A stretch of 62,809 nucleotides of DNA, the filler included, from Folioceros fuciformis (lineage: Eukaryota), in the NCBI GenBank assembly GCA_049999805.1. It is 8 parts of 8 records of this genome, joined end to end, with 100 filler letters (N's around TTAATTAATTAA, not from the genome) between each part and the next. Parts side by side here need not be neighbours in the genome. Positions count along the whole stretch, not along the records: positions 27,716 to 32,004 come from JBNGIO010001285.1; 7 more parts are not named here. One strand, 5' to 3'. Within the stretch, counting starts at the first letter, position 1. Every line of letters starts with the position of its first letter. Shown one piece after another: positions 1 to 62,809 of this stretch. The notes under the pieces are model-generated. The model saw only the letters and a program-made list of their open reading frames with translations, did no database searches and was not told the DNA's origin. The translations under genes were made by a program, and so were the position numbers.

Positions 1-455
1 GGGGCATGGGCCCGGGTTCCGTGACTGAGAGGCCCCTGCCGTTGCGCGGTATGGGGGGCGAAATTGGAATTGCGGTGGAGGGAGGATGAGAGGCTGAGGG
101 AACTGACTGTGTCACCGTAGCTGTTGGTATCTCCGTTGTGGTGCCTTTTCTGTTTGTGCTGCCTCTGAACTGTCCTCTTTCTTGGCGCGCTGGTCAGTTC
201 TTCCGAAGTGTGAGGGAGTATTCGGGACTTGGTTAGGTGCCCTACTGTTTCTTGGTCAGTATCTCTGGGCTTCACCCGCCTTGGGCTTGGCCTTGCATGC
301 TACTAGGGCTCTTACATTTGGCTTCTCAGACTGACGGTTTTTTGTGGCTCTGCCTCATCCTGTGCTTGGCTGCTTATAGCATCGCTTGGACGGGCTTGAT
401 TGCGAGGTGTCTTTATCGGTTTTGGTTCCCTAGAGCAACGCAGTGAGTCTTCAGC

Positions 456-3400
456 ATGTATGCCATGGTGCAGCATCAGCAGGCACAGCAGGAGCAGCAG
501 ATGCAATTCCAGCAGCGCTTGAAGCAGCAGAGTCTGATGCAGCAGGCTATGCTACAGCAGCAGCAACAGCAGCAGCAGCAGCCAGTATGTCATCCCTTCA
601 TTCTGACCACCATGTCCCAGGTATTGATTTCTGCCTCTGCATTGCCACACTCTTATTTCTCCATTGGCAATTGTCCATTGCCCCTTTTTCACCGGCTGCG
701 AGGAGAGAGTCGAGTCGAGTCAGGTCGGGTCGGGTCGGGTCAGGACACGTTGGGTGGGAGCCGATTCTAAACATGAGAAATTTTGATCATGGCCAGTCGC
801 CCTCCGACCTTCTTAAACGTTCGCAGTCTGTTTCCTGTAGTTCTAGTGCACCCCTAGGCGGGCGCAGTTTCCACTGTACACGCTCTGCCCTATCAGACGC
901 TCCTCTCGTAGTGCATTTTCAGCAAGTGTTGGAGGGTAGTCATGAAGCCAACTGTCCTTTTCAAAGCTTTCTTAAACCGTTGCACATCCTGAGGTTTAAA
1001 ATCTTTTCCAAGGGGCATTCTAAGAGCACTAGATGGTTGCAAGTTGTTAATTTCAGTTTCCAGTTTTGTGACTGTCTGTGGAGTTGACAGGAAAGTTGAC
1101 AGGCCTTTTCTTCGTTGTTTATTTTTTCCTTCTTTACTTTCATATTCATGCAGATTGAGCCTATTCCAAGTGGAAATCTGCCACCAGGGTTTGATGCAAC
1201 TTCATGCCGCAGTGTGTGAGTCAGCTGCTTTTTCGTCCTTTCCGGCTTTATTTTTTCTTTATGTTGTAGCTCTACGTGCCTCAGCTTGTAACCTACAGGT
1301 ATTCTGTCTTTATCTTTTCTTGTGCCGGTGGTGTATCTTGTGCACTTTGCACATGATCCAGGGTTGTCGTTTGGATGTTTAAACTGTGCAACTTAGTTGT
1401 TTCTTTAAATAATGCTTGTGAACGAGGCTTTTTGTGTAGATCCATTAATGACCATGTCTAACATATGGGATATTGGCATATACTAGACATGGATAACTCA
1501 AAGACGGGCTTGGTGCATCTGGCACTTAGCTTTTATCTATATTTTGTCTCATTCATCCATGGATAGTCCGTGTATATATGCGACGAGATTGTCCTGATGT
1601 GGATTATTGGCTTCTTCCTGACAGCTCGTTGCAATCTTTGTTGATCTTGCAGTTATGTTGGTAACATTCACAATAAAGTTACAGAGGCACTGCTGGGAGA
1701 GATTTTCTCCAGCGTAGGCCCACTGGAAGGATGCAAACTGATCCGAAAAGAGAAGGTAGTCAACTCCACTTGTACTTGACACCCCCTAAGTAGTTTTTTG
1801 TGGAGAGCATGTGCAGAGTCGTGGGTCATGTTGAAGTCTTCTGAAATAAATCAAAGAAGAAGATGAAGCTTGATTTAAGTCTACTAAGGGTGGTTTTACC
1901 TGATACGTCTAAGAAATGTAGGTATAAGAAAAGACTACCTGCTTAGCTTCTGAGTCAGAATAGCAAGTACTGGGAAGACCGACACATGTCCAGGAGAACA
2001 GTTTTCTCACGCTCCTCATGTCATTTGTATCTGATATGGCAGTCTTCATATGGATTCGTGGATTACTATGACCATAGATGTGCTGCGGCTGCCTTGGTAA
2101 CTCTGAATGGCCGTCAAATGTAAGTTGTATAATGCTAACTTTGTGCAGTATGTGGATTTTTGTATTTGAAAATGCTGATAATACATGCTTTCGTCATGAT
2201 TTGTGGCTGTGTTTTCAGCTGGTGCTATTGTTTAGCCTGATCTGCGCATTCATTCAATGTGAGTAGGTTTGGGCAGTCAATTAAGGTCAACTGGGCCTAT
2301 GCCAGCGGACAAAGAGAAGACACAACAGGTGTGCTAGTCGGGTACAGCTGAGACAACTTTGTGCCAAGGCTCTGCTTAGTTCGAATTTTGAAGCATAGAC
2401 TAATCTGCAGTAAACCTGTGCAGGTCACTTCAACATTTTTGTTGGTGATCTCAGCCCGGAGGTTACAGATGCTACACTCTTTTCAGCATTTTCTGTCTAC
2501 CCAAGCTGCTCGTGAGATCCAGTGCCCCTGTCTCGAATGTTTCGTCTCTTTGGCTAAGCAGTTCTCTGTACTTCTCTCACAAGTAATGCTGGTGAATGTA
2601 CAGAGATGCGCGAGTCATGTGGGATCAGCGATCTGGTCGCTCCAGAGGTTTTGGATTTGTTTCTTTCCGGAATCAGCAGGTGCGGTTGAGCTGAGAAAAT
2701 AAATGTAGATGCAGGTCGTCAGTTGTCTTGTCCTGATGTCTTACTGGTCCCATGTTTAGAAAAGTTTGGTTGTAATGCAGGAAGCGGAAAATGCCATTGG
2801 TGATATGACAGGTCTGATACTGCACTTGAACATGTTTTCCGGCTAATGCTGTTGTCAAAGATTGAAGGATGTTGTTGAGGCTGGTGTGCCGGGTCGTTGA
2901 AATGTATGCAGGGAAATGGCTGGGAACTCGGCCCATCCGCTGCAACTGGGCCACCAAGACAAACATGGGTGGGCAAGGGGATGAGTCGCTTAGTACTGGA
3001 AATGGTTCTACGCTTCCTGGTGGAGTCGAACAAGTAGCTTCGCTGGCAAGTCAGTCTGCACAAGGTATACAATCCTTTTGCTGGTGTGTTGCTGCTACAT
3101 AGCAACATGTAATTACAGTAGCTGTTTTTGAATATGCATGGAATCCAGAGTCGCACCAAGAAGAATCACAGCATCGTGATGAAACGTCAGGTGGGGATGG
3201 TCCTGAGAACAATCCACAATACACAACTGTGTATGTCGGCAATCTTGCCCATGAGGTAACAACCCATTCTGTGGATGAGCCTGGAGTAAGCAAACGTTCA
3301 GAAACAGTGTGTCTCACTTTTCAATTTGCAGGTCACTCAATCAGAGCTCCACCGACAGTTTCACTCATTAGGAGCAGGTGTGATTGAAGATGTCCGGGTG

Positions 3401-3974
3401 CAGAGAGACAAGGGGTTTGGTTTTGTTAGGTATCGCTCTCATGAAGAAGCTGCATTTGCGATTCAAATAGCAAATGGCAGGGTCATCTGTGGGAAGTCTG
3501 TCAAGGTAATTGGGGTGTGCTTAACTGTTTGGCCTTGATTTTCTTTTCTGTACATTTGTGGCCAACGTGCGTGTAGTCTTCAATGGCAGCTTTGTGGTGT
3601 TCCCAGTTCCACAGCGTTTTTTGACATGTCATGTCTACTGGCAGTGTTCCTGGGGTAGCAAACCAACTCCTCCGGGAACAACATCTAGTCCTCTGCCACC
3701 CCCTGCTCCAAATCATTTTCAAGGAGTTATCCCAGGAAGTCTGAACCAAGCTTTCAACGGAGCAGCTGAGCTCCTAGGTTACGGGCGAGTAAATCTGGGT
3801 CAACCTGGAGCTGGACGTGCACTTTTGCCATTACCACATCAGCAAGGGTTAGGAATTGGTGGAATCGGGCAAGCAGGTCTGGGTGCTGGAGGCAACCGCA
3901 CGCTTTATGAGGGCTTTCAACCAGGTGGAGGGCTTCCAACTGGTGGTCTAGGCCAGCAGCGACTTTATTACTGA
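456..3974 (+). CDS. UBP1: Oligouridylate-binding protein 1 (UBP1/TIA-1-like) with Q-rich N-terminus and three RRMs; 12 coding exons
   Basis: Exons read by eye at GT-AG sites: 456-620, 1154-1215, 1653-1755, 2043-2119, 2267-2328, 2424-2511, 2604-2679, 2781-2811, 2912-3064, 3148-3255, 3332-3505, 3645-3974. Spliced peptide has poly-[82 protein letters not shown] and [12 protein letters not shown], all typical of plant UBP1. Confidence 0.93.
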
Positions 3975-6900
3975 TGGATGACGAAACCAGTGTAGAGATC
4001 TGACTTGTCCGAGACGAGGGCCCTGTCCAAAAGACTCCAGATTTTTTCTCACAGTGGTCTTTCACGGGAGCGCATCCTTGTTTGCCTTCTGATCCTGTGG
4101 GTCCTGACAACCTGTGGCCAGCTAGGATATAACGTAGACCTGGCTTTGTAAATGGGCCTAGGTAGGTGGTTCGCATCATCTCCAGACTCGTGCAAACTTG
4201 CTGAGTTGGCTTCCTGCTGGATTGCCCAATTGTACAATATGAGTTTACACATCATCGTGCAGGGCAACTTGTCCAGCTAGAGTTCGATGGTCCCCTGTAA
4301 ATGTCACCAAGGACCACTTATTAGGTCTCTGCCTATTGGTCGATGGCAGAAAGCAACATTTTCTTATACCTACTTGAACTCGCGTTTTGTGGCCGTTTCC
4401 GGTCCAATTCGCAGTTTCGGTGGCACACCAAGCACACCCTTCAAGAATGACCCTTTGCAAGACTCCCCAAGAACGACTCCTTACTAGGCTCCACGAATGA
4501 TCCCTTAGGTTGGTTAGCGCGGCCCTGTCACAAGATCATTTTTGAGATGACTAATTGACATATGCGAATGTAGTATTAGTTTTACCTGAATTTTTTTGGG
4601 ATGGGGTGTGGCATGCATGCAAACCCAGGCTTACTAGGCTCTCACCTCCGATTGGCCCCTTCCAACATGTCCATCATACGTTTTAATCAAATTGGTCAGG
4701 CTTGAGGTGGGGTTGTCTAGTGTCCAAGTAATTTGCCAACTATGGCATTTGGAGAGTGTGGCCCAAGGGTGATGTATAGAAACCATGATAATTGGGGTGG
4801 AAGAGTGCGACTTGAGGGTGATGTATAGAAACCATGATATGAGGGCAAGAAGCACACAACAAGGTATAGATGTGAAGGTAAGTACTTTACAACTAGCCTC
4901 CAAATCGGAACTTGGGTTATCCTTGCATGGTATAGTCATAACAACATGTGGGCACCCATTTTGATACTTTGTCACTTCGTCCTCTAACACCTCCATCAAA
5001 GTATTTAAACATGTGTTAAAGGGCTCACTTGGATGAAAAGTCTGACATGGTGCAAGTGGTTTGAAACCTATTATTTATTGTCCGGTGGACAAGAAAACTC
5101 CAAAACAACACATAAAAATTATACCAAAAAGAAAAGCTATCACTCCAAACCTTTGCTGAGGTCCAACCAACCTTCCTCCGTCACACTTTATTGGTTCCAC
5201 ACCTTGGCTTGGTGTGAACCCAAAGAGTTTACCAATTCTAGTAGTGTAAGGCAAGGATGATATATAGATATAGTGATATACAGGTGAGGTGAGTTATAGT
5301 CATAGTAGGGAACACATAGCAAGGTATGGATGTGGAGGTAACCACATCAATCAATACACAACAAGGTATGGATCGAAGGTAATCTTTTTGTAACTAGTCT
5401 CTTTGAAGCTTCATCGACTTGAAGGAAAAGTTGTCATCAATTGCAAACCCTTCCTACTATTTTGGGCTCCCTTTAGAATGACAAATCCTAACCCAATTAT
5501 AAAATATTTATATAAGTAGAAATAGGCCTAGTTTGTCAAATAAAATGCTTTAAGAATAATAATTTACAAGATAATCATCTTACTATATGTGCTATATATG
5601 CGGACAACGACTTCAATCCATAATCTATCTCAGGCAATGATTTATGTTTAAGAATCACTTATATTCTCAAGCCAAGAGTCATAGTCAAAGCAGCCTTTGA
5701 TCTCTTCTCCTTGAAGAGATCAAAGGAATGTGGTAATGGGAGCACTTGTTTGCACTACACAATAGATTGTTGCTCAAAGAAGATATGTTTTTCCCGCTTG
5801 GTGGGGAACATTTTTGCATTGCTCATGTAGTTGTCACAACTCTTACCAAGGAATTGTGTCAAGAGTGGGATGCAAAGTAGAGAGAATCTAGCTTCACTTT
5901 CCATGGTTATTTCTTTGAAGTTATTCAAGCATAGAAGATGTCTACAACAATCATTTCTTCCCACGACGCATGTTGCTGAAGGTGTTGGAAGTGTCTTGGA
6001 GTATACTTCAGTTGTGTCTAGGTGCACATGCATGTAGATGGTTTTTTAGTGCACGCATAGATAGTGGACACTTACATACATGTTAAAAAAACCTTTATAG
6101 TAGGAGGGATAAAGGAATTTCATATAGATAGCCAATGTATATGGAACACGATAAGTGGTGGTATGGGAGACGAGACAAACGAGACGTGTGAGACGAGCGG
6201 CTACCTTTTGAAGGGCTGCACAGTGTAATCTGAGCAAGGAAGGAAAGGTACGCACACCACCGCCATGGGAAATATTTGTCCTGCTATGTCTCGAATTTCG
6301 AGGGGAGGCTCTGATGTGTGGGCCCTTGCATAACAAGACGATTTACGCATCAACCTTGCATGGCTTGTCCTGAGAAACCGAACCAGGCAGAGACGACAGG
6401 GAGAGAAGGTTAAGGTGGCGCCTGTGTGACAAACGCCAAAGCTTAGCAACTAGGGGAGTCAACATAGAAGAACGTGCGAGCAGCCCCGGCCCTCCGTTAT
6501 GAGCACACGCCCACTTGTGCAAGCACAAACACAGGCCAAATCCGGCGGGCCACCTTTGGGCCCATGTGTCGCACACACAAGGTGCCGGGAATCCTTTCAG
6601 GAAGCCGCGTCGATTATCGAGCATCCACATCACATGGCCTGGCGAATCTCAGCACCGGTAGCCTGGATTCCACGCCGCAGACGCAGATCTCCTTGGGAAG
6701 CCCCGACGGGTTGGGAGTGTACGTTTGCTTGGATTTCGGCTGGCTTGATTGCATGCGATTCCCTTGCTGCGGCCAGGGGCCACCATCCTTTGTCTCAGCT
6801 TGTCCGTTACCGGAAGGGCATCTGCGCCGGGGCCCCGCTTTTCCAAACATCGCAATTGCTCGCGCTCGCTGCTCCCGTTGCGTAGGAATGCTGCTTCCAC

Positions 6901-9900
6901 ACTTTGGATTAGGGTAACTGATTTAGGGTTTGGCAGATGATGTGATGTCTGCTGCGCTTTCGGTTGTGATGCACAAGATGATGTCATGCCCGGACCTGAC
7001 GGGCGCTTGCTCTGGGCTCTGTCATCGGCACGGGCAGTACGTCGTCTGATTGCCGTGTTGTCACCACCACCCTCTGCGGGCGTCAGCCGTGGCAAAGTGG
7101 CGAGAGAGGAAAAAGCGGTCTGAGCAGCTCTGGTGGGCTGTGCACTGCTCTGCTCACAGTATTCCACAGCTGCTTATCGGTGAAGCAGTGGTGGATGGTT
7201 TATGTCCTTGCTGGGTCACATGTGCGCGTGGTGGGTTGAGGGCTAGCATGTCACAAACTGTCACACATCCGTGTGCTTGAGCTTCCGGGGACAGCGCTGG
7301 TGCTGGGGCTGGTGCCGGGGCCAGGAACCCAGCGTAAAGCTCTGGGCTAGAGCCAGGGCCAGGGCCAGGGCCAGGCCCAGACCCAGGCCCTGAACGCCAG
7401 GCCCAGGCGTTCTTTGTCTAAAAGCTGAACGAAGCAGAGGGTCTGTCAAACGAACGCGACTCCCACATTCATGACGAGTTCGTGTATAGTTAAAGGTCCT
7501 ACAGGCTGCCAAACGTCATGCCCGGGATAACCTGGTTGCAAGGGCTGGATTGAGGCAGAGGATTCCCTCATGCACCCTTCATGAGGGCGCATTCCCGTGG
7601 CTCCGGCTGAAGATGCCTGCAGGATGCTGGTAAACGAGATGCTTCACGCATGGGTCGTGAGGGCAGGGATCTGACATGACTGGTAAATCTTCCAAGGAGG
7701 CTGTGAGCCATCCAATTTGGGGCCCGAGCTGCTGGGATCCTCGGGAGACGTTGCGGATAGTGGAACCGTGCTTGTGTCACAGGAGCGGGCCTTTCAGCGT
7801 GTCTTCTTTGTGTCAGCTCCGGGGACGTAGTGTCTGTGTCAAGTTGCAGATAGATTCCTTGAGAAAGATTTGTTGGGTGAAGACGGAGAGGCTCAGGAGA
7901 TGTGTGCTAGGATATGGAGTAGAAGTGCCTTCGGGCCTGCTGTGCACGGTCTTGTGTGAAGACGACACGGGGGTGCATGATCAGGTGGGCAAGGGAGGAA
8001 GCGGGGGCCCGGGGCTTTCCTATGTTGTCGCAATTGTTGCACACTGAGCGCACCGGTATGCTAGCGAGGCATATTCGCATCCATGCTTTCGTCAGGTTGA
8101 GCAACATACCCGGGCCCTGCGTGCCCTGCACCTGTAGCTGATGCGCATTGCCAACCCGGTGTTGTGAATAGTGCAAAATAGTTACGCGCTCGGCAGCTCA
8201 GCTCGGTGGGTGCAGTGTAAAGTGCAAGTGTGGAGTGACGAGGAAGAGATCTGAGCAGATAATGCATAATTGAATAGTCCAGCATGCATCATGCTGGCAG
8301 CGGTGGAGATGAGCAGGAGACAGCTGCACTCTCGCAAATCCCAGCTGCAGGCGGCAGATGACCTGGTCCAAACCCGGGGCCGGCGGGTCCTGCTCCTGCA
8401 GCGAATTCTAGTACAGTTTCCGTCCATCCAGAGCCATGAGTGATGAGGATAAGCTCAAGCTCGGAGGTGTGTGTGAAATTCGTGTTTTACATGGCGGAGA
8501 CTCCTGATTGCTTACTGCTGGATAAACACGAGGCCCGGCTCGGCTGGGCTGCAGTCAGCACGTACGCGAAGCTCAGGGCAGAGCTGTTGCAGCGGGTACT
8601 ACGCCTCACCAGGCTCCCACGTTGCCAGTCATGCAGAAAGCGCAATTTGCTTACCAGCAGAGCAGCAGGCGCGCGCATTATTTAAGAGCAGTCTAATGCA
8701 GTGCTGCCTTGCCTGGAGGCTGCCGCTCACGCGGTCCATGCACCATACCAGAAAAGCAGCAAACTCTTGCCTGAGCCTCGCGATCCAGGGCCGCGCTCAC
8801 ACACGTTGAAGGCCGCCTGCAGTCCGGGGGCCCGGGGGTTGGGCTGCCACATCACATCACACCCGCGCATGCAACCCATCGCGAGGGTCTGCCAGTACAT
8901 ATTCTGGGAGCAGCCTGGAGGCGAGAGTCTCAAGGACCAGGCCAAGGATGAGTACAAGAGCCGCACCTACATGTACCACCCACCACCATCTGCAACAGCA
9001 GCCTGCTGCCAGGCAAAAGGCAAGGCAAAAGGCAAGGCAAGGCAAGGCAGCAGGCAAAAGATCCTCTCTGGATCCCTATTCACATCTATCGAACTGCATC
9101 GCGCAGTGCGGCTCCCAAGCTGTGCTTTGCCTCGTCCAAATTCTTTCCCAGGCCGTGCCAAAACCAAAAACAAATTGGCCACCGGTTGCCGCTGCCGGGC
9201 TGGGGCCGAAACGCCTTATTATCATATACTGAAACCAAAGCCAAAAAACTCGCCCATACATGGTGTCGCACATGGAAGGAACACGGCTTCATTGAAGCTT
9301 GCCTTTCCTTGCAGTTGCACGCCGCTGCTGCAGTGCGCTTTTCCCCAGTCCCCAAAAGCTCCTCCCTCCGTATCACTTGCCAGGGCCCTGCCAGGCCCCT
9401 GCCAGGCTTGCTCTGAGACGAGAGCACATTGATTTCTACGCTATCTTGCTGAATGATACGCACTCCTACCCCCCGGGCCCCAACGAAGGGGAAAAGAGAG
9501 AGATACAAGAGGACTAGAGCCGGATGCCGGACGGGGAGCCGATCTCGCAGACATGTCCCGACCGCAACGTCCAATTGCACCTCCTTCCTACATTCTCGTC
9601 CTCATTCAGTATCGGCTTCTTCCCTGCTCATTACTATTGTGAGGGGATTGTATGTACAGTATGTATGTATGTATGTATGCATTTATTTTCCTGGGGCTGC
9701 GCTTTTATCATTCAGGGGTTCAGGGCGGCGCTGGGTGGCGTGCAACCCGCCCTGGATGAAGGCATGCAATTTTCGAGTCCCGGGGCCAGGACCAGGGCCA
9801 GGGCCAGTCCAAGTCCCAGGGCCAGTCCCAGTGCCAGTGCCCGTTCCAGTGCCAGTGCCAGTCCTAGTCCCACAGGGAGCCCAGCTGACAGGCTTCCAGT

Positions 9901-10988
9901 CACGTTTCCTGACAAGCACGCGAGGCGGCAGGCCCCGCCTTGTCGCTGCCTTCACGCCTGGACTTCATGCCCGAATCGGGCGGGGCCGCCTGGTCCTGGT
10001 CTCACCAGGTACACACACTGTACGCAACGATGGATGGAGGTTGGTGGTGCTGCCGTGCCAAGCTCCCCATTGGTTCTTCCTCCAAGAGCATCGGAACCAA
10101 TGAAAAGGATGCCCGGCCGTAGCCCTCGCTCGGCAGGCAAGGACAGTGCGACACGAAATGTGGCCTGCTGACCAAACACCATAGCTGTATTCATCAAATA
10201 GGCTACCTAGACAAACTTAGACAAAAGCTTGTTCAACAACAGCAGCAACAAAAAAGAATGTTCTACCACACAGTGTCGAGGGGGAGGAAATAGGAAAAGG
10301 GTACCTAGTCTACATAATGTAGCTTGCCCTATAGGGGTAAAGGGTAACCAGGAAAGTTAACCTAAACTGGTGTAACGTTGTAAGTACTACTAATACAATC
10401 TGGAAGGAAAATTTCCCAAAATCCTACTCTAGACCGGTAATTGATACACGTTCCATGGAACAAATTGAGTATGGGCTGCCCTGCAGGTGTGCGCTGTGCA
10501 ACGCAGTGTGAAGTTGCTGTTCTTTTCGACTCCGTTTTCACATCGTCGTGAACACGAAGACCTACATGTAGATGCTCGTAGTACTGATTCTCATGCCCAC
10601 CCACTTAAAATCTTTGCTTAACCCTCCGCAAGGCTTTGCTTATATAGTTCACGGGGCTCAGGGCTTGGTGTCACAGTGGGCAGACTACCCCGGGATAGGG
10701 CAGGCTTGGAGCATCCACCGTGGGGTTTCCTCATGTCATTCCCCCATCACAACTGCATGACTCAAGGCTTCCCCTGAAGGTTACTCATCTCACGCCCCGG
10801 GACTGGGGCAGTGATAGAGAATACATGCCATGCTCTACACACCTTTCTCGAAATGCCGGCTTCAAGGCTACTTACTCCTTCCAATTTATCCATCCGTCCT
10901 TCCTTCCATCCTTTCCATCCATCATCAAAACAGTGAATCCAATTGTGACTTCACTGCAACAAATAGCCAACTCCATGATCCAGCCAAG

Positions 10989-12731
10989 TCAAAACGTCCA
11001 TGAAGCTGATCTTGTCAGGGGGGGTTTCATGTTCCTGTCTTCTTCCAGCCCAATCATGCCCAGATGGGAGGGGTCTTCCAAAAGCATTTTGGAAACAAGA
11101 TAACCAGCTATGGACCATGTCTGATACTTGCGGGCCTGCTTCCCAATGTAGCGTCCAAGCTTACCATCGTAGTACTCTGGCCATCCATCCTTGGACAGCC
11201 TCATCTCAATGAGCTCAATTGCCCTCCTAGCGATCTGGGGCCTTCCCACCTTGATGCTGGCCGCCGTGAGCATCCAAAGCAGCACAGGCCATGAACCCCC
11301 GTTGTGGTAGCTCCACCTGGTGTTCTTAGGGTCCCAGCCAGTAACAATCCGCCACTCATGAGACTCGAGGGAAGGGAAAGCAATCTTGAGAGGCATCTGT
11401 CCCACCAGGTCTTCCCACCTTTCTTCTATCAAGTCCATGATGGCGGACGCCTGCTCTGGGGTTGCCAGGGACGACAAAATAGCCACGCAGTTGCCCACTG
11501 CAAACCACCGGAAATCCATGCGGGCCGGGCTGACATTCCCTATGAAATAGCCACCCTTCATAGGCATGAAATCAAACACCCAGTCCGGGATGGACTCGGG
11601 GATGACATTGAATTTGTTTACGGCAGTATGCGAATATTCCTCCGTCTTATACCTGTAGATGTTGTTGAGCTGCTCGTGATCTAGCCAAAAATATGAGCGC
11701 ATGTGAAAGCTGAGAGCCGTGAGACGCTTGTCGATGCGCTCCACAAGCTCCTTCCCTCCACCCTCGGGCTTGAGCATGAGGCGAGCACATCTCAAGGCCA
11801 TGTAAAAGAGAGCCTGGATCTCGATGGGGTAGCCGTAGATGCCCATCCTCCTGTCAATCATGCAGCAGCCGTCGGCACACAAGAGGGTGGGGAATGTGTC
11901 GAAACCGTCCGCCAGACACAGGTCGAGAATGAGCCTCATACCCCGCTGGCACTCCGGCATCTCTGCCAGGCTGTGATCCCCGGTAGACTTGGAGTAGGCC
12001 CGCAGCAGAATGATCCACCAGAAACCAGAATCCACGGGAGCAACCCTCCCGATGGCGCTCTCGCCGAAATCCGCAATCATGGTGTCGCTCTTGCGCACGG
12101 GGTCATGCAGTACCTTGAAGCTGGCAGGCATGACACCCTCCCCCAATGTGAAGCAATCGATCCTCTTCTCCCAGGCCTGCAGGCGCAGCGTCTTCACCAG
12201 GAAGTTCTTGACAATCTCCGGCTCCCCGTTCATGAGGAAGGCGAGGCCGCTTGACACAAAATCCCGCACAAAAACCTGGTTGTAGTTGAGCGCGTCCTCC
12301 GTGGGATCCATGGCCGCAATCGTGCCCACGGGACGGCCCCGGAAGAAGACGAGAGACCTCCGGAGCGCATCCCACGCCTCAAACATCATGGGATGCGGCT
12401 CAAACTGCGAACCCCGCGGGGAATCTGCGTGCGACGCGGAGCGCACGCTGGGGGAGAACAAAGCCTCTAGGCAGTCGGAGCTCTTCACCGTCTCCAGGGG
12501 CCTGCCGGGCCTTGGAGACATTTTCACTGCCAGCAACTCGGCGATGGACTTGTCATCCGACGCCTTGCTGCTGGCGCTGTTGCCGTCCGTGTTTATCGGT
12601 CGGGGCTTCATGTCATGCAGCTTTACCAGTTGCGGATCAATTCCATTCTCGGACGGGCTGCAGTAGCTCCCTGCGTAGTCGGGAGGACTGTCTATCGTCA
12701 AAGAGCTGATGGTAAGCATATTGAAAGGCAT
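10989..12731 (-). CDS. CINV: Cytosolic alkaline/neutral invertase (glycoside hydrolase family 100), single coding exon, ~580 aa
   Basis: Uninterrupted ORF with [77 protein letters not shown] and C-terminal RSASWT. First ATG after an upstream acceptor is at 12731. Confidence 0.96.
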
Positions 12732-12788
12732 GTGCAGGATCCTAGGAGCCTCTTGTAGTTTGATATAGTACCTACCACTTTCTTGCCG

Positions 12789-12819
12789 CTGGCCAGCAAA
12801 AAAAAAAAAAAAAAAAAAA
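12789..12819 (-). other. Probable 3' splice site of a 5'-UTR intron of the invertase gene
   Basis: On the minus strand a 22-nt poly-T (plus-strand A run 12798-12819) is followed by GCTGGCCAG, about 58 nt upstream of the ATG. Confidence 0.6.
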
Positions 12820-13187
12820 GGGCACGGCAAGTGCAACGAAGAGCGCAAGGGGCCGAGGAAAGGGCAAGGGCAAGAGCAAGGCCAAAAAGCAAGGAAGCGG
12901 GNNNNNNNNNNNNNNNNNNNNNNNNNNNNNNNNNNNNNNNNNNNNTTAATTAATTAANNNNNNNNNNNNNNNNNNNNNNNNNNNNNNNNNNNNNNNNNNN
13001 NGGGTCGGCCACGTTCTTTATGCCTGGTCCCATTGTGTTTCGCCCGGGCAAACGGCAATCTCACGAACGAGTCCAGCGCGAACGAGCCCCGGGGGTTGAC
13101 AGAAAGTGATAACGCACGCCGGCCCGTTGGTTTCAAATTACATACATATAGCAGTTGGAACTCTTAAGATGAAAATTTTATTATGAA

Positions 13188-13369
13188 TGAAAAATGCGGA
13201 GAGCAATTTGCCTCAATTAAACTTTTCAACACAGAAAGACAAAAATGAATTGTGTTTAAAAATGTCTACAAGTGTTACTTACATACTAAACCCAAATGAC
13301 GTTTCATCTTGGGCCTATCACCTAAACCCTAAATGTCACTTAGACTATGTGTTGGCTTTATTTCCAACA
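13188..13369 (-). repeat. 3' LTR of copia element A
   Basis: Minus strand begins TGTTGG directly after the PPT GAGAGGGAG (13370-13378) and ends TTTTTCA. Its last ~115 nt match 24948-25064 in inverted orientation. Confidence 0.85.
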
Positions 13370-16300
13370 CTCCCTCTCAAAGCAACACTAGGTCTAAGGT
13401 AAACACACAAGACAGTCGGGGAAGAGTCTCCTGCAGATCATCGTTACGGAACAACAAAGAAAAGTCTTCAGCTTTCAACGGAATCACGATTACTCTTAAA
13501 CCCTAGCGCTTCGAAAAATTGGTTTTCTTCGTTACGCTTGACTTAGCGGCCACCGCAATAGCTCTCGACTTCCTTGTCGCCACCATAATCAACTGTAGCC
13601 CAAGCCGCTGCTTGGAAGAGATGTAGATGGGCAGCGGGAAGATCCTTACTGAGCCACCGAGGGTTGAGAGGCGTAGAAGGCAACCAAGGATTGAAGAAGA
13701 AGTCTGGGTTCGCTGAATTGGGTGAGCTGCGGATCACTAGAGGGGGTCATACGACTCGTGAACAGTTTCCCAGCAATTCATGGGTCTCTCCCAGGGACAG
13801 TTCAGGCCCCAGCATCTCAGGGACCTAAACCCCAGCATATCGACTTCCGCTTCTTAGATATGGCTTTGCCCACCCTACTCGCCCAGCTCCGATTGGCAAC
13901 AGACAGGATCAAGGAGCTTGAGGATATGATTGCAGTCTGGAAGGGGACCATCCCCCAATGACGATCAGCACGATGTGAAGCCGTCTGTGTAGAAGGGACT
14001 GCACTGTAAGGAGATTAGATACTAAGGTAAGCTTCATCCTTCTTGCAGCGCAGTGTTTGCTCCCTATGTCTCCTCAAGTACTAATTCGCAGCAGCTGACC
14101 CGGCGGTGTGTATGTGGGGCTTGTGCAGTTATCCTATGTCTATGGAGGAAACACAGGCACAACTCATCAACACCTAGGGAACCTTCAGGTTCCCGCCCCA
14201 CCTCCCACAGGTAAGTCACTGCCTGTCCAAGTATCTTGAGTAATCATCCAGGCCTAAGCCTGACATGTGCTTGTAGTGTTTATGCTTCACCAAGCCCTTG
14301 GTTAACATGTCTGCAACATTGTCCTCTGTGTTTATGTATCCAACCTTCACAACTCCTCGCTCAACAATATCTCTTACATAGTGATGCTATATTTCGATGT
14401 GTTTAGTGCGAGCATGGATCCTAGGGTTTGCGACGAGAGCAAGTGCAGACATGTTATCACACAGTATTGAGGTAGGTGCCTACTGAGTTTGCCCCAAGTC
14501 ATGTAAGAAAGTCCTTTCCCATTTTGCCTCCTTCGAGGCATCTGTCAAAGACTTATACTCGGCTTCTGTTGATGACAGGGCAATGAACGACTATTTTTTA
14601 CATGACCAGTTTACAATTGCGGATATGAGCAGGAAACAGTATGTTGAGAGGCTTTTCTGGAATCACTGTCAAATGCCCAGTCGGCGTCTGTAAAACCAGA
14701 AAGTGTAAGTCTCTCCTGCCCATTCCTTCTGTAGAATACGCCATATGTATGGGTACCCTTCAAGTACCTAAATATCCTTTTAACTACGGTCCAATGTGCC
14801 TTGCCAGGCTTTTCCAGGAACTGAGACACAGTGCTCACATAGTATTGGATATCAGGCCTAGTCCAGTTTGCTACAAAAATCAGGCTTCCTACAACGTGCT
14901 TGTAAGGTACATCACACATGTCCTAAACCTCTTCTACAGTTTGTGGACACTGTAAGCTGGTAAGCTTAGCTTCTATAGACTAAGGAGTATTAGCAAGCCT
15001 AGCCTCATCAAGCTTGAATTTTCGCAAAATGTCATTGATGTACTTGTATTGGTGCACTATAATCAGTCCTTCCTCTCGTACCCTTAGGATCTGTACCCTA
15101 AGGCAGTACTTGAGCTCACCAATATCTTTCATCTCGAATTTGGTGCTCAGCATAAGTTTGACTTCAGCTAACAGTAGTTGATTGTTTGTGGTGAGGATGA
15201 CGTCGTCTACATATAGTGCCAACACCACGAAGTCATCACCTATGCTCAGCCTGTATACATTAGAGTCGGCAATGCTCTGGACAAAGGAAATACTAATAAG
15301 GTAAATGTGCATGGTTATATACCAAACCCTGCCACTCTGTTTCAAGCCATAGATGCATTTAAGCAGCTTTAGGACTTTGGTAGGGTTGTCAGGATCCTCA
15401 TATCCCTTTGGTTGTGCCATGTACAGGTCTTCGTCGAGAGCACCATAAAGGAATGTAGTGCACCCTTCCATTTGTTGCAGGTCCAAATTCAGCTCGGCTG
15501 CCAGGGCAAGGATTATGCGGATGGACTGTGAGCGAACTACTGGAGAGAATGTCTCCTAGTAGCCCAAGCCTTCAACTTGGGTAAACCCCCTAGCTACAAG
15601 CCTTGCTTTATAACGTGCGATTTCCCCTTTGGCATTAAGTTTCAATTTGAACACCCACTTGCAGGAGATGGGTTTTCGTCTAGGGGGCATATCGACAAGT
15701 TTCCAGGTTTTGTTCTTGAGCAAGGACTGGTATTCATCCTCCACTGCGATCTGCCACTTGGAAGCATTAGGCCCGGCCATAGCCTGTTTGTAGGAGCTGG
15801 GTTCCTCAGCAGGGAGAATGTCCATGGTAGCACCATATACTGCTGAAGAAGACTGAAAGTCCACAGACTGATACTGGGGCTCTAGCCACTGATCAAGAGC
15901 AAGCCAGGTACAGGTAGAACGACGAGGGCCAGGTGCATCAGGTGCTACAAAGTCCTCATAGGTAACCTCAGCACCACCGTCGGAAGAGTCCAGGTCCATG
16001 TCCCCAATGGAGGCCACTTCATTGATAGTGGTAGCATGATCCTGAGCAGTAGGATACTGGACTAACTTATCTACAGTGGGTGGTGCAGGTACAGCTGGAG
16101 GAGCAAGACTTGCAGAATCGTCAACAGCAGTGGCTGCAGCAGCGTCTGCAGTATTAGCTGAGCGTGATCTGCAGCATCCTCAGTCTCATCAAGAGGAAAG
16201 GTGGCTATGTTGGAATCCTCATCAAAGGGGCCATCAGCTGAGCCTTCGGACATAACTGAAGCTGTAGCAACAGGAGTATGGGGTTCCACAAAGGTAGCAC

Positions 16301-19300
16301 TTCGAGCTAGTGTTACTATCTGTGAGGCAGGGTCATAAAGTTTGTAAGCCTTAACATGCTCACTATAGCCGACAAAAATAAGGCTTTGAGTATGATTATC
16401 TAACTTTTTTCTCTTCTCTGTAGGAATATAGGCAAAAGCCTTAGACCCGAAGACCCGGAGGTGAAGTAAGCTAGGCTTGCGATGCCAGAAGACTTCAAAG
16501 GGTGTCCTCCCCTTGACTGAACTAGTCAGGACCTTGTTCAAGATGTAAGTGGTTGTGACTACAGCCTCTGCCAAGTACCCTTGTGGAAGGCCAGCCCATA
16601 GCAACATACTTCTCATCATGCCCAGTAGGGTTTGGTTTTTGCATTCAGCAACACCATTTTGCAGTTGGGTATACGGCACAATCAACTGCCTCTGGATGCC
16701 CTGCTCAGATAAGTACTCATCGAAAGCATTGTTGACAAATTCAGTACTATTGTCACTTCGTAGTACTTTGAGTAGGTAGCCTGACTCACGTTGAACTATT
16801 GGCAGCCAGTCCCTGAAGCAGCCAAGGGTGTTGCTCTTCAGTCGCATGGGAATAGTCCACGAATACCGGCTATAATCACCAGTCAGAGTTAAGTAATACA
16901 AAGCCCCCCCAAAAGAAGGTGTATGTATCTTACCAGAAATGTAAGATGCACAAAACCTAACACTAAGGACACTCTGTGTGCAGCTTTAGGGAAAGGAAGT
17001 TCCTTCTGTTTAGCAAGAATGCAAGACTCACAAACAGGTAAGCCCTTAAAACAGCTAGGCAACGATTCCCTATGGCAATCCTGCTTAGACATATCTATCA
17101 ACTTGTTTTTATTGGCATGCCCTAAATGCGCATGCCATAAGGAGGCAAGCTGACTAGAAGTCATGCTGATTGTGAAGGCTAACTGTTAGGTAGGAGAACA
17201 TCTCAAATCTAATTTGTACATGTCATAGTCAAGGAAGCTCTAAATACACACACAGAGGGAGAAGTCTTCCTATAGAAGCAGTAGGCCTCATCAGTCACGC
17301 TTATCTCATACGCATGCAACTGCATGAGCTTGCTCATCGACAAAAGATTCTTTGCCATGTATGGCACATATAGGACTCCTTCGACAGGTTGTACAGATCC
17401 ATCATTGAGAATGAAGGTACAAGTGCCATGTCCCTCCACAAAAAGTCCAGTGTCACTTCGCTCATCTCCTAACAAAACTTTGTCCTTCATGCGATGCAAG
17501 GATAGCTTGGAGAACAAGGTTTTGTCGTTGCAGATGTGGGTGGTAGCTCCTGAGTCAAGGTACCAATCCCCAACATCATGAACGGTGCTTATCAGGCAAA
17601 TAGTGAGAATCTTCACTGTGGCTTTCGAGTTTTCTCCCTTCTCCTTCAAGGCTACACTAGCAGATTGTTTTGTGGCCTGTTGCCACTGGGGTTCTCCTAC
17701 CTTCTTCTTCCGCCAGTCTCGTGCCCAGTGGCAAGGTGCCCCACACCAATTACAGTTACCAGTTTTCTTGGTGCCTAAAGAGGTAAAGTCAGAACCAAAA
17801 CTAGAACTGTTCTTGCCTTTTTGTTTGTTAGGCTTCAGCTAACACTTTGTCAGCCTTTGCTCTTGTGTTTACTATAGAGAACAAACAGCTCTGTTCTGCC
17901 TGATGCAAGGCAGCCACTATATTGTTGACAGTGAGGGTGCTTGCATTCCCAGCAGCAACAACGGCTTGTGAGGTGTACAAGGGTCCGTTGTACGAGCTAA
18001 TGAACTGCTGGAGTGATGCTAGCAAGCTACTCAACAGCTGGACCACAGCATGCTCTTCCTCAATCTTGTAATTGAAAGAGGCAAGCTGAGCACGGAGGTG
18101 GCGAAATTTACTAGTAAATCCCCCCACTTTGTCCTCGTCCTTCATCCTCAGGGTGTAGAATTCTTGCCATACGGCACACTTGGTCATGATGTTAGTAACC
18201 TGATACGTTTTCTCGAGTTGATTCCAAATCTCGATGCCCTTGGTCAAGTACTCAACGTCAGGAATAAGAAGAGCATCCAAGCCATTGATAATGACAGCTA
18301 CAGCAACTTCATTGTGAGCTGTCCATTTATCTATATCAGCTTGGCTACTGGTCTGAGGATCTGGTTCAGGAAATCCTCCACCAACAACAATCCAGACTCC
18401 CCTTGCTATCAGGAGAGCTTTCATGTGAACTTTCCACACAGGGTACAGCTTCCCATTAAACCTATCTTTTTCCTTCAGTTCTGACTTGAAGGAAGGGGTT
18501 GTCATGGTTGTTGTTGTTGTCCTTGTGATAGGTACAACAAATGGGTTGGTCCAGAAACTAGAGATATTTGTAGCCTGTAGGTCTTCTTCCCCCTCAAGCT
18601 CCAAAAACCCATTGAATCTAAGGTCAGATGCATTGTATGTACTCTCGATATCGAACATACGTGAACTAGCTAAGTCCCTTTCAAAAACTATGGTTTGAAA
18701 AGAAAAATAGTTAGGTCAGTTATGCTCCGATCTTGCTATTCCTGACTAATGCTCATCAGTGATACTAACAAAACGTGTCCAAGGGAATAGTTGAGGGTGA
18801 CAGCCTGGGAGGGGGTTGATACAAATGTATTTGGACCTTAACAGGCTAGCTCCCTCATCTACCTTCCTGAATACGTAATGGTGTAGGAATGAAACAGACA
18901 CCAACCCCTTTTGACTTTAAAAAATGTTTTGGTTTTCTTTAGTTAGGGTTTCTAACTGTCATTTCTTTGTCTGCTGAAACGAAAGGTTAGTTGATGGACC
19001 AAACAAACAACAAGAGATGCAAGCAAGCCAAAGGTCAGCAATGCAAATGTAACGCTTCAGATCCACGCCAAGAGCCACTGCTGATGATGCGCACTGTTTG
19101 GCATCTCCTGCGCTCCCCGCCAGAGGAAGCAAGGTCACAGGATAGAGTCTCCGCTCGCAGGCAGGAATTCTATAGAAAATCCCTGTCCAAGATCCATCAA
19201 ACGCAGCATTCCAACAATTTGAGAGATATTACTGTCAATTCTGGATATCTGTGTTTCGATGAAGACTTGCAGGCGAGCAACGTCGTCTCTCAAGATGTGC

Positions 19301-19488
19301 TGGTTTATCAGAAGATTCCGAAGGGAAGTTTCAACTGGAGTCTCTTGGGAAATTTGTTTATTTTATTTTATTTTTAGCAAATTTCTCAATTCGCTCTATA
19401 TCTGCAGCAGATTTGTCTCCTTGTCGCCGCCTAATCGTCCGTTGATGATGTGGTAGGTCGCGGACTTCTCCAAAAGCTTCCAATTCTT
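13188..19488 (-). mobile_element. Ty1/copia LTR retrotransposon A, main body, degenerate; its 5' LTR and PBS are displaced to 24917-25483 by an inversion
   Basis: Domain order on minus strand: gag (~18500-17830), Zn knuckle CNWCGAPCHW, protease WYLDSGATTH, integrase (RSDNSTEF, QNGVAE), RT (KARLVARGFTQ, YGLKQSGR, LYVDD), RNase H (GFTDADWA, KHIEI), PPT, LTR. Several stops and frameshifts. Confidence 0.92.
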
Positions 19489-22400
19489 CTTCAAGCAGTC
19501 TCTGACATACTTATGTTGCGAGATGGAAAGTCTCCTTGCCTTCCTATCTCTTGCAATCTCTATTCCAAGGCACCATGTAAGTTCCCCTGACTTTGTCATC
19601 TCGAATTCCTTTTTGAGGAGTGATTTAACCTTCTGCATTAAGCTCCCTTTGCCCGTGGTTGCAGCCAGGATTAGGCCATCTACGTACATCAGAAGTATCA
19701 GGAAACTCCTGTCCTCAGTCATAACATACAGCCCCGGGTCAACATCACCCTGCTTGAAGCCCATTTGCTTAAGATAAGTATCTATCCGCTGATTCCAAGC
19801 TCTAGGACTTTGTTTAAGTCCACACAAGGTTTTCTTTAGCTTACGGACTAGATGCTTTGTCCCTAGCTTTACGTAGCACTCAGGTTGCTCCATGTACAAG
19901 TCTTCTTCAAGAGTACCATGTAGAAAAGCGGTCTTCACGTCCATTTGCTCTAAATCCAGGTCCATATGCGCAGCTATGGCAAGAATCATTCGAAGGGTTG
20001 CAAACTTGACAACTGGAGCAAACGTGTCAAAAAAGTCTATGCTAGGAATATGAGAAAAACCTCTTGCTACCAGTCTGGCTTTGTAACGTTCAATGCTGCC
20101 ATTAGCTTTCATCTTTCGCTTGAAGACCCATTTACAAGAGATAGGTTTTCTACCCTTTGGCAACTCCTCCAATGTCCACGTTCCATTTTTAATTACGGAT
20201 GCATACTCATCCTCTACAGCCTTCTTCCACTGTCTTGCCTCAGGTCCTGAATATGCTTGTTGCATAGAGACTGGTTCAGCAGAATCCGAGGTGGATGCCA
20301 CCATGGCTTGAACAAACCACGTGGACGGGGTTGCATCCCTAGCTGAAACTACATCTTCATTGTCCACCTCAGCAGGTACTGGTGCCGGTGCCCCCACTGC
20401 AAGCACTTCCAAGGTAACGACACTACCAGCATTCGACTTGCCTCCCTTTTGCTTCTATAATCTAGTAACCCTAGCAGGCCTCTAGTCTTCCATCTCGAGG
20501 GGAGGCTCCTTCCACGGCCTGTTTCTTTCACGCAGATTGTATGTACTTCTCACTTTTGAAGCAGGTACATTAGCAATGGGTACCTCCTCTATGGGCTCTG
20601 CTACTTCCAATCCTTCTGTATAGGTGTCAGGTGATATACTATCACCCTCGACTGCAGTCTCAATATCATGACCATCATCATCCTCGCTAGATTGACCAAA
20701 AAATGAAACTTCAAACTGATCTACATCAGCATGGCTCAACATGGGTGCCCCATCGACTGGATCATCCTCGTCGGGGTCCTCAACTATCTTAGGTAAAACA
20801 TTTTCACCTCAGTCCGACTCAATGGAGGCATTAGGTGGATGCATCACTCGTCGTTCATCAAAAACTACACTACGTGCATGATTGACAATGCATTCCTCAG
20901 GGTCATAAAGCTTATAAGCTTTGATGCCATCAGTGTAACCTATGAACACTAACTTGTGTGCCCTGTTGTGCAGCTTCATTGTCCTTTTAGGCTTTGGAAC
21001 AAACGCATATGTTGGAGCACCGAAAATGCGAAGGTGCTCGATTGCTGGTTTTCGTCCCCACCACGCCTCAAATGGCATCATGCCAGGTAACACTCGAGTA
21101 GGCAACCTGTTGAGCAGGTAGTTAGCAGTGTTCATGGCCTCAGCCCAATATCGCCTAGGAAGCCTAGCCTGCTTAAGCAAAGCTCAAGCAGTTTCTTGCA
21201 ACAGCTGATTCTTCTTCTCTGCGACGCCGTTGAGCTGAGCTGTGCAGGGGACTGTGAGCTGCCTCATGATGGGAAGATCCCGACAATATGCTTTAAACTC
21301 ACCGGAGATGTACTCCCCACCATTGTCGGATCGGAGGCATCGCAAACTATGGCAAGTTTGCCGCTCACCCAGGTGCAGGAAATCTTTGAAGTGCTGAAGG
21401 GTTTCACTCTTGTACTTCAATATGTACAGAGTGCAGTAGCAAGTGAAATCATCGATAAAAGTGAGGAAATATAACCCACCACCAATGGAAGGTACTAAAA
21501 TCGGGCCGCAGATATCCGAATGCACGAGTTCCAGAGGTGTGGAGGCACGATGAGGAGGTACTTGTCTTGTCAAAAGCAACCTCATGATGTTTCCCATAGA
21601 TGCACGACTCACATAGCGGTAAGTCCCCCACTTGACCAGGTATCCCATCAGCATACAATGAGTTGTTCCACATTGCTGATAATTTTCTGCCATGTGGATG
21701 TCCGCAGTGCAGTTGCCAAAGCATAGCTGTCTCACCAGGGGTGAGGTTCGCAGAAATACCAACAACATTCAGCATTGGCAAGCTACTACCTTCAAGGCTC
21801 AGCTGGTATATATCGTTCGCTGGAAACCCTTCTACAAGTACGGCATCTAAATGCACGCTGTCCACAATTATGCACTTGTCTCCTTTGAATAGCACATTCA
21901 GAGTGGTGTCTGAATTCCAGACTGATAGCAGGTTCTTCGTGACTGCAAGAACGTGAAGAACGTCATGCAGCACTAGAGTCTTGCCATGATGCAGGTGCAG
22001 GGTCACTACACCCATCCCAACTATGAGTAGTGAGCTCTCATCGCCTAAGAGTACGGACTGCACATCCCTGTACTTCTCATACTCACTGAACGAGGACCTG
22101 CTGTGACAAATATGTGCAGATGCTCCAGAGTCAACAAACCATGCTAAAGTATGCGTACCAGCCGTGGTCAAGCAAACTGTAAGTATCACTTGTGGGTTTT
22201 TCTTCTTAACAGCTTGCACAGTGTGCACCTCCGGAGAGCCTGCACCTTCCTTTTGGGGCTCACCAGCTTTGCGTTTCCGGCAATCTCGAGCCCAATGACT
22301 TGGTATGCCACACCAATGGCAATTTCCAGCCTTCTTTTCACTTCCTGAAGCTTGTCCAGGAGCACTAGAACTAGGTCTGCTGCCTTTGTTTGAGTTCCAG

Positions 22401-24517
22401 CCTCCACGTCCTCTTTGATACGGTTTGCCCTATCCAGCAAACAAGGCTTGTTGGCCTTGTGTTTGATGTTTGCCAGATCTAGAGGAAAGCCGCGTGGCTT
22501 CCTCTTGCAGCATGGCCCCAACGACACCGTTATGTCAAGGGTTATACATCAATCTTTAAGGCTTTCGACAGCCGGGCCTCCACCTTTGCCATCGCTTGCT
22601 GACCAGTGACAAAGGGTCCAAAGCTGGGTGGTAATGAACTCAACAGCCTGCAACTAGCTTCGTAGTCAGTAATCTTTACAGCCGTGGAACATAGCTTAGC
22701 TCGTGCGATTCTGAATCTCCCGATGTAGTGCTCCACAGTCTCACCTTCTGTCATTCTAAGGCTGTGGTACCTTGTTGATGCAGACATAGACGCAGCCATA
22801 TTGTTGGAGGCAAACATCATTGCTAAATGATCCCACATCTCCTTTGCTGAGTCTCCAGGCCCATCTAAAGCCTGTCTAATCATTTCAGGACCCAAACTTG
22901 AACAAATCAGGTTCCTTGCACGGATATCAGCCAAAGTCCATACTGGCACGTCGGTAGAACTGACATAAGGCTTCTCTGTTTCTCTGCTCACAACATGCCA
23001 GAGATTCTTTTCTCCAAGCGCACCTTGCATGCGCATTACCCAAATGTCATATTCAGCACCAGTCACCAGACGGTCTTTCTCCTTAAACCCACCGCTGGTA
23101 AGTGACTGCAACACATTCAACATGTCTTCTCTGGCCTTCTCCTCCTCCTCATGTTGGTACGACTAAACCAAACTGTATCTCTTTCTGACAGGTCTGTGTT
23201 CACAAATGCACGGGTGGAATCTGCATCTGTACTCCTAATTGACTCACTATCTGAAAACTCTATAACACCGACTTCCTGCGCTAAATGACGAAGCCAGGCA
23301 TGTGTTCTGTAAGAATGACTCTCGCTCATCTGTCACAGCTACCAGCATTGTTTGACTCAACCTGTTTCTGTTGACAGTGAATGTAGACTGTACGGTTTTC
23401 ATTAGCAGCCAAGGACTGAGTGATCTTTGTATGTTCCAGGATGTGGGGCTTAGCCAAGACAAACAACTTCACATCCAACGGCTGCAAGTAGGATTCTAGT
23501 CTAGCCACTTGATCGGTTGACAGGATATGCTGGGTGCGACACAATGTTGTGCTGTTAATGTTATCGAGGCGTTGGGATAGATTTTGAATAGACATAGCAA
23601 GCGACTCAACTTGACCTCTTCTCAACACTGACTCTGAATGACGTTGTGCAACAGGCTCTCGTCGACTATACGACAGTGACCTACGATAGTGATGGATGCT
23701 TGGATTTGCCGTAGCAAGATTTGGGATCCTCTGAGGTTGAGTGCGCCTGTCTCAGGTCACCAAAATATTGATCACTTCATAAGGAGGGACGAACTGGGGC
23801 ATGCTTCTCTAATTGCGCCTACCGGAACGATGGCGTTGTGCCATCCTAGGGACAAGGTACGCCAACCTCCCCAGTTCCTTTACTTGCAGGCTCTGCACTT
23901 CGACTTGACATCCTCAACCCTTCCACCTTCGCTGCACTCGCTACCAGTTGCAGCGTACACCTACTGGCCTCCAGACCGCACTGCACAGGAAAATCAAGAT
24001 CGTCGATGAGCAATCTTGACACGCTTGTGGATGTGAACCGCCCTCTTCTTCCGCTGCTCCTTGTTGCACCAAAGCACAACACTCATTGCTTGATCGATCA
24101 TGAAGGCTAATTCCAGGTACATGAATTGACAAAGGAACAACATCCAGCCAACCCACTGATTAAGGGGAAGGCTGCCCATAGTGTAAGTTGTTCTTGATTG
24201 ACTAACCACTTTGCAGGGTGTTGGTGCTATCCATGTGCTTCGTATCAAAGTGACAAAAAAAAAAAAAGGCTGCGCCTCAATAGAGGGCCCAGGGATTGCA
24301 TCAACGCCTGGTCAAGGCTCTGATACCATAACGCAGTGTACACAAAATACAAGGTTGTATATAAGAAAAATAGCGCACATAGTTCTTGTAGGTTCGTGCG
24401 TGCGTGGGTGACACACGACGGTTATTCGTGTAACTACCCTCTAACCCTAACTACTTATTTTAGGTTAGCTGTTTGACATTATTTTACGCTTTATAAGGAG
24501 GGCTGAATATCTCAACA
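19483..24517 (-). mobile_element. Ty1/copia element B, 5' part (5' LTR, PBS, leader, gag, PR, INT, most of RT), lying in the inverted segment
   Basis: LTR 24329-24517 and PBS TGGTATCAGAGC at 24317-24328; gag 22542-23123; CHWCGIPSHWARDC knuckle; WFVDSGASAH; LRSDNGGEY; RT with KARLVARGF and QMDVKTAFLHG. RT breaks after SISQHKYVRDCLKK at ~19486. Confidence 0.92.
24329..24517 (-). repeat. 5' LTR of copia element B (189 bp, TG...TA)
   Basis: Inverted copy of 26603-26791, about 14 mismatches by eye, mostly transitions. Adjacent to the tRNAiMet PBS. Outer flank reads AGTTT on the minus strand. Confidence 0.92.
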
Positions 24518-24916
24518 AAACTCACATTAGCTGGTATAGAATAAGCTATGCATAAAAGTAGTCCTGAATAGGGTCAGTAACTATAATGCTTGCCATCAAC
24601 ATTTGGTTAAGGACAAGGTGCAACTACTCTTTGAATGTTTACTTAATGCCCATGAATGACATCATGGGTGGGTGTATAGTAACCTCTTTTAGTATATTGA
24701 GTAAGATGCATTATAGAGACATAGCTCGAATGCCACTAGTTTAGCCAAGTTTAGAGGGAAGTACTCCTATGAAGGTTGTAGGAGGTTGGATGTGAAATCC
24801 AATATGCATGGTTATCCCAACATTCTTAAAAGAGTAGAGTCTAAGACCAACCCTTTTGGTTGTTACAAAATTTAGAAGGATCTAATAGCTTAGATATGAA
24901 AGCTTGGCTATCTTTT

Positions 24917-25064
24917 TGTTGAGCAAGGGTTTAGGGTTTAGGGTTTAAATGTCATTTGGGTTTAGTCTATAAGTAACACTTGTAGACATTTTTAAACATA
25001 ATTCATTTTTTGTCTTTCTATGTTGAAAAGTTTAATTGAGCCAAATTGCTCTCCAAATTTTTCA
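24917..25064 (+). repeat. 5' LTR of copia element A (displaced, inverted)
   Basis: Ends TTTTTCA and is immediately followed by the PBS TGGTATCAGAGC (25065-25076). Its 3' ~115 nt match the 13188-13369 LTR. The 5' boundary at TGTTGAG is uncertain. Confidence 0.8.
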
Positions 25065-25111
25065 TGGTATCAGAGCATGTTCTTAATGCTCTCTACCTCT
25101 CCTAGGACATA

Positions 25112-26260
25112 ATGCCTGGTCGGGGTAGATCTCCTGTAGATCAACGTCAACGCAGGAGAAGACTTAGTGGTGGAACATATTGTCCACGATACCCTAACCA
25201 AGTCCTAGTTGACACAGTCCCTAATCTATACGAGGCAAACTACCCTGACATACGGCTACGGCAGTGGCTCGGGAGGAATTCAAGCATATCAAATTCTAGG
25301 GTGTATGCTATCAAGCTTCAGCAATCGAGAATCTCTGAAACAGATTCTCATGACCCTGCCCGGTGCATCGCCAGGAACCTGCTTGATCCTTGCTTCCAAC
25401 CATTGGCCAGGAGTGCTGAACTAGAGTCACTGACTTCAGCATTACTCGTTTACACCCCTGACTTCTGTCCAATTGCTTATTACAAGAATGCGAATGGATG
25501 GGCCACTTCGTTGGTCACAGGGCTGAAACTGATGAAGAGCCTGGTTCCCATGACACCTGAAGAAGCTGAAGAGATGTCTAGGACACCATATCGGCATGCA
25601 GTGGGGACCCTAATCTATTTGTCAAACGTTACACGACTAGATATTGCCTTCTCTGTTAGCATGAAGTCACAGTTCTTAGAAAACCCTCACCCTGAGCATT
25701 GGAGCCAAGTCAAAAGAATGTTCAGATACCTGAAATCCACACTAACGCATGGCATTACGTATGCTAGGACAAAGGAGCTCTTAACTTTGGAGGGCTTCTA
25801 CGACTCAGACTGGGCGCCTGACCTGGACAGCAGGAAGTCCCTATCAGCCTTTGTGTTCTTATTGGCAGGAGGTCTAGTCGCCTGGATAAGCAAGAAACAA
25901 GCAACTGTATCAACTTCCAGCACGAAAGTTGAATACAAAGCACTTATAGTAGCTGCAAAAGAGGCAATCTGGATCAGGCGGAACCTATCTGATGTTGGGA
26001 TGAAGCAACCGAGCGCCACCGTTCTTCAATGTGATAATCAAGGCGCCATTGCGCTATCAAGAAACCCTGTTTTCCACTCTAAGGTGAAGCATATGGAAAT
26101 ACACCACCATTACATAAGAGAAGTGGTGAGCAATGATCAGATGCCAGTCCAGTATATTCCTACAATTGAGAACCTTGCAGATCTATTGACCAAAGCCCTA
26201 CCTAGAGAGCTGCACAACAAACATGCAAATAGGCTGGGCATAGCAGCCTGTGAGAAGTAA
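25112..26260 (+). CDS. Chimeric 382-aa ORF: element A leader ORF fused in frame to element B RT C-terminus and RNase H
   Basis: The first ~125 aa show no retro motif. From ~25490 it reads GLKL..PMTPEEAEEMSRTPYRHAVGTLIYL, GFYDSDWA, SSTKVEY, CDNQGAI, KHMEIHHHYIRE, NLADLLTKAL. Confidence 0.75.
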   Translation: MPGRGRSPVDQRQRRRRLSGGTYCPRYPNQVLVDTVPNLYEANYPDIRLRQWLGRNSSISNSRVYAIKLQQSRISETDSHDPARCIARNLLDPCFQPLARSAELESLTSALLVYTPDFCPIAYYKNANGWATSLVTGLKLMKSLVPMTPEEAEEMSRTPYRHAVGTLIYLSNVTRLDIAFSVSMKSQFLENPHPEHWSQVKRMFRYLKSTLTHGITYARTKELLTLEGFYDSDWAPDLDSRKSLSAFVFLLAGGLVAWISKKQATVSTSSTKVEYKALIVAAKEAIWIRRNLSDVGMKQPSATVLQCDNQGAIALSRNPVFHSKVKHMEIHHHYIREVVSNDQMPVQYIPTIENLADLLTKALPRELHNKHANRLGIAACEK

Positions 26261-26791
26261 CAGCAGACAGTCCGCCTACATGCGATCCATCGACAAACTG
26301 TCAGCTATGTAGAAGTTTCGACTGGTGCCAGGTGAAGTTTCATCATCAATTCCCACTCGCAGAAGGTAAAGCCTTGTCTTCCTACAGATGAAGGAGGGTG
26401 GAGCCCATTTGCGCCGCGGAAGACCAGTGTGCAGCCATTCCGTGAACCGACTGGTAGCAGCTGCCGTTGGTGCAAGCTCAGGTGCTGCGAAGTAGAGAAG
26501 AAGAGAGTAGCTTCTGCCTGAATCGTGTCGAAGAGTCTGACGGCTGAGCGTAAGAGCGGCATTAGAAGTATTAACAATATAAGATAGGACCTCAAGTGGG
26601 GGTGTTGAGATATTTGGCCCTCCTTGTAAAGCGTAAAATAATGTCAAACAGCTAACCTAAAATAATTAGTTAGGGTTAGAAAGTAGTTACACAAATAACC
26701 ATAGTGTGTCACCCGCGCGCGCACAAACCTACAAGAACTATGTGCGCTATTTTTCTTATATGCAACCTTGTATTTTGTGTACACCGCGTTA
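25484..26791 (+). mobile_element. Ty1/copia element B, 3' part (RT end, RNase H, PPT, 3' LTR 26603-26791)
   Basis: RNase H motifs; purine tract AAGTGGGGG before TGTTGAG; LTR ends CGCGTTA and is followed by AGTTT (TSD). Confidence 0.92.
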
Positions 26792-27716
26792 AGTTTCAAC
26801 TAGAGCTACAATTTTCAGTGCTACTGAAAATCAGAAAATGCAGGCATAGCGGTGATTCATCCCCTTACCTTGGAGAGTTATGGAGCAATCACTTAAAGAC
26901 TTAGAATCAATTCATCAAGTCTTGTGTCTTATGCTAAAGATTGGCTATGAAAGAAAATATGAAGCAATCTTACCTCTTTCTTCTGGTGTCAAGTATTGAT
27001 TGCATGAGCCATCTGGATGATGCATCTTCACCATGATCCATGGAGTAGGTCTCCTTTTGATGGATTCGTACATCTCTCCTTAAACCCTTTGCATGGAAAC
27101 AATCTTGAGTATTGACTGAAAGCATGCTCAACCTTTATGTCATCCTGTGAGTAGATGAATGAAAGATTTGTGAGTAGATGAAAGAAAGATTTGCCAACAT
27201 TCAAGGTATAACTAGACTACGCCGTTCCAAGGTCCTTCGATATGAAAGGAGAAAAAAAGAGAGAATCCACATGAATCAAACTACCACCTCCCTCTCCGTA
27301 GGTAGGAAATAAGAAAGGATTAGACAGACTCCAATGGTAGTAGGGCTCCAATAGAGATCTCTGCCATCACGTTGCAAAATGGAATAGAATTACACGACAA
27401 GCACACTGCAAGAGAATTACACGGGCACCACATCCGTACCAGCAATTAGGTTAGTCGGTTGATGGCAATAAGGTGAGTGCAACGTCACGATCATCGTTTT
27501 CTTGTTGACCAAGGACCCTGAAACACTGTCTGCCTCCGAGCCGAGCCAGGGAGCTCCGAGTGAGGTGTTCCGCTCCGAATGGATCACTGGCCGGGAACTG
27601 CGCACAAGGCTTTATNNNNNNNNNNNNNNNNNNNNNNNNNNNNNNNNNNNNNNNNNNNNTTAATTAATTAANNNNNNNNNNNNNNNNNNNNNNNNNNNNN
27701 NNNNNNNNNNNNNNNC

Positions 27717-27887
27717 GGCAACGGTGCTGGACTGCTATACAACACTAGCACCAAGCAATGGGAAGAGCCCCGAATTAAGGAGCGTGAGCACATCATGGGC
27801 TTTCCAGCTCATGCCACAACAGCACCCAAGGTCACAGTCTCACAACATTGTCTTGTTGTCGGTCGAGCTATGGACCTGCATGCCACC
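27717..27887 (+). pseudogene. Fragment of a cytosine-5 DNA methyltransferase catalytic C-terminus (motifs IX-X, DRM/DNMT3-like)
   Basis: Own translation: GNGAGLLYNTSTKQWEEPRIKEREHIMGFPAHATTAPKVTVSQHCLVVGRAMDLHAT. EP..ERE.IMGFP..T followed by G.AMD resembles DRM/DNMT3 EPxExERxxGFPxxxT...LGxS. Bounded by an assembly gap on the left and an LTR on the right. Confidence 0.62.
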
Positions 27888-28466
27888 TGTTAAGTATTAA
27901 ATGTTCATTATATACATTAGGTTATACCAAGTAGGTTAGTCTATTAGTTTAATTTTAGTTATAACTATCTTCACAGCGGTTGGACATATGTGTGCATTGC
28001 ATGCTTAATCAATTCAATGCCTTTGTGTGTAAGCTCTCCATGGGTGTCTGAATTCTCAGAAAAATTTACATGGTATCAGAGTAGGATGATCCTCATCCTT
28101 GCTAATCGTTTCTGCCTTTCTATAAGCACACAATCTTAATTGGAATTGTTTAAGGGGCAGAATGATATTACATTTTCTATGGACATTTGCTGATGAGGAC
28201 GGAATTACAATGCCTCGCAAAGACATATGCAAGCATTTCTTCTCTGAAGATCTGAGCGTTAAACATGGCAAGGGAAGAGCTCCAACCACTCTGAGGGACT
28301 TGGAGTTTCAAGAGGAATTCGAACGTCTTTACTTCAAACAACACATATCTCAGGCTAAGCAAGTTGAAAGAGTTTGATTTCTTCAACAATTTGTAGACTC
28401 CTTTCCCCCAGAGTTTCGTACATCTAAGCCTCCACCTATGTCAAGAAGCTCAAGCAAGTTATAAAG
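27888..28466 (+). mobile_element. Copia element D remnant: 5' LTR (27888-28070), PBS (28071-28082) and leader, interrupted by element C
   Basis: AT-rich TGTTAAG...TTTACA segment followed by TGGTATCAGAGT. Confidence 0.65.
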
Positions 28467-30645
28467 TGTTGGAATAACGTTTCGTTATATGAGTAACCTA
28501 GGAGTATGCATGGTTAAAAGACCTACCTAGTTAGGGTTTGGTATAAATATTTTATCTTTGAATGTTATTATTTATGCACTCTTAATTGATTGATTCTACT
28601 CTCACAAGTGCTGGTCACCTTCGTGCCCCTTTGGAGCTGTATGCACCAAATGTCAAGCAATCTTGTCATCAAGCCAACGTGCTGTATTTTAGTTATGGTA
28701 TCAGAGCCTCTTCCGCTGGTGATTATGTTATAGGGAAGATGTCAAGGAACAGATCCAACTCTGGAGTTGGAGGAAGAGGAGGTTTTGTCAAAGCCTTCTC
28801 TCGACCCTTTGAAAGAGTATCTGTCCCCTCGAGCATTCCCTGGATTGAGGCTGAATCTAAGGCAAACCATGACCAACGAATTTTGGAGAATTGCTGGCAT
28901 TGTCAGAATCGCAGTGATTCTCGGCGTTTAACAAAGAAATTTGCTACATTTAAACCCTATGATAATTGTGGTAGATTTTTCAAGTCATATCAATCTACAG
29001 GCAAACCACCTTTGAGATGCCCTGCCTCAGCCCCACAATCCTGCACGAAGACCATCGGTACCTCATTAGATACATTGCTGGATTTTCAGCCCAGGTTACA
29101 GAACCTGGAAGGTACATTAAATGCTGCTATTCAGCGTCAGGAGTCCTTTTCCAAACGGCTGGACTCAACAGATATGAAAATCCATGCAATTGCCACTAGG
29201 TTTTCTTCAAAAATTGACAGACTAACCACATAGTTACAGACCTTGAACAAGATCTTGTGCTATATAGAGGTTCCTTTTTCTTTGATGTGCTGTTCTACTG
29301 ACACCTTCACATGAGCCTTCCACTGCCACAGCACAGGCAGTTATTAACCATTTTTCAAAACTCACAAGCCCTAGGAAGAAAGTCAGCAGGCTAGTTTAGT
29401 TTTGCTGAAATAGAAACCCTAAAAAAACGTTTTCAGATATATAACCGTCTACCTGTTCAGACCTGCTCACATCTTTCCCCTGTCTCCTTATCTTCGCCAT
29501 GGACGTGGTCAAGGTCACGATTCTCCACCCATAGTTCCTACACGTCCAGTAGTCATGGCAGCCAATTTAGCACCAACTTTCACATCCAAAGTTAAGGATA
29601 GAGACAGATTTAATGGCACAAAATTTGAAATCTGGCATGTTCGTATGCAAACAACCTTAAGAGCCAGAGGTGTTTGGAAAATTGTTGATGGTTCCTATCC
29701 AGATTCTATCCTCCCAGCTGTTGGTGCTGTTTCTACTAGAGACACCCAAGTAACTTAGGATGACGTTGACAAATGGCATGAAGTGAACAGTGTGGCAGTT
29801 GCCATCATTGTCTATGGACTTGATGAAGTTTTGATTCCTGATGTGGAGAATCTGACCAAGCAAAGGACATTTGGGACCAGCTTATTGGTACATATTATGT
29901 GAAGACAATGCTTTCCAAATTTGCAGCAATGCATGAGTTCTATACTTTGAAGTTGCGGGAGGGTGACAGTGTGGCTGCCCACACAAGCAAATTTTGTTAC
30001 CTTCGCTCCCACCTTGCTCAATTGAACTCTACGATGTCTGAGGAGGACACCGTTGCGCAGTTTCTTCTCACTTTGCCTGCATCATATCAAACTTTTGTCT
30101 CACTACAAAATGGACCTTTAGCTATTTCTGGTTAGAATGTAGCAGCAGGTGAACCGGGAGCTATCACCCTGGAGAGCGTTATTGCAGCCCTCTTCCAGGA
30201 GGAATAGAGCCAACTTCAACATAACACAGGTGGCTCTGGAAAGATACGGACAGACAAGGTCCTTTACACCTCTACTCCCTGTGGATGTTTTGGGAGGGGG
30301 AGAGGCAGAGGAGGTAGAGGCCGACAAAATAGCCAAACCTCCACTGCTGGATCTTCTTCCACGAACACAAAGAAACTTGGTAGCTGCAAGTGGTGTAACA
30401 CACCAGGACATTGGGAGAGAGACTATTGCCGCAAGAAGGCTGGCCAGCCTCGCCGTCCCAAACCAGAAGTGAACTCTATTGCCAAGGAGAGATCTTCGAC
30501 TAAAGGAGGCAAAGCTATGGTCAAGATTTACACCATCTATCTTTCCTCTTCATCAAGTGATCCTAGTAGCTGGTATTTGTATTCTAGCGCCACTGCGCAC
30601 ATCTACAAGGACAAGAGCTTATTTAGCAGTGTGGAGGCAAAACCC
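28467..30645 (+). mobile_element. Truncated copia element C: LTR 28467-28695, PBS 28696-28707, leader ORF, gag, Zn knuckle, degenerate protease
   Basis: TGTTGG...TAGTTA LTR then TGGTATCAGAGC. Gag at 29555 (FTSKVKDRDRFNG..IWHVRMQTTLRARGVW) is similar to element A gag. CKWCNTPGHW knuckle and SWYLYSSATAHI. Contains stops and frameshifts. Confidence 0.85.
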
Positions 30646-32104
30646 CGGGCACTGATTGCCAACGGGTTCCACCTTTAGTGGCCACACTTATCCCACTGTC
30701 ATTGAGACATTGGGTTTCGTTCCCACGAAGGAGCGATGGGGTTTCTTGCTGCTGTGGATGGAGGGTCGGACTTGATCGACTCGATGATGGATTCGAGGGC
30801 TCCCCTCCGGCTCCGATCAGGCGTAGGATAGGCCTCGCTGTCCGGCGGTCAGCTGCACCTCCCTCGGTGCCCACAAACTCACTCCAGTCACTACAACGAC
30901 CCTAACTTTTCAAATATGTGACTTCCCTCACTTCACTTCATTCACTCACTCACTCCAGCACCAGCAACAACCAGCAACCAGCAACGACACCACTACCTTC
31001 TACGCTTCCCTATGGACTCCCCCTACCCGGCAAGAGTCACCAGACTAACCGCAAAGGAAAGCATGCCGCCACCCACGATCCTACAAGACACCATGCAAGC
31101 ACGGTCGGCACTCACTCCAGCCTTGCAAGGAAACGAAAATGATAGATCATGGGGACACGACACGAAGAGTACGATCAAGAATGAAAAGGGTCCCCGCCCT
31201 TAACCTTGGCCACCACTTCTCAAAGCTTTACCAGACGCTGCACACATGCACAGCCGGCACACACTCTGCTGTATCCAAGCAGGGACAGCCTGAGAGAACT
31301 CGCAAAGTGACAACTTGCCTCCGACAGGCTCACTTGATCTTATAGGAGCCTCTCTGTCTCTCTGACTTCACCTCTCTCTAGTATGAGAAATATTAATTTA
31401 ATAGGACCACTAGCCTAGCCGGCTGTCACTAGCCACTTATTTAGACTTTCCTAGCACATCTTGCCACCAATGAGTTGGCCTACAACCTGCTAACCCTACC
31501 ACCACAAGTATCTACCACCTCTTAAACTATCCTGAAACTTTGAAGGATGCCTGATTTTCAAAGTTCTTGCGGATGCCGCCTCTTTCTTGCTGGATGGCCG
31601 CCCACAAAGCCTTCCCCTGCAACTTTTCCCCCTTGATAGCTGAGCTTGCTTGCACGGGAGGAGTATGAGCAGTGGGAGAAGATAGGGAAGAGGTGAGAAC
31701 AAGTGGGATCAGCAGGAGAAATCGGGCCTGAAATCGGCAGCGTATTCAGCAAAATCGGCTTCCAGCCAAAATGGTTCCTCGACCATGGAAAGCTGACCCC
31801 GAGGTGTTAGGAGAGGCCCCAGACTGTGGGGAGAAGAAAGCAGGTGAAACAGAGTTGGAACAAGACCCTCAACTTTCAGCTATTGGGGGGAGGCCTAATC
31901 CATGGCAACCTAATCCAAGTCTACTCCTTGGTCTTCATCCTAGACTGGTGCAGGTGATTAGGAGTGCAGGGGCTGAAGGATTCAACAACATCAGCCCAAC
32001 TCCANNNNNNNNNNNNNNNNNNNNNNNNNNNNNNNNNNNNNNNNNNNNTTAATTAATTAANNNNNNNNNNNNNNNNNNNNNNNNNNNNNNNNNNNNNNNN
32101 NNNN

Positions 32105-35100
32105 GGCTCAGGCTTAACCACTACATGGCTAACCACTGGCTCCACCGGGCCTGCCACTGTTAATTCAGCAGCGCAGCTCAAAGGTGCACTTTCAACTGCA
32201 CCAGCTTTGGGGACCCCATCCACGGAGAGATCTCCCATAGTTGTCTTAGATACAATAGCCTGTTTCTCTTCGACCGCCTCCTCCTTGAGCAGGACCTCAA
32301 CAGAATGTACAATAGGACAAGACTGACTACAAGTAACCTCAGCTTCTGTACAAGTTTTCTCCTCAACTACTCCCATCTCCGACTCATGTGGGATGGCAGT
32401 TTCTTTCACAGACTCCATTGACGTTGTGCCTGTGCCTTCCTCCTGCTCCCTGCAATCTTCAACTCTCTCAACAGTAGCAGGCTGAGGGACAACTTCAAGT
32501 GCATGGGCAAGTGAAGCCGTGACATCGTCCTCAAGTTTACAATTGCTGCTTGCATCGGTGTCTATTGCCATACCCTCTGCTTGGACCGTTGTTTGCTGCG
32601 ACACCCTGTCAGCCTCCTCGACTTCGACTTCAGTAGCACCAGAAGTAACAAGAACCTCAGCGGTCAAGACTACCAACTTCGGAGCGTCTGCAGCAGGCAT
32701 TTCCACAACTTCCTTCACAGCACTTTCCTGTTTTACAGTCACCTCCTCAACAGACATTCCCACATTCACAGCTGCATCCACGGTTGGCATGCTGGCGTGC
32801 AGCATGGCCTCAGCCTGTTCCACCAACTGATCCAGACCCAGCCTCTTCCTTGACTTACTGTAGAAAGCTCTGCACTGAGCTTGATTCTTTGTACCAACTT
32901 GAAGAGATATGCTCTTGAAGTCTTTGCCTATTGTAGCCAGAGCATCAGTGAAAAGCTGTTGTTCCTGGTCCGACCACAGGGACTCCACATCCTCAGCATT
33001 TGCTCTCATTGATTCTCGTCGAGACTGAATGTTTCGCACGCCTTTAGGGCCAGACTGATTATCCACATTACCATTGCGGGCAGGTGAAATGCCAACTGCA
33101 GCACCAGGCTTGACACTTAATCTCTCCCTGTGATTCTTGGGCACAGTAGCTGCACTGCTCAAACTGCACGTCCCTCCAAACCCGGGAGTGCCAGCAGCCA
33201 CAGCAAGGAGATCCGTTGCAGCCTTACTCTCTTTCACTGTTACAGACCTGATGCCCGTAAAAGCTTCTGCTGTCACCACGTCAGCACCATTGCATGACTT
33301 GGCACGGTCAGCTGATTTGAGCACACTCCTCACAGATTTTGAAGGATCCCTAACACTAGCAGCAACTGTAGCAGTGGCAACAGCCATTGTTAGTGCCTCG
33401 ACCCGAACAGCATTAGCTTCCTTATGGCGATTGCTTGCAGGTGTAGTGGTTGCCAGATACGATGAACTTGACTGAGAGTAGTCTCTCCGCTTCTTTAACT
33501 GCATGGCTTCCTGTCTCCTACGGATCTTGTCAAAATCATCAGACTTTTGGTTACGGTAATAGAACTGGACACAGTCAGCCGTACTCTTGTGGTCCAGATA
33601 TGACGCAATCTTCTTAAAATCTTTGGAGTAAAGAGCAAACTTCTCCATGAACAGCGTTTTCTCTTCACCTGTCCACGGTTTGATATGCTTACGCTCCTGT
33701 TCAGCCTTAACAGGATCTTCGACGAGCGCATTCTTCGTGATAAACCTGCGGAAGTACCGCTCCTTCTCGTCCAGAATCATAGCAGGCATCCGTTGCACAA
33801 CCCTAAACTGCTCAATAGGCTCCGACATCAGCTTCCTCACAATTTGCACCTCTTCTGCTGTTACGTCAGGCCTCGCTGCACCTGGATGACAAAGGAAACG
33901 CAACATCAGTTTCGGCATCGCCCCGAGTACAGCCAGAAAATAAGTTGAAGAAACCTAGAAAGTAACCTACAAACAAGCCGTCACCACCGACGGATACATA
34001 CCATGTGGAGCCGTACGCAACCGCAGAGATGATCTCTGGCAGAGAGCAGATCCATTCCTTCGTTCCACCTCCCACTTGCGGACAGATTTAGCACGGTCTC
34101 TCCTTTGAGAGGTACTACCAAGGTGCTCCTGACTCCACACTTCCTTCACGGCGCGAAACTTGATAGCAAGCACCTTCTCCTTCAGTGCCTGGAAATATTT
34201 ATGTTCTGAGATCTTCTCCTGCATCCGCTCCATGATCCTGTTGTGACCGACTGCATTTGCCTGCCAGACACTAGCCTCGACAGGTGAGCTGTAGAGCTTC
34301 TCACTTCCAAGATGTACACCTTCAGCAAGCAGATGCGACAGGGCCTCAGATGCAGCGGAAGCAGACTTCCGGTTTTCACGAAGCAGTGCCTTAGAAGGGT
34401 TATTGCAGACTTCGCTACCAGCCTCCAGTATAGCGTTACATGGTTTCGAAATGACAACAGGCAAGTCGTCAGATGTCAGACTTGACGCAATTTCTGTGTG
34501 AGCATCATCCTGATGTTGAGCCCCAGCAATCATGGGCGCATGCCCACCAGCTTCAACATTTGCAGCATCCCCAGGAAAGGCACATTTGTCAAGGTTCCGA
34601 CCGTCCCCCGTTGAGGCCACATCAACCTTAGACGTTGAAAGGCCACTTTCGGCAGAATCCCGAACACAAATCTGAGGAACCACAGCTTCACAGATAAACG
34701 TTTCAGGAGGAGGTGGTAAACGTTCGGCTGAAGCGACCTTAACTGGTTCTTCAGACCCTGGTGCCAACTTAACGCCAGTCCCACACGTAGCCCTTTCAAG
34801 ATCAGTCAGAGAGCCTTCTCCCGTGCCTGCGTGCGTGCTTTGATCCCCAGAAACACCCACCGCATCCACGTTCTCTGAATGCAAGGGCAGCTCCTCCTTG
34901 ACAGAGCATGTCAGGTCCGGCATACATACTCCATCCGAAGTGTCCTCAGCCGAGGGCATCGCATGAGGCGAACTCTTCAAAATTACTTCCGGCTGCTGAG
35001 TAGAGACATCAGGCGCGGAGCTGCACAAGCCGTTTTGTTCCCTTGGAATGGAACCAGGATCGGTGCTCTCAAGAATTTTTGGCTGGTGCTGGGTGGAGTC

Positions 35101-36784
35101 AAAAACTCCAAAGTGCGGCCGGGATTTTCCAGCGTCATCCACAGTCGTATCTGGTGCAATCTCTGTGACAGAGGGTTCATCGACCGCGGCAGAAGCTTGA
35201 GATAGTAAATCTGCGAACGACAAAGTATCGGCGTCAACATATGCAAACATGTGATCGCATATTAACATAACGAAGAAGGCGTTACTGGAGGGGCAGCCTT
35301 GATCAGATACCTGTACTGGCAAAAGGTGGAACTGGAGCTGAGGGCGGACATTCAGGAGCCACCTCGGAAACAGGAGATAGCAAGTTATTACCGGCCGGTT
35401 GCAGCCCACCCGGAGGCACATCGCTCGTTGCCGAGGTTGAAACCCCCTCGTCGCTCACCACTTTCTTCATCTCGTACTTGGCCAAGCCCTGACCCCAGCC
35501 CAAGCGGGGGCGTTTCCTCGGGGAGGAGAAATTTCCATCATCACGGATACCCTCTACGTTGACCGACGTAGGAGACGAGAACGGAGAATGTTGAGGAGAG
35601 GACGTAAGGGGTGGCACTTCCAGCAAAGCATGATGCCTAGAACCCAGATCCTTTGCTCCGCAGTTGGAAGCCGAAAAATTACAACTCCAGGTGGATGCGA
35701 ACGCAGGGAAGGACCTCTCTCGAGGTTTCCAGTCATGAGTGCCTGTGGTAGAGTCCTTGGCGCCTCCGTCAGTAACGAGAGGCTCACGGGAGCTTCCATA
35801 CCTGTCTGGCCTAGTGTCAAGATCCCTGTCCCCATTGGACAAATCAGAATGCTGAAAGGAGGCAGCCCGCTTGTAGAGGTCTGACTTCCCTCTCAACCTG
35901 TGATCTCGATCTCCTCGTTGAGGTGCGTCCCAGCCAGAGATGGCTTTGGGCTTATCCCTGTCCCACGAGCCACTAGAGTCGGAGAAAAGCTGAGGATGGT
36001 ATGGCCGAGAGAGGTGGTCCATGGCAGCAGGGCCAACGGAGTCTCTGATATCCCCCCCAGAGAGAACATAAGGGTCGCGGCTTTCTTTGTGACGGTAGTC
36101 ACTTCCACCACTCCCGTTAAAACTCGTAGCAGAAATGGTTGATGCTCCTGAGGCATAGCATGCATCCCTGTCAAACTTGCGGGGAAGAGTATTTTCGGCC
36201 GACGGCAGAGCGCTAAACATCGGAGAGGATTCCGCCCGGCTGGACGAGCCGCCATGTCGCCCATTATCGCCGCAAAAGGTGTGACGCCCTTGAGGACACA
36301 GAAAAAAAAATAAAAACACCAAGAGTTAGAAGAGGTGGTGGAGGAAGTGGAGTGGGAGCAGGAAAACGAGGAGAGGAGGGCCGCGAGGAGGGAAAGGGTG
36401 ATGAGGAGGAGAGGGAGGAGCGGGGATCGCGCTGGCAGATGGAATAATTTCGTTCCCGTTTCCTTCCCCTGCTTCCTTCCAAGAGTTCCCTTCTCCTCCC
36501 TTCTCCCCCCTCCCCCTGTGGCACCTGGCGGGGAGAGTGCGAGGAGCAGCGGGGAAAAGCGCGGGAAAGTGCAGCAAGTTACCAGGAGGACGCCGCTTGC
36601 TGGGAGGGCCTAGAGGAGCCCCATTGGCGGAGGAGAGAGGGGGCGTCCGCTGATAAGGTGGCGCAGGCGACGCTCTTTCCAGGCCCCAAGCATCCCTCTT
36701 CCCTGTCACAAGGCGGTCCCTATCTCCCCTATCCGATCTTGCATACTGCAGCCTGTCCCAGGCAGAAGAGTGATCAGAAGGCAT
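32105..36784 (-). CDS. PWR: POWERDRESS-like / NCoR-type protein with two SANT/Myb domains; 3' end lost in the gap
   Basis: Start MPSDHSSAWDR; motif SPRKRPRLGWGQGLAKYE; SANT1 WTGEEKTLFMEKFALYSKDFKKIASYLDHKSTADCVQFYY; SANT2 WSDQEQQLF...GTKNQAQCRAFYSK. Exons approx 36784-36583, 36288-35311, 35210-34002, 33881-gap. Likely 5'-UTR intron 37562-36869. Confidence 0.88.
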
Positions 36785-38323
36785 GGAAGAGGAGGAGTCA
36801 CGGGCATTTGGTGGGGCTGAAGCTCGAGCATCACCCCCACCTGGACTAAACATCTGCTCGGTCCTCACCTGTTATGGATCCCTAAGGTCTGGCCGGAAAA
36901 GAGAGGCACGGACATGTTTGCAGCAGGAAGCTGGGCCTGACCCCGACACATAATAGTTGCGCCTAGCGCATGAACGACACATGGGCCGAGGAAGGCGGTG
37001 GAGGAGAGGGCAGTTGCGGGCAGGGCTAGGAGAAGCAGAAGCTAGAGAGGGCCCAAGAAAGGGAGGGGCAGGGCAGGAACGGGAGTGGGGAAGGAGGGAG
37101 GAGGTGGGGATACGCGCGTCTCGGTCTTCTTCCACCACCTTCACCTTCACCTCCGCCTGCAGTGAAGCCAGAGCTCGAGCGGCGGCGATGGTGAGGGAAG
37201 AGCATATTGGTGCTGGATCTGCGTGTAGCCTACGTTGCGAGCAGGGGCACCGCAGTCCACCTAAGCCGAGGACAGCAGCATCGCGGACGGTGGTGGAGAG
37301 CATAAGGTGGCGCCATGGCACCCGGCTGGCTGCGGCGCGTGTCCCTGAACCTGTGCCTGTCCAAGTGTGTGCCTGTGCGTAGGCCTGGTGGTGCTGCTGC
37401 TGTTGCTGTTGCCTCCCAACCTGGTGGTGGAGTGCCGCGCCGCGCCGCGCCACGCGAAGGCAAGCCCGCCGTTGAGCTACACTGGAGCGGCCGAACCCTA
37501 GAGGCCGCGATCCGGCAGTGCGCGCCACAAAATGGGGGCCTGCAGGCCAACACAGAGCTTACCTGTGTCGAAGGGGGCGGATGGCAGGAGCAACCCTAAG
37601 GTCTCCACTCCTGCAGCGCGACAGGACAGGGTGCGGAACAGGAAGAGGAAGAGGAAGAGAAGAGCAGAGGAGAGCAGGGAGGTGCGAGCGACCCCTAGCC
37701 CCCGAGGGCGCTGGTGGTGGAGGAGGAGAAGCTAGCATCCTGAGGGGAGTGCGAAGCACGACATGGCGGCAACAGGGGAGGAAGAGGAATTGCACACAAA
37801 GCGGCAGCTGGCGAGGAAGAGGGACGTAAGTCGGGGGAAGGGAGGAGATGATGATGCGGGAAGGAAGGAAAAGATGCGGAGAGAGACTGGGCTTTGAACA
37901 GGCAGCGGCAGCGGTGTGGCGGGTTAGCGACGTTGCGTCCCCCACAGCACTAGCTAGCTTTGGCGTTGCTGCGTCGCCTCCTTCTTCTTCTCCTCCTTCT
38001 CCTTGTTGTTGCTGCTGCTGCTGCTGCTGAGACGAGCTGGTGTGTTGCGGCCGAGGTCTTGTGCNNNNNNNNNNNNNNNNNNNNNNNNNNNNNNNNNNNN
38101 NNNNNNNNTTAATTAATTAANNNNNNNNNNNNNNNNNNNNNNNNNNNNNNNNNNNNNNNNNNNNTGCCCCATCTGCTTCCTGGTATTGGCCAAATTTCTT
38201 TTGCGTTTTTTCCCCTGCTAACTTGCTTTAAAATTCGTCTGGCCGATGCCAATTTTGGTCGGGGATCCGGCGCTCGCTCTTCCCTCCTGCTCATTAACTG
38301 CTCGAATCCGTGTGTTTGTGCAG

Positions 38324-40887
38324 CATTACCCGAGTTTGAATCGCTCCAAATGTTGCGCCAAAGGCATTTGCACAGGTGTGTGCACGTCGCTGTGCCTGCA
38401 TCACTCCGCCGTCGTGCCCTCTCTTCTCCTCTCTTCTCCTCTCTTCTCTTCATGTCTTGGCTTTTTGCGCTGCCTTCGGCGCTCAAGCCCGGTGTGTCGG
38501 CTCTGCGCAGAATGTTTTTTGCAGATGAAATCTCCTCATGTGTCCCGGCCTACGCAGTGCCCTTTCTGCAAGACACCCAATTATGCTGTGGAGTACCGTG
38601 GCGCCAAGACTTTGGAGGAGAAGGGAGTGGAGCAAGCGGTATGCTCTTCATCCTCCGCTACTCGAATTTGAGGGCCTGAGATGTGAGGGCTCAACTCTGG
38701 TGCCCTACTTGTCTTGTGGATGCAGGAGGAGCAGAAAGTTATAGAGGCCAAGATCAGAATGCGGCAGCAGGAGCTGCAGGACGAAGAGGAGCGTGTGCAG
38801 CGCAGGGAAGATGGCATCCGGGGTGGGATTGTCTCCTCCTTGCCCTCACCGCCCGCTACGCCGTCCAACATTCATGGGGCCTTTCCTGTAACCCTCGACG
38901 ACGCGGAAGTTGATGCTGCAACTGTGATAGATGCCGTGACAGTTGGCGGGAGAGAACCTCGTGCCCGAGGAACTAATGGCAGGCCAGTTGGTACACCTCA
39001 ACCTGGTATTTTTTCTACGGCAGGCCTCTTCGCAACTCCATCTGTAGCGGTCGACCCGGACTCTCTTTGGTTCAGGGCAAGTCACACAACGGATGCAACA
39101 GACTTGGCCGGTGGATTGAGACAACCCAGGCTTGCCTCTGTCAATCTTGCGTCTATGCATATGCCTTCCTCAAATTCTTTGGGAAGTAATTCTGGAGGGA
39201 TTGGGTCTGTGGGTGCTGAACCTGGTGTTGTGTTGGGACCTGTCACTGGAGCCCGAGGGGGAGGCCCAGCCTACGCCCGATTGAATAGGTTTGTTTCCTC
39301 ACCCACTTGTCTTTGCTGAGGCACGACGTAATGCCGCTTTGGCTGAGCGTATTGTCATGTGGAGAGGCACGTGCACCAGCGGCTGCTGTTCTCGAGTCTT
39401 TTTGTCTATTTTGCCCATCCACATTTGTTTCAAGCGTATGTCATCTGATCCTCCCATGGTACCTTGTATATCTGTGCTGGGAGGGTAATTTTCTAGCACA
39501 GATGCCTCAAGGCACTGGGCACGAGGCAAAAGTTCTCAAACTGCGAGGAGTCTCGAGCTCTTGCTTGCATCTGTCTGTTTTATCAGGGCTGTGGTGCAGC
39601 AGTTAGCGAGCACACCATGTGCTGCAGAAACGGCCCTGGCGGCTTCTGAATTAGACTGGGTGTAGGGAGATCTTGCTGGGCCGTGGCCTGCATCAGAAAA
39701 TATGTTTTGCTTGATGGCCTCTCGCCTGTCCTAGGGGTTTTCGATTGTTCATGTCATGATGATTTGAGACAAGGTTTTAACAGTCCTAATTCATTGGCAT
39801 GCCTGCAGGGAGGAAGACTTTGACTTGGATTTGGAGGATATCATGGTTATGGAAGCTATTTGGCTTTCAATCCAGGTACACTCCAGAAGTCTTGTGACAT
39901 GAGAATGTGTTGGTTATCGGCCTTCAGTGCTGCCCTAAACGTTTCTTTGTATGTTATGGGTTCCAGGAGCAAGGTCCACAAAGGCATTCAGAGAACGAAT
40001 CAAACGTAGCTCCAGAAAATGTTTCATCAGTTGTGTCTCAAATTACAGCCAGACATCAGGACTCCAGGATTGGAGAAAACGAGTCACCCTCCTCCAGAAC
40101 AGTGGTCCAAAATGCTGACTCCAGGGAGCCTATTACTAGGCGAAATTCGGTGACAGGTGGGCTTGCTGGGGCAATTGCTGCCTTGGCTGAACGTCAAGTG
40201 GCAGGTGGTGGATCAGGCGATTATGTCACATCGAGCCAGGTTTTCCACACAGCAGACTCTGTAGATTCAGAGCCAACAGAGCAACGAGGTGGCGGAGAAG
40301 GTGCTGAGGAGGAAGGTGGACTGAGCAGTGCAGGTACGGCTGCTGAACTTGTTGCTGAGAATGCTGGGACGTCAAATCCTTCTTCCTACAGCCTACGCAG
40401 GCAACAAGGTTCTGCGGATTGTGAGAGGGGGAGTGAAACGGAAGCATGGCTGCAAGCAAGCCAAATGCGTGAAAGTGCAGGAGTGGCGGATCGCAGGGGG
40501 GGAGTACCCTCGGTCAGTGCTTTGGATTCTTGTTCTGGGTTTCATATGCGGGAGGGGTCTGCAGACCAGGGCAGACCGTCCCTTGGTGCGCAATCTGCAA
40601 GGGAGGGGTGTGGTGTAGGTCCACTTCCCGGGGTGATGAATGATTTTAGTCCACAAGCTGCCAATGTAAGGACGTTGAGTGGTTTGTCTCCCGCCTCAGG
40701 GCCGGTGGGAATTGCACAGGAAGTATCCACCAGCGTCACGTCAGAAACCAGCGGTGAGATGGGTTCAGGTGCTGAGAACATGGTGCCAGAGAGCTTCGAG
40801 GAACAGATGATGCTAGCTATGGCGTTATCCCTAGCAGAAGCGCAGGCTAGGGATGGTAGAGATGAAGAGCGAGGAGCCCAGATGTGA
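38324..40887 (+). CDS. DA2: GW2/DA2-like RING-type E3 ubiquitin ligase; first exons lost in the gap
   Basis: Exons 38324-38375, 38511-38638, 38726-39288, 39809-39875, 39967-40887. Peptide has [76 protein letters not shown] and [18 protein letters not shown]. Confidence 0.92.
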
Positions 40888-41422
40888 ATGATATTTTGTG
40901 GCTTGAGTTCCGCACCCGCATGCTTGGAACGCTCGTACCAGGGTGGTGTTTGTACCAAGCTCTGTGGAATGATGGGTTGGCGATCCGCCTTCCAGGATCC
41001 CCTGACCACGCCACTCTGGACGAAAATGGGCATCTGTCTTGTGGATTGAATCTCATTACTGACAATTGGTTCCTGTCTTCGTTGAGGATAGGTTCACAAG
41101 GGAGAAACGTCACGGGCTTTTGTTGTGCTCTCGTTGGTTCAATCTCTCACCCGTGTCCTAACGATAGCAGTTCATGATTGGATTGACAGGCGGGGTGACC
41201 AATGAACTCATGGCACGAAGGTGACAAGACTTGTTACCCAATAGAGAAAGAACCGAATTAATCCGTCACAATCGCTTTCGTGAGTTGGTGGCACTTGTAA
41301 GTACAGCCCGGGAATACAGAGCGACACGTAGTACGGATGTCTACGCCCAGACAGCAAATGTCTGGTTTTTCTTTTGAATCCAATCCATTGGAGCCACATC
41401 CATGCTGCTGTGATGGGCGGGG

Positions 41423-44282
41423 TCATCTCCAGCCCAGTACAGTGTCAAGCGCAGCAACTCCTGCGATGGAAACGGGGTAGAGCGCAAGGACCGGGGCGGC
41501 CCACCACAGAGGGAATGTCGTCCTCGATCCCGCGATAGCCCCTACCAGTACGACGGTGCAAACGATAACCGTCACCTGCCGCAAGCGGCAAGAAGGCAGC
41601 CGCACCGATGTGAGGGAAACGGTGAACGCGGGACACAAATTTTCATGAGGGTCAAATGGATGTGCTGTACCTCGCTGGAGAAATCCCATGTGAGCCCCCT
41701 GGAGTAGACGAGTGCGAGGAAGAGGCCAAGGCAGCTGCATCGGGATCCGTGTCAGCAAAGGTAGCGAGGTTGGCAGTGCGTGCAAGGCAAGGCAAGGCAA
41801 GGAAGAGTGTGAAGAAAGGGCACCCACAGCGTGTTGTTCATGGTGACCGCTCCGTAAACCTGCGATAGCGTCAATGAGATGTTTCTCTTTCTGCGCTTCA
41901 AAGCGAAGAATATGCTGGACAGCAGTTCGCTTGCATTGGAAGCGAAGGGCGTGACGATGAAGGCCACGAAGAAAGGCGGCACGCCGGAGGCTGTGGAAAA
42001 GCCTCCGATGGTGTCCACCATGGGGTCTGCGAACACCGCCGCCAGCGCTGCCCCCGCGCCCAAGTACAGCACCGCCTTGGTGTATATGGATGACGCATCC
42101 ACGGCCTCTGCACCTCCGCCGGATTCGGAACCGCCGGCCTCGCTCTCCAGAAGCTCCAGGATCTGCGCAAGGGCAACGCACAGCCACCCCGGGGCTCACA
42201 CACGGCACTGCACAACAGGGGGCCGGGCCCGACAGGACCAGCTTGCTCACCTTCTTGGCTTCCAGGGACTGAGCTGCCCAGAAGTTGGCTGCCCCCGAGA
42301 TCTCCAGCATCTGCACCTGCTGACTCCGCCTTTCCTCAGTCATGCGCGTTGCCCATCGGACGATGCCTGTGACGAACTCATTCTGGCTGAGCGTGCCGTC
42401 CTCGTTGCGGTCGAACTCCGCCAGCCACGTCTCCACCTGTTCCTCTGCAGGAATGGAGCTGAGTAACGTGGAGTCAGGACACCAAATATCATGGATGGCA
42501 CTGGATTCCCTCTGCAACCCGTTACGAAGGATGGGATGACCGAGGTGGTTGCAACTCACCCCTCCTCGTCAAGGTCCAGACCGACGATGAGACCTCTCAG
42601 CTCCTCGCCTTCGATCTTACCGTCCTTGTTCTTGTCGAACGAATTGAAGAGTTCCTTCAGCAATGTGGAGTTGAACAGCCCCCCCTGCCAGTGAATGCCA
42701 CCACATCCTTGATTTACAACGCCTCTTCAAGAGTGGATCTTGTACGTACCCACGACCGCGAACAAGGTGAGTGAGCTACCTCTGACACTATTTTGGAGAC
42801 GATGCCCTTGGACTTGGATGTGAAGGAAGAAACACCCTCCAGCGCCCGACTTTTTACGAACTGCAACCGTGCCTCCTGGATCCGCTTCTGTTGGAGCCAG
42901 GGTGAGGCCACCTGCACACACCACGTACATACACGACAATCAGGCCAGTGTTGCAAGCACATACCATCCTCGGATGCAAATAGCCAGGAAAGTGTGGGGC
43001 ATGGCATGAGCCAGAGCGAGCACTTGGTAGGCACTGTAAGCAAGCAGGCCAGCGAATGCCAGCAATGATCCTGCTAGAGCCGCCACTGAGCCTTGTCCTG
43101 GCTGCCCATCTATGAGAGGTATTTGGACGCACAAGTAGGGCAGGACCGAGACTGCCATTATCCGGGCTCCCAACCTGTGGCATGTCAACATAATATTGCA
43201 CCAGTCACATACTCCTTCGCCTTCACCAGCAGCAGCAGCAGCAGGACCACCTGATGGTATTGCTCTCACCGTGTTTGCTCGTCAGTTGTAACTCCTGTGC
43301 CGTTCAGGTCGAAGCCTCTAGACAGTGTCAAGTCTTTTGCGGTGCCATCAGGGCCCGACAGATCGCACCGCCCGGCAACCAGAGACCCAGCCCACGCCAC
43401 AGTGAGGATCATAACAGTGGATCCCGCCAGCACTCCCACCCCTACCATTACCTCCTGTTGTGCCTGCTCCCTTCCCCACCCAGCAAGGTCCCCTTACCTC
43501 CCAGCAATCCGACACCAGCGCACCGAACCGAAGACGGAAGCCTGACCTACCTGCTGCACGCTGCCTGCCGTTCCGGAGACACAAATCAGGAGCGCGTCCG
43601 GAAGAGCTCCTAAAATGGGAAGCACAAGTCCACCCAGCAGCCCCGGATTCATCACCTGCCCACATCCACATAACACCACGACATCACCCAACCCTGCACT
43701 GCACCTTCACCGCCGGCAACTCCAGGCCTGCATTGCTGCACTCCTGATGCCTCACCTCCAGCAAGAGCTCGCTGCCCTCCGAGATGAATGTAGCTGCCGT
43801 GAACAGAACGTAGCCGTACACCAGCATGAGAAACAAATTCCCACCCACAGTCGTAGAGCACGGCAGCAGGCCATACGTTTCCTCACATCCGCACGCTGCT
43901 TCTGCACTCGCGACATCCAGGATGGGAGCAGCTCGCAAAGGCGCAGCAACAGTTCCATATCCGCCATCAAAGCTCTCTTCCGTCCGCAAAATGCTGGCAG
44001 AGAATTCCTGGACTATCCCCCCACGCCACGAGGGGGCAGCGGCTGCAGGGCTTGGCTCCCAAACGGAAACTCCAAGCAAAAGACTGAGAGCAGCGCAAAG
44101 CGAGATAGCCGGTTGGACCGCCCCAGCTGCCTTGTCGTCTGTTGTGCCGGAAGCCAGACTACCCGAGCTAGTTGCAATGGCTCCGCGGACAGCAGCCTGC
44201 CGCTGCCACGCGGCCAGCAATGATCTGCGGGCTTCACAGCAGCGGGCAGCCGCAGCAGGACTGGAATCAAAACTCCTGGCAT
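41423..44282 (-). CDS. NCL: Na+/Ca2+ exchanger-like protein with EF-hands (NCL/EF-CAX family), many short introns; start probably in or near the gap
   Basis: Exon peptides CEETYGLLPCSTTVGGNLFL, SEGSELLLE, PGLLGGLVLPILGALPDALLI, VGVGVLAGSTVMILT, EF loops FDKNKDGKI and FDRNEDGTLSQNEF, FADPMVD, PFASNASE, SLTLSQVYGAVTMNNTL. Confidence 0.9.
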
Positions 44283-44599
44283 NNNNNNNNNNNNNNNNNN
44301 NNNNNNNNNNNNNNNNNNNNNNNNNNTTAATTAATTAANNNNNNNNNNNNNNNNNNNNNNNNNNNNNNNNNNNNNNNNNNNNAGCTAACACGTGGGCCCT
44401 ACACGTGGCCCGCCGGATGTGGCTCCCGCCCGGGTCGATCGGCGCCTCATATCCCCGATCCACATCCCACGCCTTTTTCAGGGAAAAGGTTCAGGACCAG
44501 GTCGCCGCAGGCCCAAGGCACCGGCCCCGGCCCCGGCCAGCCAGTGTGAACAGGAAGAGCATCGCAAAGGCACCCCCCCTAGTCCAGATCCCGACGCGT

Positions 44600-44975
44600 C
44601 ATTGCCCCTGCCCCTGCATCTGCCCCTGCCCTTGCCCTTGTCCTTGCCGAGCTTGCCCTTGCCCTGGCCGGGCTTGCCCTTGGCCTTGCCGAGCTTGCCC
44701 TTGCCCTGGCCGGGCTTGCCCTTGGCCCTCGCCTTTGCCTGCCCTTGCGCAAACCTTGCCCTTGGCCCTCGCCTTTGCCTGCCCTTGCGCAAACCTTGCC
44801 CTTGGCCCTCGCCCTTGCCTGCCCTTGCCGACCTTGCCTGCCCTTGCCGACCTTGCCTGCCCTTGCCGACCTTGCCTGCCCTTGCCGGCCCTTGGCCCTC
44901 GCCCTTACCTGCCCTTGCCCTTGCCCTTGCGCAAACCTTGCCCTGCCAACCTTGCCCCTTTGCCCTTTCCCTGGC
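44600..44975. repeat. Low-complexity (CCTTGC)-based minisatellite with higher-order 40-50 bp duplicated units
   Basis: Units such as CCTTGCCGAGCTTGCCCTTGCCCTGGCCGGGCTTGCCCTTGGC (x2), CCTTGGCCCTCGCCTTTGCCTGCCCTTGCGCAAACCTTGC (x2) and CCTTGCCGACCTTGCCTGC (x3). Confidence 0.9.
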
Positions 44976-45620
44976 GGGCCTCCTAGCCTTGACTTCACCT
45001 CACCTGCTCAGCCGCAGTGACGAACGTGTGAGAGGGCCAGGACGACTCCAAGTCCCATCCTGCTCGAGTACACAAAACGCACAAACACGCAGCCCTGCCT
45101 CCGCGCCCTCGCCTCCTATTCGTATTTCTCCCTGCTCTAGCCTCAGTACCGCCTCAGCAATCTCAGCGCATCCCACAAGCAAGTAGTGTAGTCCACAGCC
45201 ATGCCAGGCCATGTCCCACACACCATATGAGCAGGGACACAGCTTGCAGCTACCGCTACTCGAAAACATGTGCTAACGTACATCCATTTACATACCTACT
45301 ATACACCTCTGTAGGGTTGAAATAGTCTTCCAAAGTTTTCTTCAAAACCAAATCATCTCACCCAGGAAGGATGCAGGACAATCCTGCTACCTGGTGAGAG
45401 CCGCCTTCCGTGGCGTAAATATGTACCTGAACCACCTACAACCTAAACCTCCTCCAATGTGGATTGGATAACCATAATAATAATAACCTAAACCAACCGG
45501 CACCACCACCAGCAATCGTAAAAATTTATCAACACAACCATTAACCCGGGGCTTGCACAACACCCCGAGCCACCCACCCCACCTAACATAAACCTTCCCA
45601 CCACCACCACCTTATGATAA

Positions 45621-48280
45621 TCACACGGTTTTGCTGCCGTTCGCCCTCGTTTTCTGACCTTTCCCAAATATAGCCTTCACCACTGCTTGGAAACTTCTCT
45701 TCCGCTTTGGCACCGTCGTACTACCTACAGCTACAGGAGAAGGCCTCGGTGTCTCCACAATCGGATCCTCCTTCTCTTGTGTCACAGGCATATGGATGTT
45801 CAAAAATTGCCCCAACGACTCAGATTGCTTTCCTGCTCTCGCTGGTTTGTATAACTCTCCAGATTGTTGCCGAGATCCGACTGGGGTACCCGACATCAAG
45901 TCACTGTCAACTCTTGTAGGGGGAGTTCCAATTCCCGAACCAAGACCAAGTTCTCTTGAATGATCAGCACCTTTGCGTCTTTGCTCGTTCTCAGACCTGT
46001 GCTTTCTCAATTCGCCCTCGATCTTGGACTTGGCTTCTTCAGCCTTCTCTGCCCTTTTCAGAGCCAAACCAGCTGCTTCCCGACTGATGTCTAAGTCTGA
46101 AAGGGTTGCCTGCAATCTGGTAACCAATTCCCTTTCAGCAGCCTGGGAGGCAGCCCATTGAGCTAAGGCAGCCTCCACTTTCTTTTTTGAAACATCTTCC
46201 ACCTCCACTATTTTCTTCTTCAGGGCATCATACTCCTCTCTAGACAGTGTAACTTCTGCTCCTGCTTCCTTTTCGCCGGCTGCAGGCTCCCCTTGCTCAG
46301 AATGCTTCTCCATCAGGTTTTTGCATTCCGACAGTGCCAATGTCTCAGCCGCCTTGGCTGCTTCCACTTCCTTCAGAGCCGCTTGTAACCTCCTCTCCGT
46401 GGTATCTAGAGCAGCTTTTGCTTGCTCTGCCTCTGCTTTAGCCTTCGCTGCGTCCTCAGTGCACTGACTGACTAGTTTCTTTGCTGAATCTGCCTCTGCG
46501 GTCACCTGGTGCAAAGCCTCCGTTAAGGCCCCAACTTGTTCCTTCGCTTTTGCCTCTGCCGCTGATACTGACGATAGATCTGCTATAGTCTTCTCCAAGT
46601 CACCAGCCAAAGCAGAGTACTCCTCTGCAGACCTCGAATCTTTGATCTTCAAGTCCACAAGTTCTGTGTGCTCAGTATCATAGTCAGCTCGCAATGAGTT
46701 GAACGAGCTTCGCAGAGAGGCTTCCTCCTCCTGCAATATCTTGATCTGCGAGAGGGCCTGCTGCAAATCACCGGCGGCCTTCCCATGCTTCACCTTTAAT
46801 TCCGAAAGCTCCACATTCTCCTTGTCATAGGCTGACTGCAAAGTTGCAAAAGCTCCTCGTAAGGATTCCTCTTCTACTTGCAACCTGTTAAGTAGCGTCC
46901 GAGTCTGCTCCAGTTCAGCTTCACTGGCGGCTTTTGCTGCCTTCACTTCATCGAGCTCTACTTTTAACTTCGATTCAATCGATTTCAACTCACGAATTTC
47001 CGCAGAAGCCCTGGCCTCAGATTCTTTTAAAGCTGCCACGTCCTTCTCCAACTTCTCAACTGCTAACGTGGCTGATGCAAGCTTTCCCTCCGACTCTTTG
47101 ACAGCAGTCAGTTGCTTCTTCAACTCCAATATCTCCTCCTTGTCTGAGGCAGCAGATTTGGCTCCCGAATCTTTCAAGTAAGCCACATCCTTCTTCAGCT
47201 TCTCTGCTGCCAAAGTGGCCGCTGCAAGTTCTACCTCCAATTCTTTGGCAGAAGTCAATTGCTTCTTCAGGTCTTCAATTTCCTTCTTGTTTGCGACAGC
47301 ACCTGCCTTAAGCTCTGCCAACTCAGCTGAAAGAGCCGCTCTTTCACTTTCCAGCTTTGCGTTGGCCACCTTTACACCGGCTAGGGCTTCTTCGGTCCGA
47401 AGTACCTTCCCCTTGAGAGTTTCTATTTCCTCTTGACGTAGAGCGGCAGCAGCCTCTGCTTCGTTTTTCGCCTTATTTATCTCGTCCGCATGAGCAAGCG
47501 ATTGTTGTCCAGTAGCCTCTGCTGTTCTCTGTAGCTCTGCTTTCAATTTCTCGATATCATGACCTGCAGACTGAAGCTGAGCTGTGACATTAGAGAGTTG
47601 CTGCTGTAGTTGTGAGACCTCAGCCTCCCATGCTTTATTTCTCTCAGCAAGTTCCTTGCTCTTGGCACTAAGCACTTCATCGGCTTGAAGCTTTTCCCCG
47701 TTTGCTGCCTCAACGGCCTTTGCGTGTGAGGACAGAGCCTCTTCCAGTGCCTTGGTCTTCGCAGCCAAAGTAGTTTCCAGCTCATGCACAGCCTTGGCGT
47801 GGGCCTTCTCAGTTTCCGTCAACTGCTCCTTAAGCCGAGACAAGTCCTCATGCCCCCTTCTCAAATCTGATTCCAGAGCGATACGTTTCTGGTGCGATGG
47901 AAAGAGCATGTTAGAAGCACTCAGAGAGGAGGAAAGCCCGTGACAATTGCTCCACAAAGAGGGGTTTCTGCTCAGGTCGCGGAATTTTGCAAGTCACATC
48001 ATAACTACGGACGCAGGGATTACCGAAGATATTTGCACCTTCAAGGGACAACCACATTGAACAACGAAGCAAAGGCAGTGTGGGGAATGCTTAACAGCAA
48101 GAGACCAACCTCAGCGCTTGAAGGCAGTCGACGCCCCTTCCCATCTCTCTCGTTAAAATCAGCCTTCTCCCCAAACAGACTAACCGCCGCTCTCACCGAC
48201 TCGAACGGTGCTGTAGTGTCAATAATGGCAGTGCCTCCTCGGGGACTAACTATGTGGGGGGACGAATTGTTCTCAGCCAT
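45621..48280 (-). CDS. WEB1/PMI2-family (DUF827, weak chloroplast movement under blue light) coiled-coil protein
   Basis: Exon 1 48280-48110 contains IDTTAPFESVRAAVSLFGE, the family N-terminal signature. Exon 2 47888-45621 is a long A/E/K/L heptad coiled coil with LSREEYDAL and AEEAKSKIEGELRKHRSENEQRRK. Confidence 0.88.
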
Positions 48281-49914
48281 AGATACTGCAAGCGGCACAA
48301 CAAAAACGTGATCAGGCTGGGCAGCACGTTACAGGTAGCAAGCAATGCCGGTAAAGCATCAGGTCAGCCCGCATTAACGTTATCTCCATTTCCAATCAAT
48401 CCGGTTCTAACTCGCATGTAGTTCCCTGGCCGGTGCCACGATACCTGTCAACCTGCACTTTGCCTACCTATGTAAGGTTGCCAATGAACCAAGCTCAGAT
48501 CCAGAGCACCTGCTATGCACAGACTCCATGCATGTCCACATACACCATCTGTTGCAACCAGAACATCGGACGACGACCTGCTGAGAACGTGCATTCACCT
48601 CATCCTGCACCCCCTCTTTCTCCCGATCCATACGGCTTCTGTTAAAACGGGGACCACGCCCTGCAGTGATGTACGGACAACCTAACACCCCGCTTCAGTA
48701 GCCCGTGATGTCAACCATCCTCCACAACATACGAACGCCACCACTCCCGACTGTCGAACAGCGTGTCAGTTAATCAAAATTACCCCGGATTCCAATGCCA
48801 TCAACAACGCGGTACACGGCTGCGACGAAAGAGGCTGACAGTCGCAGCACATCTGCCTCTCCAATCCACTGGGCATCACAAGCGCCTGCCTGCCTACGTT
48901 CCAGCTTCCTCTGACAGAGGACACGCAACTTACGAGATGGCGGAAGCAAGCAGAGGTTAGGATGACGACAAGAAAACGAGGCCGTAGAGTGAGTGCACAC
49001 CTTTAAAACAGGATCGCGGGGCTGACGTGCGATGGATGACGCACTCCGCTCTCCGCAGGGCGGCAGTAGGAATCGAGCTGCCGGGATCATTCACAACGTT
49101 GCACACAACTGAGCAAGCAAGACGACGACCACGTTCCAGGGCGTAGCAGGAGACGAGCGAGCCATAGGCGCGGGTGGGAAGGGCAGCTGGAGCTGCAGCG
49201 ACTAATCTGATGAGCTGCGTTTTCAGGACTGGCGCGGCTACCGGACTGCAGGGGCGAGCTGGTGGTCCTGACAGCCAGACTGCGGCGGACGACAGAGAGA
49301 GAATAAGCCGAATCTGAGGAAGGCGAAGCGAAGCGAAACGAGCCGAGCCGCAGCGCTAGCGTTACTTCGAGGCCAGTCGCGCAACAGCAGGGTCAAGTAC
49401 AGCGTCTCCAGTCCCTTCTACTGGCTCGTCACAAGTTTCGATCTTCGTATGGAATCGTTCACAGCCTTCAAATTTAAACGCATTACAAAATGCAGGAAAC
49501 GCATCATATTTCTACCTATATTTGTTTGCGTTGAGCTTAGTTGTACGCCCTTTTAACGCCGGGCAAATCCCATCGGGAACACCAGCCCAAGGGGGACTAG
49601 AACCAGTTGTCGTCCATCTACGTGCGTACCTTCGTGAGCACGGATGGTGCTCGGTTTTGTGAAATTAGATTTTTATTATTATATATTATTAATATTTTAC
49701 TTTTAATAATATTATAGTATAGCCAAAGAATCTTTATAATATATATTTTAAAACTTTTTGACTAAAGCAAGATTTTAGTCAACCTCATACTCATACTCAT
49801 ACTAGCCCAACCAAGCATGTATTTGTCATTATTAACCATTATTCATATGTCTTGAACTTTTAAATGTGCCAGTGTAGTGTACCTCGTCTTCAATGTATGG
49901 TGTGTCATGAGGAG

Positions 49915-49991
49915 GTGGTGACCTAGAATGAGAGGATAGAAGTGAAGGAAAAGTGGTGACCTAGAATGAGAGGATAGAAGTGAAGGAAAAG
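49915..49991. repeat. Tandem duplication of ~38 bp
   Basis: GTGGTGACCTAGAATGAGAGGATAGAAGTGAAGGAAAA occurs twice head-to-tail. Confidence 0.9.
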
Positions 49992-50367
49992 TTTCACTGT
50001 AGAAATGGGGTAATTAGTTATAGTAGAGCTCTCACTACGACCAAAGATAGAGTTATGAGATATGGACACCACATATGTACATATGTTTTCAAAACATGCT
50101 TGAAAACCCATGCCTCATGTTCTAAACGACATATGAGTTTATGTATCCACTATTAATCACTCTTGTCTTTGACGTTATATGTAATTTACCACTTAATGGA
50201 AATGTACTAAAACAGAGATTGCTTATAGTTTTTAGCCTTTTGGTGGAAAAAGTTATTCATGTTTTTAAAAAATCATAAACTTACACGTTATAATGAATTA
50301 TTGAGAAAAAATGGGATATACAAATACAATCATTAAAATAGAAAAAATCTAGAAGTTCTAAGAATTT

Positions 50368-50442
50368 ACTAGAAAATATAGACCATGCATATGCACATGT
50401 GATCACTAGAAAATATAGACCATGCATATGCACATGTGATCA
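50368..50442. repeat. Tandem duplication of ~37 bp
   Basis: ACTAGAAAATATAGACCATGCATATGCACATGTGATC occurs twice head-to-tail. Confidence 0.9.
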
Positions 50443-51039
50443 CAAGAATATCTAAAAATATAGAGTTTAACTCAGTGGTTCTTTCTTATAGAAAGTGGAT
50501 TTACAGTATACGCAAGATGTATGCGACTTAAACATTGGAATCTAGACTTTCCAGTGTATCCATCAAGTAATTCAATTTTATAATAGTATGCATCTTTAAC
50601 ATTTGAAGTTAAGGTTTTTTTCTATCTTTAAGCATGAAGAAAATCGTCTTTAATCATGTACATAGTTGAAACTCTACAATTAAGTATCCTTTAAGGGAAT
50701 CCATATTAGGATGGGGGTTGTAAAAAATGTGTTTCATGATCAGGACAACAAAGAAGAACCATACTCCATTTGAGTGGGTAAGGAAGAACCTTAATGCGTC
50801 ATACCCTCGCTGACAAGAAAGAGCTTTCTTACACCATATCATAAGTATTCAAGGAAGGAAGGAAGTTGTGTTTGTGTCAAGCTTGTGTCCCGAACAAGAT
50901 AAGCTAGGATACGATATGATACTAAAGGCTAAAAAGATANNNNNNNNNNNNNNNNNNNNNNNNNNNNNNNNNNNNNNNNNNNNTTAATTAATTAANNNNN
51001 NNNNNNNNNNNNNNNNNNNNNNNNNNNNNNNNNNNNNNN

Positions 51040-51770
51040 GAGTGGGAAAGGAAGTTATGTGAGGATCTAGGAATGCTTCAAAAGGGCCCCACCATCCTCA
51101 ACTGTGATAATATGTCAGCCATTGCAATGGTGGCCAATCCTGTCTTTCATGCCCGCACTAAGCACATTGAGATTCAACATCATTATGTCAGAGATGCAGC
51201 TGAGAGGGGCATAGTAAAGATTCAGTATGTGCCTACTGATCTTAATATGGCTGATGTATTGACAAAGTCACTTCCTAAGTTTAGACATTGTTTTCATAGG
51301 GAAGGACTTGGTCTTGTAGACTGTAGTAGTTATGTTGCTTAAGAAAACTTGAAGACATGGTGATGATACTCCTTCTGACTTCATCAAGTGCAAGGGTAAC
51401 TGAAACTGCAGTATTACTTTTGTTCTAGTCATGACTAGTGCGCTACTGTAAGGGTTGTCGTCTGCGACAGACTTCTTGACAGTGTCAGCGGTTGGAAGAT
51501 TTGACAGCCGAGCTGAAGTAGATAGCTTACAGTATCAGACTCTCACAAGTGCTGGTCTCTATAAGAGCTCTCATAACTCTAAAGTGACTGAGAGGGAGAG
51601 TTAGAAGAGGTAGCAGTTCACTTGAGTTATGTAACCTTAGGTCTAGAAAGCTTAGCAAAGTAACTGATAGGTTAGTTATCTAGACTAGTGAAAGGACACA
51701 CCCTTTCGGGTGGTACCTATAAAAGGACAATTAAGTGTACTTCACAATTTAATCTTAATTCAACTTTTGT
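51040..51770 (+). mobile_element. 3' end of a copia element: RNase H tail, 3' UTR, PPT and degenerate LTR
   Basis: CDNMSAIAMVANPVFHARTKHIEIQHHYVRD...NMADVLTKSL (51073-51342) and purine tract GAGAGGGAG at ~51590. LTR end is uncertain. Confidence 0.8.
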
Positions 51771-52550
51771 ATGTAGAAGACACGCTTCCGCATGTAGTCT
51801 TCCAATTTTGCTTCAAGTCTGGCGACAATATCTGAGGTTTTGCACAACACCAAGACCTGTATATTCCAGAGTCGATCCTCCAGGGCTAAATATGATTGGT
51901 CGTAGATGAGTTCCTCGTCGTCGTCAGTTTGATACACTCTTGTAATTCTTCGCAGGAATCGGCGATTTGCGTGATAGGAGCAAAGGCACGCGTTGAGCTC
52001 TGGGTGGACGTTAGGACCACGTAATTCAAGCTGTGGACGACGGCCTTGTGGAGCCGTGCATGGGCCAGATCTAGATGAGGTAGGCCGTGAAACTGTAGAA
52101 AGCCTGAGAATCTCAGCTTCTCCTACAGTTGGCACGCGATACCGATGCCTTGACCTGCGCGTCATATCTGATGCTCTCTCTGGACCGACATAGACTTTCT
52201 AGTACAGTCCAATTTCTATTATGCTAACCATGCTGTGCAGGTGCTGAAATAGGGAATTAAACATAGCTAGAAGTGCAATCTGGATGCACTCTAAATTGCG
52301 TTGAGAACCTTATTTCATCAGATGTACAGTATGTAGCATAGAGATTAGATTAGAATGAATCTAAAAGTAGAAAGCATCTTGGATCATAGAGCCTTAGGCT
52401 CTGATACCATGTGCATAAAACGAAAGCTTGCTCACAAACAAAAAGTTGTAAACAAAATGAATTAATTGAAAATACAAAAAATTTATGTGTTTAAATACTT
52501 ATCCGAAGTTACTGTTCGCTTAAACATAAGACTTATCAAATATATACTAG
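51755..52550 (-). mobile_element. 5' remnant of a minus-strand copia element: LTR end, PBS, leader with 136-aa ORF
   Basis: Reverse-complement PBS GCTCTGATACCA at 52398-52409, adjacent to an AT-rich segment ending ...TGCACA on the minus strand. No gag is visible downstream. Confidence 0.6.
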
Positions 52551-52926
52551 TTAATCTGTGTTAGGGTAAATGACCCTTAACACGGAGCGCCGCAGCAAGC
52601 GCGAGCGGAAGGCGCCAGACCGCGGGGGCGCCGCCACGGGCATAGCAGGCTCGGATGCCGTGGGTGCCATCGGCACCAATCGTGAACGTGGGTGTCGTGC
52701 GCAATAGGTTAGGACGTGGGCGTGGGCGAACTCAGTTGGGAGCGACCGAATTCCGGCCGCAAATGGTAGAGTTAATCTTGCAACGCTAAGAGGGCCAGAA
52801 TCGGACTTGGGCCCATCGTGTCGGCCTAAATTGTGGACAGTCGTGAGGGTAACTTTCAGATTGTATATTACATCTTTGATCATTTTCTAACTAGCCTTTT
52901 TACTTGATTTGTATCGATTTTGAAAT

Positions 52927-55433
52927 ATGGCGTCCTCAGAAAACGTCATGTTCAACATAGAGAAGTTAGATGGTACTAACTTCCCGTTCTGGAAAGAACA
53001 AATCTACAATGTTCTAGTGCAGAAGAAGCAGATCAAGCCGATAAAGTTGCTAGGAGTGAAACCCATTAGCATGACTCAGGATGAGTGGCAGGATTTAGAT
53101 GAGCTTGCTAGGTCTACCATCATGCTAACATTGTTGAAGTCAGTCTACTTCAACGTGAAAGACAAGACCACAAGTTACGAGCTATGGCAGAAGTTGTGTG
53201 ACCTGTATGAGAAGCAAAGTGCGGCTTCTCAGGTGTACTGGTTGAAACAGCTGGTGGACTTGAAGATGAAGGAAGGGACGAGGATGTCCTATCATCTAAA
53301 TGAGTTCAATGCCATTTTCAGCCAGCTCTCAGCTCAAGGTATCTCGTTCCCACATTCCGTGAGAGCTATGTTTCTGTTGGTCACATTACCAGAGAGCTGG
53401 GACACCTTTCGTACCGCTCTGAGTAATTCCGCTCCTGCCAGTGGTCTTACCGTTGTAAATGTAGAAGGTAGCCTATTAACAGAGGAGGTGAACAGGAAGA
53501 ACATGGAACAGGTTCCAATGCTCTCACGGTGAGAGGAAGGTCCACTTCAAAGGGGAAGTACAAGGAGCGAAGTCTTTCCCGTAGTAAGTCTCGTAGTCGT
53601 AACAATGTTGAATGTTATCATTGTCACAAGAAGGGTCATATTAGAAGGGACTGCGAGAAGTTCAAGAAGGACAAAGAAAAGGAAAAGAAGCAGAGCGACA
53701 ACAAGGCGAGCTCAAGTACCAAGCCTAACGAGGTGAATTATGTTGACGATGGAGATGTTCTTATCTCTTCTTCCTTTGATTCCGCACAATTGATAGCCGT
53801 GGATAGTCATTTATTCTCTAATTGGATAATTGACTATGGAGCATCTTTCCATGTTACTCCGCATAGGCAGTGGTTTAGCACTTATGATGCTACTAGGAAA
53901 GGATGTGTTCGGCTTGGAAATAACTACGCGTGCGAGATTGCAGGCGTTGGTGATGTGCAGCTGAAGTTCCACAATGGATCTTCATTACCATTGAAGGATG
54001 TTAGGCATGTTCCGAAGTTGACAAAAAGCATGATTAGCGCAGGGCAGTTGGATGACGCTGGCTACCACTATTGGTTTGGAGATAATTCTTGGAAGGTCTC
54101 CAAAGGTTCTCTTGTGTTAGCTCATGGATCGAAGTGTGGCACTTTGTACTCACTTCAGGTAACCACTATTAAGAATCATGTGATTTGTGTAACGGAACAG
54201 CCAAGTGTTTCCTTATGGCATAGTCGGTTATGACATATGTCTCAAAAAGGAATGAAGATCTTATCTCGTTTTGGTTATGTCCCTGCTTTTGACTTCTCCA
54301 ATTTCTCCGTGTGTGAGCACTATTTGTATGGGAAACAGACGAAGTCACCACATGGAGCAAGAGGTAAACACAAAAGTAAACCTCTTGAGTTGGTTCACAG
54401 TGACGTTTGTAGACCTATGCCCATTGTATCGTTAAGCGGTGCATCTTATTTTGTCACTTTCATTGATGACTTCTCATGCAAGGTGTGGGTTTATCCTTTG
54501 AGGAAAAAGGATGATGTTCTACCAGTGTTTCAGAAATTCGTCACCCTTGTGGAGAATCAGTCTGGCCTCTGGTCTCTGACTGAAGTGTCTAAGGACAGAC
54601 AATGGGGGAGAGTATGTCTCGAAGGCTTTCTAGTCATTTTGTGATTCTAAGGGAATCAAGAGAGAATTGACTGCGCCATATACTCCTCCCCAAAATGGTG
54701 TGGCTGAACGGATGAACAGGACCATCCAGGAGAGGATGCGTAGTTTGTTGTCAAACTCTAGATTGCCTAACGGATTTTGGGCAGAAGCAGTAGTTACGGC
54801 AGTGCATCTTATTAACAGATCTCCTAATAGGGCTGTGAATAAACAGGTTCCAGAGGAGATGTGGTCTGGCAAGAAGCCGTCATACAAGCATCTACGAGTG
54901 TTTGGCTACGAGGCATACTACCATGTTCCGAAAGAGTTTCGGCACAAGTTGGCACCCAAGTCCAAGAGATGTATTTTTCTTGACTATGGTGAATCTAGTG
55001 AGATGGGATATCGTCTATGGGATGCAGAAGCCAAGAGGATGGTTTGCATCAATGACGTGTTCTTCAAATGAGACCAAGATGCACAAGAAGCCTTCTCCAA
55101 CTATGGAGGTGCGACGAGTGGTGTTTCAAGAAGATGAATTTGACCGTCCCGTGCAAGTTGAACGTCGTGATGTGTAGGAACAAGTTCCTCCACTTGTACA
55201 AGAGGAGAGAGGGCAACCAGCTCCGGTCGAGTCACTAGTGCTTCGTAAGTCTGGAAGGATCTCACGTCCTCCTAACAGGTATGTTGCATCTCTTGATTAT
55301 GTCATGCTGACGGATTGTGGGGAGCCCTCTTATTACCAAGAGGCCATGTCAGTGACTAACAAGGACAAGTGGGAGAAGGCGATGCAGTCACAGATGGATT
55401 CGCTCCACAAGAACCAAACTTGGGAGTTGGTTC
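52927..55433 (+). mobile_element. Tnt1-like Ty1/copia gag-pol, degenerate, running into the gap
   Basis: IEKLDGTNFPFWK gag, CYHCHKKGHIRRDC, WIIDYGASFH, VHSDVC, FIDDFS, PYTPPQNGVAERMNRT, EPSYYQEAM..NQTWELV. Stops and frameshifts present. Confidence 0.93.
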
Positions 55434-57183
55434 NNNNNNNNNNNNNNNNNNNNNNNNNNNNNNNNNNNNNNNNNNNNTTAATTAATTAANNNNNNNNNNN
55501 NNNNNNNNNNNNNNNNNNNNNNNNNNNNNNNNNAGGTCTACCTGTGCGAAAGGATCCCTTGTGCACTACTCCTTGATCCACGTGTTTCAACGCAGGATCA
55601 TCCGTCACGGGGGAGATTTGAGTGCCAAGTTTTTGCTTCTTTGCTGGCGAGCTTGTTATGGTGACGTAAATTTCCTCTGGGCCCTGATTGCTATGCTGCA
55701 ACTTCCACAATCCTGGGCAGCACGGGTAGGGATACAGCTTTCTGTGTGAGTGTAATGTAGCCATGCCGATACAAGGGAATCCGAAGAGTACATGTGTAGT
55801 TGGCGAAAAATAGTGGTAGGTAGCGGAGTTATAGATTGCTCAGTAGGCAGGACGGCAACACTGGCACTGCACTACAGAAAATTGATGGCTTGATGAACAG
55901 AGCTGGAAACCGCACACTGTGCAACGTTTTGGTAGCCAACCACTGACTGACATCGAGTTGGATTGAAGACTGCTAAACAGAAGCTTTGGGCTCGGCCACC
56001 GCCGGTAGCTGGATCAGTAACGCCTACCACATCGTGACGACCTACCTGCCGCATCTGATCCTGCCCTGGGACTCCTGAGAATTCTGAGAAGAACAAGAGT
56101 TTTGTTTCTGAGGCAACTGTAGTATCATACATGCCCAAGATTGTTGAGCCCATTTAGTGGAGCGATGTGGACGTGCTTCCTCGGCCACGAGCACTGCATT
56201 TTGGAACTGCCAAACCGGCTCTGATGTTACTTTTTAGAAAGGAAGCGTGCTGCAGGTGCGTCCTTGCGTCCCTGCAGATACATATTTGAAGAGTAGAAAG
56301 ACGAAACTGTCACAGGTAGACAAGCCTGGTGGATATGGTAGGTGGGCGGCCACCTGTCCGAGTGAAGCAGCAGGTGCCTGTGCGCGTCTTGAATTGATGC
56401 TGCTAATAGGAGACCAGGCAATCTTGTCCTTGCAGCTGTTAAGAAGGGCACCCTGCTGGCAGTGGACAGCAGAAGGCAATCCCTTGAAGGCCGGGATGGT
56501 GGCAAGAGTGAGTCAGTGCAGTCCTTTACCCCGTGCAGTCCCTTCAGGTGCTGAGAGGACTATCAGCACCTCCATGCTACGGATCCCAGGCTAGCTTTTT
56601 GCCTTCCACACTCGAGACGGGACTAGAGATGCAGACTCGCGGTGATCAACTACCGTGTGTAGGCACGCCCTCAACTTTGTGCAACAGTGAACATATACCA
56701 TCAAGGCTGTAGACTTCCTTTCTCGCCCGCGAGTGACGACCATTGAATCCCTGAGAAAACTTGTCCAGTCCGGATGTGCTGATGGTGAATTCACGCATAC
56801 TGACAGGTTCGTGTTCTGAAGCAATAGCTAAGGTGATGACTTGCTCAGGTGATCATGATAACTTCATCCCTCGGTGCCATCTGCAATCATGAATGCGTGC
56901 CAAGGGGACTGTCAGGCTTGGCTGGAAGGCACTCAAGGCACGTATACCGTCGACCGTAAGCGTGTCCTGATGGTTTCTGCTAGGCTGGAAAGTCTGCTTC
57001 ACCTTTGTTTTTGATGCACATACCGCCACAATTGCAGGGTCCAGGTCCAGCCATCCCCAGTCTTTCAACAGGACTCTCTCAAACTGACACCATGCATGGA
57101 CGTGATTCCTTGTGAACGCCATTCGGAGTGAAGCACCACATTTGCATCTATCGAAAGCAAGGCACACCATTAGGTCGAGAGTG

Positions 57184-59276
57184 ATGGGACTCCTGGTGGA
57201 GGCAATCTCAGCAGCTGCTAAATCACAAAACATCGGATACTGGATAGCAGCAGCGCTAGCTGCATTTATCCTATGCAGCAATGTCACCCAGTCCTGGTTG
57301 CAGAAGAAACGCAAGGGACCTATAGAGTGGCCCTTGGTAGGAGGTGCAGTTGAACAGTTCCTTAATTTCGGACGCATGCATGACTGGTTCCTATCCTACT
57401 TCGAGAAAGGTGCGAGCACATTCAAGGTCTCCCATTTCGGTCTCGACTACACATACACGGTGGATCCTGCGAATGTTGAGTACATTCTCAGGACAAATTT
57501 CAGTAACTTCCCTAAGGTACGTTCACTTTCGAAGTCCTTCTTGAGAAGACTGGCCTTCACGATCCATAATTTCAAAACAGTTCCTGGAAATGACCAGCGA
57601 ACCTGCATTTCCTTGCAGGGAAAGACGTTCCACGACAAGATGGAGGCTCTGCTTGGTGACGGTATCTTCAACTCGGACGGGGACATGTGGAAGAAGCAGA
57701 GAAAAACTGCGAGCTTCGAATTTGCGTCCCGCATTCTCCGAGACTTCAGCACTGTCACATTCCGAGAACACACTCTGAAGCTTGGGTTCATTCTCATCCG
57801 TTCTAACAGCTCAAAGCAGCCTGTTGACATGCAGGTGATGAAGGACACGCCAGTTGATCCAGGCTGCATCCGAATTTGCCCATAGTCTCCAAACTCAACT
57901 GCTTCCCTTTATTTTGTATGGCAGGACCTATTCATGCGCTTGACTCTGGACTCGATCTGCAAGGTTGGATTCGGAGTTGATTTAGGAAATCTGTCCCCGG
58001 AATTGCCAGAGGTTCCCTTTGCAACAGCCTTCGACAACGCTAACGTAGCAGTCACTGTGCGCTTCTTCGACCCCTTCTGGAAACTGAAACGCCTCCTCAA
58101 TCTCGGCTGGGAGCAGACTCTGAAGGAAAGTGTCCAAGCTGTGGATAACTTCACCTTCAAAGTTGTTCAAACAAGAAGATCTGAGATCCGAAATGCTAAA
58201 GATGCGGCCAAGGGGGAGGTGAGGCGCCCGGGAACCCCTGTCTACGTCGAGTGCTCTTGAACGTGAACCTTGTTGACAGTTTGTGTCGTGTTTTGGCACG
58301 CAGAAAGTTGATCTTCTGTCACGATTCATCATGCTTGGAGACGATGCTGAGAATAATTTCTCCGACAAGACTCTCCGAGATATGATACTGAATTTCGTCA
58401 TCGCAGGACGGGATACAACCGCAGCGACACTCTCGTGGCTTGTATACAGACTCACTCTTAATCCCGAGGTTGCGGATAAGCTCTTTGAGGAGCTACACAA
58501 CTTCGAAAAGGGCAAGCTTGCTGCATCAGGCTTGGAGGCACCAGGAGACACGGCTGACCTGGATGATGATGCCTTTTTCCAGCAAATCACAGGATTTGCC
58601 AAACTCCTGACATACGAAGACCTTTCAAAGCTGCACTACCTGCACGCCACTGTGACGGAAGCTGTGAGGCTTTACCCGGCCGTGCCTCAGGTAGCCATGT
58701 AACGCGAGGATGCTTTCTTGCATGAAGAAACGTCGGAGCATCCACCAGGTTTTGACGAATTCGTGACAAGTTTGTGACCTCGTTGATGTGTTCAGGATCC
58801 GAAGGGAATTTTACAAGATGATGTTCTCCCTGACGGAACCTTCCTCAAGAAGGGGGGCCTAGTGGCATACGTGCCCTACTCCATGGCTCGGCTGGAGTCC
58901 CTTTGGGGCCCTGATGCTCGGGAGTTCCGACCTGAACGCTGGCTGACCAAGGACGGCACCTTCCAGCCGGCATCACCTTTCAAGTTCACTTCGTTTCAGG
59001 TATGCTGTCTCTGTAGCCGTCTTCCCATCTCATTATAGCTTTCACAGTTCTACGGCAGGACGCAGTGTAACCGAGCATTGCCTTTTGCAAATGCAGGCAG
59101 GACCACGGATCTGTTTGGGGAAAGACTCTGCTTACTTGCAAATGAAGATAGTGAGCGCCGTTTTGTGCCGCTTCTTCAGGTTCCAGGTAGTGCCAGGCCA
59201 TCCAGTCCAATATCGGATGATGGCCATCTTGAGTATGTCTCATGGATTGAGAGTGAACGTTTTCCGAAGGAACTAG
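57184..59276 (+). CDS. CYP704B: Cytochrome P450, CYP86 clan, CYP704B-like (fatty-acid omega-hydroxylase, sporopollenin pathway in characterised homologues)
   Basis: Exons 57184-57516, 57619-57834, 57925-58218, 58304-58690, 58796-58999, 59097-59276. Motifs DPANVEYILRTNFSNFPKG, WKKQRKTASFEFAS, NFVIAGRDTT, EAVRLYP, PERW and heme FQAGPRICLG. Confidence 0.92.
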
Positions 59277-60022
59277 TCGGCCGCCAACGTCAACACATGC
59301 AAACACGAGTTGCCTTCTGGAAGCAGCACATGAGCGAGCCCAAGAATAACTTCATGCAGAGTTTATTATTTAAGCGAATTAAATTATATTGATTAAAGTC
59401 AGATTCCTAAGTTGATATAGAGGCTATGTGCCTAAGGTATCTTTTTCAACATCATGGTCGCTTGATTAATGGGAAGGTAACATTTAAGCGACTCTTATCG
59501 TATTTGCTTAGTTTGAAATAAGGAATACAAGTTATTATTATTTTTATGATTATTTTAAAATACCTTAAATACTTTATTATTATGCTGGATTCGTATTACT
59601 TTGTATCTACCTTCTGGCCTTAGTGTCTTAGGTAGATGGATTTTCTATCTTATATGTCTCAAGTAAATAAAAATCAATAGTTTCCTTTGAAAACTCTAGT
59701 TGGCATGGGTTTGGATGGTAGGAGGTATCAAATTTAATATTATATATATTTAAAAAAAGATAATATACAATCTTTCTCTAAAACAGAAGATTGAAAATCC
59801 ATTGACCCCAAGATTTGGGAACTATTAGGGATGGCGATAGCTCATAACTCCAATCTACACCAAGCCCCAAAATTATGAAGGGCTCTTCTTAGAATAGATA
59901 ATTTTGGGAAGTTGTGAAATTTTGGGTGACACTTTACATGAGTGGCGGCAATGGAATGGAGCGGCAGATAGAGGCCTGAACCACTCCTCATCAAAGAACC
60001 CTGAGGTGATTTAAGCGACCGG

Positions 60023-62809
60023 TTGGCAGGAGGGCAGGTGTTTAGTGATTCAGGCCGCGGGCCAACAGGGGTGCTCAAGATCACCCCTTCCTCATCGCCG
60101 GAGGCAGCCCCAGGCAACATTCAGCTGCTTGGGTCACGTCTCGCACAAACGCAGCGATCAGGTGCAGGGGCCAAGGGGCTGGAACTCTCGGGGAGACCTA
60201 ATGAGGTTCCGAGCCGGAAGAACCATAAAGATGCAGAGCGAGGAGGGAAAAGAAGCTCGGTGAATCACTGCTGCGCAGTTTGCAGGACAGATCTCCCTCC
60301 GTTTGTAACAACCCGGTGGCCGATGGCGTCCCGTGCCTTGAGGAGGTGTCTAGAGATCATGTAAGCTGCTCTTCAGGGAGGCCAGGGGAACATGCACGGC
60401 TGGACAGGACGATCTCTAAGGCTGGAGGCGGTGACAAGGAAGGCAAGGAGCAGAGGTTCTCTCAACAGGAAGACGAGCAGGGGGCCTTGGGAGTACATCG
60501 CATCGGGTGGAACAGCGGGTGCCTGACCCCACACAGAAGGATTCACTTTCTGTACGGGTTTCGGTCCACCGCCTCTCTGGTGAAGCAGCTAACATGCTGC
60601 TGGTTGGCGCACCTGGAGGTGCTTCACACACCCCTTCAGGGAGTAGACTCCATAAGGAAAGAAGCGACGGCGGGATTCCTGAATCCAGGGGCAGCAGAAG
60701 GAGTGATGTGCAACGGGGTGGCGTGGCAGATGGTGTAGTGCCATCCTCGAGTCGGCACCAAACCCCGCTCTTGGAGCAGAAGGATTCCCATAGGCCTGCT
60801 AGGGAAGGAACGCTCCCGGGCGGCAGAAGTACTGGGCTGCCCAGTGGCTTCGGCGAGTTTAGGCAGCCTTTGGGATGCGATCCCATTGGCAAACGTGCTG
60901 AGGACCCATAGGATGTGCCCCAGCGGGATTCTCAATGGTATTTGTCCCGACATAATGAGAAACTCGGTGCCAGGGCGCCTGCTCCAAGCCAATCGGAGTG
61001 CAAGGCGGGCAAGCGGCTGGGTGGAACTCCTGGGGTGCATTGGGACATTCTTCCACGAGATGGAATCAGGAGGGAAGGAGGCTGCGAGGAAATTCCAGGC
61101 ACCGGGGGCATCAAGGCGAATTCTGCAACGCGGACTCTTGGCAAATTATGCAGCGTCATCTCTCGGGCGGCATCCGACCTTGGCCGCGGAGCCGGAAGGG
61201 CTCTCTACGTCCATGGAGGGAGGAACGCAAAAGAGCGCTGGAAGCAACCAGCTGACCCGGGACGACGGTGTGTCTAGGCAGGTTCTGGGCTTTGCAAACG
61301 ATGGTAAGCTTGCCGGGATACCACAGGAAGGGAGTCAGGTGTTTGCTCAGAGGTCTTCGGCCAGGCACAGTGAGGGCGCCAGCGATTTCATGTCTGCTCC
61401 AGGCCAAGCTGGTAGCGAGTCACGCAAGGTTTGTACTGACGCAAATATCGTGGTAGAGTGCGGGATCTTGGAAGCAGCTGGTTCAGGAAGGCCAGGGGAG
61501 CACGCATGCCTTCTCAGGAAAAATTCTAAGGCTGAAGGCAATGCTAGTCCCCTGGCTGCCCATACAACCTCGGGATGCAAGGAGGCAAGGCCTCCTCAAC
61601 AGAAAGGCGAGCAGGAGGATCTCGAAAGGGTAACACCTTGGGTGGAGTCGTGGGAGCAGGATTCCATGTCGGACGAGCTCTTAGCTGTGCGGGGTGCGGC
61701 CTTCCGCCTCCACAGTGAAGCTAAGGACAAGCTACAGGGAGGAGCCCCTGGAGGTATTGCCCACACCCCTTCTCAGTGCGGAATCCACAGGGAAGGAAGG
61801 AATATTTGTTTTCCAAAGTCAGGGGGCAGCAGTAGGCGAGAAGCGCAGCATGGCTTGTCCACAGACGATGAAGTATCACAATCGAGTCGGCACCAAGTCT
61901 CGAGCTTGAAGCAGGAAGGGTCCTGTACGCCAACTGGGGGAGAAGCTCTCATGGGCGGCGGTGGCACCTTGCTGCCCCCGGAAGGCAGTGAGTCTATGCA
62001 AGGTTTGTGTTTTGAGTCCATTGGTAAGCGAACAGAGGAACCACGAGACGCGAGCCAACTGGCGGCTCAGAGAGCTTCGCCTCGACACTGTGAGGGAAGC
62101 GGTTCCGGTGCGTAGGCTCCAGGCCAAACGGGAATCCATTGGGGCAAGGTTGGCACCGACTCACTGGCGGTGGCAGAGTCTAAGAACATGGAGGAAGGGC
62201 GAACCGTTTTCCCCAGTTTGGATCCCGGACCTGAGAAGATGGAGATGACGTCCGGGGCCAGTTCAAGGGGTGACAAAGAGAACACCTCAATATTTGTTGG
62301 TCAGTAACCTGGGTGGTGGTCTGGTAATCAGTTTAGTGTTGGAGGGCAGCAGTGTGATGGGCAGGCTGGAGCGCTGCCGGACTGTCAAGACCCAAGCAGC
62401 CTGAAGGGCGAGGCCCCTGGGTATGCTCGAGACATGAAGGCAACTATCTCGCTCCTGCAGGGACGCCTTGTGCAGGGTGTGAACAATCAAGTTGCTAGCG
62501 ACAACGCAGGAATCGTTGACCGGAACAGAGAGTGTGATTTGGGGATTAGCTTGGTCCCGAACGGAGTAAGGGATGAGGAAATTCCTTTCATACCTTGTGG
62601 GGAGCAGGCACGAGGAGCACACGACGGAGGGGAATTAGCCCTGGGTGTAGGGCAGAGCGTGGACGGTCAAGCTCTGGACTCCACTTCTCAGCTACAACAT
62701 CTCAGGCTGGAGGCGGGTCATGAGGGAACGTGCACCAAGTTTCAGTTGGCACCAAGAGGAACGACCTCAAGAGCCCAGGAACCCGGGAAGGAAGGAGATG
62801 GTCAGGAAG
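60023..62809 (+). other. Unidentified G/S/E-rich degenerate coding-like region with a diverged internal duplication
   Basis: Consecutive frameshifted ORFs (60023, 60280, 60507, 60844-62115). The 60280-60910 block is repeated at ~61410-62045. No recognisable domain. Confidence 0.4.

What the first reader, a model, noticed from the sequence alone, without database searches (positions are those of the whole stretch)
27717..27887. Cytosine DNA methyltransferase motif IX/X fragment inside the retrotransposon island: candidate TE-encoded DNMT
Seen: a 57-codon open frame missed by the ORF track reads GNGAGLLYNTSTKQWEEPRIKEREHIMGFPAHATTAPKVTVSQHCLVVGRAMDLHAT. It has no introns and is cut by an LTR insertion at 27888. 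Known: ERExxMGFPxxxT followed by a Gx(A/S) motif marks the C-terminal motifs IX-X of C5 methyltransferases of DRM/DNMT3 type, and DNMT-carrying retrotransposons have been reported in charophyte algae and dinoflagellates. Inference: its divergence from host DRM (LGNSF) and its TE context suggest a self-methylating transposon in a land plant. The upstream part is hidden in the gap, so the carrier is unproven.
Basis: partly seen in the sequence, partly recalled or inferred. Interest (0 to 1): 0.75.

Follow-up and report, generated by a model that had tools for sequence, protein, structure and literature searches.

The report
Land-plant retrotransposon carrying its own DNMT3
This is a broken scrap of a jumping-gene family in a seed-free land plant whose replication protein includes its own DNA cytosine methyltransferase, a kind of element I found in print only from algae, and young copies with an unbroken reading frame survive elsewhere in the same genome.

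Summary
The 57-codon frame (27717-27887) is real. It is the motif IX-X end of a DNMT3-type methyltransferase from a dead Ty3/Gypsy copy, cut off 5' by an assembly gap and 3' by an unrelated LTR. Pfam misses the peptide alone, but it has 51 matches in the genome. One relative holds a single 2386-codon frame, Gag-protease-DNMT-RT-RNaseH-integrase-PHD, with all catalytic motifs and a predicted DNMT3A-like fold. The family has split repeats (A-body-B-A-B) and 4-bp target duplications. It includes young copies 97-99% alike, shows purifying selection, and is probably transcribed. The host is a land plant, most likely a hornwort. This is the kind described as KnitGypsy-Dnmt3 in the alga Klebsormidium (PMC5890265). 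Ten literature searches found no land-plant report, but this scan noted the same kind twice in peat-moss-like genomes. Relatives occur in a liverwort, in Closterium and, with the DNMT moved behind RNase H, in chlorophytes. The carrier is shown for the family, not for this copy. Self-methylation is inferred, not shown.

The parts
27717..27887 (+). C-terminal piece (end of the target-recognition region, motifs IX-X) of the DNMT3-type domain of a dead Ty3/Gypsy copy; equals residues 1237-1292 of the open polyprotein P0002
   Evidence: 59% amino-acid identity to P0002, 88% nucleotide identity to copies on C5138 and C5612
27616..27715 (.). Assembly spacer of nominal length (N44-TTAATTAATTAA-N44); hides whatever 5' part of the copy survives
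   Evidence: the contig to the left (13002-27615) has no similarity to the element
27888..28070 (+). Unrelated 183-bp TG...CA LTR inserted just after motif X
   Evidence: three relatives at 80-81% start at the same base, one with a 5-bp target duplication
28071..28081 (+). Primer-binding site (TGGTATCAGAG) of the inserted element; a second one at 28696-28708 points to a further nested insertion
   Evidence: seen in the sequence; its reading as an initiator-Met tRNA site is recalled knowledge
29423..30132 (+). Decayed Copia-type gag of the inserted element(s)
   Evidence: PF13961 at 29423-29755 and PF14223 at 29842-30132

Best explanation
The fragment is a relic of a Ty3/Gypsy retrotransposon family whose single polyprotein reads Gag-protease-DNMT3-RT-RNase H-integrase-PHD. 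SHOWN: that domain order in one open frame in another copy; intact catalytic motifs; a predicted DNMT3 fold; split repeats A-body-B-A-B with TGTCGTG...CACGACA ends and 4-bp target duplications (integrase-type insertion); recent spread; purifying selection on the DNMT; and the death of this copy by an LTR insertion after motif X. INFERRED: the polyprotein is packaged with the element's RNA and cut by its protease, so the DNMT sits in the particle where cDNA is made. It most likely methylates CG on the new cDNA (about 55%), so that a fresh copy enters the genome already marked, shielded from host surveillance or self-limiting. The integrase PHD finger most likely reads histone H3 tails to choose the site.
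For: 51 matches to the peptide and 124 to the whole domain (lower bounds, not copy numbers). Of the 29 best other loci, 26 hold motif IV upstream, 22 the protease and 18 the RT within 1.5 kb. Open 2386-codon frame with PR, PF00145, RVT_1, RNase H, integrase and PHD. Best solved relatives are DNMT3A/B/C by sequence (E 1.5e-10) and by fold (model pLDDT 96, Foldseek E 5.7e-19, TM 0.72/0.84). Catalytic Cys, Glu, Arg and Arg are kept in 60, 61, 59 and 58 of 62 aligned homologues. Between subfamilies synonymous sites are saturated (pS 0.71-0.84) while DNMT pN is 0.19-0.28. 4-bp duplications in 4 of 4 copies with both ends on one contig. Repeat pairs differ at 5 of 466 and 13 of 470 sites. The fragment nests with own-genome Gypsy copies (SH-aLRT 100), and that subfamily has the same split layout. 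Run X1 holds 0.93 of the element's sampled words and is spliced RNA of this species. Precedent for CG activity of retrotransposon Dnmt3 domains in yeast: SymbioDIRS-Dnmt3 (PMC5890265).
Against: For the window copy itself, linkage to RT or integrase cannot be seen. No enzyme activity was tested; the closest published domain, KnitGypsy-Dnmt3, gave no methylation in yeast, a result its authors call inconclusive. Motif IV reads GWECQ, not the usual PC (28 of 62 homologues GWECQ, 19 GWPCQ). CpG depletion of the open copy (o/e 0.34) is no stronger than that of three DNMT-free Copia stretches in the window (0.33, 0.51, 0.57), and differences between copies are enriched equally at CG and CHG, which host MET1 and CMT explain alone. 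Among the youngest copies the few DNMT differences show no purifying signal (dN/dS 1.2 and 1.8 on 1 synonymous and 4-6 non-synonymous changes).
Confidence: 0.9

Rival explanations
1. Same carrier, but the DNMT domain does not methylate the element's cDNA: it binds DNA or RNA, methylates RNA, or acts on host chromatin near the insertion site together with the PHD finger.
For: No activity for KnitGypsy-Dnmt3 in yeast (PMC5890265); unusual motif IV; no methylation footprint beyond the host's; three family-2 copies keep protease-DNMT in frame while losing RT, which fits a role apart from making cDNA.
Against: All catalytic residues are kept across green plants; the fold matches DNA-acting DNMT3; the domain is part of Pol, so it should reach the particle (inference).
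Confidence: 0.35
2. The fragment is a pseudogene or stray exon of a host DRM or DNMT3 gene that happens to lie among transposons.
For: The carrier is not visible for this copy; the host has two DRM genes and an intron-containing DNMT3-like gene.
Against: No BLAST hit of the peptide to either host DRM at E<=10. A profile of retrotransposon DNMTs scores it 59.8 bits, against 8.4 and 9.2 for the matching DRM stretch. It is 82-88% identical in DNA to Gypsy copies, and in those copies motif X is followed by RT, not by motif I as in DRM. The motif IX-X part of the host DNMT3 was not recovered, so it was not compared directly.
Confidence: 0.02
3. The fragment is a misassembly: a repeat-derived read end glued to an LTR at a contig start.
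For: It sits at the first bases of a 4.3-kb contig in a fragmented assembly; the partner LTR and the rest of the copy were not found.
Against: The break falls exactly on the first base of an LTR whose relatives begin at the same base, and the fragment is at most 88-89% identical to any other copy seen, so it is a distinct locus. The family does not depend on this locus.
Confidence: 0.05
4. The elements belong to a contaminating alga rather than to the land plant.
For: Most named homologues are algal.
Against: Copies lie on contigs of 307-397 kb and are nested with Copia elements; the nearest named DNMT (54%) and RT are from the liverwort Calypogeia fissa; the window's scaffold carries land-plant genes.
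Confidence: 0.03

Closest known systems
KnitGypsy-Dnmt3 of Klebsormidium nitens (de Mendoza et al. 2018, PMC5890265; I read parts 1 and 3 of 7 of the text, the Discussion, passages, and searched three supplementary files; the main supplementary PDF was too large to open)
   Same: Intronless, non-rearranged Dnmt3-type domain inside the Pol frame of a Gypsy element; DIRS-like repeat layout; purifying selection on the DNMT.
   Different: Host is a land plant. Three divergent families coexist, two with near-identical young copies. I show 4-bp target duplications, 7-bp inverted ends, solo A-B units and a C-terminal PHD finger ('PHD' has 0 occurrences in that paper's main text; its figure could not be seen). 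I could not compare sequences with the Klebsormidium element.
SymbioDIRS-Dnmt3 of Symbiodinium (same paper)
   Same: Dnmt3 in Pol beside RT; A-coding-B-A-B repeats; shown there to methylate CG de novo in yeast.
   Different: Integrates by a tyrosine recombinase; here a DDE integrase with target duplications.
Plant DRM and bryophyte DNMT3 host enzymes
   Same: DNMT3 superfamily fold and motifs.
   Different: Not permuted, no UBA domains, no introns, many copies, inside a polyprotein.
EpiLTRs and DAM-LTRs (bioRxiv 10.64898/2026.05.21.726589; passages read)
   Same: LTR elements carrying DNA methyltransferases plus a histone reader.
   Different: Their DNMT is sister to DNMT4, comes with an adenine methylase and a chromodomain, and is stated there to be distinct from streptophyte Gypsy-DNMT3.
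Chromoviruses Chlamyvir and Tcn1 (REXdb, PMC6317226; passages read)
   Same: Gypsy order with a chromatin reader after the integrase; seed-free plant or algal hosts.
   Different: PHD instead of a chromodomain; 'methyltransferase', 'methylase' and 'PHD' have 0 occurrences in that paper's main text. RT placement against REXdb clades was not tested.

Membership tests
Gypsy-Dnmt3 (KnitGypsy-Dnmt3 kind) | Intronless, non-rearranged DNMT3-type domain with catalytic motifs | tested here: met
   Motifs I, IV, VI, VIII, IX, X in order at 990, 1075, 1118, 1159, 1258, 1285 of P0002; DNMT3A best by sequence and fold. Shown on relatives; the window copy keeps only IX-X.
Gypsy-Dnmt3 (KnitGypsy-Dnmt3 kind) | DNMT in the same frame as RT and RNase H, Gypsy order with integrase last | tested here: met
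   family 1; family 2; the window's own subfamily, broken copies
Gypsy-Dnmt3 (KnitGypsy-Dnmt3 kind) | DIRS-like split repeats, A-coding-B-A-B | tested here: met
   Complete on C6246 and 3' B-A-B on C6133, C6355, C554, C4816; same A at 5' ends and after B in the window's subfamily
Gypsy-Dnmt3 (KnitGypsy-Dnmt3 kind) | Purifying selection on the DNMT | tested here: met
   Between subfamilies pS 0.71-0.84 against pN 0.19-0.28; dN/dS 0.14-0.15 in the two pairs where dS could be computed; no signal among the youngest copies
Gypsy-Dnmt3 (KnitGypsy-Dnmt3 kind) | Same DNMT and RT clade as the Klebsormidium element | not tested
   No Klebsormidium sequence was among the named hits; the supplement that may hold it could not be opened
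Gypsy-Dnmt3 (KnitGypsy-Dnmt3 kind) | Methyltransferase activity | not testable with these tools
   Needs an assay; not shown for the Klebsormidium domain either
Gypsy-Dnmt3 (KnitGypsy-Dnmt3 kind) | This window copy physically linked to RT/integrase | tested here: inconclusive
   Only the 56-residue match in the window; gap on one side, LTR on the other
DRM | Permuted motif order (VI-X before I-IV) and UBA domains | tested here: not met
   Order is I to X, then RT; host DRMs on C5799 and C4599 show the permuted order
Host DNMT3 gene | Low-copy, intron-containing gene | tested here: not met
   51 matches, intronless, inside Pol; a separate exon-split DNMT3-like locus lies on C4480
DIRS elements | Tyrosine recombinase, no DDE integrase, no target duplication | tested here: not met
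   rve and H2C2 integrase domains; 4-bp duplications in 4 of 4 testable copies
Chromoviruses | Chromodomain after the integrase | tested here: not met
   Pfam finds a PHD finger and no chromodomain in P0002
Chromoviruses | RT-RH-INT clade membership | not tested
   No reference REXdb sequences were held; the RT tree has only DNMT-bearing elements

The most novel reading that the evidence does not exclude
DNMT3-bearing, PHD-tipped Gypsy elements are not a one-off capture in Klebsormidium but one lineage as old as green plants. It was inherited in chlorophytes (DNMT behind RNase H) and in streptophytes (DNMT before RT), is still transposing in a land plant, and writes its own cytosine methylation on new cDNA while replicating through a palindromic end-to-end junction carried inside the element.
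Probability: 0.3. Interest if true: 0.82.

Novelty: new member of a known kind. Interest (0 to 1): 0.6.

Why it matters
Plants silence transposons with cytosine methylation, so a land-plant retrotransposon that keeps its own de novo methyltransferase under selection turns the defence around. The 2018 report left open what the Gypsy-borne enzyme does. A small-genome plant with young, open-frame and probably transcribed copies, plus many natural homologues with a confident DNMT3 fold, makes the question testable. The spread across chlorophytes, Closterium, a liverwort and this plant also questions the view of an isolated capture in Klebsormidium. The split-repeat ends with integrase-type duplications are a replication puzzle of their own. 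The 171-bp scrap itself is inert.

Tried and rejected
Pfam on the 57-residue peptide: no family. Search for the rest of this copy: nothing in the window, nothing in the left contig by tblastx, C1284 does not match the window or the polyprotein, and the partner of the inserted LTR was not found (4 matches including itself). Folding the domain without an alignment failed (pLDDT 36); with 62 sequences it worked. The ESM Atlas only returned generic C5-methylase clusters, mostly viral. Naming unnamed homologues: 30 proteins looked up, only Calypogeia fissa gave an organism. The invertase tree did not place the host; the lineage rests on gene content. No RNA holder on record was listed; run X2 laid nothing on the test stretch. 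No Rfam match in the open copy or the window's contig, and no tRNA-type primer site was evident after repeat A. CpG depletion did not separate self-methylation from host methylation. The DNMT tree does not reproduce the clean split of the RT tree, so one origin against two captures is unresolved. A classic two-LTR structure was rejected: 5' ends begin at A with no B before the body. DRM, host DNMT3, DIRS and contamination were considered and rejected (see rivals). Earlier-findings look-ups by sequence and by place returned nothing.

Full report
OBSERVATION. window:27717-27887(+) gives the quoted 57 residues without a stop. The window is a chain of contigs joined by seven 100-nt spacers, and the frame starts at base 2 of contig C1285, so the gap's real size is unknown. 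Pfam finds nothing in the peptide alone. It is still far from chance: against 61 outside polyproteins it scores 56.6 bits, and 200 shuffles at most 26.2. In an alignment with seven other copies, homology stops at about 27887. What follows is a 183-bp TG...CA LTR with a TGGTATCAGAG primer site. Three relatives of this LTR begin at the same base, one with a 5-bp target duplication, and Copia-type gag remains follow at 29423-30132.

THE CARRIER. The peptide has 51 matches in the own genome (70 of 70 candidates scored) and the whole domain 124 (121 of 190 candidates scored); these are lower bounds, not copy numbers. Loci were returned for the 29 best of the 50 other matches. Within 1.5 kb, 26 of 29 hold motif IV, 22 the protease and 18 the RT; 3 show neither protease nor RT, two of them on contigs under 1.6 kb. 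Contig C5196 holds one 2386-codon frame (P0002) with protease, PF00145, RT, RNase H, integrase and a C-terminal PHD finger in that order. The window peptide is its residues 1237-1292 (59%). The closest copies are broken ones on C5138, C5612, C5729, C2204, C6396 and C5682 (81-88% DNA), which show the same protease-DNMT-RT layout as far as they extend. The fragment nests with C5138, C2204 and C5682 at SH-aLRT 100 (quick unrooted tree, fragment filling 18% of columns). Nothing else in the window matches the element, so for this copy the linkage is inferred from its relatives.

THE ENZYME. Motifs I, IV, VI, VIII, IX and X (numbering recalled) stand in the ordinary order. The best solved relatives are DNMT3A, 3B and 3C (E 1.5e-10), and the stretch matching the window peptide aligns, weakly on its own, to the end of DNMT3A. 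A model from 62 sequences is confident (pLDDT 96.2, pTM 0.93) and its best Foldseek match is DNMT3A (E 5.7e-19). The domain passes the PF00145 cut-off and 53 of 62 alignment members match it at E<=0.01. Catalytic Cys, Glu, Arg and Arg are present in 60, 61, 59 and 58 of 62; motif IV is GWECQ in 28 and GWPCQ in 19. It is not a DRM: the two host DRMs are permuted, give no BLAST hit with the peptide and score 8.4 and 9.2 bits against 59.8 on a profile that did not contain the fragment. The host also has two CMT-like, a MET1-like and an exon-split DNMT3-like locus (names from recalled motifs). Between subfamilies synonymous sites are saturated while DNMT pN is 0.19-0.28, higher than RT (mostly 0.10-0.14) but clearly constrained. 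Among the youngest copies the handful of DNMT differences shows no purifying signal.

ENDS AND AGE. The element does not have two equal LTRs. A complete copy on C6246 reads A (about 470 nt) - body - G-rich tract - B (about 112 nt) - A - B. It starts TGTCGTG, ends CACGACA and is flanked by a 4-bp duplication. Duplications of 4 bp were found in 4 of 4 copies with both ends on one contig (C6246, C5473, C3150, C3521), two of them solo A-B units. The internal B|A junction is a 16-bp palindrome. Some copies end after the first B, as B-by-B recombination would leave them (inference). The window's own subfamily has the same layout with its own A. The A pairs differ at 5 of 466 and 13 of 470 sites, and four copies are 97-99.5% identical in protein to P0002, so spread was recent. 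A second family about 40% identical in the DNMT also has open frames and 99% identical copies; a third is decayed.

EXPRESSION. Run X1 holds 0.93 of 766 sampled words of the open copy. Laid on window:38165-44282 it matched at 99% or more and showed 14 joints, all GT..AG or CT..AC, so it is RNA of this species. Transcription of family 1 is likely, not shown.

HOST. A DELLA domain, seven EPF-family matches, at least 150 DYW domains and an invertase whose nearest named relatives, at 77-82% identity, are from lycophytes, liverworts and mosses make it a land plant. One YABBY, only two invertase loci found, a DNMT3-like gene and an 87-Mb assembly point to a hornwort rather than Selaginella. That step rests on recalled gene distributions, and the invertase tree did not resolve it. 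Differences among young copies are about five times more frequent per site at CG (64 over 330 sites) and CHG (160 over 865) than at CHH (88 over 2524); the five comparisons share one reference and are not independent. This fits host CG and CHG methylation, as described for Anthoceros agrestis (PMC10952607, passages), and does not reveal self-methylation.

SPREAD. Homologous polyproteins are common: 61 long proteins, 48 short ones and 248 representatives at E<=1e-30. Named ones come from Haematococcus, Chlamydomonas eustigma, Monoraphidium, Closterium and the liverwort Calypogeia fissa (54%; Gag-protease-DNMT and the start of RT). Of 134 long homologues, 11 have the DNMT before RT (this genome, Calypogeia, Closterium), 87 behind RT (the named chlorophytes), and 36 lack a detectable RT. 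The RT-RNase H tree splits along the same line (SH-aLRT 100, 32 rows). The DNMT tree does not: it puts the clade with this family and Calypogeia (99) nearer the chlorophyte type (93) than Closterium. Both are quick trees without an outgroup, and most rows are unnamed.

MECHANISM. Shown: architecture, motifs, predicted fold, selection, integrase-type insertion, recent spread, and death of this copy. Inferred: the DNMT travels with Pol into the particle and methylates the new cDNA, most likely at CG (about 55%); the PHD steers integration. Against: the Klebsormidium domain was silent in yeast (inconclusive by its authors), and no footprint beyond host methylation is visible here.

KNOWN AND NEW. 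It works like, and on four tested features belongs with, KnitGypsy-Dnmt3 (PMC5890265; parts 1 and 3 of 7, Discussion, passages and three supplementary files searched). Common ancestry with that element was not tested, and the supplement I could not open may hold its sequences and domain map. Ten searches found no report from a land plant or of the chlorophyte form. I read passages of PMC10952607, PMC11982613, PMC6317226, PMC9033089, PMC11244446 and bioRxiv 10.64898/2026.05.21.726589; the last (May 2026) names only 'streptophytes (Gypsy-DNMT3)'. Most subscription journals and Repbase were not searchable. This scan has two earlier notes of dead copies of this kind in peat-moss-like genomes, which I did not check.

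VERDICT. Real, and a new member of a known kind in a new host group. The scrap is inert; its family, with young open-frame copies in a land plant, is the finding. Interest 0.6.

Noticed in passing
L158 (G000:C25), L161 (C6056), L160 (C6226): Three family-2 copies carry different in-frame internal deletions that begin just after the DNMT and remove RT, RT-RNase H, or RT to integrase core, leaving protease-DNMT fused to RNase H, integrase or PHD. They were picked for long frames, so the in-frame bias may be my selection.
   Followed up: partly
L035:7514-8123; G000:C6246:203899-204599: The internal B|A junction is a 16-bp palindrome, like an end-to-end circle junction, and no tRNA-type primer site follows the 5' A repeat; how this element is primed and copied is unexplained.
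   Followed up: partly
P0021, P0022, P0052, P0055 and unnamed proteins: Chlorophyte relatives carry the same DNMT behind RNase H and before the integrase (87 of 134 long homologues); I found no paper on them.
   Followed up: partly
window:24329-26791: A 189-nt inverted repeat (93%) encloses a 384-codon frame (25106-26260, +) without a Pfam family; possibly a DNA transposon-like element.
   Followed up: no
window:14983-23162 (-) and 52924-55068 (+): Decayed Copia elements, two in a row on the minus strand.
   Followed up: no
window:10992-12899 (-), 45624-47993 (-); L164:2269-5040, L165:2269-4539: A neutral invertase, a WEB-family gene and both host DRM genes read as long frames without introns.
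   Followed up: partly
window:38165-44282: A plus-strand gene (four GT..AG joints) and a minus-strand EF-hand/Na-Ca exchanger gene (ten CT..AC joints) meet within 39962-41573, where one RNA contig runs through.
   Followed up: no
G000:C5196:1-539, C5561, window:27888: DNMT-Gypsy copies and Copia elements are repeatedly nested in each other.
   Followed up: no
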